A stretch of DNA of 64,000 nt from a bacterium. GTDB taxonomy: Bacteria; UBA10199; 2-02-FULL-50-16; JAJFLM01. The translations under genes were made by a program, and so were the position numbers. Below, in pieces: positions 1-64,000 of this stretch. The stretch is from assembly GCA_965216315.1 (NCBI GenBank), contig CBDCFN010000016.1:544001-608000 (forward strand). Reading direction: 5' to 3'. Each line of letters opens with the position of its first letter. Within the stretch, counting starts at the first letter, position 1. The notes below the pieces were generated by a model. It saw nothing but the letters and a program-made list of their open reading frames with translations. It was not told the DNA's origin and made no database searches.

Positions 1-1136
1 GTCCTGATATTCAGGTCGAAGACGAGGAGGTCGAACGGGACTTCTTACGTTATGAAACAGGGAAAGGGCTACGTGTTGGCGATAAGGTGACTTTCTTTGG
101 GTACGGGGAACTCCACTATAACAATGTGATCGGGTCATCGGGTGACAAATTTGATTTCCACCGTTTCGTGATTGGTTTGGGTATCGATTTTACGGATTGG
201 TTGGTCTTTCGCAGTGAGATAGACTTTGAACACGCTGCAACCGAGCTCGAATTGGAAATTGCGTACTTAGACTTTTTGATCCACGAACTCTTTAATGTGA
301 GAACGGGTATTATCCTTACTCCGGTTGGTTTTCTTAACGAACATCACGAGCCGACCCTGTTCTACAGTGTAGAGCGGCCACAATTTAATACCGTGATTAT
401 TCCAACAACCTGGTTTGGCGCGGGAGTCGGTTTTCATGGCAAGACAGACTTTGGATTGCACTATCAGGCGTATTTAATGGAATCTTTGGACGCCATCAAT
501 GAAAGCAATCAAACGGGTGGTTTCCGCGGATCTAAGGGGTTGCGCAGTGCCCGCCGTAAAACGGCTGAAGCGCCTGGACGTGACGTGGCAGGTGTTGTGC
601 GACTTGAATATAAAGGGATGAATTGGTTTCAAGTCGGCACGTCTTTTTGGTTAGGGAATACCAGCCAAGGGAATGCTGCGGTTGATGGGGGTTTAACGAG
701 CGTTATCGAGAGTGATCTCCGCTTTCAATTTGAAGGCCTCGAACTCACTTTTGTAGGCGCCTGGATTCATATCCAAAATGCCGACCAGATTAATGCGGCT
801 ATTCAGGCCGTAGATCCGGCTACGCCGTTTACCGATCTCGTCGGTACGGACATACTCGGCGGGTATGCGGAGATTGCCTATCATCTTTTTCACCATTTAT
901 GGCCGAGTACCACCCATGATCTCGTGGTCTTTGCGCGGCATGAACGGTTTGATACGCAATTTAGGATGCCGACAGGCGCGACAGCCGATTCTGCGAATAA
1001 ACGTCATACCACAACTTTTGGGTTAGCTTATTTCCCGATTGACCAAGTGGCGATTAAAGTTGATTACAATGTTAATCGTAACTCGGCAGGGACGGCAAAT
1101 GATCAGTTTAATGCAGGCTTTGCATTCCATTATTGA
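1..1136 (+). CDS. Outer-membrane porin/beta-barrel (OprO/P-like), 5'-partial
   Basis: Frame 3 is open from the window edge. Amphipathic beta-strands (FRSEIDFEH, EIAYLDF, NEHHEPT..YSVERP) and an aromatic C-terminus (GFAFHY). Confidence 0.75.
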   Translation, partial: PDIQVEDEEVERDFLRYETGKGLRVGDKVTFFGYGELHYNNVIGSSGDKFDFHRFVIGLGIDFTDWLVFRSEIDFEHAATELELEIAYLDFLIHELFNVRTGIILTPVGFLNEHHEPTLFYSVERPQFNTVIIPTTWFGAGVGFHGKTDFGLHYQAYLMESLDAINESNQTGGFRGSKGLRSARRKTAEAPGRDVAGVVRLEYKGMNWFQVGTSFWLGNTSQGNAAVDGGLTSVIESDLRFQFEGLELTFVGAWIHIQNADQINAAIQAVDPATPFTDLVGTDILGGYAEIAYHLFHHLWPSTTHDLVVFARHERFDTQFRMPTGATADSANKRHTTTFGLAYFPIDQVAIKVDYNVNRNSAGTANDQFNAGFAFHY

Positions 1137-1143
1137 TCGGCCC

Positions 1144-1254
1144 TTGATAAAGGCCCATCTGCTTCGTTGGCCAGCGCGCTTACTCCTCGACGTACGATCA
1201 AGTACGCCTGCGTCGTATCGCGTTGGCCAGCCTTGCAGCTGGACGCTTTCTCAA
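1144..1254. repeat. ~110-nt imperfect palindrome (REP/MITE-like), copy 1
   Basis: Nested stems ttgataaag/ctttctcaa, ccatctgc/gcagctgg, tggccagcgcg/cgcgttggcca, cgtac/gtacg; related copy at 47722-47831. Confidence 0.7.
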
Positions 1255-1266
1255 AAGCCTCTTTTC

Positions 1267-1791
1267 GTGTGCATCCTCTTATTCAGCCTACTTTATTCAC
1301 CGGTGGCGTTTGGGGTTGTTTACATGAAACCTAAGGATGTCTTGACGCAATTCTTTAATAACTCTGAAAAAGTCGTTTCAGAAAAAAAGCAGGTCGGTGC
1401 AATCCAGAGAGCCGAGCTGTCCCAACGGTTAGGTTATAAATTTAAGGAAAAAGAGCTGATTTTCTATGTCGGAAAAACTGGGGCCAAGATTGACGGATAC
1501 GCTCTCCTAGATCATCAAATCGGCAAGACGCAACCGATTACCTTTATGACGTTGATTGGCCCTAAAGGCCGGGTCGAGCAGATCGAGGTTCTCGTCTATC
1601 GGGAGTCCCATGGTTCCGAAGTGCGCCATCAACGTTTTTTGAAGCAATTCTATACGAAGGTCTCCTCGGATCCGTTACGGCGTGGTCGGGATATCGTCAA
1701 TATTTCAGGGGCGACAATGTCCGTAGATGCCATGACCGTAGGGGTCAAACGTGCGCTCATCCTGTGGAATTATTATTTTGGCAATGAATAG
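1267..1791 (+). CDS. Exported FMN-binding domain protein (RnfG/NqrC-like); start uncertain
   Basis: Hydrophobic signal segment, YRESHGSEV, flavinylation motif ISGAT. The track start at 1039 overlaps the porin; GTG 1267 or TTG 1144 is more plausible. Confidence 0.8.
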   Translation: MCILLFSLLYSPVAFGVVYMKPKDVLTQFFNNSEKVVSEKKQVGAIQRAELSQRLGYKFKEKELIFYVGKTGAKIDGYALLDHQIGKTQPITFMTLIGPKGRVEQIEVLVYRESHGSEVRHQRFLKQFYTKVSSDPLRRGRDIVNISGATMSVDAMTVGVKRALILWNYYFGNE

Positions 1792-1815
1792 GTCCTGTGC
1801 TAGAAAGACAGGCCT

Positions 1816-2460
1816 ATGAGTGAGGCCTTTGAAGCGGTCAAATATTTCTTCGAAGTCGGCGGCTGGGCCATGTATGGGATTTTGCTCTGTTCCGTGGTCG
1901 CCTTGGGCGTATTTTTAGAGCGGATGTGGACCCTTCGTGCCAGCCGTATTGTTCCGCGATCCTTCTTTATCGATGTGGAGTCAGCACTCGAGCAAGGCAA
2001 GCTCGACGAGGCGGAGAAACTCTGCCGCAAAAATGATTCTCCACTGGCGCAGGTTTTTTATCAGGGCCTTTCGCAGGTCCGTTCGGGTGTACAAGCCGTC
2101 AAACAGATGATCGAAGAAGAATCGGAGCGTCAGACTTTCGTCTTAGAACGTGGTATTGGGGTTCTCAATATGATTATTACTTTAGCACCCCTCTTAGGTT
2201 TTTTAGGGACGGTCCTGGGCATGGTGGAGCTTTTCTCGAGCATTGCTCAAGAAGGTGAAATCCAGAACATTGGTGTGATTGCCGGAGGTGTCTATAAGGC
2301 TCTCTATACCACCGTGGCCGGGCTCATCGTTGCCATTCCAACGACGGTTTTTCATAAGATCAGTATGTCGAGTGTGGATCAGCGGCTTGTGGCCTTGGAA
2401 GAATTTTCGCTTAAGTTTCTCGCCATTCTCGGTAAATCAAGTAAAGGGACTGCCGGTTAA
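1816..2460 (+). CDS. exbB: MotA/TolQ/ExbB proton channel protein
   Basis: GGWAM, APLLGFLGTVLGM, ALYTTVAGLIVAIP motifs. Confidence 0.9.
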   Translation: MSEAFEAVKYFFEVGGWAMYGILLCSVVALGVFLERMWTLRASRIVPRSFFIDVESALEQGKLDEAEKLCRKNDSPLAQVFYQGLSQVRSGVQAVKQMIEEESERQTFVLERGIGVLNMIITLAPLLGFLGTVLGMVELFSSIAQEGEIQNIGVIAGGVYKALYTTVAGLIVAIPTTVFHKISMSSVDQRLVALEEFSLKFLAILGKSSKGTAG

Positions 2461-2462
2461 TT

Positions 2463-2876
2463 ATGCGGCTCCCTTATCGCGTTCGCAGGCGACAGGAACG
2501 ACGGGCTTTAGGCCTTAACCTGACACCGTTGGTGGATGTCATGTTTCATCTCATGATATTCATACTCGTGACGGCCCAGTATTCCAATGTCTATTCGATG
2601 AAAGTCGATCTTCCCAAAGCTGAGTCGGCGCAGCGGGTCGGTGAAAAGAAGGTTGTTGTCGTCAGTTTAACGGATGATGCCGCGATTTTTTTTGAAAAGA
2701 CCAAGGTCAATATTACGGAATTAGAGTCTCAGCTCAAAGAGCTCGCGGAACGTGAATCACCCCCTCAAATTATTCTTCGGGCGGATCAAGATTCGACGAC
2801 GGGGACACTCGTTGAGGTGATGGACGTTGTGCAAAAAGTGGGCTTGAAACGGGTGTCTTTGCAGACGGAAAAATAG
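2463..2876 (+). CDS. exbD: ExbD/TolR biopolymer transport protein
   Basis: NLTPLVDVMF..LIF, VDLPKA, ILRAD, VMD motifs; directly after exbB. Confidence 0.9.
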   Translation: MRLPYRVRRRQERRALGLNLTPLVDVMFHLMIFILVTAQYSNVYSMKVDLPKAESAQRVGEKKVVVVSLTDDAAIFFEKTKVNITELESQLKELAERESPPQIILRADQDSTTGTLVEVMDVVQKVGLKRVSLQTEK

Positions 2877-2881
2877 ATGGC

Positions 2882-3148
2882 CTAGGAACGGCGCAGATGT
2901 TGGGTCCAACGGCTGGGACCGGCGGTACCAAAAAACTGTCCAGCAGCTGTGTCTTCTAAGCGGCCACGTCTGGGTCGATCACCCGTCGGGATGGCTTCAG
3001 AAAATTCACTCTGGCCGGCGTTAGCTACACGAGCATCAACCGTCGCGTCAGGAGCTTCATCGAGACTGATAGTTTCCCGAGGCTGAGACGGTTGTACCGG
3101 CTGAACCGGCAGCTTTTCTCCGACTGGTCTGTTGTTGTCCGTGCCCAT
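2882..3148 (-). CDS. Small hypothetical protein (disordered)
   Basis: 88-aa ORF filling the gap, AAGG RBS-like sequence, preceded by the CAAC-N18-CGATA motif. Confidence 0.5.
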   Translation of the reverse strand: MGTDNNRPVGEKLPVQPVQPSQPRETISLDEAPDATVDARVANAGQSEFSEAIPTGDRPRRGRLEDTAAGQFFGTAGPSRWTQHLRRS

Positions 3149-3170
3149 AAATATACCTTTACCAGTATAT

Positions 3171-3198
3171 TATCGTATTTTTGGGGGGTTCGCGTTGC
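3171..3198 (-). promoter_or_regulatory. ECF-sigma-like promoter motif GCAAC-N18-CGATA
   Basis: One of 8 similar motifs; just upstream of ORF 3148. Confidence 0.5.
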
Positions 3199-3215
3199 GA
3201 ATCTTGACGAAATTT

Positions 3216-3488
3216 CTAAGCTCTTGAATTTATTCGAGAAATTGCTCTTCCGGAGCGGATTTGGGCAAGTAAATCAGCGGCAGTCCGCCCGGTGGGTTCG
3301 GAATGGGAGAATTCGACCCGGTATTCGGCGGTGACGGTACGAGAGTCCGCGGCGACGTCTTCGCTGCGGACAAATGAGCTCCGTTGAGCGTCGCTCTGGG
3401 TCCGAGGCGAGGGCGGAGGGCCGGAGAGGCTCTCGGGTTGACCCGGAGTGCTGTTTTGCTGGGGAGTGGCGAGAGGGATCAGTTTCAT
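3216..3488 (-). CDS. Small hypothetical protein (Pro/Ser-rich)
   Basis: ORF track 3216..3506; ATG 3488 lies 9 nt after the CGATA of the promoter motif, so possibly leaderless. Confidence 0.45.
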   Translation of the reverse strand: MKLIPLATPQQNSTPGQPESLSGPPPSPRTQSDAQRSSFVRSEDVAADSRTVTAEYRVEFSHSEPTGRTAADLLAQIRSGRAISRINSRA

Positions 3489-3497
3489 CTTTATAAG

Positions 3498-3525
3498 TAT
3501 CGGCATTTAGATACGATCGGGTTGT
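3498..3525 (-). promoter_or_regulatory. ECF-sigma-like promoter motif ACAAC-N18-CGATA
   Basis: Recurrent motif upstream of ORF 3488. Confidence 0.5.
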
Positions 3526-3533
3526 TTAAAGAA

Positions 3534-3623
3534 AATCCCTCCTAACCTCCCTTTCCTAAAGGGAGGGACCTCAAGTGGAGACCGTTACCTCCCCCTTTAA
3601 GAAAGGGGGACTGAGGGGGATTT
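3534..3623. repeat. Inverted pair of REP-like hairpins (BIME-like) after metH
   Basis: AATCCCTCCTAACCTCCCTTTCCTAAAGGGAGG and its inverted counterpart CCCCCTTTAAGAAAGGGGGACTGAGGGGGATTT, each with a CCCTTT/AAAGGG stem. Confidence 0.65.
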
Positions 3624-6600
3624 AAACGCTAAAATAAGTACATTGCGGATGATGAAAGACGATGGCCGACACGGAGGCCTCTGGATCCATCATGAAGCCT
3701 TCCGTCAACTCGACACCGATTTCCTCAGGAGTCAGTAGCTCAAAGAGGATCTTTTGATCCGCTAATTCGGGACAGGCCGGATAGCCGAAAGAGTAGCGTT
3801 TGCCCTGGTACTTCGCCTGAAAACGTTGCTGCATCGTCATGTCCTTCGGATCGGCAAAACCCCACGCGCCGCGTATCTTGGCATGGAGCCATTCCGCGTA
3901 TCCTTCCGCGGATTCCAGGGCGAGAGCTTGGAGCGCGTGTGATTTGAGATAGTCTCCGGAAGCCTTCCAGCTTTCGGCCTGTTCCCGGATACCGAAGGCG
4001 GCGGTCGTGACAAAAAGGCAGATATTGTCGCTTATTTTTTCTTGTCGTGGTGCCGTGTAATCACTGAGGCAGAGTCCGTTTTCTTTGGCCTGGCGCGGAA
4101 ATTGAAATGACGCTACTTGTAGGCCCTCTTGGTCAAACAAGTTGAGCTCATTCCCCTCACTCGCAGCGCGGAAAAATTGATAAATAGCTTTTGGCTTAAA
4201 AAGGGCCTTCGCACAATCACGCTTGAGTTCTTCGACGATCTCAATAATCTCCAGGGCCTTTCGGCTTTCGTCAGTGTCTTTGAGTGCTGTCGTGCCTTCC
4301 TGTTGCCAGCGGTCGATGAGAGAACCCTTAATGCCTAAGTGGCGTCCATAAAGCATGCGCGGATTGATATAAGCCCAGATCTCTGCGATGGGCGTCCATT
4401 CCAGTAAGTGGCGCTTATAATCAGGAGGTGCAGGAATTTCGCTGCATAATTCAATCTGTGAGGAGCGCGTCGTGCTAATTTTTGTTTCGGTCTTTTTAAT
4501 CGGCGTAAAATCGATCTGAGCGACCGCCTGTGCCTCTTTAAGTTCTGATTTGAGAATATCAAAGGCCCGTTTGTCGCGGATACGCTTGGCGAGGTCGAGA
4601 CCATTCATGGCATCTTGTGCATAGACCGCGACACTTCCATAGGCCTTGGCAATCCGCGTATCGGTAAACTTGCGCGATAAAGCGGCCCCTCCGACCATCA
4701 GTGGTAATTCGATGCCGGCATTCTTGAGGTCTTCAGCAGTCACTTCCATTTGTTGAGCGGATTTAACGAGTAGGCCCGAGAGGCCGATGATATCCGGCTT
4801 GTGTTCCTTGACGGCCTTGATGATCTGCTCCGGAGGGATCTTGATGCCGAGGTTGATGACCTTAAAAGAATTATTGCTCAAAATAATATCAACTAAATTC
4901 TTGCCGATATCATGCACATCACCCTTTACCGTCGCGAGGAGGATAGTGCCTTGGGCGGCGGAATCGGCTTTTTCCATATGGGGTTCTAAATGAGCGACCG
5001 CGGCTTTCATGGCCTCCGCACTCTGCAGAACTTCGGCGACAATCATTTCATTCTTGTTGAAGAGTTGACCGACCTTATCCATGCCGGCCATGAGAGGCCC
5101 GTTAATAATCTCGAGCGGTTTCATTGTTTGCAGGGCTTCATCCAGATCTGCATAGAGCCCGTCCTTACTGCCCTCGAGTATGTAATTGCCGAGGCGTTTA
5201 TCCAGTGGCAGTTTGGCTATTTCCTCTTTGGGGACGATTTTTTTTGAACGAAAATAATTTGCGAAGGTGGCGATAGGATCATCTCCCCGGTTGTGCATGA
5301 GGTCATCGCACAATTGAATTTCCTCGGCAGGGATTGCCGCATAACGTTGCAGTAGTTCCGTATTGACGATAGCGAGGTCGAGACCCGCCTCAACACAGCG
5401 GTGCAGAAATACCGAATTAAGCACTTCGCGACCGGCTGTGGGAAGCCCGAAAGACACGTTGGAGATCCCAAGTACGGTTTTGCATTCGGGAAAATTTTCT
5501 TTGATTGAACGAACTCCTTCAATCGTTTCAATAGCTGATCCCTTGTATTGTTCGTCGCCGGTCCCGCAAGGGAAGACAAGAGGATCAAAATAAATATCGG
5601 CGGGCTTTACACCGTACTTATTGACTAAGAGGTTATAAGACCGTTCGGCAATCTCAAGCTTGCGCGCTCGTGTGACACCCATTCCTTGCTCGGGATCTTC
5701 ATCAATGGTTCCCACTACGAGGGCCGCACCAAATTGATTGGCGATCGGGACGACTTTTTCAAAGCGTTCTTCGCCATCTTCTAGATTAATAGAATTGATA
5801 ATCGCCTTGCCTTGAGAATAAGTGAGCGCCTTCGCAATAACCGCTTCATCCGTTGAATCAATCATAAGGGGGACACGGACCTTTTGAATGACCTGATCCA
5901 GGAATCGTTCCATGTCGAGCATTTCATCGCGGTCTGGGTTAGCGAGACAGACGTCAATGATTCCGGCTCCGCCCTTAAATTGACGGCGCGCGATCTCGCT
6001 GGCCTCTTCAAATTTTTCTTCGACGATCAGGCGCTTAAACTTACGACTGCCGATGACATTGGTCCGTTCGCCGACGAGGATGGGCCGCTTTTCATCTGAA
6101 ACCTCGAGATAGTCGATACCGGATAGGAAGGAGCCCTTAACCACTGGAATGGTGCGAGGCGGACAGGAGTCGGCGACCTGTCGTAAGGTTCGAATATATT
6201 CAGGCGTCGTGCCACAACAACCTCCGATCACATTGATCCACCCTGATTTGGCAAAATGTTCCAGATGCTGGCCCAACATTTCAGCGGATTCAAGGTAGTT
6301 GCCGTCGACATCGGGCAGACCGGCGTTGGGAACACAGGCGATCGGTACTTGTGCTAATTGGGCCATCGAGCGGATATGGTCGGTCATAAACTCAGGACCG
6401 GTAGCGCAGTTGAGCCCCAAGTATAAGAGGGGTCGATGATCTAGTGAGACGACCAGGGATTCGACGGACTGGCCGGCGAGCATCGTGCCCATCGGTTCAA
6501 TGGTTCCGGAGACGGCAACGGGGATGGACTCATGCCCCTCATTGAAAAGACGGTCGATGGCCAGCAAGCCCGCCTTGATGTTGCGCGTATCCTGCGCCGT

Positions 6601-7098
6601 TTCAAGTAGGAAATAGTCACAGCCGCCTTCGTAAAGGGCCTTGGCTTGGACGTAAAAATGTTCGATCAGCTCATCAAAAGTGACGCCACCGGTGACGCTA
6701 ATGGCCTTAGTGGTGGGACCGATGGAGCCCGCGACCCAGCGCGGGCGGTCCGCTGTGCTGAACTTGTCGGCGGCCTGCCGCGCCAAACGGACGGCCTCCT
6801 TATTTATTGCTTCGGTCTTGGTCTCAAGACCATATTCCGCGAGGACCAAGGGTGTGGCGCCGAAGGTGTCTGTCTCAACGATATCCGCTCCGGCTTCGAG
6901 ATAACTTTCGTGAACGCCTTGAATGACGTCCGGTCGCGTCAGGACGAGATTTTCATTGCAGCCTTCCAGGGCCTCGCCCCCAAAATCAGCTGCCGTGAGG
7001 GCGCATGTCTGCAGGGCCGTCCCCATCGCCCCATCGAGGAGGAGGATGCGCTCGTTGATGGCCTTTTTGAGGGCCTCTGTGCGGTTGCGACGATCCAT
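3622..7098 (-). CDS. metH: Cobalamin-dependent methionine synthase
   Basis: LDGAMGT, GLNCATGP, GGCCGT (homocysteine/Zn), pterin domain GERTN, B12 motif GDVHDIGKN, reactivation domain RYSFGYPACP. Confidence 0.97.
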   Translation of the reverse strand: MDRRNRTEALKKAINERILLLDGAMGTALQTCALTAADFGGEALEGCNENLVLTRPDVIQGVHESYLEAGADIVETDTFGATPLVLAEYGLETKTEAINKEAVRLARQAADKFSTADRPRWVAGSIGPTTKAISVTGGVTFDELIEHFYVQAKALYEGGCDYFLLETAQDTRNIKAGLLAIDRLFNEGHESIPVAVSGTIEPMGTMLAGQSVESLVVSLDHRPLLYLGLNCATGPEFMTDHIRSMAQLAQVPIACVPNAGLPDVDGNYLESAEMLGQHLEHFAKSGWINVIGGCCGTTPEYIRTLRQVADSCPPRTIPVVKGSFLSGIDYLEVSDEKRPILVGERTNVIGSRKFKRLIVEEKFEEASEIARRQFKGGAGIIDVCLANPDRDEMLDMERFLDQVIQKVRVPLMIDSTDEAVIAKALTYSQGKAIINSINLEDGEERFEKVVPIANQFGAALVVGTIDEDPEQGMGVTRARKLEIAERSYNLLVNKYGVKPADIYFDPLVFPCGTGDEQYKGSAIETIEGVRSIKENFPECKTVLGISNVSFGLPTAGREVLNSVFLHRCVEAGLDLAIVNTELLQRYAAIPAEEIQLCDDLMHNRGDDPIATFANYFRSKKIVPKEEIAKLPLDKRLGNYILEGSKDGLYADLDEALQTMKPLEIINGPLMAGMDKVGQLFNKNEMIVAEVLQSAEAMKAAVAHLEPHMEKADSAAQGTILLATVKGDVHDIGKNLVDIILSNNSFKVINLGIKIPPEQIIKAVKEHKPDIIGLSGLLVKSAQQMEVTAEDLKNAGIELPLMVGGAALSRKFTDTRIAKAYGSVAVYAQDAMNGLDLAKRIRDKRAFDILKSELKEAQAVAQIDFTPIKKTETKISTTRSSQIELCSEIPAPPDYKRHLLEWTPIAEIWAYINPRMLYGRHLGIKGSLIDRWQQEGTTALKDTDESRKALEIIEIVEELKRDCAKALFKPKAIYQFFRAASEGNELNLFDQEGLQVASFQFPRQAKENGLCLSDYTAPRQEKISDNICLFVTTAAFGIREQAESWKASGDYLKSHALQALALESAEGYAEWLHAKIRGAWGFADPKDMTMQQRFQAKYQGKRYSFGYPACPELADQKILFELLTPEEIGVELTEGFMMDPEASVSAIVFHHPQCTYFSV

Positions 7099-7158
7099 TT
7101 TACTCTACAAATTCTCCGCTACGCTGCGAATTTGTTCCGCGGCTAAAGCGCAGCTTCA

Positions 7159-7229
7159 GCCTTAGCGGTTGATACGGCCCCGCATCAAAACAAAGATGCG
7201 GCGTGGCGGCAACGGTTAAATCCGGGCCC
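7159..7229 (-). ncRNA. Candidate SAM-II riboswitch (long-loop variant) in the metH leader
   Basis: Minus strand reads GGCC-CG-GAUUUAAC...UGCGG-GGCC-GUAUCAA-CCGC-UAAGG, fitting the SAM-II layout: P1 GGCC/GGCC, pseudoknot GCGG/CCGC and UUUA/UAAG. Lies upstream of a methionine gene. Confidence 0.7.
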
Positions 7230-7403
7230 CTATATTAAGGAGTCATGCTGAGCGAGGGTGTGCCCCGCAGGATGCGACTTGAGTCCAAAAAAACAGCAAA
7301 AAAAGTGAATGTGGATAACTTGTCGAAATGTATGATTTCTATAGATTATTTTGTCCACATTCTGACGCAGCGCGCTATTGAAAGGAATTGTAAACGAATC
7401 CTC

Positions 7404-7429
7404 GAAACTTTAGGCCATAACTGTCGAAA
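7404..7429 (+). promoter_or_regulatory. ECF-sigma-like promoter variant GAAAC-N16-CGAAA
   Basis: Same spacing as the other copies; 11 nt before ATG 7441. Confidence 0.35.
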
Positions 7430-7440
7430 CTTGCGGAGCT

Positions 7441-10400
7441 ATGGTGCCTATAGCCTCATTTTCGAGCTCGCTTGCGTTGGGTTTTCCGGCGGCGACCGCC
7501 ACGTTTCAAGCTCCCATGCTCTTGGCATCGGGTCGTACGAACGATCCGATGACGGCGGTGATGGCGGGTGCCGGCTCGTTTACCAACTTGACCGAGCAGG
7601 GAGACGGGCAGGATCAACTGTCGTTGGGCAGTGATGCGAGCTCCGCCTTATTGGCCCAAGGAACGGGTCTGCGCGAAGAATCTCCCGTCCTTTCACTCCT
7701 GGCCACCGGTGCGAACACCGACCCTGAAATGTCTAGTGATGTGGATGGACCGTCGCTATCGGTTCAAAATACCGCTGCCATGACGGCGGCACCGTCACGC
7801 TTTATGGGGCGGGCGAGTCAATTTCTATCGACGATGGTTTTTATTGGGGCCATGTTCTGTGGTGGCTGCGGAAATGAGTCCACTACGGATAATCGTCCCG
7901 CTGTGACACGGGCGATGCCTGAAGGGATTAATCAGGCCGAGACCCTGCGTGAATCCGCTTTTATTTTTGGTCTCACGGATATGCCTTCCGGCGAACTTAA
8001 TGATCCCGCCACCGTTGATATAGCGATCTTAACCGGCGCGCCTTATCAGGCCTTTAAGGCCGACTTGATACGCGTTGATCCGCGCCTGGCTGCACAGTGG
8101 ACGGAAGTGGAAGCACTCGTCCAGCACCTAACTACTGCAGCGAATGTTCGCGACGGGAATCCTAATGTGGTGACACGCGCTGAAATGGCAACACGTCACG
8201 ATCCCGCGACCAACTCCACGGAATTTACCAATGCGGTTCGTACGCTACGCCTCGCACATAATATTGTTGCCGAATATGGACGGCGTGTTGAAGGCCGTGG
8301 AGCGGCGAGTGTTTCAAGACCGTCTGATCAATCGAGTGATCACGATTCACCTTTAGGCACACTACTCGGAATTTTAGCGCTATTGGCCCTGGCAGGGGCG
8401 GGATTCTATATCGCCCGTCAGCGTAAGACGATGAAGGGGCAGCAGCAAACAATCAATGACGGGAAGCAACGGCTCAGAGAGGCTGAGACCTTAATCAAGG
8501 ACTTAAGTCGGAAACAGGTTTTATTAGGCCTCGATCAAGGTGAGCAGCGGTACGAAGATATTGCCGCTCGTCTGCAAGCGGCAAAAGAGAAAAACGCCAG
8601 TATCAAGAAGTTGCAGGCGGATCTCACCGAAGTCGAACGTGATAATGTTGAACGTGCAGCCGCACTGCGCGAGTCTAATCGGAAACGCTATGAAGAGATG
8701 CGGGAAGAAGCGACTCGGGCGGCGGAAGAAGAGCGCGTTTATAAATCGCTGAAGCGCTATCGGGACTCGCTGCGCGAGCGGTTAGAGAAATTGCAGGCGG
8801 ACGAAGACGAAGATCCGGCGGTCACCGTTGAAAAACTCCGTGAGAAGATAGAAGAATTTAATAGTGCCATCAAGGAACGCGACCGCCTCCAAGCTGAATT
8901 GGATGGGCTCAAAAGCGACAATGAGGGCCTCGATCAGCAGAAAGTAAATCTCCAGGCGGAGATCGACCGCTTGCAACCGATCATCTTTGAGCTGCGCCGA
9001 GAGGTCGGGACTCTAGCCGGTCAGGCACGAGACCTAAGGGCAAAGAAGGAACAACAAGAAAGCGCGCGGGATGATTTTAACGAGAGTATTATCACGTTGA
9101 AATCCGAGCTTCATGCGTTGGGGCTCACCATTAACAGCCTTGGTACCGAGAAGGCCGAGCTTGAGCGGGAGAAGACGTCGCTGATTGCAAAACGAGACGC
9201 GGTTACTGCTGCGATCGCGCAATTAAGGGGAAGCATTGCGGAGCTGGAAGCGGCCTTGCCTCAGTTGGCAGCTGAACGCGGACGCCTGGATGAACAGAAA
9301 AGTCAATTAGAGCCTCAAGTTGAGGAACAGACCCGTCTGCGCAATGCGGCTCAGGAGGCTTACGATACGACGTTGAACACCTTGAATGGCCTCAAAGACG
9401 ACGAGCGCGATTTCACCACTAGAAAGACTGAATTGGAAGACGAGATTGGCGAGAAAGAAGGGTCAATCGAGAGTCTCAAGTCAACAATCGGTACGCTGGA
9501 GGCGCGGAAAAATACCTTAAATACGGAACTGACCGAGACCAAGGAAAAACATGATAAATTAGCTGAGGAAATACCCGGTATTGAACGCGCTACTCTAGAG
9601 GCTCAGGCGGCTCTCGCGGATCTGATCACGAGCCATGAAGATAAAGTAAGGATACGTGGTGAAGAAGAGGCAAAGGCCCAGGCCAAGTCGGACGCGGTTG
9701 CCGAGCAAGACAGAATTATTGGAGAACTTCGGGCCCAGATTGAACAAGATGATCTGAAGTATAACGCCCGTTTGGCGACGGCGCAGAGCGAGCGGGCACG
9801 GCGTGGCGCACTCCGACAGGAAATTGCCCGCATTGAAGCCGAGATTCGTGCTTATGAAATCGAAATGGATGGGGTCAGTGCGATTGACGCCCAACTCCAA
9901 GAGGCGACCGAGCGGAGTCAATATCTAGAAACGGCTCAGTTTGTAGATGATGAAGAAGCCAATGCGGCGAAGATTGAAATGAGTGAGTTGGCTGATCGTC
10001 TCGGAAGGTTGCAGCGGCGCCGTGAAGAAATGGATCTTGTCGCGCAGCGTGTTAGCCTCCGTGCCGAACTGGAACCTTTCGCGGCTGCGGGCGATCACGT
10101 TTCGGGTCAGGCTGTAGAGCTGCAGTTGAAGATTGATGCCCTGACGGAACGCATTTCCGCCGGCGAAGCCGGCCTGACGGCCCAGCGCGACGAGCTGAGC
10201 GCCATGCGGGGAACGCTGCGTAGCAGCAGAGACGAATTAGAGAGTGAACTTGAACGGCTGACAGAGACCGTCCGTCAGCTCAGCGGTGAAGTTGATGGCT
10301 TGAAGCAACGGCTTCGCGAAAAAAATGAACAATTGGAAGGGCTTCAGAGCGAGGATAAGGGCTTAAATGCGGATATCCGGAGTCGTGAGACGGATATCAG

Positions 10401-13400
10401 TCTGGCGGAGGGCGAGATACAGAGGCTCAAGGGAGTTCTCGAGCAGACCCAAGAGCGCAAGGAGGCTGCCGAAGCCGAGGCGCGTGCCAAGTTTGAAGAA
10501 CAGCAGCAGCTTAACGAGCAGATTGCAGCCGCACGGCAACGCGCCCAAGAAATTCATGAAGATATACTTCAAAAGGGTATCCAAAAGGCGGAGGCGGAAG
10601 CGGCTCGGGATGATTTGCAGCAACGCTATGCACAAGTGGAAAGTCAAGTCCTCGCCGTTTGGGAGCAGGTCACCGAAGTTTATGCAAACTACATGGAACA
10701 TCGCCGCTTCATTGAAGCGGTCTTGAGGCTTATTGCAAGAGTTGCGCGTCCGATCCAAGATGATGAGGCGACCCAGCCGGAACTCTACATAGAGGCCTTG
10801 GATGAACGCCTTCAGGAGGTTCAGCAGGTCATTGATCAGGTTGGTACGGCTGAGCATCGTCATGAGGATATGGTACGCGCCTCTGAGCAACTAGGCTCGA
10901 TGATCCAGCGAGTTGAGCAACAAGTCGTGACGATGGAGAGTGGAATTGGCTTGCTCACGGAAAAAGATCTGGAGCTCCAGAATCGCATTGCCGAACTTAA
11001 GGGTGAGATAGAGGAGTTTAAAGCGCATCGTGCTGAGGTCACGGAGCAGCGAGCCGAGCGCGATCGTTTGACTGCGGAATATCCCAATGAGCAGTATCAA
11101 AATGTTGATGAAGAGTTGACGGACTTGAGAAATCGCGTACCGGAATTACAAGGCAAGGCCAATCAGCTGGATATCCTCAAAGGTCAAATTTCTGGCATTG
11201 CCGAACAGTATGGTGATCTCGACAACGCTATTGCGCAGGAAGAAGCGCTGAAGCAAGAGGCGCAAGATGAATTAGATGAGCGGAATAGAAGGCTGGCGGA
11301 GCTTGATAAGAGCAAGGGAGAGTTAGCCGAGCAATCTGCTGCGGTCCAAGCGAGTATTGATGAGGCGGGGCAAGAGATAAAAGACAGGGAGGCCGAACTT
11401 GCTGAGGCCGAAGCCGAGCAGGAACGCGTCCGTGCCCAAATTACAGAACGGGAAAAAGCGCGTGACGAAGCGAACGAGGCGCTTGATGTCGTCCGCGCCG
11501 AGGCCGAGCGGGTTCAAGGACAGATTGAATATCTTAAAGGTGAGCTAGAAAAATTTCAGCAGAATCAACCGGCGTTGGTTGATCAGCATGCGCAGCTCCA
11601 TAAGGCCTTCCAAGTAATTACTTATATGACGCGACGGATGGGAGATATTCAATCGCAGCTAGAGGCCCTTCAGCCCATGTATCCGGATCTTGTCGATCCT
11701 ATCCTCGCGAGAATCAGCGAGCAAAGTGCTACTGATGTCGTGGATCAGGTGACGGCCTTTGAACTCTTGCTCCTGATTAATGCCTTGAATGCCGACATTG
11801 CCCGACTTTCAGTGACGACGGTGCGCGCCACGGGTGCGCAGATGATGCGCGGTGAGGTTGATGATGTCTATCAGCCTCCGATCGTTAAGGTCGCAGCAAC
11901 GCCCGATATGGGTGAGCTGGCGCAGACGGCGACTCAGGGAATGGGCCGCAAATACGCCGAAGATACGGTGACGCACGCCCATGATGATAACAGAAATCTT
12001 TATATACTCGACGTTGACGGGATGGGCGGGCACGAGAAGGGTGATGTCGCGGCCGAAATTGCGACCGAGCAATATACGCTGACGGCGTCCATTCACGGTG
12101 ATCCCATTGCCGCCTTGCGGGCTGCGAACACTTCGATGCGACAGACTTTTGCTCACAAAGGAGACAAAGCACCCGGGGCCTGCGCGGTTTCGGTTCGGAT
12201 TCGTAAACCGGAGCAGGCGGGGGGTGCCCATCATGCCGATTTTAACTGGCTCGGCGATACCCGCGCAATCGTGTTGCGGCGCAACGCTGCTGGCAAATGG
12301 CAGTGGCTCTATCGCACTGTCGATCAGAATATGGGCTTGGTTCATATGCAGGCGGGTGCCTTGAAGCCCGGGGTCGATTTTGAAGTCGGCGGCAAAGGAC
12401 TTGAGATGGCTCTGCTGACGGTTCCGAATAACAATGTCGTGATCAGTGCTTTGGGTCAAAAAGACGAACCAGACATTAAATATACCAAGGATGGTCACGT
12501 GCCGGCCGAGAACGATTGGGGGCGGAGAGAAGCAACTGAGTTTGCGGGCGGTGTTCCCTTGCAGCGTGGTGACGTAGTCCTGATGGGATCGGATGGCCTG
12601 TTTGGCAACTTTGGTAACATTGAAATGATCGCCAACTTAATTCAATATTGTGAGACCGCGGAAGAAATCATCCAAGTACTGACACGTGAGGCTCATGAGA
12701 GAATGGCGATCTTGCGGGAAGCAAAACGACATCTTAAAAACGGGGGCCGTTGGCCGTTTGAGCATCATGGGCGCTCGCTTTTCATTGATAGCAGCGGAAA
12801 AGTTTATGAAGAGGCCAATAGTACAAAGCCCTTTGATATTTTCAATATCGATAACTTCAGCGCGAGTGTCTATCTGCACAACCCGACCACGCCGCGGGCC
12901 CCGCACCTCGGTGCTGATGACGGTGCCTCCCCGGCCTTTAATGACGCCGTCACGGACCGCATTGCCCTGCCGACGCTCGAGCACAAGGGCAATAACCGTT
13001 ATGGTCTTACGATCCATAGTGGGACTCAAATAGTGGAGTTCAGACGCCGGACGGCGGATGAACAAGGAACGGGTTTCATTCAGCAAGGGAATAGGCTGAC
13101 GATCTATATTGATTCACCTAGAATTTCAAGGCAGGGCGAAGCGCGCATGATACGCGACGCCGACGGTGTCTACCAAATGCAGGATTTAGGCAAGGCGAAT
13201 GGCGTCCGCGTTTTTGAAGATGGGCAGCCGGTGCGCATTACGTCACATCAAAATTATCCGGTACAAGAGGGCGGTGTTTTCTTTGTCGGAGATTATCGCT
13301 TTGATATCGACAGGCTTCCGGAAGCTGTAGATGACGGCCCGATGGTAGAGATTGCGGTTGAAGAGCTGGAGCCCGTTGACGGTGTCGATCAGGTCGTCGG

Positions 13401-14775
13401 TGGGAGGCGCCCCCGGCTCCCGGCAGACCCCTCGGAACGTCTTACCCCGCAGCTAACGGGACCCATTTATGCCCGTTCACAGAAGTTAGCGCGGGAGATC
13501 GCTGCAACCCCAGAGAATCAGCGTAAAAATAATCCTCGTTGGGTCGGTATGTTGGCCGAGCGGGAAATTCTTGCCGAGATAGATCCACAAGTGACCTTTG
13601 ATCGCGGCCAGCAAGAAGGACGCAATTTTATTCGCATTCGTATTGGCGATGATGAATATGCCTTCTGGCCGGAGGACGCGGTGCAGATTACGCAAGCTTT
13701 GGAAAGTGCCGCATCCATCTTGACCGGTGCACGGCAGGAGCGGGCGCGCGAGATTCTGGCGGCGTTCAATCGTTATATTAAAGCCATGATGACTTCGGCC
13801 CGGCCGATATTAACAGACGAGCGTCGGGCTCAGCTACAACGGGCCGGCCTCACTCAAGCGGATCTCGTCTTAATTGAAGAGGCGGTCGGACAAAACATAG
13901 CAGGTCAATATGAGATCAAAGAGTTGATTGGCATGGGTCAACAAAGCCTGATCTTTCGGGCCTATGATCACGAAGAAGGTCAAGATGTTGTCGTGAGGCA
14001 GGCAGCTTTTTCTTATTCTAAGCTCGACAATCGCTACGCTCTCGCGGAGCATGAAAAGCGCCGGAAGCAGCTTGGTGAGTCTTTTCGAGCCCAGATCAAG
14101 GACCCGACTGGCAAGATGCCGGCGGCTATTAAAGCTATCGAAGCGCCGGCTATTATTCCAGCCGCACGACAATCAGAGCCTTTGTCAAAAGAACTCTATG
14201 TTATTGAAGAATATGTTAATGGTTCGACGATCAATGAGGTTATCCAGAGTCCCTTCTGGATTCGCATGCCGCTGGAGGAACGGGAAAGATGGCTGAAAGC
14301 TTGGATGGGTCAGTTTATCGAGTTTTGGGGTGCCTATCAACAGGCGGGTTATCATTATAGTGATATCAATCCCGACAACCTCATGGTTGATGACGAGACG
14401 AGCGGACTTCGCGTCGTCGATGCGGGGAGCCTCCGTCCTATTCAAAATATCTTCATCCAGGGGGGACCTCTTGCCTATACGCCGGGGTATACGACGCCGA
14501 AATTGCTTGAAATGATTAAGGGCCACAGCAGACGCAGTATGCAGACGAGCCCGAACTATCTCTATCCCATGCTCGGCAAGCTCATGCACCACATCTTGAC
14601 TGGAGAGGCCCCACAGCAAGCCGGTGTCATGCCGGATATGCCGGCGTTGAAAAACTCCGGCAAGGCCAGCTCGGGTGCGATTACCGTCATTGACCGTTTC
14701 TTGGCGATGGATGGAGCGACGGATATGGGGACCTATCGGAATGCGCAGGCGGCCTTTAAGCAGTGGCGCCCTTAA
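7441..14775 (+). CDS. Giant membrane-anchored coiled-coil protein with PP2C phosphatase, FHA-like and Ser/Thr kinase-like domains
   Basis: TM LLGILALLALAGAGFYIA (~8350-8416); ~1100 aa of E/Q/L/R heptads; PP2C motifs ED, DGMGGH, GDTR, SDGL, DN; FHA-like ISR...QDLGKANGV; kinase YEIKELIGMG, YSDINPDN, VVDAG, TPGY. Confidence 0.85.
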   Translation: MVPIASFSSSLALGFPAATATFQAPMLLASGRTNDPMTAVMAGAGSFTNLTEQGDGQDQLSLGSDASSALLAQGTGLREESPVLSLLATGANTDPEMSSDVDGPSLSVQNTAAMTAAPSRFMGRASQFLSTMVFIGAMFCGGCGNESTTDNRPAVTRAMPEGINQAETLRESAFIFGLTDMPSGELNDPATVDIAILTGAPYQAFKADLIRVDPRLAAQWTEVEALVQHLTTAANVRDGNPNVVTRAEMATRHDPATNSTEFTNAVRTLRLAHNIVAEYGRRVEGRGAASVSRPSDQSSDHDSPLGTLLGILALLALAGAGFYIARQRKTMKGQQQTINDGKQRLREAETLIKDLSRKQVLLGLDQGEQRYEDIAARLQAAKEKNASIKKLQADLTEVERDNVERAAALRESNRKRYEEMREEATRAAEEERVYKSLKRYRDSLRERLEKLQADEDEDPAVTVEKLREKIEEFNSAIKERDRLQAELDGLKSDNEGLDQQKVNLQAEIDRLQPIIFELRREVGTLAGQARDLRAKKEQQESARDDFNESIITLKSELHALGLTINSLGTEKAELEREKTSLIAKRDAVTAAIAQLRGSIAELEAALPQLAAERGRLDEQKSQLEPQVEEQTRLRNAAQEAYDTTLNTLNGLKDDERDFTTRKTELEDEIGEKEGSIESLKSTIGTLEARKNTLNTELTETKEKHDKLAEEIPGIERATLEAQAALADLITSHEDKVRIRGEEEAKAQAKSDAVAEQDRIIGELRAQIEQDDLKYNARLATAQSERARRGALRQEIARIEAEIRAYEIEMDGVSAIDAQLQEATERSQYLETAQFVDDEEANAAKIEMSELADRLGRLQRRREEMDLVAQRVSLRAELEPFAAAGDHVSGQAVELQLKIDALTERISAGEAGLTAQRDELSAMRGTLRSSRDELESELERLTETVRQLSGEVDGLKQRLREKNEQLEGLQSEDKGLNADIRSRETDISLAEGEIQRLKGVLEQTQERKEAAEAEARAKFEEQQQLNEQIAAARQRAQEIHEDILQKGIQKAEAEAARDDLQQRYAQVESQVLAVWEQVTEVYANYMEHRRFIEAVLRLIARVARPIQDDEATQPELYIEALDERLQEVQQVIDQVGTAEHRHEDMVRASEQLGSMIQRVEQQVVTMESGIGLLTEKDLELQNRIAELKGEIEEFKAHRAEVTEQRAERDRLTAEYPNEQYQNVDEELTDLRNRVPELQGKANQLDILKGQISGIAEQYGDLDNAIAQEEALKQEAQDELDERNRRLAELDKSKGELAEQSAAVQASIDEAGQEIKDREAELAEAEAEQERVRAQITEREKARDEANEALDVVRAEAERVQGQIEYLKGELEKFQQNQPALVDQHAQLHKAFQVITYMTRRMGDIQSQLEALQPMYPDLVDPILARISEQSATDVVDQVTAFELLLLINALNADIARLSVTTVRATGAQMMRGEVDDVYQPPIVKVAATPDMGELAQTATQGMGRKYAEDTVTHAHDDNRNLYILDVDGMGGHEKGDVAAEIATEQYTLTASIHGDPIAALRAANTSMRQTFAHKGDKAPGACAVSVRIRKPEQAGGAHHADFNWLGDTRAIVLRRNAAGKWQWLYRTVDQNMGLVHMQAGALKPGVDFEVGGKGLEMALLTVPNNNVVISALGQKDEPDIKYTKDGHVPAENDWGRREATEFAGGVPLQRGDVVLMGSDGLFGNFGNIEMIANLIQYCETAEEIIQVLTREAHERMAILREAKRHLKNGGRWPFEHHGRSLFIDSSGKVYEEANSTKPFDIFNIDNFSASVYLHNPTTPRAPHLGADDGASPAFNDAVTDRIALPTLEHKGNNRYGLTIHSGTQIVEFRRRTADEQGTGFIQQGNRLTIYIDSPRISRQGEARMIRDADGVYQMQDLGKANGVRVFEDGQPVRITSHQNYPVQEGGVFFVGDYRFDIDRLPEAVDDGPMVEIAVEELEPVDGVDQVVGGRRPRLPADPSERLTPQLTGPIYARSQKLAREIAATPENQRKNNPRWVGMLAEREILAEIDPQVTFDRGQQEGRNFIRIRIGDDEYAFWPEDAVQITQALESAASILTGARQERAREILAAFNRYIKAMMTSARPILTDERRAQLQRAGLTQADLVLIEEAVGQNIAGQYEIKELIGMGQQSLIFRAYDHEEGQDVVVRQAAFSYSKLDNRYALAEHEKRRKQLGESFRAQIKDPTGKMPAAIKAIEAPAIIPAARQSEPLSKELYVIEEYVNGSTINEVIQSPFWIRMPLEERERWLKAWMGQFIEFWGAYQQAGYHYSDINPDNLMVDDETSGLRVVDAGSLRPIQNIFIQGGPLAYTPGYTTPKLLEMIKGHSRRSMQTSPNYLYPMLGKLMHHILTGEAPQQAGVMPDMPALKNSGKASSGAITVIDRFLAMDGATDMGTYRNAQAAFKQWRP

Positions 14776-15557
14776 CCGATCGTAATTTCCTTGATCATTC
14801 CATCTCGATGAAAACGAACTGCTGTTTGCGAATGGCTCCTGCGTCGCGAATGCGTCAAGAGCCGCATAACTTTGGCGAGCGAGAGTTTTCCATCCATATC
14901 CAGACAAACGGTGACACCCGCATGAAATTTATGACCTAAGATTTCGGTTTTGTTGGCGAGGACGATCGAGCGCAGTGAACCGTTATGATGAAACTCAAGG
15001 CAGGAGTTGGCAGCGGCGATAAGTACCTGCTTATTGAAACGGATTTCCATGGGTTCATTAATATGTACCCAAACCAGCTGACCTTGATTGGAGAAATGGA
15101 CGACGGTTCCGGCCGGGAAGCGGTAGCCGGCTATTTGCATGGCTTCGGCCAGAGTCGTTTCTTTGAGGATGCCATTGCGGTAAAACGAAACCAGACGATG
15201 TGCGATGAGTTTTTTGACTTGAGCGCAATTGGTTTTCAGTCGGGTATCGCTCGCAAGTGAGACCCAATCCAGCTGAGCGTCGGGAAAGAAGTAGGCGATA
15301 CTGGTGCCGGGGAAAGTATTCGCACCGATGCGAGTCATGTCCCCAAGCCAGATGGAGGTCAGCCGCCCCCGCTCCGTGTAGAAAATTTCCGAACCTTGAG
15401 GCAGCTGCAGACCATGGACATTCATGTCGGCATGCAGCCGTGTGCTAAAGGTTCGGGGGCTATGCACGAGCAAAGCCCTGTCCTTCGGGTCCGTTTCAGT
15501 GACCTCTAAGTCGATTTCGTTCGCCGCCCTCATGGCGAGATTCCCCTCCAAATTCAT
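14772..15557 (-). CDS. Beta-hairpin repeat protein (MORN-variant/YwqK-like)
   Basis: Repeated ~30-aa units of the form G..F..G..V.F..NG.L....L. Confidence 0.6.
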   Translation of the reverse strand: MNLEGNLAMRAANEIDLEVTETDPKDRALLVHSPRTFSTRLHADMNVHGLQLPQGSEIFYTERGRLTSIWLGDMTRIGANTFPGTSIAYFFPDAQLDWVSLASDTRLKTNCAQVKKLIAHRLVSFYRNGILKETTLAEAMQIAGYRFPAGTVVHFSNQGQLVWVHINEPMEIRFNKQVLIAAANSCLEFHHNGSLRSIVLANKTEILGHKFHAGVTVCLDMDGKLSLAKVMRLLTHSRRRSHSQTAVRFHRDGMIKEITIG

Positions 15558-15570
15558 AGCCCCTGCGCCT

Positions 15571-15598
15571 CATCGGATTGCAGGGCGGGTTGAGTTGC
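15571..15598 (-). promoter_or_regulatory. ECF-sigma-like promoter motif GCAAC-N18-CGATG
   Basis: Recurrent motif upstream of ORF 15557. Confidence 0.5.
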
Positions 15599-15668
15599 GC
15601 GCCGGGGCAAAAATATTTGGCTACGTATTCATATGTATACTGAAAATAGTGTCATGAGGACTAACAGC

Positions 15669-15694
15669 GCAACGAGGAGGTGATTTTGGCGATA
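15669..15694 (+). promoter_or_regulatory. ECF-sigma-like promoter motif GCAAC-N16-CGATA
   Basis: Recurrent motif upstream of ORF 15724, divergent from the previous copy. Confidence 0.5.
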
Positions 15695-15723
15695 CACGGG
15701 GCACATTAACGAGAATTATTGTC

Positions 15724-17379
15724 ATGGTGTATACAACACTCAGCCAAACGACTCTTCTTATGGGTCACACCCTCCCAATGCTCGCGTCTGCCGATCTGTC
15801 CGCAACGCAGCCGGCGCCAGTGCTTGCCGCACCGTCACAGTCATCACTCGCATCGACGTTGTTTCAGCGCTGCATCGCGCGCCCCCTCGTGGCGACGCAT
15901 ATGTTACTCAGTCCGTTGAGTTTCGCTGGCTGTGAAGACCGGGAAATTAAACCCGTTGTGTCGGCTCGGCCTGACAGTGTTCAATCCATTCAAAGCCCTT
16001 TAGAAGTCGATTCGAACGTTGTTCCGAAAGAATTGGCGGTTATCGGTGTCTTGGTCTTGCTAGGTACGGGCTTGATACTATTGAGAAAAAATTCTCAGCT
16101 GAGATCGGAGCTGAAGGCCAAAAATAGCGCGTTGCATGAGAAAAGCGAGGAATTAGAATCCATCCAGATTTCATACGCTAAGATGCGACGGCTATTCGCG
16201 AAGGTGAAGGATCGCGATAAGATGCTGGGTCTCTATCAATCCAAGTTGGATGTCGATGCTATCTCGGCTGAACTTCGAGATCTTGAGCGAGAGATTGCCG
16301 GCCTGCAGGAGTTAAAGGAAGAACGCTATCGCTTGAAAACCGAATTTGATGAGCTCACTTCGTTAAAGTCCGTGATGGAGTTTGATTGTGAGCGCTTTGG
16401 AACAGCGATTGAGAAAGTCGAGGACGAACTGGACGAGCTGGATGCAGCATTAAAGGTTGCCGAAAGCCGATTAAAACAACGAAAGGCCGAGTATAAATCT
16501 AAACAGCAAGAGCTAGAGAATGTTCGACAACGCAGAATCACGCCTCTTCGCGTAGCACTAGCTCCGGCACCGGAAAATCCGGAGCGGCCGGTTAGGAGAG
16601 AGGTTCGATATGATCTGCCGTTGGCACAGCGGAAACGGCAGGCAATTCCTCTTCTGTCAGTCCCCGTCCCGAAAGGGCGACGCGTGAACGTGCGGTTGCA
16701 TGATGGTTTTGCCGAATATGTTCGCAATAACGGGGCCGACGTTGAGATGAGTCGTGGTGTCGGAGTCAATGGTTTTTTTAACCTTGTTCCTAAAATAGGG
16801 TATCGATTTCTCCGTGTAAGCTCCTTTCACTCGCATGATTGGAAAGCATTAGATCTTGTCTCGCTTGATGTGATTTCGGAGCCTATCAATCCGGAGGCTC
16901 ATGGTGTTTGTGATGGTGACTTTATCCTCATCAAGGACAAGGAGGGGGGACTCGTTGGTGTCGGTACTGTCAGTAGCGTCGGTGTAAGTCGCTTTAAGGC
17001 ACTCGAAGGAGCAGCTGGATCGTCGTCAGCAAAAATTTCATCGTCGGCTCTGAGCTCACAAAAACCACCGCAAAGCCAAAAGCCGGTATCACCGCAAACA
17101 ACTTTCGATATACTACGCCCTCCTGGAAAAACTGCCGAGCGGTTTGGAGCAACGGTCGAGCGGCTTGATGACGGGAAATATGAATTCCGCATCCGAGTCT
17201 ATGAAGGGGAGATTTTGATCTGGGGAGATCGGCGGTATCAGGGTCCCGCTATTCGTAAGCTTGCCGTCAGTCGTGCAACTGAAATCAAGATACAACCGTC
17301 TCGTGGCAGGCGGCTATCATTTACGCTGCGGCCGCCGAAAACCGGGCAGCAAGCCAGCATTGAGAAACACCCGCGGTAG
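15724..17379 (+). CDS. Membrane-anchored coiled-coil protein, N-terminal paralogue of the 2444-aa protein
   Basis: Low-complexity leader, FAGC, TM, then coiled coil with DKMLGLYQSKLDVDAISAEL resembling KQVLLGLDQGEQRYEDIAARL. Confidence 0.7.
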   Translation: MVYTTLSQTTLLMGHTLPMLASADLSATQPAPVLAAPSQSSLASTLFQRCIARPLVATHMLLSPLSFAGCEDREIKPVVSARPDSVQSIQSPLEVDSNVVPKELAVIGVLVLLGTGLILLRKNSQLRSELKAKNSALHEKSEELESIQISYAKMRRLFAKVKDRDKMLGLYQSKLDVDAISAELRDLEREIAGLQELKEERYRLKTEFDELTSLKSVMEFDCERFGTAIEKVEDELDELDAALKVAESRLKQRKAEYKSKQQELENVRQRRITPLRVALAPAPENPERPVRREVRYDLPLAQRKRQAIPLLSVPVPKGRRVNVRLHDGFAEYVRNNGADVEMSRGVGVNGFFNLVPKIGYRFLRVSSFHSHDWKALDLVSLDVISEPINPEAHGVCDGDFILIKDKEGGLVGVGTVSSVGVSRFKALEGAAGSSSAKISSSALSSQKPPQSQKPVSPQTTFDILRPPGKTAERFGATVERLDDGKYEFRIRVYEGEILIWGDRRYQGPAIRKLAVSRATEIKIQPSRGRRLSFTLRPPKTGQQASIEKHPR

Positions 17380-17395
17380 AATCAGGTGCCGCCGG

Positions 17396-18520
17396 TCACG
17401 TAACGCCAAGAGGGCGCGCAACTTCCGGTTTTCTCACTTTCCAGATCCAGCCATCATAGAGAAAATGCAGGAGTGATGTGCCGGAATAGTAGACGATGTA
17501 GAAATCCGTCCCGCGCAGGTTGAGGAGGAGGTAATAGGTCAAACCCATCCCCGCAATGAGAAGTGGGGCGCCTTTGAGGGCGCTACGAAAACAGAATGCC
17601 GCGACGTCACGGTTGTTCCGGTCTTGATACTTTCCATGGCCGTAGAGGTGCACAAAGGCGATGTACTCAACGGCATGGGCCATGCCGAAACAAAGATAGC
17701 CGACGATTGGTCCATGGATGACAAAGATCGCCAAGAGGGTGAGAGTCGAGATCAGGAACGTCCAGCGAGGCACTCTTTGCCGCCAACTCAGTTCCGCTGC
17801 CAGTTCATTGCGGAGCCACCAAACGAGTGCGATCAATGCTGTGATCCCGACAATTGTTGGGATCAGCCAGAGGAGGAAATTTTGGTCAACAAAGCTGAGA
17901 GCCTTCATCACGAAACGGGCTTTACCAAGCGTTGCGAAGCTTGGCCGCTGATACAGAGCCGCTCCACAAATGATGACCACAACGAATGACCAGAGCAAAA
18001 ATAAATCACGCCGACCGTGGGCGTGTTGCTCGATACCGCCCTTGCTGCGTCCGGCGTAGACCCGGAGTATGCCATAACGTTGCATAATCACGTGCCAGAT
18101 ATTCCAAAAGGCGACGATGATGATAATAATGGTCCAAGTCCAGGGGAGATCACTGATTCGGCTCCCGATTAAGAGAGCAAAGATGAGCAGTGGTGACAGG
18201 ATGTAGTCACGGATGCGCTGCGACAAGATCTGGCGGTCTCCATAGACGAGTAATAAAGTGTAATGCCGGTGGATGTACGTCAGGCCGAGTACGACGACCA
18301 TGGCCAGGCTCAAGTTTTGAAAAAAGGCTACGCGTTCAGTGTGGCGAAGCGGGATGGGGCCACTCATGTCGAGACCCCAGACGATCCAGAAATAAAAAGG
18401 AAGCCAGCAGAAAGCCAGGCAACTCAGATCGAAAATGGGGTTTACGAGCCAGCGGGCCGATGGCTTATTCGCGTCCATGTTTGTGGCGGTGTTCCAGGAT
18501 ACGTTTGTAGCAAAAGACAT
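17396..18520 (-). CDS. Multi-pass membrane protein with His motifs, function unknown
   Basis: About 9-10 hydrophobic segments; HRHYT, WHVIMQRYG, HAVEY, HFLYDGWIW. Confidence 0.7.
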   Translation of the reverse strand: MSFATNVSWNTATNMDANKPSARWLVNPIFDLSCLAFCWLPFYFWIVWGLDMSGPIPLRHTERVAFFQNLSLAMVVVLGLTYIHRHYTLLLVYGDRQILSQRIRDYILSPLLIFALLIGSRISDLPWTWTIIIIIVAFWNIWHVIMQRYGILRVYAGRSKGGIEQHAHGRRDLFLLWSFVVVIICGAALYQRPSFATLGKARFVMKALSFVDQNFLLWLIPTIVGITALIALVWWLRNELAAELSWRQRVPRWTFLISTLTLLAIFVIHGPIVGYLCFGMAHAVEYIAFVHLYGHGKYQDRNNRDVAAFCFRSALKGAPLLIAGMGLTYYLLLNLRGTDFYIVYYSGTSLLHFLYDGWIWKVRKPEVARPLGVT

Positions 18521-18574
18521 TAACGACGATGATAATGCCCCAAAACAGACCCATGAAAATCCAGCCGGAGTGGC

Positions 18575-20134
18575 TCATGATTTCTCCCTCGCTTTTAAGC
18601 GGTGATGAGCAAAACTATATTTCACTCCTATAACAAGACCCACGAGCATCAAACAGAGCATGACGCGGACGCCTGCAACGTATGCCATGTTTTCGGGTTT
18701 TACATTTTTCATGAGGATTACTTCGAAACCGGTTTTGTAAAGCCAGACGCCGAGCAGGCCAATCAAGAACATTGGTGTGACGTATTTCAGGATATAAAAG
18801 AATATCCGTGGGACTCGCATATCCGCCCCGCGGGTGATTTCCTGCCAGGCATTCTTTGGCCCAAAGAGCCAGACAAAAATTACGATTTCAACGACGGCAA
18901 ACACGGTGACGCCAAAGGTGCCTAACCAGAAATCCATGTCGTCGAGGAAGCCTTGTTTCAGGAAAAAGATGACCGGTTGGCAGAGGACAAAAAGTGCCGT
19001 GCCGGTGATGGCTGTTGCGACTTTGCGACTGACCTGAAACTCGTCTTGGAGAAAAGCCATGAAGGGTTGCACGATGGCTACAGAGCTAGTCAGGGCGGCC
19101 ACGAACAGGAGAAAAAACCACACGGTGCCAAAGGCCTGCCCGAAAGGGATTTCCTGAAAGATCAGCGGCATGGCTGCGAACCCTAAGTTGAAGGCGCCGC
19201 CGGCAGCGACCTGCTGAGTGCCGACAATGCCGAAAAAGGCAACGGCAATAGGGATTGCAATGGAGCCGCCGAGAATGACTTCAACAAAACTGTTGGTCGA
19301 CGCCGTGCTCAAGCCATTGAGCGCGACATCGTCATTCTTTTTAATATAGCTGGCATAGGTTTGAATGGCTCCAAAGCCGACCGAAAGAGTAAAAAAGACC
19401 TGACCGGCGGCTGCCAGCCATACTTTGGGGTTTTTGAGACTGGTAAAATCAGGATTCCAGAGAAAACCAAGGCCGGCGTTAATTGAGTTTTCCGGAACAT
19501 TCGGGTCGGGTGTTCCGAGCGTAAAGATACGGATCATGAGAATGATTCCAAAGATAAACAAGAGCGGCATGCCGAACTTCGCTAAACGTTCGAGGCCGCG
19601 GACGACACCGCGTGACAAGACGTAAATCGTTAGGCCCAAGCTAATCGCATAGAAAAGATAGGACGTCCAAATGTTGCTGAAGTATTGGCTGGTCGTGACA
19701 CCTTGATAGCTTGAGAGGAACAAGCTCATTTCCTGCTGAGTGGTAATGCCCATGTATTTCCCGGTAAGGGAAAAGAAACTAAAGCCCAATGTCCAGCTCA
19801 TGATGTAAATGTAGTAAACTCCGACACCGAAGCTAATGAGAATGCCAAAAGTTCCTAAGTACTTAGAGATACGATGATGCCAGAGGCGATAGAACATGCC
19901 CGGGGTGGTGCCGTGACCATGGCTGCCACCATGTCGTCCCATCGCCCACTCGACCCACATCAGCGGAATGCCGAATAAGAGTAGACAAATGAAGTAGGGG
20001 ACCATGAAGGCTCCCCCACCATTCTCAGCACACTGGACGGGAAAACGGAGGAAATTACCGAGCCCGACGGCGTTGCCGGCCGTAGCGAGGACGAGTCCGA
20101 TGCGTGACTTCCAAAGCTCGCGAGGCTGGGCCAT
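18575..20134 (-). CDS. Sodium-dependent amino-acid transporter, NSS/SNF family (LeuT-like)
   Basis: AGNAVGLGNFLRFP, ENGGGAF, AAGQVFFTLSVGFG, EVILGGSI, GAFNLGF. Confidence 0.93.
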   Translation of the reverse strand: MAQPRELWKSRIGLVLATAGNAVGLGNFLRFPVQCAENGGGAFMVPYFICLLLFGIPLMWVEWAMGRHGGSHGHGTTPGMFYRLWHHRISKYLGTFGILISFGVGVYYIYIMSWTLGFSFFSLTGKYMGITTQQEMSLFLSSYQGVTTSQYFSNIWTSYLFYAISLGLTIYVLSRGVVRGLERLAKFGMPLLFIFGIILMIRIFTLGTPDPNVPENSINAGLGFLWNPDFTSLKNPKVWLAAAGQVFFTLSVGFGAIQTYASYIKKNDDVALNGLSTASTNSFVEVILGGSIAIPIAVAFFGIVGTQQVAAGGAFNLGFAAMPLIFQEIPFGQAFGTVWFFLLFVAALTSSVAIVQPFMAFLQDEFQVSRKVATAITGTALFVLCQPVIFFLKQGFLDDMDFWLGTFGVTVFAVVEIVIFVWLFGPKNAWQEITRGADMRVPRIFFYILKYVTPMFLIGLLGVWLYKTGFEVILMKNVKPENMAYVAGVRVMLCLMLVGLVIGVKYSFAHHRLKAREKS

Positions 20135-20279
20135 GAAGTTCTATTAGTGGCTTCAGGCGGTCAGTGCAAGGAAAATGCTCCATTAGGCGGGTCCTGTCCC
20201 TGGGCGGATCACCCCATTAAATTGCGCCGGGTGATGTGAGCGATTCGTTCTAGTGAGCAACGCGAGCGAGAGGGGGAGG

Positions 20280-20319
20280 CTCCAGGAGCTTTGCTTCTGG
20301 AGGGGGCGACGCTAGCCCC
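20280..20319. terminator. Tandem hairpins just downstream of gdhA (terminator or REP-like)
   Basis: ctccaggagc-ttt-gcttctggag followed by ggggc-gacgcta-gcccc. Confidence 0.45.
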
Positions 20320-20321
20320 TA

Positions 20322-21593
20322 TTACGGAAACAGACCGCGCGTCTTCATGGCACTGCTGATCGTTTCAATAGCCGTTGCCAGGGCCGCCTCGCGCATCGTG
20401 AATTTACGGTGGAGGTGCACGGTATAGGTGTTGTCGAAGGCGCGTAACAGGATGTCGCAAAGACGTTTTTCGATTTCTTCTTTCGTCCAGAGGAGACTCT
20501 GAATGCCCTGGACCCACTCAAAATAACTAACGGTGACTCCGCCGGCATTGGCGAGCACGTCTGGAATGATGAAGAGATCATCATTTTCAGTGAGTATCTT
20601 TTCGGCTTCATTGGTGGTTGGCCCATTCGCCCCTTCGGCGAGGATGCGACACCGGATTTTTTTGGCATTGTTTTTATTGATGACACCGCCAACGGCCGCC
20701 GGTATCAAGATCTCGACATCCAGAGTCAAGAGCTCCTCATTACTAATGTGATCGGCCTCTTTATAGCCTTTTAAAAACTGATTTTCTTTTAGGTAGTTAC
20801 TGATCGAGAGTAGATCCAATCCTTTGTCATTGTAAAGTGCGGTCGTGTGATCGCTAACGGCAACAATGCGACAGCCTTCCTCGGCAAGGAATTCCGCAGC
20901 CGCGGCACCGACCTGTCCAAAACCTTGCACGGCGACTTTTGTTTGGTTGGCGAGCGGGATATGCAGTCGCTTGGCAGCTTCACTGGCCAGGAAACCGCAG
21001 CCGAATCCCGGGGCTTCTTTGCGACCAACGGAACCGCCAATCTCAACCGGTTTACCGGTCACCACTTGTGGAACGGCATGGCCGACCTGAGCACTATAGG
21101 TGTCCATCATCCACGCCATGACTTGGGCGCTTGTCCCCATGTCGGGGGCCGGGATATCGATAGTCGGGCCGATGAAATTAACGATATCCATCGTGTAGCG
21201 CCGCGTGAGCCGTTGCAATTCTCGACGACTCAATGGATGGGTATTAATCGAGACGCCCCCTTTGGCTCCACCCAATGGAAGACCTACGAGTGCTGTTTTC
21301 CAAGTCATGAGCATCGCGAGGGCGGCGACTTCGCCTAAGTTGACGGATTCATGGTAGCGAATGCCTCCTTTGTAAGGGCCGAGGGTGTCGTTGTGCTGGA
21401 CGCGATAGCCGGGAACAACTCGGACCGTATAGTCGTCCATGCGAAAGGGGACGCTGACAATGTGTGCGTGTTCAGGGACGCGGAGTCGATAGAAAAGATT
21501 TTCGTCGAGGTCAATCTTGGAAGCGATTTGCTCGAACTGTAGCTGGACCTCGCGAAATAGCGGTGAATCCCACTCGGCGGCCAGTGCCTTCAT
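20322..21593 (-). CDS. gdhA: Glu/Leu/Phe/Val dehydrogenase (glutamate dehydrogenase)
   Basis: GPYKGGIRY, GGAKGG, DIPAPD, VTGKP, QGFGQVG, EGANGP, NAGGVTVSYFEW. Confidence 0.93.
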   Translation of the reverse strand: MKALAAEWDSPLFREVQLQFEQIASKIDLDENLFYRLRVPEHAHIVSVPFRMDDYTVRVVPGYRVQHNDTLGPYKGGIRYHESVNLGEVAALAMLMTWKTALVGLPLGGAKGGVSINTHPLSRRELQRLTRRYTMDIVNFIGPTIDIPAPDMGTSAQVMAWMMDTYSAQVGHAVPQVVTGKPVEIGGSVGRKEAPGFGCGFLASEAAKRLHIPLANQTKVAVQGFGQVGAAAAEFLAEEGCRIVAVSDHTTALYNDKGLDLLSISNYLKENQFLKGYKEADHISNEELLTLDVEILIPAAVGGVINKNNAKKIRCRILAEGANGPTTNEAEKILTENDDLFIIPDVLANAGGVTVSYFEWVQGIQSLLWTKEEIEKRLCDILLRAFDNTYTVHLHRKFTMREAALATAIETISSAMKTRGLFP

Positions 21594-21641
21594 ATGAGTG
21601 GGATTGTCTCACAAATGACGAAGGGTCCAAAGGCAAAATAT

Positions 21642-22649
21642 CTATTTGCCTAAGAACATTTTAAAGGGGTTGCCGGTGAAGATCAGCCCCACGACGATCC
21701 AGCAAAAGGCGCGGACGCGTCGCAAGAGGACGATGGCAATTCCGGCGACCGCGCCAAGCGGGCCAAACGTAATGGCGAGCATGCCGGCAAAAGCCATCTC
21801 CATGACACCAAAGGCGCCGGGAAGAAAGCAAAACAAAGCGCTGACTAGTGGGGCCAGGGCCGCTAAGAGAAGCGCCCAAGAGAGGGTGAGATCCGGAATC
21901 AGAGCTGAACCGAGCAGGTAAACCTCAGCGACCATAAGGCCTTGGCAGATTAAATGAAGGATAAGGCATTGATAGAAGGTCCCACGTCTCTGGTTGTAAA
22001 AATTGAGGAGCAGACGGTCGTATTCATCTAAGGTGCCGCGTACCGCCGGGCTCTTGCAGCTGCAGGGCAGTCCGCAGGTTGGGATTTTGTCGACCAGCGC
22101 GCTAAAAAAGCCGCTTTTTGCTGTGCGGATCGCGACGACGCAAAAAATACCGATGACAGCCAGCAGAGCGGGAACGACAATGCGAACGACTTGAGGCAGG
22201 CTCGGGGTGTTGAGAAAGGCCACCATCAATCCGACCCAGACGAAGATCCCCAATGCCAGCATGTGGACGGTACGGTCAGTGATGATCGATTCGGCTCCGG
22301 ACTTAGCTTCGTATTTTTTGAGCAGTTGGTGGCCTTGGACCGCGTCGCCGCCGACCAAGGAGAAGGGACTCAGATTGCGTAAGGAGTTGCCGCTGGCCTC
22401 AAGGATGAACAAACTCCAAAAAGAGGCCTTGCTGGGTCCGAGTGCAAATTGCCATGCGAGGCCTTGCAGGAACGCATAAAAAAACGAGATAAGCAGGACC
22501 ATTGGGAAGACGGCGACGCCGTCCAAGCTGTATTCGGCCACCAAGCCGGCGTCTTGGCTGTAAATAAACCATACCAAGAGAAGAACGCTCAGCAAAAAGA
22601 ACGCGAGTGATTTCCAGGGCAACAGCTTTGAGATATTCAGTCCTTGCAT
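21642..22649 (-). CDS. Lysylphosphatidylglycerol synthase TM / flippase-like protein (UPF0104)
   Basis: Multi-TM; P...GGD, DR, PGAFGVME, R...FW motifs. Confidence 0.75.
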   Translation of the reverse strand: MQGLNISKLLPWKSLAFFLLSVLLLVWFIYSQDAGLVAEYSLDGVAVFPMVLLISFFYAFLQGLAWQFALGPSKASFWSLFILEASGNSLRNLSPFSLVGGDAVQGHQLLKKYEAKSGAESIITDRTVHMLALGIFVWVGLMVAFLNTPSLPQVVRIVVPALLAVIGIFCVVAIRTAKSGFFSALVDKIPTCGLPCSCKSPAVRGTLDEYDRLLLNFYNQRRGTFYQCLILHLICQGLMVAEVYLLGSALIPDLTLSWALLLAALAPLVSALFCFLPGAFGVMEMAFAGMLAITFGPLGAVAGIAIVLLRRVRAFCWIVVGLIFTGNPFKMFLGK

Positions 22650-22719
22650 AGGGTCTCCTTAGATTGCGTCAAAAGGTCGCAGGAGTTCTTACAAGAAACT
22701 TAGAGAATTGCAATGAAAT

Positions 22720-23793
22720 CTAAAACACTTCGTCGATGGCGTCTGAGACCAGCTGCCAGGCCGTGCTGTCGGTGCGTAGCGAGCTCGCCTGTTCCAGGTG
22801 AATAAAGCGACCATTAAATCCGGGGGCTGCATCGGTGCATTCATCGGAGCTGCCATTGGTATAGCGTCCCTGGACATTGGTTGTGCCGCAGAGGCTGTCC
22901 GGATCCCCCATCTTGTTACAGCTAACAGCAAAGTCCGGGTCACTGAGGCTATCATCGATAGCCGTCGCCAACTGATTGACGAAGGCGAAGGCGCCGACAT
23001 CTGTTGTGCTTCCATTAGATACGATGGCGCGGGGATCGGATGCATCCGCGCTGAAGCCGTGAAGAGAAATGAATTTTACAAAGTCGACGGTATCATTGGC
23101 CGCTTTATGCGCTTCGTGGAAGAAATTGTCAGTCGCATGGGCGACATCCGAGATGCGGTAGGGACCTTCGGTTCCACAGGCATCGGTTGTTCCCGAGCAG
23201 CTCGATTCAGCGGAATTGGCGCAGCGATGCGTGCCTGCGATAAACAGGGCTTTCGCACGCATATTTTTAAAAATCAGGAGTCCCTCATCCAGGGTGTTTT
23301 CGTCGAAGAGGGGATGGGGCACTTCAATGACAAGTTGTGAGTCGGTCGTTTCATTGATGAGAAACGTGCCTCCCCCATTGCCGCTCTTATCCGTGAGCGC
23401 GATGATTGTATCCCCGTTTTCACTAAAATTTTGTTGTTCGTAATTAAGAGCATCAAGGGTAGCCGTGCTGACGGCGGTTGCCCCGAGTACATCACGGACC
23501 AGCTGATTAAAGTTGGTTAAGTCATCACCGGAGGGTGCTGAAAAGGCATCGCTATCCGCACCGGGAATGGTCAGTCCCGAAATAAGCGCGTCGATGCTGT
23601 CGACCGTGCTGCCGCCACCCGAATCACCGGATCCACTCGAACCACCATTGTCAGAACCGGAAGCGCTGGGATCCCCTGGGCTCGACACTTCACTATCTCC
23701 CACAAAAGTGGGGCCATCCTGGCTGCTGGTGCAGGCCGAAAAGGCGCCTAGTATAACGATGGCTGAAACAATGCTGAAAAACTTAATAATCAC
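22720..23793 (-). CDS. Lipoprotein with putative Zn-hydrolase-like domain
   Basis: Lipobox FSAC, Gly/Ser linker, IEVPHP..D, SDVAH, SLHGF, HLEQ. Confidence 0.65.
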   Translation of the reverse strand: MIIKFFSIVSAIVILGAFSACTSSQDGPTFVGDSEVSSPGDPSASGSDNGGSSGSGDSGGGSTVDSIDALISGLTIPGADSDAFSAPSGDDLTNFNQLVRDVLGATAVSTATLDALNYEQQNFSENGDTIIALTDKSGNGGGTFLINETTDSQLVIEVPHPLFDENTLDEGLLIFKNMRAKALFIAGTHRCANSAESSCSGTTDACGTEGPYRISDVAHATDNFFHEAHKAANDTVDFVKFISLHGFSADASDPRAIVSNGSTTDVGAFAFVNQLATAIDDSLSDPDFAVSCNKMGDPDSLCGTTNVQGRYTNGSSDECTDAAPGFNGRFIHLEQASSLRTDSTAWQLVSDAIDEVF

Positions 23794-23835
23794 GGTAGGT
23801 TTCCCTCCCTCGTTGGTCTTCTACCATTACGAAAT

Positions 23836-23861
23836 TATCGGTCAATTTTTGAAAAAGTTGC
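23836..23861 (-). promoter_or_regulatory. ECF-sigma-like promoter motif GCAAC-N16-CGATA
   Basis: Recurrent motif upstream of the lipoprotein gene. Confidence 0.5.
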
Positions 23862-24003
23862 TGTCTCATTTCTTAAAAATAATCCAATGAAATCAATAGG
23901 TTTAGGATATTCTCGTTGCATTTGGAGGGTGATATGCGTAATAGTAATAGACCTGCTGTTAACGGGGGTTTCCGGGTTTTTCGAGGGATTTATAGGTGCA
24001 ACG

Positions 24004-24378
24004 ATGGATGTTTCTACCGTCAAGAGGGTGCTGATTATCGATGATGATCCGGCCTTGCTAGATGTCCTCAGCCGGCGTGTTCAAAAGAACGCTTATTCCT
24101 GTGAAACGGCACAATCTGCCTCGGAAGGCCTTGAAAAGGCGATGCAAACGCCGCCCGATCTTATTCTCCTCGACCTGATGATGCCAAGGATGAGTGGTTT
24201 TGGTTTTCTGCGCGAACTCAAGCGCCACAAAGAGCTGGCCCATATCCCCGTCGTCGTCCTGACCGGTCTCGGCGATGATGAGGTCGCCAAAGAATCGATG
24301 GACTTAGGCGCTGTGGGGTATCTGACCAAGGACTGTGATCATGGCGAACTCATGCACCTCGTTCAACAACATGCGTGA
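24004..24378 (+). CDS. Single-domain response regulator (receiver)
   Basis: LIIDDD, LLDLMMPRMSG, VLTG, YLTK; ATG 24004 follows AGGTG. Confidence 0.9.
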   Translation: MDVSTVKRVLIIDDDPALLDVLSRRVQKNAYSCETAQSASEGLEKAMQTPPDLILLDLMMPRMSGFGFLRELKRHKELAHIPVVVLTGLGDDEVAKESMDLGAVGYLTKDCDHGELMHLVQQHA

Positions 24379-24415
24379 AGAACGACAGCCTTGGATCTGA
24401 GCTATTCTTGGAGGT

Positions 24416-25381
24416 CTATTGTGCTTGAGGTAACGGCATTTCGGTGAGGCCGAGTTTCTTGAACAATGCCTGATCGGCATCGACTTCCGGATTTGGCGTG
24501 GTGAGGAGTTTTTCACCGGCAAAAATGGAATTGGCGCCGGCCATAAAGGCCAAGGCCTGGGCCTCATCGGACATGGTGCTGCGTCCGGCACTCAAGCGGA
24601 CCATAGATTGAGGCATAATAATCCGTGCCGTCGCGATGCAGCGGACGAGTTCAATCACGTTCATTTCTATCTCGTCGGCAAGGGGCGTGCCTTCGACGCG
24701 GACCAGGCGATTGATCGGGACACTGTTGGGGTGTGGGTCTTGAGTCGCGAGCTCTTGCAGGAGGCCGATGCGATCCGCCCGATCTTCCCCCAAGCCGATA
24801 ATGCCGCCGCAACAGACTTGGAGACCCGCATTGCGGACGTTGTCGAGGGTGGTCAGGCGATCTTCATAGCATCGTGTAGTAATAACTTCTTGGTAAAATT
24901 CCGGGGAGGTATCGAGGTTGTGATTATAGGCCGTGAGTCCTGCCTCTTTAAGTCGTGTGGCCTGCGCAGGGGTTAGCATGCCCAGGGTGCAGCAAACTTC
25001 CATCTCAAGGGCAGCGACTCCGCGCACCATTTCGAGGATCTGATCGAAATCCGGTCCGTCTCTGACTTCGCGCCACGCGGCCCCCATGCAAAAGCGGGTT
25101 GAGCCTGAATCCTTCGCCGCGCGGGCCTTATCCAAGACTTCGTCGAGACCCAGCAGGGGTTCCCGTTCCAGGCCGGTTTGATAGCGCGATGATTGCGGGC
25201 AGTAAGAGCAGTCTTCCGAACAGCCTCCGGTTTTGATCGACAGGAGGGTCGATTTCTGGACTTCACCGCTGACGAAAAATTCACGATGCCGGGTCTGGGC
25301 CTCGTAGAGGAGGTCCAGGAGGGGCCGTGTGTAGATGGCTTCAATTTCTTCTCGAGTCCAGTCGTAGCGCAGTGTTTCCAT
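24416..25381 (-). CDS. bioB: Biotin synthase
   Basis: Radical-[45 protein letters not shown]. Confidence 0.97.
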
Positions 25382-25402
25382 AAGCTCCCTAGATTATTCA
25401 AA

Positions 25403-25428
25403 CATCGGCAGCTAAGTCCAGGAGTTGC
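25403..25428 (-). promoter_or_regulatory. ECF-sigma-like promoter motif GCAAC-N16-CGATG
   Basis: Recurrent motif upstream of bioB. Confidence 0.4.
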
Positions 25429-25538
25429 TTGCTAATTTTGAGGAGGTCGCATCACTTCAAGGAATTGCCAGAACCCCCTTGATTGAACGGGGATAAATCA
25501 GTAGAAACAGGCCCGGGGGCAGGGAATCCACGAAGATT

Positions 25539-26432
25539 ATGGAAGCGCAAAGCAATACACAGGTTCGGTCATTTTCACTCGGTCTGACGCCGGTCGACAA
25601 ATTCTTTTTGGCCTACAACGTCCTGGTTTTGGCCCTCGTCGGTGTTTTTGGAAGCGAACGTCCTGATTTTACGTCGCTCATCGTTTGGCATGTGACTCTT
25701 ACGGGACTCACGTTTTTGCTCGCCATCTATGAGATGCGGCAGGGGGGTAGGATCGCCGCGTTTCTACGCTTCGCCTATCCCGCGGTTTTGTTGCCCTTTG
25801 TTCACTACGAGTCGGGGCTCTTAAGTCCGCTGGTAACCGACGGCTACTTTGATGCATGGTTTGTTTCTATTGATCGTTTTTTGTTTGGGCGCGATCTTTA
25901 CGCTTGGTTGGCTCCCAATGTTGGTGGCCTCGTCATGAATGAAATCATGAATGCTGCCTATTTTGCTTTTTATTTGCTGATACTGGGCACGCTATTGGGG
26001 ACTTATTTTTGGCGTCGGCATTGGACGGGCGAACTGATTTTTGTGCTGACCTTATGTCTCTATGCGCATTATTTCTTTTTCATTGTTTTTCCCGTCGTCG
26101 GTCCGACAGATTTGCGCCCTGCCCTTTTTGCGGCCCAGGAAGGCTGGATCACACCGTTTGTTTATAACGTCGTGGCCAGCGGCGATACGGCCGGGGGAGC
26201 CTTTCCTTCCAGCCATTGCGCCGGCGCCGTACTGCTCAATTGTTATGCCGGGCGCATCTTTGGAAAGAAGATAGGCTGGCTGCTAGCGCCGCTATCGGTG
26301 TTGATTGTTCTCTCCAGCATCTATCTCTCGATGCATTACGTGATCGATAGTATTGCCGGGATTATTGTTGGTGCTTTTTTCTTTTGGTATGGTCCGCGGG
26401 TTTACCGAATGTTGAGAAAAGAAGAGACTTAA
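25539..26432 (+). CDS. PAP2-superfamily membrane phosphotransferase (Aur1/IPC-synthase-like)
   Basis: Multi-TM; FPVVGP, AFPSSH and HYVID motifs. Confidence 0.75.
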   Translation: MEAQSNTQVRSFSLGLTPVDKFFLAYNVLVLALVGVFGSERPDFTSLIVWHVTLTGLTFLLAIYEMRQGGRIAAFLRFAYPAVLLPFVHYESGLLSPLVTDGYFDAWFVSIDRFLFGRDLYAWLAPNVGGLVMNEIMNAAYFAFYLLILGTLLGTYFWRRHWTGELIFVLTLCLYAHYFFFIVFPVVGPTDLRPALFAAQEGWITPFVYNVVASGDTAGGAFPSSHCAGAVLLNCYAGRIFGKKIGWLLAPLSVLIVLSSIYLSMHYVIDSIAGIIVGAFFFWYGPRVYRMLRKEET

Positions 26433-26433
26433 T

Positions 26434-27672
26434 ATGGACTTACTCAACGAAATCGCCAGTTGGACGACGCAATTTGAGGCCGGCGGCCATGATGTGCTCG
26501 CGAAGGCCGAGCAATGGCAACTCTATGATCAGGTGTCCGGCACCGGACTCTATCCTTATTTTCAGCCACTTGATGAAAACCAAGGTCCGGTAGCGCGCTA
26601 CGATGGCCGCGAGGTCCTGATGTTGGGATCGAATAATTACATTGGACTGACGACGCATCCCAAGGTGCGGGAAGCGGCGGTTGAGGCCGTGCGCAAATAC
26701 GGGACCGGCATGACGGGATCACGTTTTCTCAATGGGAGTATGCGCCTTCATGAAGAACTGGAAGGAAAACTCGCCTCGTTTTTAGAAAAAGAGGCGGCCT
26801 TGGTTTTTACGACGGGCTATCAAGCCAATCTGGGTATGTTGACCGCGCTGATTAACAAACACTCGGTGGCGGTTGTCGACCGCTTTGCCCATGCGAGCAT
26901 TCATGATGGCTGTCGTCTGATGGAAGGGGAGAATCTCAAATTTGAGCATAATGACGTGAACGACCTGGCACAGGTGTTGGCATCGATCCCGAAAGATAAA
27001 GGGCCGCTGGTCTGTGTCGATGGTGTTTATAGCATGGAAGGGGATTTGGCTCCGCTGCCCGAATATTTGAAACTCGTGAAACAATACAAGGTGCGCTTTG
27101 CAGTTGACGATGCGCATGGCCTCGGCGTGATGGGGCCCGGCGGACGAGGGACCTGCCACCATTTCGGCGTCCAAGATGAAGTCGATCTCATTGTCGGGAC
27201 GTTTAGCAAGAGTCTGGCAAGCACCGGTGGTTTTGTAGCGGGCACTAAAAAGGCCGTCGATTTCATCAAGCACTTTGGCCGTCCGATGATCTTCTCAGCC
27301 TCGCTGACTCCGGCGTGTACGGCTGCCGCCGATGCAGCCCTGGAAATTTTAATGCAAGAGCCAGAACGTGCGGAACAGGTGCGCGCCAATACGATGGCAA
27401 TGAAAAAGGGGCTCGACGAAATCGGTTATCAGACCGGCGAGGCCGCTGCGGCGATTGTTCCTGTCGTCATAGGGAACAGCATGATGACTTTTATGATCTG
27501 GAAAGAACTCTTGGATGAAGGGGTGTACACGAATCCCGTTCTGTATCCGGCGGTGGCGAAGGGGCAGGAAATGTTGCGCACCAGTTACCTGTCGACTCAT
27601 ACGGAAGAACACTTAAGTCGCGCTCTCGATATTTTTAAGCGGGTCGGCCGTAATTATGACATCTGCCCGTAA
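26434..27672 (+). CDS. spt: Serine palmitoyltransferase (alpha-oxoamine synthase)
   Basis: GSNNYIGL, GSRFLNG, TTGYQAN, HASI, DDAHG, PLP-Lys motif GTFSKS, IFSASL; overlaps a bCerS-like GNAT gene. Confidence 0.82.
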   Translation: MDLLNEIASWTTQFEAGGHDVLAKAEQWQLYDQVSGTGLYPYFQPLDENQGPVARYDGREVLMLGSNNYIGLTTHPKVREAAVEAVRKYGTGMTGSRFLNGSMRLHEELEGKLASFLEKEAALVFTTGYQANLGMLTALINKHSVAVVDRFAHASIHDGCRLMEGENLKFEHNDVNDLAQVLASIPKDKGPLVCVDGVYSMEGDLAPLPEYLKLVKQYKVRFAVDDAHGLGVMGPGGRGTCHHFGVQDEVDLIVGTFSKSLASTGGFVAGTKKAVDFIKHFGRPMIFSASLTPACTAAADAALEILMQEPERAEQVRANTMAMKKGLDEIGYQTGEAAAAIVPVVIGNSMMTFMIWKELLDEGVYTNPVLYPAVAKGQEMLRTSYLSTHTEEHLSRALDIFKRVGRNYDICP

Positions 27673-28801
27673 TGGAATCGAAATCCGCCCGGTAAAATCG
27701 CGCCGGGATCTCAAGGATTTTATTCAGCTACCATGGCGCATCTATCGGGACGATCCCGCCTGGATCCCACCTTTGCTGGCTGAGGAAAAGAAGCGACTGA
27801 ACCGGAATAAGAATCCCTTTTTTGAACATGCCGAAGCCGAATATTTTTTAGCTTTCCATAACGGTGAACTCGTCGGGCGGATTACGGCGCAAATCGATCG
27901 GCTTCACAATAAGACCCACAATGAAAAGACGGGATTCTTCGGTTTTTTTGAAACTGTCGATGAGCCAGCCGTGGCACACGCTTTGCTCGACCAGGCGGCG
28001 ACTTGGTTGCAGGCGCGTGGCATGGAATGCATGAGAGGGCCGTTCAACTTTTCGATCAATGAAGAGTCCGGAATTCTGATTAAAGGGCATGAGCATGCTC
28101 CCTTTGTGCTGACGACGCATAGTCCGGATTACTATGCTGCATTGCTGGAGACAGCCGGTTTGAACAAAGTGAAAGATCTCTACTGTTGGCGCTATGATTC
28201 AACGCGGCCTGTTCCGGAGATGGCGCAAGAAATAGCTGATGAAGTCCGAAAATATCCGGGGCTCACGCTGCGCGAAATCGATCCTAAGCGCATCTATGAT
28301 GACGTCAATATTTTGATCGATGTCTTCAATTCGGCCTGGCAACAAAATTGGGGCTTTGTGCCGTTAACAACCAATGAAATTAAAAAGGCAGCCGAGGATT
28401 TCAAGATGATCCTTGAACCGAAATTGGCGTTGATCGCGGAAGTTAATGGTGTGCCGGCGGCTATCTCGCTGGCCATTCCAAATCTCAATGAAATCATTCG
28501 TGATCTGAATGGTCGGCTCTTTCCGACAGGGTTTCTCAAGTTACTGTATCGACTCAAGCGAAAAAAATGCCGTTCCGCAAGGCTAATGTTGCTTGGGATT
28601 AAAAAAGAGTTTCGTGGCGATGTCTTGAATGGCCTCGTTGTTTTGCTTTACTCGGAAATGCATCGTCGTTCCCAGGAGTTAAAGCATTGGGGCGGAGAGC
28701 TCTCCTGGACTCTAGAAGATAATCAAAAGATCAACGTGGGAATTCAGATGATGGGCGGGGAGAACTACAAGACCTATCGGGTGTTTGAGCGGGCGATTTA
28801 A
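27656..28801 (+). CDS. GNAT protein, bacterial ceramide synthase (bCerS)-like
   Basis: FIQLPW.IY..DP.WIPPL, NPFFEH, GRI, GFFGFFE, RGP, NWGFVP, ELSWTLEDN, YKTYR; overlaps spt. Confidence 0.78.
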   Translation: MTSARNGIEIRPVKSRRDLKDFIQLPWRIYRDDPAWIPPLLAEEKKRLNRNKNPFFEHAEAEYFLAFHNGELVGRITAQIDRLHNKTHNEKTGFFGFFETVDEPAVAHALLDQAATWLQARGMECMRGPFNFSINEESGILIKGHEHAPFVLTTHSPDYYAALLETAGLNKVKDLYCWRYDSTRPVPEMAQEIADEVRKYPGLTLREIDPKRIYDDVNILIDVFNSAWQQNWGFVPLTTNEIKKAAEDFKMILEPKLALIAEVNGVPAAISLAIPNLNEIIRDLNGRLFPTGFLKLLYRLKRKKCRSARLMLLGIKKEFRGDVLNGLVVLLYSEMHRRSQELKHWGGELSWTLEDNQKINVGIQMMGGENYKTYRVFERAI

Positions 28802-28950
28802 TGTCTAACGGGGGTTGACCCGAGCCGCCTACACGTGTTTTAAAGCTACGCAAGAATTATCACCTATCATTCAGAAGTGTCCTTTTCTCAGTATCCGCAA
28901 GATTTGCAAAAAGAGCCACCGCTGGAATTGAGCAAGGAAAAGGAAGCTTC

Positions 28951-30444
28951 ATGTCATCGTCAAAAAAACAACAGGTCCTGTTTTCGGATCTTGGTTTAAA
29001 TCCAAAATTAATCAAGTCGCTTGAGGAGATTGGCTATGAAGCGCCTACGCCGATTCAAGCGCAAACGATTCCACATCTATTAGAGGGCAAAGACATTGTT
29101 GGGCAGGCACAGACAGGAACGGGGAAAACGGCTGCTTTCGCCCTTCCTCTTTTGTCACGACTTAACCTGAAAAAGACTGGTCCGTTAGTTCTTGTATTAA
29201 CTCCAACTCGAGAGCTTGGGATTCAAGTGGCCGAGGCGTTTCAACGTTATGCCGCTCCACTAAAAGATTTTCATGTGCTGCCAGTGTATGGCGGTGCGAA
29301 TATGAGCGTTCAGATGAAGCAGCTCAAGCGTGGAGTACATGTTGTCGTGGGTACGCCAGGTCGCCTGATGGACCATATGAGACGAGGGACACTTAAACTC
29401 GACAAGTTGGACGCGCTTGTTTTGGATGAAGCGGATGAAATGCTTCGCATGGGTTTCATCGATGATGTGGATTGGATTTTGTCACACACCCCAGCGACGA
29501 GGCAGATCGCTTTGTTTTCAGCAACCATGCCCAAGCCTATTCGGCAAATTGCCAAGAAGTATCTTCAAGCCCCTAAGGAAATTACCATCAAGCTCAAAAC
29601 AACGACGGCTGAAACGATTAATCAACGTTTTTGCTTCGTCTCAGGGATGAAAAAGCTCGATATTTTGACACGTATTTTAGAGACAGAAGGCTTTGATGGC
29701 GTTTTGGTTTTTGTGCGGACTAAAAATTCGACCAAGCACTTAGCAAGTAAGCTGGCGGCGCGAGGTTATGCCTGCTCGGCTTTAAACGGTGATATTGCGC
29801 AGAAAGCTCGAGAGAAGACGGTAGAAAAATTTAAAAATGGCAGGCTGGATATCGTAGTGGCCACCGATGTTGCTGCCCGTGGGCTCGACGTGAAACGGAT
29901 TAGTCATGTGATCAATTTTGATATCCCGTATGACACCGAATCGTATGTTCACCGCATCGGCCGAACGGGTCGAGCGGGTCGCGAAGGGGAGGCCATTTTA
30001 TTTGTCGCTCCTCGTGAAAGGAATTTGTTGACTGCGATTGAGAGAGCGACGAAACAGAAAATTACTCCAATGAAATTGCCGAGCAAAGAGGCCGCATCTC
30101 AAAAGAGACGGGAGCAATTTAAGGAGCAAGTTCAAGTAATTCTTGATCAAGGGAATCTTCAGTCTCAGTTTCGTATCCTGGAGCAATATCAGCAAGAGTG
30201 GGGAATGACCCTTAAAGAGCTTGCAGCAGTATTATTGAAACTGCTCGAAAATAAAAATCCAGTTTTTAAAGAGAGAGGAAAGGCTGGGCCCGCAGAAGAA
30301 CGTAAACCGCGACGACCTAAGTACGGTGCTAAAAATAAAAAAATACCCAAGCAGAAAAAGAAATCATCTACTCGAAATAAAAAGACATCGGTTAATAAGA
30401 AGAGGCGGGGAAAAAGAGGAAGAATGAAAAGAATCACTGACTGA
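28951..30444 (+). CDS. deaD: DEAD-box RNA helicase (DeaD/CsdA-like) with Lys/Arg-rich tail
   Basis: Q motif, AQTGTGKT, PTREL, DEAD, SAT, ARGLD, HRIGRTGR. Confidence 0.9.
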   Translation: MSSSKKQQVLFSDLGLNPKLIKSLEEIGYEAPTPIQAQTIPHLLEGKDIVGQAQTGTGKTAAFALPLLSRLNLKKTGPLVLVLTPTRELGIQVAEAFQRYAAPLKDFHVLPVYGGANMSVQMKQLKRGVHVVVGTPGRLMDHMRRGTLKLDKLDALVLDEADEMLRMGFIDDVDWILSHTPATRQIALFSATMPKPIRQIAKKYLQAPKEITIKLKTTTAETINQRFCFVSGMKKLDILTRILETEGFDGVLVFVRTKNSTKHLASKLAARGYACSALNGDIAQKAREKTVEKFKNGRLDIVVATDVAARGLDVKRISHVINFDIPYDTESYVHRIGRTGRAGREGEAILFVAPRERNLLTAIERATKQKITPMKLPSKEAASQKRREQFKEQVQVILDQGNLQSQFRILEQYQQEWGMTLKELAAVLLKLLENKNPVFKERGKAGPAEERKPRRPKYGAKNKKIPKQKKKSSTRNKKTSVNKKRRGKRGRMKRITD

Positions 30445-30464
30445 CAACTTCGCTGCAATCACAT

Positions 30465-31283
30465 CTATCTGGTGCCTGAAGCGGCTCCATATTGCGAATC
30501 TTGTTTTAGAAGTTCTGCAAAGGGCGTTAAGTAAATTCCCTTAAGAGTTTGCCATTTCTCATCTGAGAGCTCTTTGATTCCGTATGTTATAAATTGATCT
30601 TCTGGTTTGATATAGGTTTTGAAAATCCGATCCCAGAACGAAAAGCCAGCACTGTAGTTACTATCATGTTCGCTTCTATCGACAGAATGGTGAATGCGGT
30701 GCATACGAGGTGTGACAAGTAGCCACCGCAATAATTGATCTTGCTTTTCACTTATTGAAATATTGCTGTGATGAAATGGAGTGATGACATGGATGAAGAT
30801 GAAATAAGCGATAGCATGGGTACCTCCGATACCAATAAAACCGAATGCAAGGGTTTTAATGAAAGTGGCGATTAACGCTTCAGCCGGATGAAAGCGAAAG
30901 GCTGTAGAGCCATCGACGAGCTGGTCGCTATGATGGGCGCGATGTAGTTTCCAGAGGAGAGGGAGCTTGTGATGTATTATGTGTAACCCGTAAACGACGA
31001 GATCCATAAGAAGAATGGTGAGAATGAATTCCAACCATTCTGGCCATTCGACCCAGTAACGCATTCCTAAATTGCTGTGCCGTTGTACCCAATAGGCAAC
31101 CCCTAGTGATCCTGCGAGTTCTAAGCTGGTGATTCCTTGGTTAATTACTTTAACGAAGAGATTTCGACTGATATGTCGAATGGCAGATTCACTCCGTTTG
31201 CGGAAAGGATAAAGGGCCTCCAGTCCTGCTAATAGGCAGACGTATGCAAGACTGGAGGCAACAATGAAGTTAAACGTTGTCAA
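30465..31283 (-). CDS. Fatty-acid hydroxylase / sterol desaturase family protein
   Basis: His boxes HIIHH, HRAHH, FHHSN, HRIHH; RFHPAE; SNY...WDRIF. Confidence 0.88.
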   Translation of the reverse strand: MTTFNFIVASSLAYVCLLAGLEALYPFRKRSESAIRHISRNLFVKVINQGITSLELAGSLGVAYWVQRHSNLGMRYWVEWPEWLEFILTILLMDLVVYGLHIIHHKLPLLWKLHRAHHSDQLVDGSTAFRFHPAEALIATFIKTLAFGFIGIGGTHAIAYFIFIHVITPFHHSNISISEKQDQLLRWLLVTPRMHRIHHSVDRSEHDSNYSAGFSFWDRIFKTYIKPEDQFITYGIKELSDEKWQTLKGIYLTPFAELLKQDSQYGAASGTR

Positions 31284-31286
31284 GCT

Positions 31287-31655
31287 CTATCGGGTATAGG
31301 TCTTAAATGTGCTATTAGGCATGACCCTCTTTTTGCCACTGAACTTCGCTTCAAGTTCTTTAATTTTGTAAAAAAGGAAGTGACTGAACGCTAATTGATA
31401 GTCAATGTCACTTTTTAATTCAAGGGCTTGCTTATCGGTTTGCTGAGCCCAGACAGTGAACTCTCTTTTTAGCTGGTCATCATTCTTGAATTTGTAGCCA
31501 GCCCAATTACCTAATGACGCGACTATATCTATCTGACCCGCTGGTGATCCATAGTAATAAGCGCGAATTGTGCTTGAGCTTAGAGTAATAGCTCCCAAGA
31601 CGAAGCCTCCGATGAATGTGACGGCTAGAACAAGTGATTTAAAACGAAATTGCAT
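31287..31655 (-). CDS. Hypothetical exported protein
   Basis: GAGGAGG RBS and N-terminal hydrophobic segment. Confidence 0.6.
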   Translation of the reverse strand: MQFRFKSLVLAVTFIGGFVLGAITLSSSTIRAYYYGSPAGQIDIVASLGNWAGYKFKNDDQLKREFTVWAQQTDKQALELKSDIDYQLAFSHFLFYKIKELEAKFSGKKRVMPNSTFKTYTR

Positions 31656-31810
31656 GATTCCTCCTCAGCTAGATACAGATGGTGTTAAGTTGTGACTGTA
31701 GATTGTACCTGATCAGCCTGGCTCCAAGCGCCAATGCCGAATTGGCTGGCGTTGACGCGTTGTGGCATTAAATTGACAGGGTGGCGGAGATAGGCTAGAA
31801 CCGGCCGGTT

Positions 31811-32215
31811 ATGCCCAAGGGCCTCCGCCATAGAAGCGTGGTTTTCCTACTCTTTCTCGCCATTACGGGGGGCAATGCCTTGCCCTACGCCCATGCCTTT
31901 CAAGAGGCGACCAAGGTCCAGTTCAGCTGTCATTGCTGTGATCATGGTAAGGCTGACTGTGATCACTGTGCTCGTTTTGGTCACAAGCTGGACGAAAAGG
32001 CCAAGCAGAAGCAAGCACCGGTCTTTGAGGCGACGCCTTGTTCCAAGCAGCAGCAAAAGGCGCAGACCTATTCGTTTTTAATGGAACCGTTTTTACAACC
32101 GCAACTTAATGAATTGAGTTGCGAGTGGAGTTCCTGGGAGCTGTCGAAGGCAACCGGGCACTTATCATCCTATCTGTTGATTCCACCGACTCCACCGCCG
32201 CAAATCCTTTCCTGA
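31811..32215 (+). CDS. Exported Cys/His-rich protein with C-terminal Pro tract (DUF2946/CutF/CruR-like leader)
   Basis: Signal peptide ending AHA, CHCCDH..DCDHC, C-terminal IPPTPPP; first gene of the operon. Confidence 0.6.
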   Translation: MPKGLRHRSVVFLLFLAITGGNALPYAHAFQEATKVQFSCHCCDHGKADCDHCARFGHKLDEKAKQKQAPVFEATPCSKQQQKAQTYSFLMEPFLQPQLNELSCEWSSWELSKATGHLSSYLLIPPTPPPQILS

Positions 32216-32260
32216 GTTTAAGAAGATTTTGGCGAATATTAATTAACAACGGAGCAAGGA

Positions 32261-33109
32261 ATGCGCGCATTTTCGGTGTGCTGCGCGTTGTTGGTACTCG
32301 TCGTTTTTGTACCGACCGCGCAGGCGCATCATCCGGGCCATGCCGCGTCCAGTCGTGGAAGTGGGCAATACAGTCCCTTTCTGCTGGGATCCGGTGGTCC
32401 CAAGACAAGACTGACCTATACCTTTGACTGGAGTCATCTGGACAACAGTGCGGGTGACGTCTACCTGAACCAAATAGAAGGAGAATACTCCATCGTTGAC
32501 GGGTTCAGTGTCCTCTTGCGCGTGCCTATCTTGTCGCTGCAATTTAATTTTCGCCCTAGCAAGACGGGGATAGGGGATATTGCCTTCGGGATCAAAGGAC
32601 GTTTATTTCAAGACGATAAACACAGTTTGATGCTCGGCAATGATGTCTCTTTTCCAACCGGCAATCGAAACAATGGGACGGGGTCCGGAGCGGTGATTAC
32701 CTCACCGTATCTGGCTTATCAGTACGATTTTGGGTTCCTGCAAGCTTATGGGAGCGTGGGGACTAGTTTTGAGCTGGACAATAATCCTGAGCCGTCATTG
32801 TTGCCGAGCGCCGGTGTATCTATCCCGCTCTTGAAGCAAGGTATTCCACTAACCGCCTTTGTAAGCCTGCGTGGGCAAATTCTGTTCGCGGATGAGACCT
32901 TTCAACGAGGGAGCAGCAAAGTTTATCTCATGCCGGGGCTCATTATTTATCCTCTGGAAAATAAGCGGCTGAGTCTCGTCGTTTCGGGAACCGTCTCGAT
33001 TATCGATACATTAAAGGTGAAGTCGGGTGTCACATTAAATAACGACAGTCTAGCACTTTCACAGGATATTCTGGCTGGGGCGACGTTGCAAATAAACTAT
33101 TCATTCTAG
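32261..33109 (+). CDS. Outer-membrane beta-barrel transporter (MetA-pathway-like) with N-terminal HHPGH
   Basis: Signal peptide, GIGDI, FPTG...GTGSG, terminal YSF. Confidence 0.7.
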   Translation: MRAFSVCCALLVLVVFVPTAQAHHPGHAASSRGSGQYSPFLLGSGGPKTRLTYTFDWSHLDNSAGDVYLNQIEGEYSIVDGFSVLLRVPILSLQFNFRPSKTGIGDIAFGIKGRLFQDDKHSLMLGNDVSFPTGNRNNGTGSGAVITSPYLAYQYDFGFLQAYGSVGTSFELDNNPEPSLLPSAGVSIPLLKQGIPLTAFVSLRGQILFADETFQRGSSKVYLMPGLIIYPLENKRLSLVVSGTVSIIDTLKVKSGVTLNNDSLALSQDILAGATLQINYSF

Positions 33110-33149
33110 TGTTTGTTACAATAAAGCACCTTTATTGTTTACAAACACT
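33108..33149. other. AT-rich intercistronic hairpin
   Basis: agtgtttgt/acaaacact and acaataaag/ctttattgt stems. Confidence 0.5.
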
Positions 33150-33202
33150 TGTGCCGAGTCATTTTTTGGAATGTAAAACATAAAGGTGCTAGGAGAATCA
33201 CA

Positions 33203-34051
33203 ATGAAATCGCTTGTTTCAAAATTAATACTACTTATCACGGCTGTTACATTAAGTGCGTGCAGTGGTGACCCGCTCGTGTCAAACGCGAGCACTTCACT
33301 GGATTTGTTTGTGGCTCATGTGCAGATTGTGCATCACCCGACCCCAAACGCGGACGGTAGTTTTCCGGATTATGATGCGGTTGACGGTAAGGAATTCGAA
33401 AATGACCTGGGTTACACGATTGAGTTGCATGACGGTGCTTTAAGCTTCCACACGCTGACGCTCGTCTCGGGAGGGGATGACCCTGACTGTATTGAGGGCC
33501 ATGATCAAGAGGTGCATCTCAATCTGACCGAGTCATTGGTCGGTGAAGATCTGTTAATATCGAGCTTGGGAACTCATGGAATTGAAGATCGTGCTTACTG
33601 CCAATATGAGCTCATTCTCGGCGCTGTTGATCACGACCATCCGGCTCTTATGCAGGCACTCCATGATGCCGCTGAGGACGAACATGATCATGATGTGACA
33701 GCTTCCGACGGTGCGGACAACCTGACGGACGAACACGCAGATACGGCGGTATACTTGTCAGGGCATTGGTCCAAGGTCGGTAGTAATGGTGAATTTACGA
33801 TTATGATAGCTGATGAGGTTACCGCATCGGCTGCTTTTAAGGCCAAAGTTGACGGAGTCAGTGAAGCGCATCCCATTCACTTTCATGAAGGCGAAACAGA
33901 GCTTACTATCACCTTTGGAACCAAATACGATAAGCTTTTTGAAGGGGTCGATTTTGAGACCGACTCTGCAGCTGAGATAAAACAACAAGTTATTGCCAAT
34001 ATCCAAGCCGGTGCGGTTCATCAGCATCTGGGTAGTTCACATAGCAGCTAA
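33203..34051 (+). CDS. His/acidic-rich lipoprotein, probable metal-binding (MbnP-like)
   Basis: AGGAG RBS, lipobox LSAC, HDHP/HDHD/HPIHFH/HQH clusters. Confidence 0.6.
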   Translation: MKSLVSKLILLITAVTLSACSGDPLVSNASTSLDLFVAHVQIVHHPTPNADGSFPDYDAVDGKEFENDLGYTIELHDGALSFHTLTLVSGGDDPDCIEGHDQEVHLNLTESLVGEDLLISSLGTHGIEDRAYCQYELILGAVDHDHPALMQALHDAAEDEHDHDVTASDGADNLTDEHADTAVYLSGHWSKVGSNGEFTIMIADEVTASAAFKAKVDGVSEAHPIHFHEGETELTITFGTKYDKLFEGVDFETDSAAEIKQQVIANIQAGAVHQHLGSSHSS

Positions 34052-34057
34052 TTTTGC

Positions 34058-34091
34058 AGCCCCTGCCGCTCTAAGGATAGCGGCAGGGGCT
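34058..34091 (+). terminator. 13-bp GC-rich hairpin closing the metal-uptake operon
   Basis: agcccctgccgct-8 nt-agcggcaggggct. Confidence 0.65.
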
Positions 34092-34142
34092 CATATAGCG
34101 ATTTAAATCAAAGGCCACTGATGGTATAAGAACTATCAGTCT

Positions 34143-36461
34143 ATGCTCTCTGCTCTTATCCGCCTTATCATTGATAATCCGAAGAAAATTCTTTGTGTTG
34201 CCTTTGGTGTCACGCTCCTATTGGGCTACTTTATTCCAGGCCTCAAATTAGAAAGCTCTGCCAGCCAACTTTATCCCTCAAAAAAGAGTGCAGAACGTCG
34301 CCTTTTTGAGCGTGTTGATCAGGAATTCGGAGAAGAGGCTGCGATGGTTGTCGTGTTCAAAAGTGAAGATATCTTTCGTGTAGGTACGCTGCGCAAATTG
34401 AGGGAGATTACTGAAGAGATTGAATCCTGGGATGCCGTCGATCGCGTTGACAGCCTGGCCACGGCACAGCGCATTTCAAGCACAGAGGACTTGCTGAGCG
34501 CGGATGATTTTCTTGCCGAAATACCTGAGTCGGATGCTGCATTGGCGCTACTCAAGAAGGATATTAATGAAAGTATTATCTACGGTGGTCGCTTGGTCTC
34601 TGAGGATAATCGCATGACGATTGTCAATGTTATCATGAAGCCAACAGAAGACATCCAATTGAAGAGCCGCGTGTCGCAGCGTCTCCATGAGTTGATCGAA
34701 AAACACCAAGGGCCTGAGGAGATTTTTATAACCGGACCGTCGGAATGGAATGTCGCCATGACCCACATACTCAACCGGGAACTGAAATATTTTGCTCCCA
34801 TGGTCGTGATTATCATGCTGATCATGCTGTTCTGCAATTTTAGGTCTTATATGGGTTTTGTCCTCCCTCTTTTTAGTGCTTGCGTTGGTATACTCTGGAC
34901 CTTAGGAATTATGGGGTTTACGAAAATTCCCCTGACAATGCTATCGGTGACATTGCCACCAGTGCTGGTGGCTGTTGGCTGCTCGTATGCTGTCTATGTG
35001 CTTTCAGCCTATTTCTATATGCACGCGGATGAAGCTGATATGGCGACACGGCTGGAGTCGGTTCTACGCCGCACCCTCTTAGCGATCATACTTTGTGGCG
35101 GGACAACGGTGCTCGGTTACTTTGGGCTTTGGATCAACGAGATACAACTTGTTGAGCAAATGGGTCTGGCGGCAATGATAGGTATTGTCTGTCTCTTGGT
35201 GATGACGACCTTTGTTCTGCCGAGCTTATTTGTTTTCTTGGGTGTTTCTCAGATGGCTAAAGAGGGTAGTGACGATCGTCCGCGCAAGATACCGCGTAAA
35301 AGCATCTTCTCGAGAATTCCTTACCTCTACCGCCATCATTCAGGTAAATTTGTTGTCTCCTTTGTCGTATTTACTTTATTTGTTATTTTTTTCATTCCGC
35401 GTCTTCGGATTGAAACCGATCCTGCGCGCTTTTTCCGTGAGAATTCCATTGTGAGGCAGAATCTAAACCAGCTGATGAATACAATGAATACGGGATACAA
35501 TATCCAGATTGTGATGCAAGGGGACAAGCCTGATTATTTCAAACACCCTGATATGCTCAAACGAATTGCCACAGCACAGCGCAAGATGTCGCTACTCCCA
35601 GGAGTTGGAAAGACGACATCATTGGCCGACTATATAATGATGATCAACCAGTCGTTCAATGAGAATGATCTGCAGCGTCGACGAATACCGGAGTCAGCGG
35701 ACGAATTGGCTCAGTACCTTCTGTTGTTCAATATCGCCGGGGCAAGCGATGATCTGTTTCGGACGGTCACTGAGGATTATGCTATGTCGCAGATACATGT
35801 GAATACCGGAATTGCAAACTCACGCAAGTTATTTGCGTTGACGGATCAAGCATTGGACTTGTGCAATAAAGAGTTTGAGGGGGTTCTTGAATGTCAAGCG
35901 ACAGGGTATACTCTGTTAACAACGAAGAGTTCGGAACAGTTGGCTCATGGTGTATTGAAGGGTTTTGCTGTGGCGATTGCCGTTATCATGATCCTTATGA
36001 TCACCTTGTTCAGATCTTTTAAGGTTGGCATGATTGCGATGATTCCCAATGTCATCCCGGTCCTTCTGCTTCTGGGAATTATGGGGGCTATGGGGATTCC
36101 TTTTAATGTTGCGACCTGCGTTACTGTGAGTTTGGCCTTAGCGATGGCCGTGGATGATACGGTACATTTCTTTGTTCATTTTTATATCGAGCTCAAGGAA
36201 TCAAATCATTATATGATTCGCCAAAACACAGGGGTTAAGAGGACTGAAGAACAATGGAAGGCCATGGTGAGCACCTGGCATCAGCTTTATCGCCCTATGA
36301 TGACGACGACCTTAACGATCATTATGGGCTTCTCAGTTCTTCTTTTTTCGGACCTCCTTCCCATCGCTTTCTTGGGTTTTCTCATGGCCTTGGCCATGAT
36401 ACTCGCGCTCGTGACGGATTTGATTTTGAGCCCGATTCTCTTGGTGTCGATAGCTATTTAG
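34143..36461 (+). CDS. MMPL/RND family lipid transporter (paralogue 1)
   Basis: Two TM bundles with periplasmic loops; MIPNVIP, AVDDTVHF, ELAQYLLLF. Confidence 0.88.
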   Translation: MLSALIRLIIDNPKKILCVAFGVTLLLGYFIPGLKLESSASQLYPSKKSAERRLFERVDQEFGEEAAMVVVFKSEDIFRVGTLRKLREITEEIESWDAVDRVDSLATAQRISSTEDLLSADDFLAEIPESDAALALLKKDINESIIYGGRLVSEDNRMTIVNVIMKPTEDIQLKSRVSQRLHELIEKHQGPEEIFITGPSEWNVAMTHILNRELKYFAPMVVIIMLIMLFCNFRSYMGFVLPLFSACVGILWTLGIMGFTKIPLTMLSVTLPPVLVAVGCSYAVYVLSAYFYMHADEADMATRLESVLRRTLLAIILCGGTTVLGYFGLWINEIQLVEQMGLAAMIGIVCLLVMTTFVLPSLFVFLGVSQMAKEGSDDRPRKIPRKSIFSRIPYLYRHHSGKFVVSFVVFTLFVIFFIPRLRIETDPARFFRENSIVRQNLNQLMNTMNTGYNIQIVMQGDKPDYFKHPDMLKRIATAQRKMSLLPGVGKTTSLADYIMMINQSFNENDLQRRRIPESADELAQYLLLFNIAGASDDLFRTVTEDYAMSQIHVNTGIANSRKLFALTDQALDLCNKEFEGVLECQATGYTLLTTKSSEQLAHGVLKGFAVAIAVIMILMITLFRSFKVGMIAMIPNVIPVLLLLGIMGAMGIPFNVATCVTVSLALAMAVDDTVHFFVHFYIELKESNHYMIRQNTGVKRTEEQWKAMVSTWHQLYRPMMTTTLTIIMGFSVLLFSDLLPIAFLGFLMALAMILALVTDLILSPILLVSIAI

Positions 36462-36474
36462 CCTGCACTTCGTG

Positions 36475-37059
36475 CTAAAAAGGGGCAGAAAAACCAACAC
36501 CCGCGGAGGTGTTATTGCCCTGCTGCGAAACAGTCGGCGTAATCGTAACCTTGGCTTTCTTTGGGATCGCCCAGCCAATAAGAGCTCCTACCGCGCCGCC
36601 AAAGAGGGCGCCGCCAAATCCACCAATTAGTGAGCCAGCCGCACGCATGGTGTCACAGTCCCCTGGATCACTGCTATTCTCACAGCCTGATAAGGCAAAG
36701 CCGAGACCGAGTGGGAGGCCGATGGCTGCAGCACCTATCCCCATGCCAGGGAGAGCGTAAGAGCCCACTCGTTCGTCAGAGGTACTGTTAATCCGTTCGA
36801 TGCTGTGGGCTGGATAGGCTGTGATTGCCTTATTGTCTTGCGACCGGACTATGAGTTGATCGTTTTGCGTGGCGAGCTGGGAGCCTTTTACCTTGAGCTC
36901 GGTCTCGCGGTTATGCAGCTTGATCGCGTAAGTTTTGCTCGGCTTAAAACGAGTCTGGGCTAAGGGTTGACTGATTTGGCGATGGGGTGCCGAGGCGCAC
37001 CCCGTCTGGATGCAGACAACTGTCAAAAGTAATATTGTTAAGTGCCGTGAAGTCTTCAT
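36475..37059 (-). CDS. Hypothetical lipoprotein with Gly-zipper TM pair
   Basis: QTGC lipobox-like; GMGIG and GGFGGALFGGAVG segments. Confidence 0.65.
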   Translation of the reverse strand: MKTSRHLTILLLTVVCIQTGCASAPHRQISQPLAQTRFKPSKTYAIKLHNRETELKVKGSQLATQNDQLIVRSQDNKAITAYPAHSIERINSTSDERVGSYALPGMGIGAAAIGLPLGLGFALSGCENSSDPGDCDTMRAAGSLIGGFGGALFGGAVGALIGWAIPKKAKVTITPTVSQQGNNTSAGVGFSAPF

Positions 37060-38000
37060 TGTTGGACCTCATCATTGTTTGAGAAGACGTTCGAACATGC
37101 CTCATCATTTTCGAGTAGGATCTCAGCATCCTCGATATTGACAATAGGGGCCGACTCACCGACATTGTCGCAAGTTTCATTGAGGCTACTGATGCATGCA
37201 TATAATGCGCTATCATTGACTTGAATTGACCCTTCGTTAATGGATTCTCGTACTTGCTGTGAGGAATAGGTATTGCCAATATCGGCAAGGCCGAGATTGC
37301 TCCAGTCGGGAACGGAAACGCCTCCATAATATTGGTTAAACGTACCGATGCATTGAGATAGCTCAAGCTCAGGATTGCAGCGCACGGTGGCGCTACAAAG
37401 GGAATTGATTAAATAATCAACAGCGCTCACGGTTTCTTCTTCCGTTTCAGGCTCTATTGGATCGATGGGCCCTTGAGGGAAAAGATCCGAGTCAACGCAA
37501 GCGGGAAAAGGATCTTGCCCGCAGAGCGGCGCATCCAGTGGAACGAGAAAAGGGCCGATGGCGCCACCAGTTTTGCAACTGGTACTGCTTAAATAGTACG
37601 AGTCTTTGTCGCTATCGTTTTGCCATGAGTCGTAGTAGCTAAAATGGCAGACCTGTCCATCTCTGAAACAATCACCATCGATAGAAGAGTCGGAAATTTC
37701 TGCCACGCAGACAATTTTATTACCACTTATCGATCCGTCCGCATCAGGGGCAAAATAGTAATTGCCATCTTGCCAGTTGAGCTGGGCCGAAAAGGTCAGT
37801 TCATTGTATTCGAGGACAATATTTTCCCCGGAGCCGGAGACCAGAAGGCTGTCCTCGTAGGGGTCATAGTCGTCATTTGCATAGGGGCTTCCTATCCAGG
37901 TGCTACCGGAACTCCAATCGTCAAGGACGTTACATCCTGACAGGATTAGAAAAAACGGAAGGCTTAAGAATCCAAGTTGCTTGAAAAAATTAACGGTCAT
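37056..38000 (-). CDS. Cys-rich acidic lipoprotein
   Basis: AAGGAG RBS, lipobox LSGC, many paired Cys. Confidence 0.7.
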   Translation of the reverse strand: MTVNFFKQLGFLSLPFFLILSGCNVLDDWSSGSTWIGSPYANDDYDPYEDSLLVSGSGENIVLEYNELTFSAQLNWQDGNYYFAPDADGSISGNKIVCVAEISDSSIDGDCFRDGQVCHFSYYDSWQNDSDKDSYYLSSTSCKTGGAIGPFLVPLDAPLCGQDPFPACVDSDLFPQGPIDPIEPETEEETVSAVDYLINSLCSATVRCNPELELSQCIGTFNQYYGGVSVPDWSNLGLADIGNTYSSQQVRESINEGSIQVNDSALYACISSLNETCDNVGESAPIVNIEDAEILLENDEACSNVFSNNDEVQQ

Positions 38001-38047
38001 TGCGTTCTCCTTTGCGGATGATGAAATTCATGTTTGCACAGAGATAA

Positions 38048-38063
38048 TGCAGGGTCCGTGCCA
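38048..38063 (-). promoter_or_regulatory. Sigma54 (-24/-12) promoter for the lipoprotein pair
   Basis: TGGCACG-GACC-CTGCA; AT-rich IHF-like tract and TCGA-rich repeats upstream; adjacent enhancer-binding regulator gene. Confidence 0.75.
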
Positions 38064-38196
38064 GCAAAGGCGCCGGAAGGAAAAGTCGAAAATATTTAAT
38101 AATTTTAAATGGTTAATGAGCTAGCGGCGTTGGCGAAGGGGATTGGGAGTATCGAATGATGCTCATGATCGTCGATTATCGTCGATGATCAACGAA

Positions 38197-39591
38197 CTAA
38201 ATCAGTCCGAATTTCTTAAGGCGATGGAAGAGGGTGCTGCGGGCGATGCCCATTTGGCGAGCGGCTGCGGCGATATTGCCATTGTTTTGTTTAAGTATCT
38301 CCGTGAGAGATGCTATTTGCTGCTGTTCGATTTGAGCACGAATCTTTGTGGGCTTAGCGATGTTCGCGATATCGATTTGTTCTGTTTGAAGAATTTGTTC
38401 TAGATTTAAGTGCAAATCATCGGCATCGATTTGGGTGCTCGGACTCAAGATCGCTGCCCGCTCGATGATGTTCTGCAACTCACGGACATTCCCAGGCCAG
38501 TCATAGCGTTTGAGCTGCTCGATTGCTGAATCTGCTAAGATAAGTTTACGTCCTATTTGTGATGCATATTTATCAAGAAAGTATTGAGCTAGTGATGGAA
38601 TGTCACCTATGCGTTCACGTAGTGGTGGTACCAAGATTGGAACAACATTGAGGCGATAATATAAATCCTCTCTAAAGGCTCCGTCTTTAACTGCTTTTTC
38701 TAGGTTTTTATTAGTTGCAGCGATAATCCGCGTGTCAATAGGGATCAGTTGGTTGCCACCTACGCGCTGGATTTCTCTTTCTTGCAATACGCGCAATAAC
38801 TTTACTTGGACGCTATCTGGAATCTCACCTAATTCATCCAGGAAAATAGTTCCACCCTGGGCTGCTTCAAATCTTCCGATGCGTGTCTTATTCGCTCCAG
38901 TGAAAGCGGCTTTTTCGTGGCCAAATAATTCGCTCTCAAGGACTGTCGTCGCGAGTGCAGCGCAATGTACCGGTATAAAGGTTTGTTTCCTACGTTGACT
39001 GTTTGCATGGACGGCGCGTGCGAGAATTTCTTTGCCGGTTCCGGTTTCTCCAAGAATGAGAACAGTAGAATCAGTAGGGGCGATCTTCTTAATTGTATCG
39101 ATAACATTTTTTAAACCGCTTGTTGCACCGATTAAACCGTCAAAATCGTAAATCTCGTGTATTTGTTCTTCCAGGGTGTCACTTCTGACTGCAAGCTCCT
39201 GAAGTTTTGCCATTCGTTCTTTGAAATTAATAAAAGCCTTTTCAATGATTGGCTTAAGCTCGCTTTTTCGCCACGGTTTAACGATATAATCATGAACGTG
39301 GCCGCGATTGATAGCATCGAGTAATAGTTGCGTTTCCGTATAGGCGGTTAGGATCATTCTGATGGAATTGGGACTGGCATCAATCAGCTTTTCACATAAC
39401 TCTATTCCGGTCATGCCTGGCATTCTTTGATCCGCAATGATCAAGGGGAATTCTTCCTGCTCTAGAATCGTGAGGGCTTCTGCTGCAGACAGACAGGTTT
39501 TGACTAAGTAATCGGACTGAAAAGCCCGCTTGAATGTATTTAGATTGGATTGTTCATCATCCACGTAAAGAATGGCCGGTCTAAAGGTCAT
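38197..39591 (-). CDS. Sigma54-dependent response regulator (NtrC/AtoC family)
   Basis: Receiver (YVDDE, DQRMP), GETGTGKE, ELFGHEKAAFTGA, FLDE, WPGNVREL, Fis HTH. Confidence 0.93.
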   Translation of the reverse strand: MTFRPAILYVDDEQSNLNTFKRAFQSDYLVKTCLSAAEALTILEQEEFPLIIADQRMPGMTGIELCEKLIDASPNSIRMILTAYTETQLLLDAINRGHVHDYIVKPWRKSELKPIIEKAFINFKERMAKLQELAVRSDTLEEQIHEIYDFDGLIGATSGLKNVIDTIKKIAPTDSTVLILGETGTGKEILARAVHANSQRRKQTFIPVHCAALATTVLESELFGHEKAAFTGANKTRIGRFEAAQGGTIFLDELGEIPDSVQVKLLRVLQEREIQRVGGNQLIPIDTRIIAATNKNLEKAVKDGAFREDLYYRLNVVPILVPPLRERIGDIPSLAQYFLDKYASQIGRKLILADSAIEQLKRYDWPGNVRELQNIIERAAILSPSTQIDADDLHLNLEQILQTEQIDIANIAKPTKIRAQIEQQQIASLTEILKQNNGNIAAAARQMGIARSTLFHRLKKFGLI

Positions 39592-41237
39592 AATGAGACT
39601 CCAGGAAGAGTGATGTCAAATTCCGTGCCTTTTCCTGCTTCCGAACTAACTTCAATGCTACCATGATGACGCTTTAGAGTTTCGAGGCTCAATGCGAGAC
39701 CAAGTCCCGTCCCTTTTCCTGGGCTCTTAAGCGTGACAAAGGGGTCAAAAATACGCGGCAAAACCGCTTTCGGAATTCCACAACCAGTATCACGAATCCT
39801 GATCCTAATTCCAGAGCCATTTCGTTCGGTTAATAATTCTATTGTTCCTCTGTCTTTTATTGCATCACAAGAATTTGCAATGATATTGATAAAAACCTGG
39901 CCGAGCTCCTCCGGTACACCTTGAACAAGCGGGATATTACCATACTGACGAACTATTGAAATGCGATCACGCCATTTAGGGCTCAGAAGTTTCAGGCTCT
40001 GATCCAGAATTTGATTGATATCAATTTCCTGTAGTTTGCTTTGACCTGGATGAGAAAATTCACGAAAATTATCAAGAATAGCCTTAGCGCGTGTCGCACC
40101 TGCATCAATATCTCGCCTTAACTCATCTAAATTTTCAATCATCGCCTTGCTTTGATCGTCTTGAGTCTTTTTGACGCTTTGTTTCAGATCATCTGTGATT
40201 TCCTTGAAAGGCTCTAAATTTGAATAAATAAAAGTCATTGGATTGTTCAACTCGTGAGCCAGTCCAGCCATTAAGTTGCCGACTGCGGCCCTTTTTTCCA
40301 TCATAATCAATTGTATCTGACTTTGACGGAGCCGGCCCATGATTACGCCAAGAAAAAGGGATACTGGAAATAATAGAATTATTGGAGCGGCCAAGTTGAG
40401 AGGAACAGGAGTGTTGGTGACAAAAATTGCGATTGCTGCTGCAAGCGGGACAGTAAATGCAATGAGTTGCCCAAGTAATAAGTAGCGGGCAATTATGCGG
40501 TTAATTTCTAGCTGTGGGCGTTTAAGTGTTATGATCAGGCGCACCAACCAGAAGAGATAGGCGGCAACAACGTACAAGACCGTCGCATATTCAAATAGAA
40601 TCCAAACAGCAGGATTGTTCTTAAAGTAATAGAGGTAGGGAATGCACAAAAACGTTGAAATGACATATGGAGCGAGAAAGGCACGGCTATGTTTAATGAT
40701 AATATTCGATGTTTCTGGGAAGAAAAGTGCAAAATGTAGAATCGTTGCTGGAATGAACGAAAAAAAGCAGAGTAATAAGTAAGAATAATTGTATGTGAGG
40801 TGAAAGTCAGGGCTGAGGATGAGGTAATTACCAGCTAAGAAATGGAAAATTAATAGCGGAAGACGACTCGTTGTTATCGGCATGTAGATAAATATGATTG
40901 CGCCTAGGAACGCGAATAAGAGGCCGGATAGGCTTGGTAGCAGCACAACGAGCGTGTAATCTTGTTTTGAGAAAATTTCGGGAGATGGCGTATCGCCTGT
41001 CTGCCGGTCATGATACAGAATTCCCTTGCGGCTGTCTGTCCAGCCCGGGACATAAAATGGTCCGACAATGTTATTTTCAAAGGCCAAAAAACCCGGAAAG
41101 GGTTGACCGACTTTCTGGTAATTTTCGTGGCATGTTATCGAGAAAAGTCCAAGCGTAAAGGCTAACAGGATAAAAGTTAGGGTCGCGTTGCGGCGGCCAA
41201 CGCTCACTTTTTGAGCCATATTGGGCTTTATAAGCAA
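39588..41237 (-). CDS. Membrane sensor histidine kinase
   Basis: Multi-TM sensor; AHELNNP, N box, DTGCGI, FDPF, GTGLGL. Confidence 0.92.
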   Translation of the reverse strand: MLIKPNMAQKVSVGRRNATLTFILLAFTLGLFSITCHENYQKVGQPFPGFLAFENNIVGPFYVPGWTDSRKGILYHDRQTGDTPSPEIFSKQDYTLVVLLPSLSGLLFAFLGAIIFIYMPITTSRLPLLIFHFLAGNYLILSPDFHLTYNYSYLLLCFFSFIPATILHFALFFPETSNIIIKHSRAFLAPYVISTFLCIPYLYYFKNNPAVWILFEYATVLYVVAAYLFWLVRLIITLKRPQLEINRIIARYLLLGQLIAFTVPLAAAIAIFVTNTPVPLNLAAPIILLFPVSLFLGVIMGRLRQSQIQLIMMEKRAAVGNLMAGLAHELNNPMTFIYSNLEPFKEITDDLKQSVKKTQDDQSKAMIENLDELRRDIDAGATRAKAILDNFREFSHPGQSKLQEIDINQILDQSLKLLSPKWRDRISIVRQYGNIPLVQGVPEELGQVFINIIANSCDAIKDRGTIELLTERNGSGIRIRIRDTGCGIPKAVLPRIFDPFVTLKSPGKGTGLGLALSLETLKRHHGSIEVSSEAGKGTEFDITLPGVSL

Positions 41238-41284
41238 TAAGTTCTGATTTTCAAAGCCTTATCGAATGTGTTAGTCTTGCTGCC

Positions 41285-42001
41285 TTGCTGAGCTTAATAT
41301 TTGGACAAGGCCATCCCCCTGAAAAACGTAAGCGCTACCGGTATACCTTGCCGTCATCAGTGGCGGGTCGGGTTGAGTTGGAGTTGCCACTTGGTGAACG
41401 GCTAACGCTTCGGGTGGTCGATCTCAATGACGAGGCGGTATCCGGTCACTACGAGGGGGAACTCTCGATGCCGGTTGATGATTTGCCGCGGCTGAATGCG
41501 ACGCTGTATCTCGATGACTTGCAGTTTGCGTTTAAGGCGCAAATTATTCGTTATGCCAAAAATTTCCTCGTTTTTAAGTATTGTGATTATGATGAGGAGA
41601 CCTATAAGGAAGTCCTCGAATATTTCCCGGTGATATTAGGTCGGAGCTTGGAGGATCGCGGGGCGCAAAGTAAGACATCGGATTGGATACATGGTTCAAA
41701 TTATACCGATATTTTTATTCAGAACGAAGAAGACCGGAGTGGTGATATCCATAGTTTAACCTATGTTTCAGAGGATAACTATTTGCACTGGAACAGAGAA
41801 ACGGGCATGAAAACGGGGCAAGTTAAGCGAGAGACTTTTGCCGAAGGGTTAGGGTTTTCGAAGCGAGTGCAGAATCCGATTATAAAAGACGCTAGGCCTG
41901 ATGCGGGTCGAATAAAGCGCTTAGCAAGTATTGTTGCGCATTCCTCCTTGCCTGTAGAGACAAAGCAGGCCATTGCTGCAATTCTTGAGATTGGATCATG
42001 A
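41285..42001 (+). CDS. PilZ-like domain protein
   Basis: KRKRYR followed by VVDLN and beta-strands; degenerate DxSxxG. Confidence 0.5.
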   Translation: MLSLIFGQGHPPEKRKRYRYTLPSSVAGRVELELPLGERLTLRVVDLNDEAVSGHYEGELSMPVDDLPRLNATLYLDDLQFAFKAQIIRYAKNFLVFKYCDYDEETYKEVLEYFPVILGRSLEDRGAQSKTSDWIHGSNYTDIFIQNEEDRSGDIHSLTYVSEDNYLHWNRETGMKTGQVKRETFAEGLGFSKRVQNPIIKDARPDAGRIKRLASIVAHSSLPVETKQAIAAILEIGS

Positions 42002-44316
42002 TTAGTAAGCTCATTGATCTACTCGTCATTCATCCGAAGAAATTTCTTTTTACCGCGCTAGGGATTACCTTGTTGTTGGCGTTTTTTGTGCCCGAAATCC
42101 GCATGGTGACGTCAGTCGAGCAGCTCTACCCCTCTAAAAAGGATCCTGACCGCCAGGTATTGGAGGAGACGGAATATCTCTTTGGGGAGGACCCAAGTCT
42201 GATTGTCGCTTTGAAGACGGATGAGGTGTTTAAGAAAGATGTTTTGACTAAAGTGCGTGCCCTTACGCGTGATATAGAAAAAGTTGAACATGTGACTCGG
42301 GTCGATAGTCTGGCTACGGCCAAACGCATCATCAGTGACGAAGAGAGTATGTTGGCAGAGGATTTTTTGGAAAAAATTCCTCAGACAGAGAACGAAATCA
42401 AAGCCCTTCGCAAAGAATACTTTGATAACCCACTGTATCGTAACGCTTACGTTTCGGCCAACGGGCAATGGGCTATCTTTAATGTCGTATTAGAATCTGA
42501 AGATAAGATCGGCAATATCCCGCCAATCGTGAAGAAAATCCGTGCTCTAGCGGTTCAATATCAAGGGCCGGAACGAATATTTGTATCGGGGCGCAGTGAA
42601 CTCAATACCAGTTTCAATGATCTCATGCAAAGCGATCGCCGGCGGCTAATCCCGATTTTGATTGTGGTGATGCTGATCGTCCTTTATTTGAATTTTAGGT
42701 CGTTGGTTGGCTTCGCGCTTCCCTTAGTCAGTGTTTTGATAGGTGTTGTGTGGACATTCGGTGTTATGAGCCTTTTTGGAATCCCAATCTCCATCTTAAC
42801 TTCGACCTTGCCGTCCATTTTGATTGCGATCGGATGTTCTTACGCTATCTATTTTCTCGCGACCTATTTCACGCTCTGGTCTGAAGATCAGGATCCTGTC
42901 GATCATTTAAAGAGGGTGCTGAATAAAACTCTCTTGGCGGTTATCTTCTGCGCTTTTACTACGATTGTCGGGTTTTTTGGGCTCTCTTTAAATGATATCA
43001 ACTTGATCAAGCAGATGGGAGTTGCGGCGGTCATCGGGATATCAAGCCTGTTGGCGCTGACGGCTTTTGTCTTGCCGTGTTTTATCCTTGTAATCAGTGC
43101 ACTCCAGCAGAGCCGTCTGCGTCGGCAGCGGCCCATTCGCATCGCAGACAAGAAGCAGCAGCTTCACACGTTTCCAAGACGTTTCTTGAATCATTCGGGT
43201 AAATTGTTGTGCGGGTGGGCCATCGTCTTTATGATATGCCTGTTCTTTATTCCGCAGCTGAAAATTGAGAACGACCCGAGCACTTTTTTCAAGAAAGATT
43301 CAAGTACCTGGACTAATTTGCAATCATTGGTCAATGAATTGAATATGTACGGTCGATTCAAAATCGTTTTGAGCGCTAAGCAAGAAGACTATTTTAAAAA
43401 CCCCGAGGCATTGAAGCAGATCGAACTGTTGGGAACGAAGATTCAGGCTCTCGAAGAAACAGGCAAGACAATGTCGTTGGCGGATTTTGTGAAAACCATC
43501 AATAAGTCATTCAATGAACATAAACCGGAGTTTGAAGCGATTCCCCCCACCGAGCAGGAAGTCGCCCAGTACTTATTGCTCTATTCACTCTCCGGTGACG
43601 ACGAGAATCTTTATAGGTATGTCACTGAAGACTATAAAACGACTCAAATTGATATTAATGCAGGCGTGACGAGTAGTATCGATAGCTTGACCCTCGCTAA
43701 CAAAATTGAGGCTGACTGCAATGAGGTTTTTGGTGATGATGTCACCTGTCGCGCATCCGGTGCTTCGCTCATACTGGCGAAAAGCGCTCGTTATATTGCT
43801 TTGGGAGTTCTGAAGGGGTTTAGCCTTGCACTGTTTATTATTCTCATTTTGATGTTTGTGCTGTTCCGATCGATTCGGATTGGGCTGATCGCGATGATTC
43901 CAAATGTTGTTCCCACTTCGCTGCTGCTGAGTTTTATGGCGATTGCAGGCATTCCCTTGAACGTGGGTACGTCGATTATTTTGACGATCGCACTCGGTAT
44001 TGCTGTCGATGATACCTTGCATTTTTTCGTTCATTATTATCAGGAACTTAAACAGACGAACCATTTTTTGATTCAGTCCCAGACGGGAATTCGTATTACG
44101 GAAGATCAGAAGTGGGCGGTCGTCACAACCTGGCGGCACCTTTATAAGGCCCTGACGACCACAACGGCGACGATCGTGTGCGGTTTTCTCGTGTTGACTC
44201 TTTCGGATCTGACGCCTTTGGCTCTCTTTGGGTCTTTGACCGCCTTGACGATGTTTTTTGCCTTGCTCACCGATTTAACGCTGACGCCCGCCTTGATTAT
44301 GAAGACGAAGTTCTAG
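41998..44316 (+). CDS. MMPL/RND family lipid transporter (paralogue 2)
   Basis: Same length (772 aa) and colinear with 34143..36461; GIAVDDTLHF. Confidence 0.88.
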   Translation: MISKLIDLLVIHPKKFLFTALGITLLLAFFVPEIRMVTSVEQLYPSKKDPDRQVLEETEYLFGEDPSLIVALKTDEVFKKDVLTKVRALTRDIEKVEHVTRVDSLATAKRIISDEESMLAEDFLEKIPQTENEIKALRKEYFDNPLYRNAYVSANGQWAIFNVVLESEDKIGNIPPIVKKIRALAVQYQGPERIFVSGRSELNTSFNDLMQSDRRRLIPILIVVMLIVLYLNFRSLVGFALPLVSVLIGVVWTFGVMSLFGIPISILTSTLPSILIAIGCSYAIYFLATYFTLWSEDQDPVDHLKRVLNKTLLAVIFCAFTTIVGFFGLSLNDINLIKQMGVAAVIGISSLLALTAFVLPCFILVISALQQSRLRRQRPIRIADKKQQLHTFPRRFLNHSGKLLCGWAIVFMICLFFIPQLKIENDPSTFFKKDSSTWTNLQSLVNELNMYGRFKIVLSAKQEDYFKNPEALKQIELLGTKIQALEETGKTMSLADFVKTINKSFNEHKPEFEAIPPTEQEVAQYLLLYSLSGDDENLYRYVTEDYKTTQIDINAGVTSSIDSLTLANKIEADCNEVFGDDVTCRASGASLILAKSARYIALGVLKGFSLALFIILILMFVLFRSIRIGLIAMIPNVVPTSLLLSFMAIAGIPLNVGTSIILTIALGIAVDDTLHFFVHYYQELKQTNHFLIQSQTGIRITEDQKWAVVTTWRHLYKALTTTTATIVCGFLVLTLSDLTPLALFGSLTALTMFFALLTDLTLTPALIMKTKF

Positions 44317-44466
44317 GAGTCAATATCTTGACTGTTAGGGCTCTCAATATGATAAAAAATAGTGTAGACTAAGCGGAGCGAGTGTCATTTATTCATATAA
44401 AACAACAGCTTACTTTTTTTGGCTACTGGTACGTTTATTGCACTAGCTAGAATGGTGGATTCATTT

Positions 44467-45906
44467 ATGTCGGGCAGAAACATCAGCATTGGGGGGATTT
44501 TGCTTGCCGCCCTGTTGGTAGGGGCGCTTTCAGGGCCGGTGCAGGCGCAGCCGAGTGCCGCGGATGAGCCGACGGAAGCGCCAGCTCCACCAACGATGCC
44601 CCCGCCAACGACACCCCCACTGCCGCCCCTGCCGGACGATCCCGCCGATAGTTCGACGCCACCGCCTCCCGGCGAAACAGGGTCTGAGTTGCCCAGCGAC
44701 CCTCTCGGGGAGCCTGAGGTCGGTGAAGTGGAAGAGCCGGCCGTAAAGTATAAAGTGGGTTATATTTGCAGCCCGGCGGCAGGCAATGTTGAGAATCAAA
44801 GTAACCTTTGTGTCGTGGATTCCGATGGAAAAAATCCACGTGTCATGGTGGTGGGCGGCATCCTTGCCGCGCCGGTTTGGTCTTTAGATGGCCAGTTCAT
44901 CTATTTTTCTTATGATAAGGGTCCCGCCAATCTAGAAGCGTTACCGGGGATGCCTCCGGTCAGCATTCCCCATAATTTTGATGTTCATTATCTGCGTTGG
45001 AGTGATGGAGCGCATCTGCAATTAACGGATAGTCCTGCGCCCGAATTCTTGATTCAAGATCTTCCTGCCGGAAATGAATTGCTGTTGACACGTCGTCGTT
45101 TTGTAAACGAAACCTCACAGCTGGGAGTTGAGAAAAAGAAGCTGGAGATCAAATTAAAGCTAATAGATTTTCCGTGTGTTTTTTCCATGACTGAACAGAA
45201 TTGCGAGAGTTTAGGCGCAACGGCAGGGGAGTTAGCGAACTCTGATTGCCCACCCTTGGCGCTCCCATTGCCTCTAGGCTTGTCTCCATTTGGACGCTGG
45301 GCGACCCAATCGGCAATGTTGTGTGATGAAGGGGTAAGGAAGGAAGGCTTTTTTCTCGTTGATACTGAAAGTGATAAGAGGATTCCGGTTTTGCATAAGG
45401 ACCTTAGTGCATGTCGCGTTATAGATTTTCACGGCGGCATTGCCGTCAATGACGATGGATCGCCCATGGTGATTCCTTTTAATACGAAATCTCTTAAAAT
45501 AGATAGCTGTGTCTTCTACTTGTCCCCGGAAAGGCAACGCATGGCTTACATCAACGTTAACGGTCAAGTTGGTGTGATTGATTTGAATAGCCGTCAACTC
45601 CAGTACATGACAGTCGAGGCGCCGGTTCAAGGCATTGATGCGCTGGCGTGGTCACCCGGTGGCAATGATTTGTTGGCCTTCAAGCGGGAAGGCGGGGGGC
45701 CGATGTATAGAATTTCGGCGCTAATCGTCGACGATGTCAGTTTTCTGGGTTACGGGAGTCAACCTGCCTGGAGTCCGATTCCGCTCGCGACGTATACCTC
45801 CGAAGCGACGGTTGCAGCGGCCGAAACTATTGAGCTCGACAATGTTCCCGCCGAGAAGACGCAAATCATCGCGCAGCCTGCCGCTGGATGTACCCTCATC
45901 CGCTAA
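44467..45906 (+). CDS. Exported TolB/PD40-like beta-propeller protein with Pro-rich N-terminus
   Basis: Signal peptide ending VQA; PPPTTPPLPPLP; PVWSLDG, LAWSPGG, PAWSP; C-terminus AAGCTLIR. Track start is 44419. Confidence 0.7.
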   Translation: MSGRNISIGGILLAALLVGALSGPVQAQPSAADEPTEAPAPPTMPPPTTPPLPPLPDDPADSSTPPPPGETGSELPSDPLGEPEVGEVEEPAVKYKVGYICSPAAGNVENQSNLCVVDSDGKNPRVMVVGGILAAPVWSLDGQFIYFSYDKGPANLEALPGMPPVSIPHNFDVHYLRWSDGAHLQLTDSPAPEFLIQDLPAGNELLLTRRRFVNETSQLGVEKKKLEIKLKLIDFPCVFSMTEQNCESLGATAGELANSDCPPLALPLPLGLSPFGRWATQSAMLCDEGVRKEGFFLVDTESDKRIPVLHKDLSACRVIDFHGGIAVNDDGSPMVIPFNTKSLKIDSCVFYLSPERQRMAYINVNGQVGVIDLNSRQLQYMTVEAPVQGIDALAWSPGGNDLLAFKREGGGPMYRISALIVDDVSFLGYGSQPAWSPIPLATYTSEATVAAAETIELDNVPAEKTQIIAQPAAGCTLIR

Positions 45907-45981
45907 GCAACTGAAATCTTTCCCTTATTCATGTTTTCACAAGTGGCGAGCTGTGATATTGTGTAGCGACCAAACAGCGTT

Positions 45982-47715
45982 GTGAAATCACTTATTATCA
46001 TCATTATGTTGCTCGGCTTGGCGGTAGGTGCCAGTGCCGCTGAGGAAGAAACGGTCTCGGAGGAGATCCCCCCGAATTGGAAGAAGTGGGAGACTCCCGA
46101 CGGGGCGGTTTATTATCAGCGGCCCGATGGGACAACGACGTGGGAAAATCCACTCAATCCGCCCGAGCTAGGTCCGGGAGTTGATGACAAGCAGGGTCCC
46201 GTTCCAAGCCAAACTGTCAGTGATGACGGGGCGCCCGAACCAGTTGAGGCAGAGCCGGCTCCTGTTGAGGCAACAACCGTTGGTGCGCGGCAGCCGAGAA
46301 AGAGCGGGGCGTTTATGGAGGGAAGCGCCGAAGCGGCTCCTGAGGTATCGGTGTTACCGGATGGTTGGAAAGAGTGGCGCACCGAAGACGGCAAACGCTA
46401 CTACGAGAAGCCGGATGGAACGACGACATGGGACCGCCCCAAAATTGTCTGGGAAAAGCCCTCGGCAGACGGAACACTGACGCTCACGCGCTATCATACT
46501 GAAAACATTAATTGGGCAAATGATTTTCGCTTTGGGGGGTCGCTAGAATATCGATTTTCCGGGTTTTTTAAAAATGATGTGAATAGTGATGAGCGTCTCT
46601 GGAATGATGTCATTTTTCAATTGTTTACCGATGTTCGCTGGAATGATCAGGTTCGCACTTATGGCAAGATGGAGTTGACAGGATATCTCCCGCAATCGGA
46701 TCCGCGTATTCGTATTATTCCGGAAGAAGCTTTTCTGGATCTTTATTTAGGTCCCGTTGATATTCGGGCGGGTTATCAGATTTATTCCTGGGGTGTGGCT
46801 GATCTGTATAATCCGACGGATAAGCTGAACCCGCGTGATTATATAGACATTCTCAATTACGAAAAAGAAGGTATCTTAAGTTTGAAGGTCGGTTATTCTT
46901 TTAGCAATTGGACGCTCGAAGGCATTTGGATTCCTTTGCCGGAGGAGAGTTATCTCCCTCAACCCGGCTGGCGCTTTTTTGAAATGCCGGGCGCCTCCCA
47001 GGGACTGCCGCCGGCAATCGTGTCGGACCTAATAGCCTTGCGGCCCGGTAAAAGTATTCGAAATCCGCAGTTTGCAGCCCGCTTGCGAGGGACTGCGGGG
47101 CGTTTTGATCTGGGTTTCAGCTATTTCTATGGCTTGGCGACAGTGCCGCAGCGTGAGGTGAGTGTAGGCACATTCAACCCTGTCGATAATACGGTGACGG
47201 TAACAGTGACCGAAGTATTTCCACGCGAGCATACCGTTGGGGCGAACATGGCAACCACGATCAAAAAACTCGGACTCCATTTGGAAACGGCTGCTGTTTT
47301 TCCTAAGGATACCGGAAGAGACATCGGCTCCGCTGATCAATTTCGCTTTAACTATGTTGTCGGCGGGAATTATACGTGGAGCGATGTCATTTCAGACCAT
47401 GATATAAGATTTTTCCTCGATTTTACTCACGAGATTCATCGTGATGAAAAAAGCACTAACCTTTCCCGAATTTTTCAGTTATCATTGCTCTCACGTCTGG
47501 AATATATCGTCTCAGACGACCTTAAAATCACTCTATCAGGGGCCTATAATTTCGATGATCGCGATTATATTATTCGGCCTCGTATCGAGTGGGGTTTTTA
47601 TGAGGGCTTTACATTGACCGCCGGTGCCGATTTCCTGGGTGGGCCGAGCGGAAGCTTTTTTGACCTGTTTGAAGAGGATGACCGGGGCTATGCCTGGCTA
47701 AAGTACGAATTTTAG
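45982..47715 (+). CDS. Outer-membrane beta-barrel (DUF1302-like) with two N-terminal WW domains
   Basis: Signal peptide; two P..W......G..YY...DGTTTW..P units; GYQIYSWG..D..NPTD.LNP.D; terminal KYEF. Confidence 0.8.
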   Translation: MKSLIIIIMLLGLAVGASAAEEETVSEEIPPNWKKWETPDGAVYYQRPDGTTTWENPLNPPELGPGVDDKQGPVPSQTVSDDGAPEPVEAEPAPVEATTVGARQPRKSGAFMEGSAEAAPEVSVLPDGWKEWRTEDGKRYYEKPDGTTTWDRPKIVWEKPSADGTLTLTRYHTENINWANDFRFGGSLEYRFSGFFKNDVNSDERLWNDVIFQLFTDVRWNDQVRTYGKMELTGYLPQSDPRIRIIPEEAFLDLYLGPVDIRAGYQIYSWGVADLYNPTDKLNPRDYIDILNYEKEGILSLKVGYSFSNWTLEGIWIPLPEESYLPQPGWRFFEMPGASQGLPPAIVSDLIALRPGKSIRNPQFAARLRGTAGRFDLGFSYFYGLATVPQREVSVGTFNPVDNTVTVTVTEVFPREHTVGANMATTIKKLGLHLETAAVFPKDTGRDIGSADQFRFNYVVGGNYTWSDVISDHDIRFFLDFTHEIHRDEKSTNLSRIFQLSLLSRLEYIVSDDLKITLSGAYNFDDRDYIIRPRIEWGFYEGFTLTAGADFLGGPSGSFFDLFEEDDRGYAWLKYEF

Positions 47716-47721
47716 AGGATC

Positions 47722-47831
47722 AATGAAAATGACCACCTGCATCGTTGCCTCAAAATTCAGTCATTGCGACGTACTTAAAGTACGACTCATTCCTGAATTT
47801 ATCAGCGCCTTGCATCTGGAACATTTTCATT
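47722..47831. repeat. ~110-nt imperfect palindrome, copy 2
   Basis: Shares CCAxCTGCxTCGTTG...CGACGTAC...GTACG...GCCTTGCAxCTGG with 1144-1254; stems aatgaaaatg/cattttcatt and aaattcag/ctgaattt. Confidence 0.7.
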
Positions 47832-47864
47832 AATCCTTATACTGTGAATTGCAAGGAGAGTAGA

Positions 47865-48695
47865 ATGTATCGATATGTAGGTTATACCGGGATTATCACG
47901 TTCACGTTTCTGCTAATAGCGAGTAGCGGGCATGCACAAACGGCGAGCGAAGCGCCGGCGGGAACCGCTCAACCGACGGCTCCGGCTCAACCGCAGTTAA
48001 CGGCTCGCCAGATGATGCAGAAATTTGTCGATCATTATGATAATCGTGATGAGGCGACTAAGATGCAAATGGTGCTGATCTCCAAGACAGGTTCACAACG
48101 GAATCGACGCATGAGTATCAAACGTCGCACTGATGAAAAAGATCTTGAAAAGATAATGATCCGTTTCCATGAACCCAATGATATCCGCGGGACCTCTTTG
48201 CTGACTTGGGAACAGGCGGCTGGTAAGGATGATTTGCAATGGATTTATCTGCCGGCACTGAAAAAGACCAAGCAGATTTCAGGTGGCGCCAAAAAAGATG
48301 ATTTCGTCGGCAGTGACTTTACCTATGAGGATCTGCGCCCCGAAAAATTGGATGACTTTAATTACACGTTAGTCGGAGCTCAGGATGGCCGCGTCATTAT
48401 TGATGCAACGCCACGTATCAGTGATTCCGGTTATAGCCGCCGGCGCGTCTGGCTGCGGCAGGACAATTATTTTGCAGTGGGTATCAAGTATTACGACCAT
48501 AAAGGCCAATTCCTCAAAAAAATGAGCGTTTCGGGTTTGGTGAATGTCGCCGGTGGGCGCGTACGTGCCAATAAAGTGAGGATGGAAAACGTTCAAAATG
48601 GCCATGCGACTGAATTGAATGTCCATAGCCGTCAGTTAGACACGGGCTTGAAAGAAGCCGCGTTTACCAAGCGGGAATTGGAAAAGGGCGTCTAG
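47865..48695 (+). CDS. LolA-like periplasmic carrier (outer-membrane lipoprotein-sorting protein)
   Basis: AAGGAG RBS; F.EP.DIRGT.LL, QWIYLPALKK, FVGSDFTYEDL, FT.R.L. Confidence 0.85.
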   Translation: MYRYVGYTGIITFTFLLIASSGHAQTASEAPAGTAQPTAPAQPQLTARQMMQKFVDHYDNRDEATKMQMVLISKTGSQRNRRMSIKRRTDEKDLEKIMIRFHEPNDIRGTSLLTWEQAAGKDDLQWIYLPALKKTKQISGGAKKDDFVGSDFTYEDLRPEKLDDFNYTLVGAQDGRVIIDATPRISDSGYSRRRVWLRQDNYFAVGIKYYDHKGQFLKKMSVSGLVNVAGGRVRANKVRMENVQNGHATELNVHSRQLDTGLKEAAFTKRELEKGV

Positions 48696-48696
48696 T

Positions 48697-49866
48697 TCAA
48701 TCAGCGGTAAAGTAATTCTGACGACCGCGCGAGTAAAGCACTTCAGAGATCATATATTTCTGTATCTCGGTGGTTCCTTCAATAATAGAAAGGATTTTTG
48801 AATCGTTGACTAGCTTGGCGATTGGATACTCGAGGGAAATACCGGCTCCCCCCATAATTTGAGCTGCTTTTAGAGTGACTTCTTCGGCTGTTGATGTTGC
48901 ATAGGCTTTAGCCAGTGATGCCTCGTAGCGATAATCCTGGCCGAGAGAGGCTTTCCATGCCGCCCGCCAAGCTGCAAGTCTTGATGCCTCTGTCGCCATT
49001 TGCATTTGCGCAATGTATTGGCGAATGACCGGATGATCCCCAATGGCTTTTCCAGCCGAGTAACGAGTTCTTGAATAATCAATGCATTCATCAATGGCAC
49101 GTTGTTGTATGCCCGTAGCTATGGCAGCCGTTCCGGTCCTGCCACGCGAGAGAGAACGCATGGCTACCTGATAGCCGTTGCCCTCTTTGTCTAGAAGGTT
49201 TTCACGCGGGATGAAGACATCTTCAAAAGTGAGACCGGATGTATCGGCGGCTTTAAGGCCAAGCTTTTTTTCAGGGCGCGCTTTGATGACTCCATCCAGG
49301 TTGCCGGGAACGATAAAGGCTGATAGCTCAGAAATTTGTTGAGACCCCTTAGGGTAGGCGAAAACAATATAGATGCCGGCACGATTTGCATTGGATATCC
49401 ACGCTTTCTGACCATTGATGACAAAGCCATCATTCTTTGTTTCGTAATGGGTTTTTAAGCCGCCAAGGTCGGAGCCGGTTTGGGGCTCGGTTAAGGCAAA
49501 CGAAATCAGCATTCGCTCTTCACATAATAAGGTAAGCCACTTCTTTTTTTGTTCTGCCGTGCCGAAATAGTCAATAGGTGCGGAAGCCAGATTATTAGTC
49601 AGTATGGCGAGTGCTATACCTGCACAAGCATGTCCCAGGATTTCTGCAATAAGGACGGACTCAGCAGGTCCCATGTTACCTCCACCATACTCATCTGAAA
49701 TTCCCAAGTTAACGATACCTAACTCTTGAGCTTTATCGATAATATCTTCAGGAAAAGTATGGCTTTCATCATATTCTGCTGCTTTGGGTAGGATTTCGTT
49801 TGAGGCAAAATCTTTTGCCATATCCACGATCAAGCGCTGGTCTTCAGTCAAAGAAAAATCAATCAT
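48697..49866 (-). CDS. Acyl-CoA dehydrogenase family protein
   Basis: FALTEPQTGSD, INGQKAWISN, KLG, GGAG, IIEGTTEIQ; AGGAG 7 nt before ATG 49866. Confidence 0.9.
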   Translation of the reverse strand: MIDFSLTEDQRLIVDMAKDFASNEILPKAAEYDESHTFPEDIIDKAQELGIVNLGISDEYGGGNMGPAESVLIAEILGHACAGIALAILTNNLASAPIDYFGTAEQKKKWLTLLCEERMLISFALTEPQTGSDLGGLKTHYETKNDGFVINGQKAWISNANRAGIYIVFAYPKGSQQISELSAFIVPGNLDGVIKARPEKKLGLKAADTSGLTFEDVFIPRENLLDKEGNGYQVAMRSLSRGRTGTAAIATGIQQRAIDECIDYSRTRYSAGKAIGDHPVIRQYIAQMQMATEASRLAAWRAAWKASLGQDYRYEASLAKAYATSTAEEVTLKAAQIMGGAGISLEYPIAKLVNDSKILSIIEGTTEIQKYMISEVLYSRGRQNYFTAD

Positions 49867-52663
49867 AAACATGCTCCTTTTCGCCATCACTGCTGTGTTG
49901 TTTTAGGCGGCGCAGGGACATTCCCGGTGCAAGTCTCGGGGTGGCTCCCAGTCTAATAATTTCCTGCTCGATCAGAGATGTGATGAACTCATGCTTGGGT
50001 TTTCCATTCGGTGAATCGATATTTCTTGGCGATATAGGGCTCCCAAATATGATTTTAACTTTGGACGGACGGGGAATGTACTGGTCGCGATTGAGAACAT
50101 TAAAGCTGCCTTTAATATAGATAGGAATAATCGGAGAACCGGTTGCTTCGGCCAGAATGCCAACGCCATTCTTGAAACGATTTAGTTTTCCGTCCATTGA
50201 CGGTGTTCCTTCAGGATGAATGAATAAGATATTTCCTGAATCCAGGACTTTTTTACCTGCCTGGAGTGCGGGGAGAAAATTCCCTTCGCGATCAATTGGA
50301 ATCATCTGGGCCAACCAGGCAAACAGGCCACGGTCAAAGCGCTGCAGATGCTCTTTTTTTCCGATAACATAAAAAAACTTTCGAAGTTGTGGAGCCAGCT
50401 TGCACAGAACAAAAAGGGGGTCCATATAGCTTTCATGGTTTGAGGCTAAGATGAAAGGTGGTTTCGCCGGAAGGTGCTCTATACCATCGCATTCCAGTCG
50501 AAACATTATGCGACTGATAAGTGACAGAGTTGAAATGAACCGCTGACGAAAATGCCCGGTAGAATTGTTATCAAGATGGACCCGCTGCTTTATTTCGCGA
50601 TCGATTACGGGAGAGATGGATTGGTCTAGTACCTCGTTCCAACATGTGGAATTGTTATTATCCATGCCTCTCCTGTAGTCCCCTTTTGATAGATCTATTT
50701 CGTTTTGAGAGCAGAATTCATTGATAGCGATGATGCAATCCCGAATCGAACGCATTGAGTAGACAATATCTTTAGATACCGGCTGTCCGATGATTTCTTC
50801 GATATTCACCGCTAATTCCGCCATCGACAATGAGTCAAAACCGAGGTCCATAAATAGATGTGACTCCAGCTCAAATTGGATGGGTCCCCCTTTTACGCGA
50901 GCCACAGCTTCCTTAAGGAGTTTGCCTGCACCCGACGAGAGCAGCTTTTCGCCGGATATATTAATTTCGACATTCGTTTTCTGACCGTTTCGATCGATGA
51001 CATTCTGTCTCAGCTCAAATTTCTTGATTTTTCGAGTCGTGGTCCGGGGTAGGGACTGATACTGAATTTCATATCGGTTGATTCGGCACCAGCCGGGCAG
51101 CTGTTCAGATCTGTCGATAATTGTGTTCTTGATAATCATGTCAACGTCGTTCAAGCAGTTCGTCTTGAAGTAGCTCATATTGGGGACAATGATGGCGTAT
51201 ATTTCTTCCGCTTTTTCGCGAGTACTTTTCGGGACTCCGAAGACGGCGATCTCTTCAATGCAGTCGGATTCGAGATAAAATTCTTCTATTTCGTCGGGGA
51301 AAACATTTTTTCCGGAAGGAAGTACGATGACGTCTTTAGATCTTCCGCAGATACTGAGATAGTTCTCTTTATCTAGCGACCCAATATCTCCTGTCAGAAA
51401 ATAGCCATCGCTCGTAAAAGTCGAGCCGTTATTATTTAGTTGATAGTAGCCATTAAAAACAGGCGGACCCTTAACGGCAATTTCACCCGCGCCATTATCA
51501 TCGGGTGAAACGATTTTAACGGATATGCCGTTAAGTCTGCGTCCGACTGTGCCGGGACGAGCATGATGAGGAAAATTACAGAAAATCACCGGTGCTGTTT
51601 CAGTCAGGCCGTAGCCCTCGAATATGGGGAGTCCTAAAGTGTTGAAAGTACGGATCACGTCTTCGTCGAGCGCGGCAGCACCCGAAATGATACGACGAAT
51701 ATTCCCGCCCAGCGCATCATGGATTTTTTTAAAGAGGCATTTTTTTATTCCGTAGAGATGAGCACCGTTGTCGCTGATATATCGAGACGATTTCAGGGTA
51801 TGAAATATGAGCTGGGCCGAGTTTGGAGCAAAATTAATCTGCTCGACTATGCCTCTGTAGAGCTGATTGAGGATAGCTGGGACAAATATAAGCGTTGTAA
51901 GTCGGTTCTTTTGAATGCATTCTAATAGGTCGGCTTTATTCAGGCTGCTGAGGATGAAGATATCGGCACCAACTTCCAGCGAATTCAGTAGGCAAGCGGA
52001 AAACGAGTAGGCATGATTCAGAGGGAGTAGCATCAGTGTTTTATCATCTTCAGATAATCTCATATCGTGGGCAATCGAAAGCTGAGAGAGAAAATTAGTA
52101 TGCTTTAATAATACTCCCTTTGGGTTGGATGTCGTGCCCGAAGTATAAATGAGTGAAGCGCTGTTTTTAGGGGAGGATCGGATGACTTTGAAATCAGAGT
52201 CATGTCTTTCCTCGATCCAGGAAAAAGGAATGCATTTACGCAAGTAATTGATGTCGGCGTCGAGAACGACGTATTTGCTGACTTTTTCGTCAAGCTCAGG
52301 AGAGCGGATGTTGGGTAAGATATTCCGCTCAGTGAATAAAAGCCTGGCTTTAGAATTGCCGATGATATTATTGATTTCGTGTGCTGATAAGTGGGGATCA
52401 ATTGTCACAGCGCAGGCGCCGACATTGATAATGCCTATATATATTGCGATCCATTCAATTCGATTGGTGGACATGAGAGCGACATTTTCGCCCCTTCTGA
52501 CATTATGATTCGCTAAGAAACGGCCTACTTTAAGGCTCAATTCATATACTTCCCGAAAAGAACTCTCGGTGTGCTGAGCCGCGCCCTGATGGTGAATAGA
52601 GGATAAATTATCCACTGCTTTGGCTTGGAAAAAATCGGTGAGAGATTGGTAACTGGCTGCCAT
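49859..52663 (-). CDS. Fusion of long-chain acyl-AMP/CoA ligase, ACP and PlsC-type acyltransferase (Aas-like)
   Basis: YTSGTTSNPKG, GYGLTE, TGD; ACP LGFDSL; acyltransferase NHESYMD, HPEG. Confidence 0.88.
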   Translation of the reverse strand: MAASYQSLTDFFQAKAVDNLSSIHHQGAAQHTESSFREVYELSLKVGRFLANHNVRRGENVALMSTNRIEWIAIYIGIINVGACAVTIDPHLSAHEINNIIGNSKARLLFTERNILPNIRSPELDEKVSKYVVLDADINYLRKCIPFSWIEERHDSDFKVIRSSPKNSASLIYTSGTTSNPKGVLLKHTNFLSQLSIAHDMRLSEDDKTLMLLPLNHAYSFSACLLNSLEVGADIFILSSLNKADLLECIQKNRLTTLIFVPAILNQLYRGIVEQINFAPNSAQLIFHTLKSSRYISDNGAHLYGIKKCLFKKIHDALGGNIRRIISGAAALDEDVIRTFNTLGLPIFEGYGLTETAPVIFCNFPHHARPGTVGRRLNGISVKIVSPDDNGAGEIAVKGPPVFNGYYQLNNNGSTFTSDGYFLTGDIGSLDKENYLSICGRSKDVIVLPSGKNVFPDEIEEFYLESDCIEEIAVFGVPKSTREKAEEIYAIIVPNMSYFKTNCLNDVDMIIKNTIIDRSEQLPGWCRINRYEIQYQSLPRTTTRKIKKFELRQNVIDRNGQKTNVEINISGEKLLSSGAGKLLKEAVARVKGGPIQFELESHLFMDLGFDSLSMAELAVNIEEIIGQPVSKDIVYSMRSIRDCIIAINEFCSQNEIDLSKGDYRRGMDNNNSTCWNEVLDQSISPVIDREIKQRVHLDNNSTGHFRQRFISTLSLISRIMFRLECDGIEHLPAKPPFILASNHESYMDPLFVLCKLAPQLRKFFYVIGKKEHLQRFDRGLFAWLAQMIPIDREGNFLPALQAGKKVLDSGNILFIHPEGTPSMDGKLNRFKNGVGILAEATGSPIIPIYIKGSFNVLNRDQYIPRPSKVKIIFGSPISPRNIDSPNGKPKHEFITSLIEQEIIRLGATPRLAPGMSLRRLKQHSSDGEKEHVYD

Positions 52664-52764
52664 TTAACCTACAGGTGATTCAATTTCAGCAAAAATAATA
52701 TCTATGCTCATGATAACAGAAGCTCATAATTGCATGTTAGATTATTTGTATGCACCGGATTAAA

Positions 52765-52786
52765 ACTGTTTACTCGTGTAAACAGT
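52765..52786. promoter_or_regulatory. Perfect inverted repeat (operator/UAS candidate) between divergent lipid operons
   Basis: ACTGTTTAC-TCGT-GTAAACAGT; half-site ACTGTTTAC again at 52923. Confidence 0.55.
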
Positions 52787-52943
52787 GTCATTATCTCTAC
52801 ATAGAGTGGGTACATGATGACCTCAAGACTGAGATGTAAATTGTATCCAACCGAATTGCGTTAACAGTTTTTGAGCAAACAATATTTTATTAACCAGCTG
52901 AAAAATAATGAAGATGCCTTTAACTGTTTACATGAATTGCGCT

Positions 52944-52960
52944 TAGGCATGTAATTTGCA
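52944..52960 (+). promoter_or_regulatory. Sigma54 (-24/-12) promoter of the NRPS operon
   Basis: TAGGCATGTAATTTGCA (GG-N10-GC) about 60 nt before GTG 53021. Confidence 0.6.
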
Positions 52961-53020
52961 GTTCAGCCTCTCAGATTATTTTTTGTTTATGATAATCCAG
53001 GTTAAGAGGAGACGCAGATA

Positions 53021-56000
53021 GTGGTTCTAAAGAAGTGGGAAGAAAGTTTATGCACGCTCCTCAAAAAGAAAGCACAAGAGCAGCAGGACGAAATAGCATT
53101 CACCTATATAAAGAATGACGGATCAGGCGCTGAAGAGATGACATACGCGGAGCTTGATGAAGGGGCCCGCGCAATCGCAGCCTATCTTGCCCCGATGAAC
53201 GTTATCGGGAAGCCGATCGTCACCCTTCAAATTAATAGTTTAGAGGCTATTTACGCCGTATTTGGGATTCTTTATGCGGGTGGGATTGCCGTGCCGGCTT
53301 ATCCGCCGGACCCGGCGCGAATCAGCCATACGCTGCCTCAATTGCTGTCAACTATCAGCGACAGCCAAGCAAAACTCATCCTGACCTCAACGTTCCTTCT
53401 GGAAGCAGCCGGCCCATTGCTCGAGGCGATGCCTGAGCTGAAAGCACTCCAATGGGTCGCAGTCGATGAGATTGTCGGGCAGACCCACAGCGATAACGAG
53501 CTTCCTCTCACCCAGCCGGAGACGGTGGCATTTATTCATTATACGTCGGGCTCGACGGGAGAGCCTAAGGGCGTTGTGACGACGCATAAGAATCAGATAC
53601 GGGCGACCCGAGGAATGGTGGAAGTCAATGACTACGATAAAGATACTGTCGTCCTCTCTTGGTTGCCGCTGCAGCATAGTGCCGGGTTTATGGCAAGCGT
53701 ATTGACTCCTATTATGTCGGGTGGAAGGGGTGTCATCATGTCGCCGTTGATGGCGCTTGAGGATCCCAAAAAATGGTTGCAAGCAATCTCGCAATACAAG
53801 GCCAATGTTAGCGGTGGCCCGAACTTCATTTTTGATCTTTGTGTGAAAAAAGTAAGTGATCAGGACATAGACCAGTTGGATTTACGTTCATGGCATCACG
53901 CCATCGTGGCAACAGAAGTCGTGCGTTCCGAGACACTCCGTGCCTTTGCTTCAAAGTTTGCATCATGTGGCTTCGAGGAGGGTTCATTCGACCCTAGCTA
54001 TGGACTAACGGAAATGCCGTTGGTGACGCTGAATGGCATGGCTGATATCGAGACCCGCATTGATTCTGGAATTGTCAGTTGTGGAAGACCGGCCCCTGGA
54101 GTTGAGCTGGAGATAGTGAACCCGGAAACGATGACGATCTGTAAGGCCGGAGAAGTAGGTGAAATATGGATCGGCGGTCCATCACTGGCTCAAGGGTATT
54201 GGAAAAAGCCAGATGAAACGGACCTGCTGTTTAAATCGTTTACAAAGGATACACTGAGAGGCCCATTTTTTAAGACAGGTGATTTAGGCTATCTGTCGGA
54301 AGACGAGCTATTTATTACGGGTCGGATCAAAGAGTTGATCATCATCCGAGGAAAAAATCACTATCCAATCGATATCGAACGGAGTCTTCAAGAGAACATA
54401 CCGGAATGTGGCGCTGGTTGTATTGCAGCATTCGGAATGGAAGCAAGTGGAGCTGAACAGCTCGTGATTGTTCAAGAGATATCCTCGAGTATGTCTAAAA
54501 AAGATCAGCTTGAATTGATTCAATCGATTAGAGAGGTCACGGGCCGTGAACACCAAGTAACTCCCAATGAAATCGGTTTGGTGGCATTGGGGAGTATTCC
54601 GCGAACGAGAAATGGCAAGGTTCAGAGAACTCTATGTAAGCAGCAATATATTTCAAACGAATTGGAACTTATCCATGATTCATCCGATGGGAGTGAGTTT
54701 GAGCAACGGCAGCCGAATACGTTTGTAGCCCCTCAAAGCGCGTGGGAAAAAGTGTTAGAGGAAATGTGGCGCACATCGCTCAGTCCGGATCAGGATTCAA
54801 TAGGAATACATGATAATTTCTTTCAGCTGGGTGGCGATAGCTTGAGCGCCATATCGATTGTGGGAGACTTATCGCGACTAACAGGCCGTATTCTTGATGA
54901 GAATTTAGTCCATCTTCACCCGACAATTCAAGACCTGGCGGCCCATTTGGAAACGTTGATCGGTGAAGTGCCAGCGGATGATGATGTAGCCGCGAGAGAT
55001 GAAACGTACAGGCAGCATATTAGATCGGACCAGTCAGAGTTTCCGCTCGAACCGCTTCAACAGTCTTTCTACATCAATAATATGTTGGGAGATGTTCTCT
55101 GCTATGTCTGCGGAGACCTGCGCCTTAAAAGTGAACTTAAACCCGAGGAGTTCCAACGTGTCATTCGTGAGGCGATGGAAATCATGCATTACCGTCATCC
55201 GACGCTCCGCTTGGCCTACCGCTTGGATGACGATGGGCCACGTCAGTACATTAAGGAGGACTATCCCGAGTTTACCGTTAACTGTATAGACCTCTCTAGT
55301 TACTCTTTAAGCGATGTTGAAAGAGGCATTAAAATCGAGTTTGAACGGTTGAACTGTTATCAATTCGATACGGAAGCGGGTGAAAACTTCGTTGCAACAC
55401 TTCTTTATACGGGGAGTGAAAATTACCGCCTGATATTCAGTATAAACCATCTCGGCATTGATGGTTTCAGCTTACCTTTCTTTTTCGACGACTTTCTGGG
55501 TGAGGTGTTTCCTTCTGTTCTTGCACGAGAACCCGTGGAAAGAATTCCACAGACCAGTATGAGCTTTAAGGATTATTTAGAAATCAAATTTGCACTTAAA
55601 GACAATGATAAAAGGCAATATGATATTGATTTCTGGTTGCAAAAATTGGAGCGTCTCGAGGCATTTCCTCCTCTGCCTGAAAATCACGAAAAAACAGCTG
55701 ATATATCTTTTGGCATGCACTGGCTGGATGTTGACCGGTTAATAGTGGAGAAACTGAGTCATATTGCTCGGATGCATGAGACAACATTGTTTTCCCTTCT
55801 GTTTGCAACGTTCTTCAAGTTAGTGGCCCAGTGGAGTTTGGTTGGAAATATTTCGGTTAATACGCCGATCGTCAATCGGCGGCCCTATGCGAAGGATGTG
55901 AATAATATATTGGGTTGTTTTACGGACATCCTGCCTGTGCACGTTGAAGAGGCTCTGAGCAAGCCGGTCATTGAGCTAGCAAAAGATATTCAAGGACAGT

Positions 56001-57973
56001 TGGCTGAAATACTCTCACATAGTTCCGTTTCCGCTGTCGAAATCGCTCGCATGCTCATGCAACGAGACAAGCAGAAGATGACCGCCTTAAGTCCAATTAT
56101 TTTCACTTCGGCACTTTTACCCGATTATGGGCTGAATGGTAAAGAAACCTTCGACGAAGTTGAGCTCATGCAAGTAAGAACAGGGGCACCAGCTACCTGG
56201 ATGGATGTCATTGTGGGGAGCCAACAAGAAGGAATATTTTTCTCTTGGAATTACAATCGGCGTCGATTCACTCAAGAATGGGTTGAGATTTTTTCTGATC
56301 AATATAGCGTGGCTTTGCAAGAGATTGCTACTAATCCTCAGACGTGCCGACCCATTAAATCATTAAAGACAGAACGTGACGATGAAGCCTATGCGCGTCT
56401 TAATCAAACAGAACGTTCTTATGGGAATCCAAAAACTCTCCATGAGAGGTTTGAGGTTCAGGTTGAGAAAAATCCCGATGCAACTGCAATCAAGCATAAT
56501 GACCATGACATGACATATGCTCAATTGAATATGCGCGCGAATCAGTATGCGCATACGTTACTCGAAAAGGGAGCTACCTGCGGTGATTTTGTCGCGATTT
56601 TGTCAGATCGGTCCAGTGAGTTTGTGGCTGGCATTCTTGGAATACTCAAAATAGGAGCCGCCTATGTCCCTATTGATCCAGGTTATCCTGATAAACGGCA
56701 GCAGTATATTCTGAGGGATTCTGAGGCCAAGGTTTTATTGATTGAGTCGAAGTATCATAAATTAAGTGATGAGTGGGTTGCGGACTGCCGCCAACTTAAT
56801 CATGTTATTAGCTTGGACGATATATCTCTGTCTGGTTCAACTCATGATCCTCAAATTAATGTCGATTCAAAAGTAATTGCCTACATGATCTACACTTCGG
56901 GATCTACGGGCGATCCTAAGGGTGTGATGATTTCTCATTGTGCAGTCGATAATCGTCTTCAATGGATGCAAGAGATATTTGAGATTAGTGGACACGACAC
57001 GATCGCTCAAAAAACTTCTCAGAGTTTCGATGTCTCAGTATGGGAATTATTTTGGCCCTTGCAGCAGGGGAGTCGAATGCTGATTATTGATTCGGAAGCG
57101 ATCATGGACCCTTTCCTTTTTCAATCAATAATCAATAAGGGGGAAGTCTCTGTCATGCATTTTGTGCCCTCGATGTTCATGGTATTTCTAGAGGTAGCCG
57201 AAAGCATGAGTGAGATAGAGCGCGCTATGCCCTGCTTGAGATGGGTCGTTGCCAGTGGGGAAGCACTGCCGGCGGAGGCTGTTCGCCGCTGGCAGCGGCT
57301 CTATCCACAAATTCCAGTGGCTAATTTATATGGCCCTACTGAAGCCGCGATTGATGTGACGTATCAGATTGTTAGCGAGGCACTTCCTGATGATGCGACA
57401 CAAATTCCTATTGGTCGACCCGTCGCCAACACTCAGATTCTGATTCTGGATAAGGAAGGGCATGTGCAGCCAGCAGAAGTGCCAGGCGAGATCTGTCTTG
57501 GGGGGGTGCAGTTGGCGGAGGGTTATTGGCATAAGCCAGAGCTGAGTGCTGAGAAGTTTATCGATAACCCTGATGAGTCGACGCGCAAGAGTATTCCTCG
57601 TTTGTACCGCACAGGTGATTTGGGCGTATTAGATGGTGGAGGGGTCATTCAATATTTAGGTCGACTCGATCATCAGGTGAAAGTACGAGGCTTTCGTATT
57701 GAGCTCGGCGAGATAGAAGCGGCATTACTGCGCCATCCTGCTGTGAGCGAAGCTGCTGTCGTCGCTCAAGACGGAAAAAATGGTCAGAAACGACTGGTTG
57801 CCTTTGTGAAACCATCTAATGGATCGATTTCTTCCGAGGAATTGAAATCATTTATTGCTCAGTCGTTACCAGAATATATGGTCCCGTCATTTATCAATTC
57901 AATTGAAGCAATGCCACATAATTCAAATGGAAAAATTGATCGGAAAAATTTAATCAGCCTTGACTGTCGCTAG
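53021..57973 (+). CDS. NRPS: FAAL-ACP-condensation (Cy-like)-adenylation (Ser predicted), no terminal carrier
   Basis: FAAL YTSGSTGEPKG, SWLP, IIRGKNHYP; ACP LGGDSL; C/Cy NHLGIDG, PIIFTS; A domain FDVSVWE, HFVPSM, ASGEAL, NLYGPTEAAIDV, NGKIDR. Confidence 0.9.
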   Translation: MVLKKWEESLCTLLKKKAQEQQDEIAFTYIKNDGSGAEEMTYAELDEGARAIAAYLAPMNVIGKPIVTLQINSLEAIYAVFGILYAGGIAVPAYPPDPARISHTLPQLLSTISDSQAKLILTSTFLLEAAGPLLEAMPELKALQWVAVDEIVGQTHSDNELPLTQPETVAFIHYTSGSTGEPKGVVTTHKNQIRATRGMVEVNDYDKDTVVLSWLPLQHSAGFMASVLTPIMSGGRGVIMSPLMALEDPKKWLQAISQYKANVSGGPNFIFDLCVKKVSDQDIDQLDLRSWHHAIVATEVVRSETLRAFASKFASCGFEEGSFDPSYGLTEMPLVTLNGMADIETRIDSGIVSCGRPAPGVELEIVNPETMTICKAGEVGEIWIGGPSLAQGYWKKPDETDLLFKSFTKDTLRGPFFKTGDLGYLSEDELFITGRIKELIIIRGKNHYPIDIERSLQENIPECGAGCIAAFGMEASGAEQLVIVQEISSSMSKKDQLELIQSIREVTGREHQVTPNEIGLVALGSIPRTRNGKVQRTLCKQQYISNELELIHDSSDGSEFEQRQPNTFVAPQSAWEKVLEEMWRTSLSPDQDSIGIHDNFFQLGGDSLSAISIVGDLSRLTGRILDENLVHLHPTIQDLAAHLETLIGEVPADDDVAARDETYRQHIRSDQSEFPLEPLQQSFYINNMLGDVLCYVCGDLRLKSELKPEEFQRVIREAMEIMHYRHPTLRLAYRLDDDGPRQYIKEDYPEFTVNCIDLSSYSLSDVERGIKIEFERLNCYQFDTEAGENFVATLLYTGSENYRLIFSINHLGIDGFSLPFFFDDFLGEVFPSVLAREPVERIPQTSMSFKDYLEIKFALKDNDKRQYDIDFWLQKLERLEAFPPLPENHEKTADISFGMHWLDVDRLIVEKLSHIARMHETTLFSLLFATFFKLVAQWSLVGNISVNTPIVNRRPYAKDVNNILGCFTDILPVHVEEALSKPVIELAKDIQGQLAEILSHSSVSAVEIARMLMQRDKQKMTALSPIIFTSALLPDYGLNGKETFDEVELMQVRTGAPATWMDVIVGSQQEGIFFSWNYNRRRFTQEWVEIFSDQYSVALQEIATNPQTCRPIKSLKTERDDEAYARLNQTERSYGNPKTLHERFEVQVEKNPDATAIKHNDHDMTYAQLNMRANQYAHTLLEKGATCGDFVAILSDRSSEFVAGILGILKIGAAYVPIDPGYPDKRQQYILRDSEAKVLLIESKYHKLSDEWVADCRQLNHVISLDDISLSGSTHDPQINVDSKVIAYMIYTSGSTGDPKGVMISHCAVDNRLQWMQEIFEISGHDTIAQKTSQSFDVSVWELFWPLQQGSRMLIIDSEAIMDPFLFQSIINKGEVSVMHFVPSMFMVFLEVAESMSEIERAMPCLRWVVASGEALPAEAVRRWQRLYPQIPVANLYGPTEAAIDVTYQIVSEALPDDATQIPIGRPVANTQILILDKEGHVQPAEVPGEICLGGVQLAEGYWHKPELSAEKFIDNPDESTRKSIPRLYRTGDLGVLDGGGVIQYLGRLDHQVKVRGFRIELGEIEAALLRHPAVSEAAVVAQDGKNGQKRLVAFVKPSNGSISSEELKSFIAQSLPEYMVPSFINSIEAMPHNSNGKIDRKNLISLDCR

Positions 57974-57982
57974 GAGGTCTCA

Positions 57983-59476
57983 ATGGATTCAATTCAACAG
58001 CAGTTATCAGATATACTCACTTCAATTCTTGATGTTGAGGAAGTAGATCCACGAGAAGAATTAACAAGCCTAGGCATTACGTCGATTGATTTAATGCGTT
58101 TAGCGGCTCGGCTGGAGAAAAATTTTGGTTTTCGCCCGCAAGTTAACGAGTTTATGAAGCTGACATCGATAGAGAAATTAGCCGAATTCTATCAATCGCA
58201 TATAGATACTGTTGAGAGCATAAATGCTCAAGCGTTAAACTGTGCTGAGGCTTCAAGGATAGAGTTTGCATTTAACCGCGATGATCCGAATGATATTCGC
58301 CAGGATATTCGCTTGCATGAGGCCATTAAGCCAGCGGCGGCAACTCATTCAGTCACTGGAAGTCCAACAAATCTATTTGTGACAGGGGCAACAGGATTTT
58401 TAGGCGCACATGTTCTCCATAGCCTGCTGCAAGAGACTCAGGCAACCATTAGCTGTCTGGTTCGGGCAGAGAATTCCGATCAGGGGATGAAGCGGATCTT
58501 GAAAAACCTCGAGTACTATAAGCTCTGGGATGACAGTTATTCAGAACGGGTTAAGCCGGTGGTCGGGGATATATCGCAGCCCTTATTGGGTCTTAGCGTG
58601 AAAGATTTCCATCGGGTAGCTTCTGAGGCTCAAGCTCTCTATCACATCGGGGCAGTCGTTAATTTTGTTCATTCTTACGACATGCTCAAAGAAACTAATG
58701 TGGACGGGACGATTGAAATGCTTCGCTTGGCTTGTGCTGATAAGCAGGCACCTCTTTATTATGTTTCGACTTATGGAGTTTTCAATTCTCCTGAATACCT
58801 TAAATATAAAATCATTGATGAATCCACTTCTACGGATCACTGGGAATTATTGGCTAATGGATATGAGCAAAGTAAATGGGTTTCGGAAAAAATATTAGCC
58901 ATTGCCAAGGAAAGAGGGATTCCCGTGACAATATTCCGACCGGGTACTATTGCAGGTGATAGTCGAAACGGCATATTTAATTCAAAAAATGATATTTTAT
59001 CATTGATGATCCGCGGGAGTCTGCAGATGAAACTTGTTCCCAAGATTGATATGGATGTGGACTTAACTCCAGTTGACTATATAAGCAAGGCACTTACAGT
59101 AATTTCATTACAACCTGATGTAGAGGGAAAAACATATCATTTGGTGAATCCCCAATCGGTTTCCTATGGTGATTTCGTGAAGTGGATCCGGAACTACGGC
59201 TATGATTTTGAGGAAACATCGTATCAAGAGTGGCGCCAAGCATTATTGAAAGTAGATCGGAGCAATGCGTTATTCCCATTGCTCTCATTATTTGAAGCAA
59301 TGGAGACGTCAGACCGATTCAGTATTCCTTATATGCGGTCAGATGAAACACTCCGCGCATTAAAAGACAGTAAGTTAACATGTCCAGCGCCTGAGAATCG
59401 ACTTCTGCAGACCTATTTTTCCCGCTTTATTAAGGAGGGATTTTTGGATGTTCCTGAGAGACGTGAAATCCATTAG
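57983..59476 (+). CDS. Stand-alone carrier protein plus thioester reductase (T-R)
   Basis: LGITSI phosphopantetheine Ser; VTGATGFLG, YEQSKW, FRPG; own GGAGG RBS. Confidence 0.88.
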   Translation: MDSIQQQLSDILTSILDVEEVDPREELTSLGITSIDLMRLAARLEKNFGFRPQVNEFMKLTSIEKLAEFYQSHIDTVESINAQALNCAEASRIEFAFNRDDPNDIRQDIRLHEAIKPAAATHSVTGSPTNLFVTGATGFLGAHVLHSLLQETQATISCLVRAENSDQGMKRILKNLEYYKLWDDSYSERVKPVVGDISQPLLGLSVKDFHRVASEAQALYHIGAVVNFVHSYDMLKETNVDGTIEMLRLACADKQAPLYYVSTYGVFNSPEYLKYKIIDESTSTDHWELLANGYEQSKWVSEKILAIAKERGIPVTIFRPGTIAGDSRNGIFNSKNDILSLMIRGSLQMKLVPKIDMDVDLTPVDYISKALTVISLQPDVEGKTYHLVNPQSVSYGDFVKWIRNYGYDFEETSYQEWRQALLKVDRSNALFPLLSLFEAMETSDRFSIPYMRSDETLRALKDSKLTCPAPENRLLQTYFSRFIKEGFLDVPERREIH

Positions 59477-59487
59477 AAGGTGAATTT

Positions 59488-60639
59488 ATGAATACTCCAA
59501 GTGCCTACCATTCCTATTTTAATCAGGCTCATGATGTTGTCCGCAAGCGTGTGCGTAACTTCATTGATAGTGAGGTGAAACCCTATATCGATGAATGGGA
59601 AGAGAATGAGCAGATTCCTAGAGAACTCCATTATCGTGCAGCTGAGCTAGGAATATTGGGGATAGGTTTCCCTGATTCATGTGGCGGGCTCTCGGGGGAT
59701 GTATTTTTTCAAGTTGCGGCAAATGAAGAGATAGCACGTGCTGGATCATGTGGGTTGTCTGCCAGCCTAGCTTCTCATGCGTTGGCATTACCTCCTATAG
59801 TTAGGGATGGAACAGATGAACAGAAAGAAAAATTTGTGAAACCAGTTTTATTGGGAAAGAAAATAGCTGCAGTCGCGATTTCAGAGACTGAACGAGGCTC
59901 AGATGTTGCAAACATAACGACGACCGCTGTGCGTGATGGAGATTTCTATATCGTTAACGGGAAGAAAGATTTCGTTACTTGTGGAGGACGTGCAGACCAA
60001 ATAACTTGTGCAGTTCGGACTGGAGGTGAAGGTGCTCATGGAATCAGTCTTTTAGTTATCGAAGCTGGCACTCCTGGATATTCTGTGAAGCGGGGACGCA
60101 AATTCATGGGTTGGTGGTCTGCTGAAATTGTAGAAATCGAACTGAAAGACTGTCGTGTTCCCATCTCCAATCGAATCGGGAATGAAAATGAAGGCTTTTA
60201 TAGTATTATGGCTAATTTCCAGATGGAAAGACTCCACTTGTCAGTCATTGCTAATACAAGTTCTCAGGTAGCCTATGAGGAAGCTATGGCATACTCAAAG
60301 GAGCGAGAAGTCTTTGGCAAGGAGATATTTAATTATCAGGTTACGCAGCACAAACTCGTGGATATGCTAACTCTATTGGAAGCAACTAAGGCGTTTACTT
60401 ATCAAGTTGCTGCTAAAATTGGAGCGGGAATAGATCAGACGAAAGAAATAGCAATGGTTAAAAACTTTGCTTGTGACGCTAGTAATAAGATTATCTATGA
60501 TGCTGTTCAGCTTTTCGGAGGTAAAGGTTATGTGCGTGGATACGTAGTCGAGAGACTCTTTCGTGATAATCGTGCGCTTGCGATTGGAGGCGGGACGTCA
60601 GAGATCATGAAGGAGATCGTTGCTAAGTTCATGCTTTAA
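59488..60639 (+). CDS. Acyl-CoA dehydrogenase family protein
   Basis: AISETERGSDVA, VNGKKDF, ERL, GGKGY, IGGGTSEIM. Confidence 0.9.
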   Translation: MNTPSAYHSYFNQAHDVVRKRVRNFIDSEVKPYIDEWEENEQIPRELHYRAAELGILGIGFPDSCGGLSGDVFFQVAANEEIARAGSCGLSASLASHALALPPIVRDGTDEQKEKFVKPVLLGKKIAAVAISETERGSDVANITTTAVRDGDFYIVNGKKDFVTCGGRADQITCAVRTGGEGAHGISLLVIEAGTPGYSVKRGRKFMGWWSAEIVEIELKDCRVPISNRIGNENEGFYSIMANFQMERLHLSVIANTSSQVAYEEAMAYSKEREVFGKEIFNYQVTQHKLVDMLTLLEATKAFTYQVAAKIGAGIDQTKEIAMVKNFACDASNKIIYDAVQLFGGKGYVRGYVVERLFRDNRALAIGGGTSEIMKEIVAKFML

Positions 60640-63097
60640 CTCCGCTTTTTTTGTATTGAACCAGCAAGTACTGTTCACCATTTACTTCTATGCGTTCTGC
60701 TTTAAGGTCCATAAGGACGGGACCTGACTTGCCTATCATTTCGATGTTTTTCCATTCTCCCGTACCTAATCGGATGGTACTTTGCACCATTGCCGGTATG
60801 CGTGTTAAGTCGGCTTTTCCAATTAAACCTTGAATGTTGAGGGCCTCTACTTCGGAACGAGTATAGCCGAGGAAAGTCTTAAATTTAGTGCTGTTGAGGA
60901 TGGGCAAAATGAGACCGCTCTCGCTATTAATGACTTTGTATAGCGTTACAATCAGATCTAAATTGTCGAGGACAATTTTGTTGGCCTCGAGTCGCTTCAG
61001 GGCTTTGGCGCGTTCGTCCGCTCTAATAAGCGAAAACCAACCCCAGTCTTTTGCTGTCGTTCCAATGGTGGCAGCATGAAGGTCGTAATGAACATAGCCA
61101 TCGGTTTTTTTTAATCGTATCAGTTCCAAACGGCCACTACCGGTCGTGGCGACAGTATCGAGAAATTCTTTTAAGGAGCTTAAGTCATCCGGGTGACAGC
61201 GTTGCTTCAGGACAGTCGATGAAATCTCTTGTCCTAGGAGATCCTTTCCGGCCTGGCTGATTGCCCGTAAGCGGAATCCAGCATGGTTGCTCCATAAGCC
61301 GACGGGCTCTGTCCACTGCCCCCAGACAATATCCGCCACGCTATCGATCAGCGGCGAGTCGAAGCTCAGTTGGGATACCCAGCGCGATTCAAGCTCCTCA
61401 ATTTTTCGGAGTATTCGCTTCCGGTTAGCGCGTATCAGTTGGCCTTCATTGGAAGGAGCCGGAAAACGATCACGCGCGCGTTTATATTCATCGATAGCAT
61501 CTTTAAGTTGACCATTCTTTTCTAAGCTTTGAGCGCGCCAAGTCAGCAGTTCGTAGAGCATCGTCCCTGCATTTTTATATCGGTCTTCAGGGTTACGGGA
61601 AAGCGCTGTTAAGATAATACCTTGAATTTCGATTGGTATGTCTCGTGTAGGACTGACGTGTCGTAGTGGCCTTGCTTCATTTCGGAGCTTCTTCATAAGC
61701 TGATCAACGCAGAGTGCATTCCCTTTCTTGCTATTTGGACTGTTGAATGGCAGCACGTCGGTAAAGAGCTGGTATAGTGTTACGCCTAATGCATAAACAT
61801 CGCGTGTGTAAGATTCTTTTCTTTCATGTGTAAATGCTTCGGGCGGCATGAAATGAGGTGTTCCTGCTGCATCACAATCCTCATCTTCCTGGCAGGCGAG
61901 GCCGAAATCGCCAAGACGCGCTTTCCCGCGATAGAGAAATAGATTTTCAGGTTTAATGTCACGATGAATAATTTTTTGATCATGCGCGACCAGTGCAGCC
62001 GTTACGACTTGTTCGGAGATAGTAAGTCTTTCATTTAGGTCGTAGTCGTGTGAAATAGCCCATTCGTATAAGTTTGAGTCTAATATTTCCATCACAATGA
62101 AAGGTGCGCCTTTGGTCGTGAGACCACGTTCGTATACTGTTACTATGCTGTGCTCTTGGATGCGTGCCTGGAGTTCGGCTTCGCGTGCCATGCATTCAGT
62201 GAGTTTTGCGGCATAGACAGCGTCTAAGTTTTCGATGCTTAATGCCTTGATTGCAACTTCACGTCGCAGCATGCGATCATAGGCTCTATACACAGTTGCC
62301 TGAGCTCCTTCGCCCAGAACCTGTTGGAGCAGATAAGGAGAATTAAACCGCCCCTCTATTGCCAATGTTCGAGGCAATGTATTCGCTGCAGTAGATATGA
62401 CTTTTTTGCGCGAAGCGCCTGGGCCAAAACGGACTGATGGAATGATGGTTACTGGAGTCACGTGGATTTCACCGGTTTCTCCGATGACGCGACGAAACGG
62501 AATGACCCTATCCGTGCTGTCAAGCTGTTGATCGGCTGGTGAGCGGATTAAACCTGTTTCCATTAAAAAATTTTCTAATGATTCGAACGTGGGCGGGAGT
62601 ATACCGTCGTTTATTAGATCATCTATCAGTTCTATTCCGCTAATAGTGGTTTTATCTTGTAATCGCTCAATTTTTTCTAAGAGCGTATCAATGATAAGTC
62701 GCGCAGGTGCATTTAGGTGATTGCTCCAGAGGCTTAGCCGATAATTTTCTAATAGAGCCTGTGCCGTTTGACGGCTTAGTACGCTATCTAAAGATGCCGC
62801 GGTGAGCGCACGTATGGCATAACGGACTTGATCCGTTGCATGAAGCCGTTCCCTGAATAGCGGAATAACTGCAGGCAATAATAGTTTTGAGTTGCCAGCG
62901 AGATGTTGGAATTCGCTGGATGTCTTGCTGAACGGTCGACCGTCTTTATTGTAGGCCAGGCCGTAGAAGTGTTGATCTGCTGCAGATTGGGGGAAATTTG
63001 TCGTGCCTTCAAGAGATTGTAAGGCGATGGCTTGGCCATGCAGAAAACCAGTGAGGGATACTGGAGCCGTAGATGATAGGATTCCTAGTGTAACCAT
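60629..63097 (-). CDS. Hanks-type Ser/Thr protein kinase with C-terminal PAS-like domains
   Basis: LGEGAQATVY, VAIK, HRDIKPEN, DFG, GTPHFMPPE, DVYALG; PAS-like HPDD..., FLGYTRSEV. Confidence 0.88.
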   Translation of the reverse strand: MVTLGILSSTAPVSLTGFLHGQAIALQSLEGTTNFPQSAADQHFYGLAYNKDGRPFSKTSSEFQHLAGNSKLLLPAVIPLFRERLHATDQVRYAIRALTAASLDSVLSRQTAQALLENYRLSLWSNHLNAPARLIIDTLLEKIERLQDKTTISGIELIDDLINDGILPPTFESLENFLMETGLIRSPADQQLDSTDRVIPFRRVIGETGEIHVTPVTIIPSVRFGPGASRKKVISTAANTLPRTLAIEGRFNSPYLLQQVLGEGAQATVYRAYDRMLRREVAIKALSIENLDAVYAAKLTECMAREAELQARIQEHSIVTVYERGLTTKGAPFIVMEILDSNLYEWAISHDYDLNERLTISEQVVTAALVAHDQKIIHRDIKPENLFLYRGKARLGDFGLACQEDEDCDAAGTPHFMPPEAFTHERKESYTRDVYALGVTLYQLFTDVLPFNSPNSKKGNALCVDQLMKKLRNEARPLRHVSPTRDIPIEIQGIILTALSRNPEDRYKNAGTMLYELLTWRAQSLEKNGQLKDAIDEYKRARDRFPAPSNEGQLIRANRKRILRKIEELESRWVSQLSFDSPLIDSVADIVWGQWTEPVGLWSNHAGFRLRAISQAGKDLLGQEISSTVLKQRCHPDDLSSLKEFLDTVATTGSGRLELIRLKKTDGYVHYDLHAATIGTTAKDWGWFSLIRADERAKALKRLEANKIVLDNLDLIVTLYKVINSESGLILPILNSTKFKTFLGYTRSEVEALNIQGLIGKADLTRIPAMVQSTIRLGTGEWKNIEMIGKSGPVLMDLKAERIEVNGEQYLLVQYKKSGVKA

Positions 63098-63122
63098 GAC
63101 AATGGGGCCAGTTTGCGCATTT

Positions 63123-63148
63123 TGTCGCCGATTGATGGAATGAGTTGT
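63123..63148 (-). promoter_or_regulatory. ECF-sigma-like promoter motif ACAAC-N16-CGACA
   Basis: Recurrent motif upstream of the kinase gene. Confidence 0.45.
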
Positions 63149-63188
63149 GCTTTAGTTAAGCTCATTGAAGAAAAAGTGTTTACACGAG

Positions 63189-63932
63189 TTAATGTTTATA
63201 TTGCCAAAATTTTAAGCAGGTCACTTCATGTTGTGCGGCGATAGCGGCGATGGTTCCGGGGTCAGGCTGGAAGGAATGGAGACTCCAAGGGATTTGGTTT
63301 AGCTTAGTTGATTGGAACTCGATACGGCATTGCTGTTCACTGGGGTGACCGGAAACGGAGAATTCCTGAAGCTTCGGTTTTCCGCTCAGTCCACCACCAC
63401 ATGCCTTGAGTACGGCTTCTTTGCGGGTCCAGAGACTCAAAAAGGTGGCATGCTTGAGCTGATCGGAGGCTTCGGCATATTCGGCATACTCTGTTGCAGT
63501 GAAATTGCGGCGGGCGATCATGTTGTCTTCGTTCCTTCTTGAAAGGCACTCAACATCAACGCCTAGCGAGCGATCTCTTCCTATTGCGATTAATCCGATA
63601 CGTTGTGAATGTGACATGTTAAATTCATAACTGATGGACCCATAGGGTCGCTTCAACGCCGGTTTGTCAAACTCGCCGTAAGTAAACTCAAATTGGGTTG
63701 GAGAACAATTTGTATAGTATGATAAAATCAGGCGAAGTGCGTTATGTGCATTTGTATAGCGACGCTCTAATTCGGCCGTAGCAAATTTAGCTGCTTGTTC
63801 TTGTTCCTTAGGAGAAAGGAAGTTTTTTCCTGGTGATGAGTCAAGATCAATTTTCCAGATATGAATCGTATCAGAAGATTCTATAGTTAGTCTTTTAGGT
63901 GGTTCCAGCCACTGCGTGTTAACGTTTGTCAT
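63189..63932 (-). CDS. Sfp-type 4'-phosphopantetheinyl transferase
   Basis: KP.L, FNMSHS, LGVDVE, WTRKEAVLKA.G.GL. Confidence 0.92.
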   Translation of the reverse strand: MTNVNTQWLEPPKRLTIESSDTIHIWKIDLDSSPGKNFLSPKEQEQAAKFATAELERRYTNAHNALRLILSYYTNCSPTQFEFTYGEFDKPALKRPYGSISYEFNMSHSQRIGLIAIGRDRSLGVDVECLSRRNEDNMIARRNFTATEYAEYAEASDQLKHATFLSLWTRKEAVLKACGGGLSGKPKLQEFSVSGHPSEQQCRIEFQSTKLNQIPWSLHSFQPDPGTIAAIAAQHEVTCLKFWQYKH

Positions 63933-64000
63933 GATTGATCTGGCGGTACGCCTCGTAGAGGGCGATTCCCACTGAAGTCGCTAAGTTTAAGCTCCTAACT

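Follow-up and report, generated by a model that had tools for sequence, protein, structure and literature searches.

A giant membrane-anchored protein with PP2C, degenerate FHA and kinase-like domains behind a long coiled coil in a UBA10199 bacterium

In bacterial Ser/Thr signaling, the kinase, the PP2C phosphatase and the FHA domain are usually found in separate proteins. What, then, could a protein do whose single gene appears to encode all of them, and which of its parts would provide the output? Such a gene lies in a window of 64,000 nucleotides, that is, the whole stretch of DNA analyzed here (contig CBDCFN010000016.1, positions 544,001 to 608,000, assembly GCA_965216315.1). The initial annotation had proposed a self-contained phospho-switch or pseudokinase scaffold, a reading that is supported, as are its domain calls; the order given there (PP2C, FHA-like domain and kinase, behind a TM segment and a coiled coil) agrees with ours (Table 1). 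On the basis of the current results, we consider it about an even chance (probability of roughly 0.5) that the product is a lineage-restricted inner-membrane phospho-Ser/Thr scaffold whose catalytic output would be dephosphorylation.

Table 1. Features of the giant gene and its product (positions refer to the window)
Feature	Residues (aa)	Positions	Strand	Basis
Whole gene	2444 plus stop	7441..14775	+	One open frame
N-terminal tail, Ala/Ser/Gly/Thr-rich, predicted cytoplasmic	1-125	7441..7815	+	Ortholog alignment, composition
Probable TM1	128-144	7822..7872	+	KD 1.67 over 17 aa, two Arg before
Predicted extracytoplasmic domain, outside known families	145-304 (~160)	7873..8352	+	Conserved with ortholog
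TM2, then RQRKTMK on cytoplasmic side	305-327	8353..8421	+	Kyte-Doolittle 2.1-2.4
Coiled-coil region	~330-1450 (~1120)	8428..11790	+	Heptad contrast
Long-form PP2C/PPM phosphatase domain	1475-1838	11863..12954	+	Profile, AF2 fold, motifs
Degenerate FHA domain	~1860-1958	13018..13314	+	Custom HMM, hhalign, phmmer
Linker	1959-2136	13315..13848	+	AF2 pLDDT 30-76
Kinase-like domain, Hanks fold, unnamed subfamily	2137-2444	13849..14772	+	Pfam, AF2, relatives
Codon AGG, beta3 position	Arg2186	13996..13998	+	Lys in 22/26 relatives

The open reading frame is a genuine single gene. An assembly chimera, which the initial annotation had considered, can be dismissed: in a second sample, positions 7300-14571 are covered without a gap by one contig of 16.3 kb, which bridges all domain junctions. 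The database copy of the protein starts at GTG 7444, one codon downstream of 7441, and a promoter/terminator scan of 7000-7600 gave a result no better than shuffles. Strains differed in the gene by 20 synonymous versus 5 non-synonymous changes; judged from the sequences, selection on it, including on the kinase domain, is purifying.

When proteins with lengths of 1344-4277 aa were searched for homologs by word index, the queries aa 1450-2444 and aa 1-340 returned only the protein itself. A syntenic ortholog could be identified in a related genome, in which the order of metH, the gene, o261, o374 and an SNF transporter gene is conserved. Both proteins have the N-terminus and the coiled-coil length in common, and the tip of the ortholog contains at least three FHA domains and a kinase with Lys at the beta3 position, without PP2C. 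Among 93 genomes of the class, the region from the tail to TM2 (aa 1-340) was present at full length in G000 and G001 only; since the scaffold occurs in just these two genomes, anything said about its conservation has a sample size of n = 2. The neighboring o261, o374, o335 and o357 had no match in NCBIfam or Pfam, and o551 showed coiled-coil noise only.

The membrane helix recognized in the initial annotation corresponds to TM2, which stands, while the single anchor assumed there does not, because the weaker TM1 had been overlooked. At the aligned place the ortholog reaches a KD of 1.88, and its alignment with aa 1-305 (32% identity, E 1e-26) starts at Met1. The anchor probably consists of two TM helices flanking an extracytoplasmic loop of ~160 aa, which would be receptor-like rather than a simple anchor; as TM1 is weak, the two-TM topology stays a prediction. 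The flanks of the helices follow the positive-inside pattern, from which a resident membrane protein is predicted. Searches with the loop gave zero matches in Pfam and in ESM Atlas. A lipoprotein signal at aa 122-144 was also considered and ruled out, since the alignment with the ortholog begins at Met1 and the candidate lipobox is a poor one.

The coiled coil occupies ~46% of the protein. Its heptad a/d contrast was 0.506, about twice the value of 20 shuffles (0.252 +/- 0.012), in agreement with the ~1100 aa of heptads noticed earlier. By contrast, the continuous rod of ~150 nm proposed with them found no support: 14 prolines lie inside the region and the longest stretch without proline is 224 aa, so that the coil is segmented. 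No tandem DNA repeats were found in this region. SMC/Rad50 models matched coiled-coil positions only and were sub-threshold (97.9 bits versus a cut-off of 567); members of that family have ATPase heads flanking the coil and exceed the model cut-off, and the giant protein does neither. The precomputed match of the database copy to the CCDC39 model PF24161 could not be reproduced in the genome. Identity to the coiled coil of the ortholog (25.6%) equaled that of shuffled controls (23-28%), and sequence conservation of this region was rejected. Long heptad rods occur in bacterial cytoskeletal proteins such as Scy, FilP and crescentin, whose likeness to the giant coiled coil is one of composition only.

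Among the three domains of the tip, only the kinase exceeded its Pfam cut-off, whereas PP2C and FHA fell below theirs and were supported by custom profiles. For the PP2C region, PF00481 scored 18.6 bits (cut-off 20.3) and NCBIfam Stp1 46 bits (cut-off 230). A single-sequence phmmer search against PDB gave zero matches, while a profile of PP2C relatives reached tPphA at E 2.4e-33, and 37 out of 37 PDB sequences matched by this profile are named PP2C/PPM or SpoIIE-type phosphatases. The AF2 model had pLDDT > 90 across most of aa ~1480-1815, and its best Foldseek matches were S. agalactiae STP, tPphA, MspP and PstP (TM 0.72-0.80). All motifs are present, that is, AED (D1508), DGMGGH (D1526), GDTR (D1606), GSDG (D1718) and DN (D1804), which confirms the intact metal-binding Asp residues of the initial annotation on a fold of the bacterial PP2C type. 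The domain represents a divergent long subfamily carrying insertions, and it is predicted to be catalytically competent. FHA domains co-occur in 28 of 67 proteins with the long PP2C (21 of the 40 with at least 1000 aa), and the closest copies of the PP2C-FHA cassette were found in giant ORFs from the same class.

The FHA-like domain is homologous to genuine FHA domains. The Pfam model scored 14.4 bits (cut-off 20.7). With an HMM made from the FHA domains of related proteins (35 domains), the score was 23 bits (E 1.1e-5 in a six-frame set of 10,170 ORFs from the genome), and hhalign gave 96.8%; phmmer with this region matched the genuine FHA protein P0139, and against PDB it gave a chance Hsp70 match only. 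The binding residues S1896-R1897 and N1920-G1921 are kept. However, phosphopeptide binding appears doubtful because another residue stands in place of the conserved His (SRQGEA), the arginine of GR has no secure place in the alignment (candidates RRR or GNR), and the AF2 model, although beta-rich, is of low confidence (pLDDT 30-58). The following linker had no family match in Pfam or NCBIfam and was modeled as ~90 disordered residues, then a small beta-meander plus helices with moderate confidence.

The kinase-like domain scored 33.9 bits with Pfam Pkinase when searched alone (cut-off 31.7) and 26.7 bits within the whole protein. For the larger part of aa ~2140-2444 its AF2 model had pLDDT > 90, and the model matched the fold of PknB (TM 0.78-0.80, E 8e-13). 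The kinase motifs read VVVRQ (R2186), YSDINPDN (D2308, N2313) and DAG (D2327). In a family of 26 relatives, placed by a quick tree search, the catalytic Asp and the Asn were each retained in 25 and the Mg-binding Asp in all 26, and the DFG+1 and DFG+2 positions were Ala in 22 and Gly in 21, respectively. Alignment of this subfamily indicates that DAG is its norm and no defect of the giant protein. The alignment also indicates that Arg at beta3 is unusual for the subfamily. This Arg is real, as a strain variant at the codon (AGG>AGA) is synonymous and retains it. Of the atypical features claimed for the kinase, the beta3 replacement and the retained catalytic Asp therefore stood, whereas DAG as a defect did not. 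A conserved TTP is present in the activation segment, and the G-loop is degenerate (GMGQQS).

A bacterial pseudokinase is by definition a kinase in which one or more of the key catalytic motifs (the VAIK Lys, the HRD Asp or the DFG Asp) have been lost, and here the VAIK Lys alone is missing. A change from beta3 Lys to Arg is the classic kinase-dead mutation of canonical kinases. Nevertheless, Arg at this position would be no proof of inactivity, as the other catalytic residues and the purifying selection would fit an active enzyme equally well. Five proteins have a relative of the kinase-like domain arranged in tandem after a canonical kinase domain, as would suit a role in regulation.

Elsewhere the genome could supply other partners: 17 Pkinase matches over the cut-off, 2 small PP2Cs and 9 FHA proteins. 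The parts of the giant protein are of known kinds, but this PP2C type and this kinase type were joined in one protein in none of the best 149 database relatives and were met together only here.

Several known systems resemble it in part. The same three types of parts work at the membrane in the mycobacterial PknB/PstP/FhaA-FhaB and MviN-FhaA systems, and PknB and PstP were among the best structural matches of our kinase and PP2C models; the mycobacterial module, however, consists of separate proteins without a long coiled coil, whereas the giant protein is one chain. As described in a review (PMC12599244), a pseudokinase domain there recruits an FHA domain once a different kinase has phosphorylated it. 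Most catalytic motifs are absent from the pseudokinase of MviN, in contrast with the change of the beta3 Lys alone found here. The eukaryotic kinases ROCK and DMPK/MRCK also carry a kinase fold on a long coiled coil, and ROCK1/2 and DMPK appeared among the fold matches (ranks 24-45); compared with them, the giant protein has the reversed order (kinase C-terminal to the coil), is membrane-anchored and bears PP2C. In plants, KAPP contains both FHA and PP2C and docks, as a single protein, on kinases that have been phosphorylated. Both KAPP and DRA0334 of Deinococcus radiodurans have FHA ahead of PP2C and neither a kinase domain nor a coiled coil in the chain, and the FHA domain of the giant protein, unlike theirs, is degenerate. 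DRA0334 (KI-FHA + PP2C) is encoded in a vWA/kinase/FHA/PP2C operon, as stated in the accessible part of a preprint (10.64898/2026.01.23.701218). Fusions of PP2C with kinase in Pseudomonas and of FHA with kinase in cyanobacteria were described by Krupa and Srinivasan (2005; PMC1262709); the Pseudomonas proteins, like the giant protein, have PP2C N-terminal to the kinase in one chain. The fusions in the accessible text of that paper are pairwise, with canonical domains, and none is described there with three domains, an 1100-aa coil or the present kinase subfamily.

Taken together, the scaffold that we favor might work as follows. From a cytoplasmic N-tail, the chain would pass through TM1, the outside loop of ~160 aa and TM2 into about 2100 cytoplasmic residues. 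The segmented tether of ~1120 aa, which presumably pairs two chains, would end in a Hanks-type cassette of PP2C, degenerate FHA and Arg-beta3 kinase fold, with the kinase-like domain acting mainly as a docking or regulatory pseudokinase. Its TTP may be phosphorylated, either feebly through the domain's own activity or by any of the 17 further Hanks kinases in the genome, and the phosphorylated TTP would be read by FHA, in cis or across the dimer. PP2C would be the real output, dephosphorylating both the cassette and the substrates that are recruited, and we guess that the outside loop may set the balance between the phosphatase and the kinase domain. As to its origin, the gene would have arisen when a PP2C-FHA cassette, of a kind common among giant proteins of the class, was inserted into an older scaffold that had a membrane anchor, a coiled coil, several FHA domains and a kinase.

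It is possible, but less likely, that the protein is instead a bifunctional receptor, in which the kinase is active despite Arg2186 and a cue from the loop, relayed via the coil, shifts the kinase/phosphatase balance in a push-pull manner. The classic kinase-dead nature of the Lys-to-Arg change, the Lys of 22 of the 26 family members, the degenerate G-loop and a relay along an 1100-aa segmented coiled coil, for which there is no known precedent, argue against this. On the other hand, D2308, N2313, the Mg-binding D2327 and the TTP segment are kept, selection is purifying, the ortholog kinase has Lys, the two TM helices with their outside loop are laid out like a sensor, and PP2C+kinase fusions are known from Pseudomonas in the accessible text cited above (PMC1262709). 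A mainly structural role, with the coiled coil as a spacer, tether, filament or membrane ruler and the cassette regulating assembly or marking the tip, seems unlikely. It would agree with the large heptad-rich share of the protein, with the weak match of the ortholog to the crescentin rod (E 3.5e-4, far below the cut-off) and with a spacer length kept within 1% between the orthologs (1148 versus 1139 aa) while the sequence has decayed to composition level; this length conservation comes from two proteins only, zero filament-forming families were matched at threshold, the prolines interrupt the rod, and the window shows no tie to division or shape genes. Quite unlikely, in our view, is a membrane-rooted molecular ruler whose tip was flipped between 'writer' and 'eraser' forms in sister lineages. 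If true, the length-conserved, jointed coil of ~1140 aa (up to ~160 nm stretched) would set the distance of the phospho-switch and bring it to a site such as the nucleoid or the membrane on the far side of a small cell; the writer would combine the Lys-kinase with several FHA readers and the eraser PP2C with the Arg-pseudokinase, a natural reprogramming of one scaffold from kinase to phosphatase output.

We regard as very improbable a part in a conflict or defense system akin to vWA-kinase(-PP2C) modules. The TerY-P triad is such a vWA-linked kinase/PP2C module, and PADLOC gave no TerY-P match for the giant gene. Neighborhoods of kinase, PP2C and standalone vWA appear in the accessible text of Kaur et al. 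(2020; PMC7159879), and in a related-locus search with a 10-row alignment, a vWA gene lay immediately upstream of a standalone relative of the present kinase in 4 out of 4 Planctomycetota loci (effectively 3 independent ones, since two of them share 94% identity); 2 of the 4 relatives also had an N-terminal TIR. The giant gene, however, has no vWA partner: no vWA, TIR or effector genes were found in the 64,000-nt window, and the rest of the genome yielded a single vWA-like ORF, weakly matched and ~380 kb distant. PADLOC matches of the kinase to PD-T4-6, a kinase defense gene, and to mad6 were weak (best E for PD-T4-6 1.4e-9) and absent for the PP2C and FHA parts, and the housekeeping synteny is stable. 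Least credible of all are an assembly artifact and an effector that would be secreted or injected to act on a host or prey. A signal could hide in the long disordered N-terminus, and a preprint (10.1101/2023.11.21.568195) links giant proteins of related bacteria to predation in its accessible part; PP2C, FHA and coiled coils are unmentioned in the accessible text of this and a second giant-gene preprint. The two TM helices, flanked in the positive-inside manner, lead one to expect a protein resident in the membrane, contigs of two samples bridge all junctions, and the scaffold is common to the ortholog. The host- or prey-directed effector of the initial annotation gained no support, given the conserved chromosomal synteny beside metH and no secretion-related features seen.

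For a phospho-Ser/Thr scaffold restricted to so tiny a family, the general impact would be moderate. Its interest lies in the union of all three signaling parts in a single chain, preceded by a coiled coil that ranks among the longer ones seen in bacterial signaling proteins. Two families that curated libraries miss or barely catch were defined here, namely, the long PP2C subfamily, recurrent with FHA in giant proteins, and the kinase-like family of ~310 aa, which is vWA-paired in Planctomycetota. Finally, the pair of sister genomes, in which the same scaffold bears a different tip, provides a natural experiment on a change of output.

The target ORF is genuine, as the initial annotation had assumed. 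The same product is present in a public protein collection as a 2443-aa protein, whose start is a GTG one codon downstream, and the genome carrying the gene (2.96 Mb, 16 contigs) has an estimated completeness of 98%. The region is covered by contigs from four public runs, which represent two samples of a single study. In the second sample, a 16.3-kb contig was gap-free across 7300-14571, whereas contigs over 7300-12814 and 12870-14819 together with short bridging pieces were found in the first sample. Since all domain junctions were bridged, an assembly chimera is unlikely. The second-sample contig differed from the window at 25 positions (20 synonymous and five non-synonymous), as expected of a translated gene under purifying selection. 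All of them were confined to the final 1.6 kb (12693-14293), with none in the first 5.4 kb of the gene, which suggests inter-strain recombination or a mixed-strain contig.

The N-terminal 305 aa could be aligned from Met1 with P0040, a 2483-aa syntenic orthologue in the same-family genome G001 (32% identity, E 1e-26), which supports the start codon and disfavours a cleaved lipoprotein signal at aa 122-144. Two hydrophobic helices were observed, at aa 128-144 (KD 1.67; 1.88 in the orthologue) and, more strongly, at aa 305-327 (KD 2.1-2.4). The placement of Arg/Lys-rich flanks, ahead of the first helix and behind the second, predicts that both termini lie on the cytoplasmic side with a loop of ∼160 aa outside; this loop matched no known family. 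The second helix and its basic tail weakly matched a sorting domain (13.9 bits; cut-off 29), but this segment is probably just a transmembrane helix. The following region (aa ∼330-1450) was heptad-rich, with an a/d contrast of 0.506 compared with 0.252±0.012 for shuffled sequence and 0.258 for the globular C-terminal part, and was not a DNA repeat. The rise of a coiled coil is about 0.15 nm per residue, and a total length of ∼160 nm would thus require every segment to lie on one line. The region contains 14 prolines, the longest proline-free stretch being 224 aa, so the coil is segmented and differs from the continuous rod of ∼150 nm considered in the initial annotation.

All Pfam and NCBIfam matches of the PP2C domain were below cut-off. 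An exhaustive phmmer search recovered a family of relatives, and a profile built from 17 of them matched solved bacterial PP2C phosphatases (tPphA, E 2.4e-33); each of the 37 PDB sequences matched was named as a PP2C/PPM or SpoIIE-type phosphatase. The AF2 model was confident across the domain and superposed on S. agalactiae STP, tPphA, MspP, PstP and Stp1 (TM 0.72-0.80). The complete set of acidic motif residues was found, in agreement with the annotated intact metal-binding motifs. Insertions in the flap and ahead of the final strand make the domain a long version of the fold, here named PP2C-long. The FHA-like domain also scored below its Pfam cut-off (14.4 against 20.7 bits) and was poorly modelled by AF2 (pLDDT 30-58). 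Nevertheless, FHA homology is supported at the sequence level: aa ∼1887-1927 matched the genuine double-FHA protein P0139 (phmmer, E 1.9e-5, 1.8-billion-protein library), and an HMM from 35 FHA domains of relatives gave 23 bits on the target (hhalign 96.8%; E 1.1e-5 among the 10,170 six-frame ORFs of the genome), the weakest of ten FHA-bearing ORFs there. The Ser-Arg and Asn-Gly of the FHA signature were retained, the conserved His was substituted and the GR arginine was uncertain.

The kinase-like domain alone narrowly passed the Pfam Pkinase cut-off (33.9 against 31.7 bits). Its model was very confident, and the best structural matches were the kinase domains of PknB, PknG, PpkA and YabT. 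The nearest relatives were standalone proteins of ∼310 aa with 30-36% identity, below the Pfam threshold. In a quick maximum-likelihood tree, this family was split from ordinary Hanks kinases (SH-aLRT 99), and both giants (target and orthologue) were placed on long branches within the standalone-protein subclade with weak support (83). Some other members lie behind a canonical Pkinase domain (P0064, P0080, P0090, P0100 and P0112) or ahead of WD40 propellers (P0063, P0072 and P0096). Many Hanks kinases of the target's genome lie within ORFs of 1200-1700 aa.

The main rival explanation is that the target is a true bifunctional receptor with an active kinase. In a 26-row alignment, the catalytic Asp (kept in the target, as annotated) and Asn were each found in 25 rows and the Mg-binding Asp in all 26, which would fit such a receptor. 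The DAG found where other kinases have DFG is typical of the family and not peculiar to the target. Against an active kinase, the reported loss of the beta3 Lys was verified: this residue is Lys in 22 rows, Arg in three (target included) and Gln in one. The target codon is AGG and a strain variant has AGA, also Arg, which shows that the replacement is genuine and has been maintained. As the term is commonly defined, such a domain counts as a candidate pseudokinase, and loss of kinase activity is what we infer. The domain identities and residue states underlying the proposed phospho-switch or pseudokinase scaffold were borne out, and the interpretation given in the initial annotation is supported in part.

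A scan of the genome collection for the standalone form revealed four Planctomycetota MAG loci (two Zavarzinella, Isosphaeraceae and Gemmatales), two of which were 94% identical, leaving three independent cases. In all four, the kinase-like gene immediately followed a vWA gene, which in two loci had an N-terminal TIR; no PP2C or FHA was present in these loci, and the two-gene module matched no named PADLOC defence system. No vWA gene was found near the target, only one weak vWA-like ORF was detected in its genome (∼380 kb away), and PADLOC gave only weak generic kinase matches. Thus, a defence role of the target is not supported here.

Features and loci (window positions unless a locus or genome is named)
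Feature	Position	Remarks
Target gene	7441-14775 (+)	One uninterrupted ORF, 2444 codons
Second helix and basic tail (aa 303-328)	8347-8424	GVDTG C-terminal sorting domain NF058571, E 0.051
Coiled-coil protein, 551 aa	15724-17379 (+)	No known family; two genes downstream of target; missing from G001 syntenic locus
Lipid or NRPS-like cluster	49859-60639	Acyl-AMP ligase-ACP-acyltransferase (934 aa), A-T-C-A protein (1650 aa), thioester reductase, two acyl-CoA dehydrogenases
Phosphopantetheinyl transferase	63189-63932	
ORF of 6239 aa, target's genome	G000:C16:673129-691845	
ORF of 5726 aa, target's genome	G000:C16:1500562-1517739	
Standalone kinase-like gene, L027	2460-3575	Upstream gene 545-2557
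Standalone kinase-like gene, L028	5956-6930	Upstream gene 3786-5912
Standalone kinase-like gene, L029	∼5968-6888	Upstream gene 4308-5906
Standalone kinase-like gene, L030	∼5815-6918	Upstream gene 4037-5833
PP2C-long recurrences	L012-L020; G022:C8:44765-45781	Also G027 (9 matches), G020 (4 matches)

The target is flanked by metH on one side and by a conserved group of genes without names on the other, and the order metH, giant gene, o261, o374 and SNF transporter was also found in G001. Target and orthologue share the N-terminal domain, both hydrophobic helices, the coiled-coil spacer and the kinase-like domain. The spacers are 1148 and 1139 aa, respectively, with identity no higher than shuffled sequence, so only composition and length are retained. 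The orthologue keeps the beta3 Lys (VIVKQ), lacks PP2C and has at least three FHA domains between coil and kinase. Among 93 genomes of the class, the N-terminal domain was full length in these two only, with marginal partial matches in two more. PP2C-long occurred in 15 of 41 related genomes (the target's included), often beside FHA domains and within very long ORFs (2074 to 17,560 aa), and this recurrent form is below threshold in curated libraries. In an architecture census of the best 150 of 259 library matches (149 relatives and the target), PP2C-long was present in 67 proteins, 28 of which also had FHA (21 of the 40 with at least 1000 aa), and the kinase-like family in 47, the only giants being target and orthologue; only the target combined both. 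PP2C-long with FHA looks like a standard cassette of the giant proteins of this class. The simplest history is that a PP2C-FHA cassette from such proteins was inserted into an older anchor, coil, FHA and kinase scaffold.

FHA and PP2C are combined in one protein in plant KAPP. The same pair is described for Deinococcus DRA0334 (preprint 10.64898/2026.01.23.701218), a pseudokinase recruiting an FHA protein for mycobacterial MviN-FhaA (PMC12599244), and kinase, PP2C and vWA gene neighbourhoods by Kaur et al. (PMC7159879). Fusions catalogued in 2005 join PP2C or FHA to a kinase (PMC1262709), whereas the target bears all three domains in one chain. Full-text searches (giant-gene preprints included; subscription journals and bioRxiv supplements aside) yielded no description of such a chain on a long coiled coil, or of this kinase subfamily.

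Our preferred reading is a pseudokinase scaffold in which the coiled coil would pair chains and keep the cassette off the membrane, with its active output coming from PP2C. The kinase fold, with Arg at beta3, would have a docking or regulatory part and may itself be phosphorylated at a conserved TTP segment, and the weak FHA would read this phosphorylated mark. Candidate partners encoded in the genome are 17 further Pkinase matches above cut-off, two small PP2Cs and nine additional FHA proteins. The target belongs to a known type of signalling system, and this version of it is, as far as seen, restricted to one bacterial family.

Follow-up and report, generated by a model that had tools for sequence, protein, structure and literature searches.

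We identified a tandem pair of WW domains on the N-terminal extension of an outer-membrane barrel protein encoded in a bacterial export operon. By their sequence and their predicted fold, the two units in the window (the whole stretch of 64,000 nucleotides that was analysed) are real WW domains, and we regard them as genuine, probably periplasmic members of the family in a setting that is new for it. By its gene families, the operon belongs with the known four-part HAE3 RND cassettes of the AmeABCD type, as a variant. The reading that we favour, by a modest degree, is that this genuine WW pair on the barrel of a variant HAE3 cassette would most likely serve in low-affinity docking of a proline-containing segment, with a periplasmic location, a binding activity and a partner that are all putative.

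Two WW domains ahead of an outer-membrane barrel

The small WW domain binds proline and is known above all from eukaryotes. Two WW-like units had been described after the signal peptide of the barrel protein, and both strings are present at their positions (Table 1). Each fits the WW pattern of two Trp 20-22 residues apart, a following Pro and a central aromatic pair, with the signature W33-W54-P57 plus Y44Y45 in unit 1 and W129-W150-P153 plus Y140Y141 in unit 2. The public gene call of the barrel protein (P0001, 569 aa) starts 8 codons later than the GTG used here, and the translation suggests signal-peptide cleavage after ASA. All homologues retain the barrel body up to its C-terminal Phe, and it matches PF06980 (DUF1302) at 26.8 bits (cut-off 23.2), a match that spans residues 253-436 of the protein and positions 156-360 only of the 541 in the profile. 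The earlier assignment of the protein as an outer-membrane barrel stands on this Pfam match.

Table 1. Coordinates of the export operon and of the features discussed in the text (window positions).
Feature	Coordinates	Strand	Basis or note
First operon gene, 238 aa	41285..42001	+	ORF list
Inner-membrane RND transporter, MMPL / HAE3 type, 772 aa	41998..44316	+	Pfam MMPL, TIGR00921
Exported all-beta protein, partly propeller-like, 479 aa from ATG	44467..45906	+	ORF; gene call P0007
Predicted Sec signal peptide of the propeller-like protein (MSGRNISIGGILLAALLVGALSGPVQA)	44467..44547	+	Translation; putative cleavage site
Acidic proline-rich N-terminal tail, 65 aa, probably disordered	44548..44742	+	Composition; pLDDT <40
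PPLPPLP, two overlapping PPLP motifs, aa 66-72 from TTG	44614..44634	+	Motif scan
Outer-membrane barrel protein with N-terminal tandem-WW extension, 577 aa from GTG	45982..47715	+	ORF, Pfam
Predicted Sec signal peptide of the barrel protein (MKSLIIIIMLLGLAVGASA)	45982..46038	+	Translation
WW domain 1, aa 29-57, IPPNWKKWETPDGAVYYQRPDGTTTWENP	46066..46152	+	Pfam WW, PDB matches, AF2, Foldseek
Inter-WW linker, 67 aa, disordered, Pro/Ala/Glu-rich	46153..46353	+	pLDDT <50; alignments
WW domain 2, aa 125-153, LPDGWKEWRTEDGKRYYEKPDGTTTWDRP	46354..46440	+	Pfam WW, NEDD4L and YAP1 alignments, AF2, Foldseek
Barrel body, DUF1302-like	46504..47712	+	PF06980; conserved in homologues
Exported LolA-like / DUF1329-like protein	47745..48695	+	PF17131, PF07044

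The Pfam WW model (PF00397), named as a check in the preliminary description, did not bear the units out at its gathering cut-off of 26.9 bits: the whole barrel protein scored 11.3 bits, and units 1 and 2 alone scored 17.5 and 19.3 bits. A six-frame search of the genome with this model gave nothing at E<=0.01, and the G001 orthologue clears the cut-off, at 27.8 bits, only with both units summed. A single-sequence search of the PDB with the N-terminal 173 aa of the barrel protein returned 101 sequences at E<=10. Among the best 60 of these 101, 57 were WW-domain proteins, the other three being two designed 'Cake' propellers and a mitoribosomal protein; NEDD4L was the best match (2e-8) and YAP1 was found at 9.1e-7. 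A profile built from four units matched 85 PDB sequences at E<=0.01 and aligned with YAP1 (2.9e-15) over its full length, positions 3-37, with domain scores of 31.7 and 27.3 bits. WW domains of the FE65 family (2ysc, 2ho2, 2e45) are among the matches of unit 1, and PPxY-type domains score similarly. The loop after the Tyr-Tyr pair is one residue shorter in the barrel units than in the aligned solved WW domains, so the Leu and His of what we take to be the PPxY-type pocket are not kept.

The predicted fold agrees with this assignment. AF2 models the extension as two three-stranded sheets with pLDDT of 77-87 (77-87 for WW domain 1 and 83-85 for WW domain 2) joined by disordered linkers, with strands at 15-18, 24-27 and 33-34 and at 111-114, 120-123 and 129-130 in AF2 numbering. 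The Foldseek matches listed, to WW structures both single and tandem, superpose at 0.8-2.0 A over 31-36 columns, and single domains fit 7lp2_A at 0.8 A over 31 columns (45% identity) and 4n7h_A and 7lp3_A at 1.1 A over 32-33 columns. It is scarcely conceivable that the motif arose by chance or that the units are isolated pieces of blades from a PQQ-type beta-propeller. The designed 'Cake' and 'Scone' propellers and a PQQ-repeat protein do appear among the PDB matches through the string DG.xY...PDGT..W, and the Pfam WW score lies under the cut-off. The propeller matches, however, cover profile positions 16-32 only, score about 5-7 bits per repeat and become significant only after 8-9 repeats are summed, whereas the WW matches span positions 4-37 and include the first Trp and the final Pro. 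Just two units are present, with a 67-aa disordered linker between them, and each is modelled as its own three-stranded sheet that superposes on WW structures.

The export operon and the proline-rich neighbour

The barrel gene belongs to an uncultured marine-type bacterium. The preliminary description had set it and the propeller gene in a lipid-export operon, and their place in an RND/LolA-like export operon was borne out by the family matches of the flanking genes. The RND transporter matches Pfam MMPL at 138.7 bits (E 2.8e-40) and TIGR00921 (HAE3) over residues 19-768 at 224.4 bits, below the subfamily cut-off of 351.9. The LolA-like protein matches PF17131 at 174 bits and PF07044 at 48.9 bits (cut-off 23.1); judged from the translation, the protein likely starts at the ATG at 47865 and so has a signal peptide. 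The first gene, whose 3' end overlaps the start of the RND gene, has a 243-aa counterpart at the same position in the orthologous locus L014; the 238-aa protein gave no Pfam or NCBIfam match above threshold and the L014 copy no Pfam match. Genes for an acyl-CoA dehydrogenase, for acyl-AMP ligase/carrier/acyltransferase functions and for NRPS-like proteins lie near the operon, which suggests a lipid or lipopeptide as the export substrate.

The gene directly upstream of the barrel gene encodes an exported protein whose signal peptide has no lipobox cysteine. A TTG at 44419, upstream of the ATG, is also open, and the public call (P0007) uses the ATG. The 65-aa tail that follows the signal peptide contains 22 Pro, 14 Asp+Glu and no Lys or Arg, and a PPPP run (aa 81-84 from the TTG, 44659-44670) follows PPLPPLP. 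The proline string PPPTTPPLPPLP described earlier is present and its TPPPPG end at 44673 is correct; its start had been put at 44581, which is 18 nt early and adds PAPPTM, the string itself beginning at aa 61 from the TTG at 44419 (nt 44599). The best 30-residue window of the tail (16/30 Pro) ranks first among 2516 crude genes, 27 of which, the tail gene included, have at least 10 Pro in such a window. PPLP occurs in 12 and PPxY in 35 of the 2516, and the propeller-like gene alone has two copies of PPLP. The chance that the single most Pro-rich gene flanks the WW gene is ~8e-4, and the chance that any of the 27 does is ~0.02.

The description of this neighbour as a beta-propeller held in part. 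Residues 261-442 of its AF2 model match propellers (Z 7-9.1; TolB Z 8.2), in a model that is poor overall (mean pLDDT 44.7, 2-row alignment), and the Pfam and NCBIfam matches are sub-threshold, with PD40 at 18.9 bits (cut-off 20.9). Identity with the TolB equivalog (TIGR02800) was rejected, the match being 24.4 bits against 343.15 and covering residues 123-168 only. Pfam scans gave no Ycf48/BNR match for the protein or its orthologue, a result that leaves the fold itself possible, and the orthologue has no Pfam match at all. The two propeller-like proteins, from our operon and L014, are 36% identical overall.

Distribution and origin of the WW pair

Of 11442 ORFs in the genome, the four-unit profile matched the barrel protein alone (its two domains scoring 76 and 79 bits; next-best ORF at E 1.8). 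Within the phylum, two of 93 genomes encode such units, and Pfam WW matched none of 14 control genomes. In all, they are known from two genomes of one family and three metagenomic proteins. The close homologues of the barrel are P0002-P0005, and both units are retained in three (P0002-P0004) of the five other proteins found; P0005, which has no WW units, lies on a contig of 2.7 kb, and its gene call may be cut short. Among the WW-bearing barrels, both units always keep W, G, YY, PDG, T, TW and P, while the inter-WW linkers of the orthologues are much shorter, vary in length and cannot be aligned with ours.

A scan of a genome collection for orthologous loci gave just L014 and one distant Spirochaetota barrel, and none of the 227 pattern matches from a metagenome scan with barrel alignment A2 was a relative. 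Word-based searches with the WW region alone and with the propeller-like protein each returned only the query itself, and a protein atlas search gave no usable match. The sequencing runs that hold the stretch are near-identical to it and may be its source, and no RNA runs are listed among those examined. Run X6 alone yielded a variant for the population comparison and gave no cover of the proline tail; short high-GC contigs from X3 that fall on the tail were ignored, as they differ from it beyond 37 bases. In the ~93%-identical strain, WW domain 1 carries I29V, D40E and one synonymous change, and the linker carries three non-synonymous and six synonymous changes and an in-frame 18-nt (6-codon) deletion.

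Among 41 genomes, those with the propeller-like protein are G000 and G001, which are also the two with WW-bearing barrels; G024 gave one weak match (E 1.6e-4). Nine WW-less barrel loci of relatives have LolA-like and MMPL or FtsX/MacB genes and no propeller. Since both WW-bearing genomes belong to one family, the co-occurrence of WW pair and propeller counts as a single evolutionary event. The best-scoring library matches of the WW pair are giant multi-WW proteins that look eukaryotic, a label given, for the 150 best, from length, repeat number and N-termini only, and third-codon-position GC differs between the WW-pair region and the remainder of the barrel gene. The pair is a rare and probably transferred module.

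Candidate ligands and relation to known systems

The WW extension should sit in the periplasm, because it lies after the signal peptide and before the outer-membrane barrel. In the mechanism that we propose, the barrel would have acquired the WW pair in this lineage, on a flexible N-terminal extension that would hang into the periplasm; the cassette also holds a propeller-like protein that is unrelated and specific to the lineage, and whose disordered tail is acidic and contains proline. The pair would act as a low-affinity docking module for an extended proline-containing segment of another envelope protein, which could thereby be held beneath the barrel. Within this genome the best docking candidate would be the PPLPPLP/PPPP tail of the neighbour, which we regard as the leading, though tentative, candidate ligand.

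A stronger version, in which a eukaryote-type tandem WW and PPLP/polyproline pair tethers the RND pump and propeller to the lipid-exporter barrel, with the WW domains captured horizontally, appears doubtful to us. The tether in that version would be two-sided, consisting of the 67-aa linker and the 65-aa tail. The tether between barrel and propeller put forward in the preliminary description is unsupported so far: although the L014 barrel retains both WW units, the tail of its neighbour has no PPLP, PPxY or PPPP and not one Pro-Pro dipeptide. That tail is acidic, with 14 Pro in 65 residues compared with 22 in 65 in ours. WW-bearing homologues had also been expected to have Pro-rich partners; of the two loci with readable context, one partner is clearly Pro-rich and the other mildly Pro-containing, since the L014 tail lacks PPLP and Pro-Pro. 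A complex prediction for barrel aa 20-160 (4-row alignment) and tail aa 44-100 gave a score of 0.03 and a mark of 0.32; it was made without control folds and counts neither way.

The WW domains may instead be real and the tail a flexible or stiff spacer as in TonB and TolA, the WW pair binding another envelope protein or nothing specific and the adjacency being a by-product of exported proteins with low-complexity linkers. We hold this as a possible, minority account. The absence of the tail motif from the L014 orthologue speaks for it, as do the 26 further genes with at least 10 Pro in 30 and the spread of PPLP and PPxY through the genome. So do Pro/Ala-rich N-terminal tails on WW-less relatives, found on the L021 and L026 barrels and on the L026 LolA-like protein: Pro-rich tails need no WW partner, because exported proteins of these WW-less cassettes carry them. 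Against it, the richest tail window of 2516 genes directly adjoins the sole WW gene, and the WW extension and the propeller-like gene are found together in the same two genomes. Some eukaryotic tandem-WW proteins show self-association or auto-inhibition, and the barrel units could likewise bind proline runs of their own protein, within or between copies. Such runs come right after the WW units in three of four orthologues (PPPP in P0002, PPPRP in P0003, PPTPTPTP and PPPG...PPPP in P0004), and our barrel has NPLNPPELGPG and its Pro-rich linker; we nevertheless think this improbable, as the orthologue linkers show no conserved motif in their unalignable, variable lengths and the near-identical strain has lost 6 linker codons. 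By analogy with the pneumococcal hydrolase LytB, in which a WW-named module helps bind peptidoglycan, a WW fold with a non-proline ligand such as cell-wall material might anchor the barrel to the wall. This is more improbable still, for the units align from end to end with canonical proline-binding WW domains, keep the YY and the second Trp, and have no sequence link to LytB among the PDB matches listed.

WW domains are textbook eukaryotic signalling adaptors, and a full-signature tandem now appears on a bacterial outer-membrane barrel. The position of this tandem behind a signal peptide suggests that eukaryotic-type docking on proline peptides may help assemble a bacterial trans-envelope exporter. 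If the WW pair binds the tail, it would show how the four-part HAE3 cassettes, which are poorly understood, hold the periplasmic propeller, and if the eukaryote-style pair is real, bacteria would have their first functional canonical WW-ligand system; if there is no such binding, the domains still mark a rare, probably transferred bacterial module. General importance is limited by the very narrow distribution. A test would be small in scale, the WW domains being ~30 residues each and the candidate peptide ~35 residues.

Four parts make up the known cassette: an RND pump of the HAE3/MMPL type, an outer-membrane protein with DUF1302, a DUF1329 protein that resembles LolA, and a beta-propeller in the periplasm. 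Examples are AmeABCD of Castellaniella defragrans and, in Shewanella, Kangiella and Pseudomonas, the DUF1302/DUF1329/BNR-propeller/RND cluster, according to the accessible text of two reports (PMC6394551; bioRxiv 10.1101/072470). Our operon has the pump, the barrel and the LolA-like/DUF1329 protein in common with AmeABCD. The gene order differs, and in contrast to the Ycf48/BNR-type (COG4447) propeller of AmeABCD, our propeller-like protein gives sub-threshold PD40 and TolB-type matches only. Neither a WW extension on the barrel nor a proline tail on the propeller is mentioned for AmeABCD-type cassettes in the accessible text of these reports (PMC6394551; bioRxiv 10.1101/072470).

According to the accessible text of a 2025 paper (PMC12331936), WW domains have been characterised to date in eukaryotic proteins only, and the bacterial WW annotations that it examined are mostly spurious. 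The same text describes a WW-like EL4 loop domain in a protein mannosyltransferase of M. tuberculosis, proposed to recognise proline-containing peptides, as an incomplete WW in which Leu replaces the second Trp and the third strand is lacking (PMC12331936). Both this element and our units are bacterial, extracytoplasmic and WW-type, whereas our units have the full signature and, in the models, three strands. A literature search for bacterial periplasmic or outer-membrane WW domains, with subscription journals and InterPro/UniProt annotations outside its scope, found just this mycobacterial loop and the LytB module.

With eukaryotic WW domains (YAP1, NEDD4-family ligases and FE65, tandem ones included) our units have in common the length, the W-21 residues-W-x-x-P spacing and the central Tyr-Tyr, and the predicted sheets superpose on the eukaryotic structures at 0.8-2 A. 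As in eukaryotic tandem WW proteins, two units lie on a flexible linker. Unlike them, our pair is exported by way of a signal peptide as part of a bacterial outer-membrane barrel protein, has the shorter loop after the Tyr-Tyr and a Pfam score below the cut-off, and carries an extra Trp three residues past the first Trp in 7 of 8 barrel units. TonB and TolA contain proline-rich periplasmic spacers in envelope-spanning machines. Like them, the propeller-like neighbour is exported and has a long segment that is rich in proline and probably extended; in contrast to theirs, its tail is acidic and free of Lys and Arg, lies at the N-terminus of a soluble protein and adjoins a WW-bearing partner.

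Identity and distribution of the WW units

The N-terminal extension of the outer-membrane barrel protein contains two units, WW1 (residues 29–57) and WW2 (residues 125–153), and both strings quoted in the preliminary description were found at its coordinates. Their signature, their similarity to solved WW domains and their predicted fold place these units in the WW family. They stay under the Pfam WW cut-off of 26.9 bits, though: the model gives the full-length protein 11.3 bits and each unit by itself 17.5 and 19.3 bits, respectively. A PDB search with the barrel's N-terminal 173 residues returned 101 sequences at E ≤ 10, and 57 of the best 60 are WW-domain proteins, with NEDD4L (2e-8) and YAP1 (9.1e-7) at the top. 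A four-unit profile, built from the two units of the window and the two of the orthologue, matched 85 PDB sequences at E ≤ 0.01, including YAP1 across the full domain (31.7 and 27.3 bits). An AF2 model of residues 20–180 (4-row alignment) predicts two separate three-stranded sheets (pLDDT 77–87) surrounded by linkers with pLDDT <50. WW and tandem-WW structures occur throughout the Foldseek matches listed for this model, with single-domain superpositions of 0.8–2.0 Å over 31–36 columns. The profile also matched designed 'Cake' propellers. We rejected the units as propeller blades, since these matches are partial (positions 16–32 only, 5–7 bits per repeat) and become significant only by adding up 8–9 repeats.

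In a word-based protein search, the barrel found itself, four close homologues (P0002–P0005) and one distant homologue. Both WW units are retained in P0002–P0004, across which the flanking linkers are unalignable; P0005 has no WW units and is possibly a truncated gene call. The residues W, G, YY, PDG, T, TW and P are invariant in the WW units of the barrel orthologues. A strain ~93% identical, present in sequencing run X6, carries I29V, D40E and one synonymous change in WW1, and in the inter-WW linker 3 non-synonymous and 6 synonymous changes and an in-frame 18-nt deletion (EPAPVE). These changes hint that the WW domain is constrained and the linker free to vary, a weak indication because the X6 contigs are low in depth.

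The units are rare. The WW profile matches solely this barrel protein in the window's genome (11442 ORFs) and 2 of 93 genomes in the phylum, both of one family. With Pfam WW, one of the 93 genomes has a match, namely the orthologue at 27.8 bits (units summed), and none of 14 control genomes does. Searched exhaustively with the profile, a protein library yielded 1746 matching proteins (E ≤ 0.001). Most of the best 150 are long and carry many WW units (up to 27); the barrel family's representative scores 116.9 bits. The top matches (P0008–P0057) are very long proteins with 8–27 WW units each; P0013, for example, has 2422 aa and 27 stretches matched by the profile. A metagenome scan yielded seven loci, three with full units within eukaryote- or virus-like multi-domain proteins, three with partial matches only, and one, L032, a high-GC contig that encodes just one unit, belonging to the subtype seen here. 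Because this contig looks bacterial, the subtype appears to occur in other bacteria, in another architecture. The L032 WW ORF has no obvious signal peptide.

The operon and the propeller-like neighbour

The barrel gene is the fourth of five closely spaced genes (see table). The RND transporter scores 224.4 bits with the HAE3 model TIGR00921, under its 351.9 cut-off. In the first-gene protein, an N-terminal RKRYRY and, further on, D-E-A-V-S-G resemble RxxxR / DxSxxG, the two motifs of PilZ c-di-GMP receptors; the copy at L014, the orthologous locus, does not retain the second of these. Because an acyl-CoA dehydrogenase, an AMP-ligase fusion and an NRPS-like gene flank the operon, lipid or lipopeptide export is a fair reading of its function from its neighbours, which may make the exported compound. 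An acyltransferase lies upstream of the operon at L014 in place of this flanking set.

Coordinates of the operon, its neighbours and related features
Feature	Sequence	Coordinates	Strand	Remarks
Five-gene operon	window	41285-48695	+	
First gene, 238-aa protein	window	41285-42001	+	no family match; stop overlaps RND start
Copy of first gene, 243 aa	L014	1241-1972		no Pfam match
Second gene, RND transporter, 772 aa	window		+	Pfam MMPL 138.7 bits
Third gene, exported protein, 479-495 aa	window	44467-45906	+	propeller-like
Proline tail of third gene	window	44548-44742	+	third-codon-position GC 0.65; remainder of gene 0.50
C-terminal Gly-Cys of third gene	window	45880-45906	+	AAGCTLIR
C-terminal Gly-Cys of orthologue	L014	5880-5906		GGCGRVL
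Fourth gene, barrel, 577 aa	window	45982-47715	+	DUF1302 26.8 bits (cut-off 23.2)
WW extension of barrel	window	46039-46503	+	third-codon-position GC 0.59; WW units 0.66-0.69; barrel body 0.47
Linker deletion in X6 strain	window	46252-46269		18 nt
Fifth gene, LolA-like/DUF1329	window		+	174 and 48.9 bits
Acyl-CoA dehydrogenase	window	within 48697-57973	-	adjoins operon
AMP-ligase/carrier/acyltransferase fusion, 934 aa	window	within 48697-57973	-	adjoins operon
NRPS-like protein, 1650 aa	window	within 48697-57973		two AMP-binding domains and condensation domain
ORF ending in single WW unit	L032 (contig GC 0.69)	519-1241		YYERPDGTTTWDRP; Pfam WW 21.5 bits
WW-less barrels of relatives	L021; L026	5592-7112; 6009-7424		Pro-rich N-terminal tails, e.g. 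APPPEVAPAPVSTPAPQTPAPVSP

Behind the signal peptide of the propeller-like neighbour lies a 65-residue tail that counts 22 Pro and 14 Asp+Glu, lacks Lys and Arg, and contains PPLPPLP and PPPP. Among 2516 crude genes, the most proline-rich 30-residue window is in this tail (16 Pro); PPLP occurs in 12 of these genes, in two copies only here. The chance that the single Pro-richest gene adjoins the sole WW gene is ~8e-4, rising to ~0.02 when all 27 genes with at least 10 Pro in 30 are counted. The shifts in third-codon-position GC, from small samples, would fit a later acquisition of the WW extension and the proline tail. The preliminary description called this protein a beta-propeller, which is confirmed only in part: family matches are sub-threshold, the AF2 model is poor (mean pLDDT 44.7), and propellers are matched by model residues 261–442 only (Z 7–9.1, TolB Z 8.2, a range that may reflect a common arrangement). 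Both propeller-like proteins conserve a Gly-Cys 4–5 residues from the C-terminus (G474 and C475 invariant in the alignment), a pair that may serve in sorting or modification of the protein.

Candidate partners of the WW pair

In the favoured reading, the WW pair hangs from the barrel into the periplasm on a long tether and acts as a docking module for a partner protein, holding a stretched-out segment that contains proline. The tail of the neighbour, which the preliminary description had proposed as a PPLP ligand, is tentatively the leading candidate partner in the window genome. Among 41 genomes, the propeller-like gene was found in the window's own and in that of L014, plus one weak match in G024; barrel relatives occur in 11, with WW units only in the same two genomes, and none of nine WW-less barrel loci has a propeller. 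This shared narrow distribution favours a link between gene and extension, and counts as one event because the two genomes form one clade. In the main alternative, about as probable, the tail is no more than a spacer and the WW ligand lies elsewhere. In relatives, barrels without WW units and LolA-like proteins also carry Pro/Ala-rich tails, and this protein group seems generally given to proline-rich leaders.

L014, labelled a Deltaproteobacteria MAG, is the sole orthologous locus with readable context. It has the same five genes and retains both WW units, and its propeller-like protein shares 36% identity with the window's. The tail there is acidic with 14 Pro in 65 residues, and these contain no PPLP, PPxY, PPPP or any Pro-Pro pair; thus the tail is conserved in its overall nature only, and the PPLP motif is not. 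Proline runs directly follow the WW units in the barrels' own linkers in 3 of 4 orthologues, and binding of the units to these linkers is a minor possibility, as is binding to non-peptide ligands. The analysis establishes that the units are WW domains, that they are rare and which genes make up the operon; the topology of the extension, any binding and the partner are inferred. Pairing of the WW units with the neighbour's tail is so far a testable hypothesis.

Comparison with known systems

The make-up of the operon is that of a variant of AmeABCD, a four-part cassette described in Castellaniella (PMC6394551), and the four genes of this cassette are cofit in Shewanella, Kangiella and Pseudomonas according to bioRxiv 10.1101/072470. 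A literature search found no exported WW fused to the outer-membrane barrel of an AmeABCD-type cassette. According to PMC12331936, WW domains are so far characterised in eukaryotic proteins only, and a mycobacterial enzyme has an incomplete WW-like loop; a WW-named module of pneumococcal LytB aids cell wall binding (PMC10434722). The WW context described here, exported and on the barrel of an AmeABCD-type cassette, appears to be new.

Follow-up and report, generated by a model that had tools for sequence, protein, structure and literature searches.

What does the assembly line at positions 53021 to 60639 of this window (the whole 64,000-nucleotide stretch of DNA analysed) make, and how does its synthetase join a fatty acid to an amino acid? 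The earlier note had predicted an N-acyl-serinol. Its gene layout holds: there are three open reading frames on the + strand, at 53021-57973 (1650 aa), 57983-59476 (497 aa) and 59488-60639 (383 aa), and Pfam and NCBIfam profiles find the domains it named (two AMP-binding, a PP-binding and a Condensation domain; PP-binding plus thioester reductase; acyl-CoA dehydrogenase). Our analysis centres on the joining domain of the nonribosomal peptide synthetase (NRPS), a His-bearing domain related to heterocyclization (Cy) domains; we use Cy* as a label for this domain and its family. The features of the cluster are:

53021..57973, + strand: NRPS, 1650 aa, FAAL-ACP-Cy*-A(Ser), with no C-terminal carrier domain
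53021..54676, + strand: FAAL-type loading domain, aa 1-552 (PDB matches, motifs)
54011..54082, + strand: junction without the FAAL-specific insertion, E331 to C354 (alignment; contigs of two samples)
54755..54949, + strand: acyl carrier domain, aa 579-643, GGDSL, Ser607 (PF00550, E 1e-10)
55031..56344, + strand: Cy* domain, aa 671-1108, placed as sister to canonical heterocyclization domains (PDB matches, trees)
55445..55465, + strand: core motif N809-H810-L-G-I-D814-G815, intermediate between HHxxxDG and DxxxxD
56105..56206, + strand: dyad positions T1029 (PIIFTS) and D1062 (TGAPATWMD), aligned to BmdB PIVFTS and RTPQVYLD
56450..57955, + strand: adenylation domain, code DVWHVSLIDK (Ser) (pocket residues, PDB matches)
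57983..59476, + strand: free T-R protein, carrier plus thioester reductase (Pfam/NCBIfam, PDB matches, motifs)
59488..60639, + strand: acyl-CoA dehydrogenase, long-chain/isovaleryl type (domain profiles, motifs)
63189..63932, - strand: Sfp/HetI-type phosphopantetheinyl transferase, PPTase (domain profile and tblastn)

The joining domain had been described as a condensation (C) domain. The Condensation profile does cover residues 671-1108, but PDB matches and the tree make the domain Cy-like and not a plain C domain. For residues 664-1120 the best seven of 30 PDB matches are all Cy domains (three entries of BmdB, one each of EpoB and PchE, two of HMWP2; E 2e-22 to 1e-16), and the first C domain with the catalytic histidine (His-type C) comes below these seven entries at E 7e-15. 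In an AlphaFold model (pLDDT 74, four sequences) Cy domains also rank first, with C domains no more than about 1.5 Z behind, a weak separation (Z 32.1 vs 30.7); the solved RzmA, AmbE and McyA domains fall below the best Cy by small margins. Canonical Cy domains (BmdB Cy2, EpoB, PchE and HMWP2; 5t3e, 5t7z, 7emy and 7jtj) are the best matches of Cy* in both sequence and fold.

Cy domains are defined by DxxxxD and C domains by HHxxxDG (PMC1894796, PMC10212144, PMC11546977 and PMC10510592, each in the part that treats these motifs). The core motif here is neither. It reads NHLGID where a canonical Cy domain has a DxxxxD free of His, and His is outside the four commonest residues at that site in 43 Cy domains; relative to HHxxxDG it keeps the second His, the Asp and the Gly, with the first His replaced by Asn. 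The Thr-Asp dyad of canonical Cy domains, which is needed for cyclodehydration (sections of PMC9547227), is present as T1029 and D1062. The dyad Asp occurs in 43/43 canonical Cy domains and does not rank among the top four residues at this site in 45 His-type C domains; the reference groups were set by motif patterns, which makes such comparisons partly circular for positions 809-815 and 1029, and the dyad Asp lies outside those patterns.

The second shell of a canonical Cy domain is missing. The Cy Tyr (43/43 Cy) is Phe683, the Cy Thr (40/43) is Pro949 and the Cy Phe (41/43) is Val951; the TPQ loop has become APA, with the helper Gln being Ile in Cy*. Mutating the second-shell Phe severely lowers cyclodehydration, and BmdB is likewise without the helper Gln, according to sections of PMC9547227. 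Cy* resembles canonical Cy domains in its dyad, in the layout of its NxxxxNR, GxFT and PxxFTS motifs and in its association with beta-hydroxy amino acids and oxidases, but shares only about 20-23% identity with them, has N/D-H-x-x-x-D-G for DxxxxD, has lost the Tyr, Phe, Thr and Gln of the second shell and lies outside their clade. Conversely, it resembles His-type C domains (LCL, DCL and starter C) in its catalytic-position His with Asp-Gly and in serving as the starter that couples the acyl chain on an ACP to the first amino acid, yet differs from them in having Asn or Asp for the first His, in the Cy dyad, in matches of E 7e-15 or worse and in a tree split supported at 100/98. An ordinary starter C domain was considered as the identity of Cy* and rejected.

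The Cy* family comprises 21 domains scoring 308-742 bits against a profile built from four sequences that are themselves among the 21; the next domain, at 171 bits, is a canonical Cy. Several members are near copies, and 13 are left after dereplication. Hosts include Ca. Moduliflexus (L006), Ca. Vecturithrix (L007, L008) and a gammaproteobacterial metagenome-assembled genome (L009). The dyad Asp is present in 21/21 members and its partner site is always Ser or Thr (18 Ser, 3 Thr). Asp814 is likewise invariant (21/21), and both His810 and the full His810-x-x-x-Asp814-Gly815 are found in 20/21. Position 809 is Asp in 12 members and Asn in nine; a helix-1 site holds Arg or Lys in 11/11 full-length Asp809 members and in 3/9 Asn809 members. 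In Cy domains the helix-1 Arg pairs with the first Asp of the core motif.

A 116-row tree of 13 Cy*, 43 of 47 Cy, 45 of 638 His-type and 15 of 60 unclassed domains, with the solved Cy sequences outside it and no labelled starter C, modAA or hybrid references in it, resolves a Cy* clade (99) outside the Cy clade (100) and divides Cy plus Cy* from the rest at 96. A careful 43-row tree gave supports of 100/99 and 100/100, and set Cy* and Cy together on one side of a branch at 100/98. Cy* falls outside the Cy clade both with 43 sampled Cy domains (100) and with 16. A constraint tree grouping Cy* with LCL/DCL-type domains was not rejected (p-AU 0.10). On these alignments we tentatively place Cy* as the sister group of all sampled Cy domains.

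In metagenome contigs, the family profile gave 149 pattern matches and the single domain 47, none of them a confirmed relative. A search of 1.84 billion proteins returned mostly long multi-domain NRPSs, P0093 being the only new member among the 150 matches listed. By tblastn, 482 plasmid records matched at a best identity of about 27%, with no close member among the 10 matches listed, and 16 of the 20 loci from a genome search are at 20-25% identity. The nearest lines (P0003, P0206, P0209, L006-L009) have Cy* domains 32-43% identical to the one here and are mostly FAAL-ACP-Cy*-A(Ser), but their carrier is fused and their FAAL keeps the full insertion. In L006 a C-A-T-R module follows, and in L007 and L008 PKS and NRPS genes.

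The serine code proposed for the adenylation domain is borne out: DVWHVSLIDK fits DVWHxSLxDK, and PDB matches to the pocket region include serine modules. The top five are 8xjz, FscH, EntF (which we take to be a serine enzyme), Txo2 and Txo1; the PDB entries of the last two are titled serine modules. Serine is among the Cys/Ser/Thr acceptors of canonical Cy domains, and the family agrees. The A domain after Cy* is Ser-like in 18/21 members, Thr-like in 1/21 and none in 2/21, giving Ser or Thr in 19/19; after His-type C domains, Ser, Thr or Cys is found in 78 of 431 assignable cases. Because the Cy* members are kin, reducing to 13, the serine pairing does not amount to 19 independent events.

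Oxidase domains show a related pattern. In a protein set picked with the Cy* profile, 21 oxidase matches occur in 14 of 366 stored proteins: 19 after Cy, two after Cy* and none after His-type C. The two Cy* members of 21 with an oxidase are P0003 and L009. P0003, the tree neighbour of the line here, is FAAL-ACP-Cy*-A(Ser)-Ox-T; the A domain of its one module harbours the oxidase as an insertion. In L009 the oxidase is flanked by two modules and could act for the second of them. A domain scan found no oxidase in the cluster here.

How might the line work? The PPTase, 2.5 kb from the NRPS cluster and the genome's one tblastn match of its type, would prime both carriers. The FAAL, identified as such by sequence, would adenylate an acid and load it onto Ser607 of the ACP fused to it, and the A domain would charge the free T-R protein with the Ser that its code specifies. 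Cy* would then use His810 to form the amide, and T1029 and D1062 could promote cyclodehydration of the Ser side chain onto that amide. Finally the R domain, with NAD(P)H, would release the 4-methanol or aldehyde of a 2-alkyl-oxazoline.

Reductive release is supported by the second protein. Its carrier (PP-binding 7-69) has the motif GITS with Ser34, and its reductase scores 343 bits with TIGR01746 (cut-off 213) and has a Rossmann TGATGFLG and a Thr-Tyr-Lys triad (T263, Y294xxxK298). The closest PDB match of the R domain is MxaA (4u7w, E 1e-88), the reductase of the myxalamid line, which releases an amino alcohol; by this analogy an alcohol end is the likelier product. MxaA differs in that here the T-R protein is free and the acyl chain comes from a FAAL, versus a PKS in myxalamid. 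The third protein, of a common long-chain type, has the dehydrogenase motifs FQMERL with Glu247, and GGGT at the other site; relatives at 44-49% identity occur in 15 of 92 other genomes of the phylum, none of them with Cy*. Acyl-CoA dehydrogenases desaturate acyl chains in lipopeptide clusters, and by analogy desaturation by this enzyme is plausible; it is the weakest step of the scheme.

What, then, remains of the predicted N-acyl-serinol? The acyl starter, the serine and the reductive release are all supported. The plain amide is doubtful and an oxazoline somewhat more likely, given a joining domain that is related to Cy and retains the dyad. Judging from sequence, we put ring closure by Cy* at an even chance or a shade better, and the complete reading, in which acyl chain and serine are joined, the ring is closed and a 2-alkyl-oxazoline alcohol or aldehyde is reductively released, at an even chance.

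The N-acyl-serinol stays the main rival because several second-shell residues of Cy domains are lost. Cy* would then be a His-type catalyst of Cy-like ancestry that makes an amide only, and the product an N-acyl-serinol or N-acyl-serinal; we consider this a serious candidate, appreciably short of an even chance. The near-universal HxxxDG (His810, Asp814 and Gly815), the C-like Pro949, the forfeited Tyr, Phe, Thr and Gln positions and a cluster without an oxidase all speak for it. The columbamide (col) cluster also uses reductive release. That cluster starts with a FAAL and an ACP, beside which lie CylC-type halogenases (the part of PMC7923214 on the cluster), and acyl-serinols are found in nature: serinolamide A and the columbamides carry a fatty acyl chain on a serinol residue (the part of PMC5706043 on these compounds). 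The likeness consists of the FAAL and ACP start and the fatty acyl on serinol, C domains forming no part of the comparison; the cluster here differs in having no halogenase, methyltransferase or PKS gene, and no CylC-type halogenase was found among the open reading frames scanned in 41-64 kb. Ring closure has its own counterweights: the second-shell losses run throughout Cy*, the retained His alone suffices for an amide, and most members have no oxidase. An amide-only domain, however, leaves unexplained why the dyad Asp is invariant, why the domain is paired with Ser or Thr only and why the single module of P0003 contains an oxidase. Hydrolysis of an oxazoline ring also yields an N-acyl-serinol.

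A different doubt attaches to the loading domain. In the PDB it matches FAAL-type domains best (E 3e-112), and the adenylation Lys533 is present, but it reads HSAG at a site that is HDMG in 116 of 119 related FAALs, has ATEV in place of GAEP, and sits on a long branch (1.09). The FAAL-specific insertion is absent: the stretch E331 to C354 is 24 aa long, against 42-48 aa in 25 other FAALs, 22 residues shorter. By motif and spacing, W214, P216, F269 and helix 242-248 correspond to EcFAAL W224, P226, F279 and 252-258, while the bulky pocket Met (EcFAAL M231) is Ala221 here. Insertion loss gave weak CoA activity only, and smaller pocket residues a gain of acyl-CoA formation, in the experiments covered by the relevant part of PMC8460268; the lost insertion and the Met-to-Ala change, as read from the alignment, may loosen the CoA exclusion of this FAAL. 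Of 117 measurable related FAALs, 3 also have a shortened insertion, as does L042, a FAAL-ACP-R protein of the phylum genome G020 that clusters with the FAAL here and those of P0002 and P0003 (support 93). FAAL chain length is not readable from phylogeny (the part of PMC12820801 on this point).

These features would allow other chemistry, with the FAAL loading a short or non-fatty acid or making acyl-CoA as well, or with Cy* dehydrating or O-acylating the serine, so that some other small product results. The kept Trp214, Phe269, Pro216 and FAAL helix at EcFAAL spacing, the fused ACP, the weakness of the CoA activity that insertion loss conferred and the shortened insertions of other FAALs all tell against it, and we regard it as improbable.

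The gene arrangement raises the last alternative. The stop codon between A and T lies in frame (TAG GAG GTC TCA ATG), the T-R start is 9 nt past the NRPS stop, and an AGGAGG ribosome site overlaps that stop; the dehydrogenase starts 11 nt past T-R. Because of the 9-nt and 11-nt gaps, and of the T-R ribosome site over the stop, a single transcript is likely for the three genes. Scans for promoters and for terminators gave chance-level counts (29 vs 24.9 and 18 vs 13.9). The sequence was also compared with contigs from four runs of two samples in one study. Run X1, which may be the window's own source, gave a single contig over 52700-60700 with 0 differences; in the second sample, contigs run without indels across the FAAL deletion and across the stop that separates the two NRPS genes, and four single-base differences from the window are confined to run X4. 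An assembly artefact as the cause of the FAAL deletion or the NRPS split was rejected, the contigs of two samples being without indel or frameshift. The line is the sole NRPS found in a 2.96-Mb, 98% complete genome (by tblastn, one condensation-type domain), in which no MbtH was found. A degenerating cluster, in which a stop codon has broken up a once-fused NRPS and no product would form, is very improbable: the in-frame stop, GITS instead of GxDS, the lack of an MbtH in the genome and the divergent FAAL would fit, but AGGAGG spans the stop, every catalytic motif is intact, a PPTase is adjacent, the TS carrier motif recurs in the solved PCP-R 6vtj and no frameshift appears in either sample. 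The assembly line is real and intact.

The product's proposed role as a ceramide mimic or membrane lipid found no support. Cy* occurs in 1 of 93 genomes of the phylum (63 of high quality), with no further matches except weak ones in G014, and the GC content of the cluster (0.453, contig 0.509) ranks among the lowest 3% of 8-kb bins. A core membrane-lipid role was rejected on both grounds; the observations fit an acquired accessory pathway, and the small lipid it yields would likewise be accessory. A separate serine-palmitoyltransferase-like gene at 26434-27672 (469 bits, below the cut-off of 640) gives context and no support for a ceramide mimic. Further genes lie upstream:

49859-52663, - strand: acyl-CoA ligase-ACP-acyltransferase (domain profiles)
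48697-49890, - strand: second acyl-CoA dehydrogenase (domain profiles)
41998..48695, + strand: MMPL/RND transporter, beta-propeller protein, DUF1302 outer-membrane protein and LolA-like protein (domain profiles)

By position, the divergent pair at 48697..52663 is possibly linked to the cluster, whose product its acyl-CoA ligase-ACP-acyltransferase could modify, and the genes at 41998..48695 are a possible lipid export set for it.

In the literature on Cy and C motifs and on FAAL-oxazoline lines we found no description of a His-bearing Cy relative, a provisional result with MIBiG not covered. Six motif strings gave no Cy*-like match in supplements 1-14 of PMC10212144 (gapped alignments, supplement 14 in part), which is a weak test. 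We tentatively propose, at rather less than even confidence, that Cy* represents a so far undescribed subtype within the condensation superfamily, equipped with both the amide His and a Thr/Ser-Asp dyad, that it forms an intermediate-like branch between C and Cy and is dedicated to starting lipo-oxazolines, and that the cluster here is its minimal form, making a free 2-alkyl-oxazoline-4-methanol.

The origin and two-step catalysis of Cy domains are only partly understood (PMC9547227, in the sections that discuss them). Cy domains are defined by loss of the C-domain histidine; Cy* has the histidine and the dyad. A family with both sets of residues allows either step to be disabled by a single mutation, in a two-protein system. 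Motif-based annotation calls Cy* domains ordinary C domains, and product predictions made in this way would be corrected. If Cy* cyclizes, it provides a compact route to fatty chains bearing an oxazoline; if it does not, the line is a minimal N-acyl-serinol synthase.

Besides the NRPS cluster, the window holds the following genes (window positions):

25539-31283: SPT-like gene with its neighbours, and a sterol-desaturase-like (OlsE-like) gene
34143-36461 and 41998-48695, +: two MMPL transporters
48697-52663, -: fusion protein (acyl-CoA ligase-ACP-PlsC acyltransferase) plus another acyl-CoA dehydrogenase
60629-63097, -: Ser/Thr kinase

The two transporters share 42% identity and their regions flank a sigma-54 two-component pair; DUF1302 and LolA-like genes accompany one of them. 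The acyl-CoA ligase/dehydrogenase pair is divergent from the NRPS gene, at a distance of 357 bp. At the other end, the kinase gene, with weak TPR and PAS matches, is placed between the cluster and its PPTase and overlaps the stop of the cluster's own acyl-CoA dehydrogenase by 11 nt.

A relative of the window's FAAL occurs in another genome of the phylum:

G020:C33:43290-49415 (loci L032/L042): FAAL-ACP-R in one protein

This FAAL also lacks the FAAL-specific insertion and clusters with that of the window. The protein is likely to be a fatty aldehyde or alcohol synthase. Separately, locus L031 (G053:C72:1-3385), read by eye, joins an old-yellow-enzyme-like domain to a FAAL end, an ACP and an R domain.

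Two further observations concern the Cy* family. P0208 is the only member that lacks the His (its motif reads NCMALDG), and there the domain after Cy* is a carrier, not an A domain. In most Moduliflexus/Vecturithrix-type members (loci L006-L008; protein matches P0004-P0006 and P0198-P0205), Cy* and the Ser A domain are separated by one half of another condensation domain. This arrangement suggests that an older module received Cy* as a graft.
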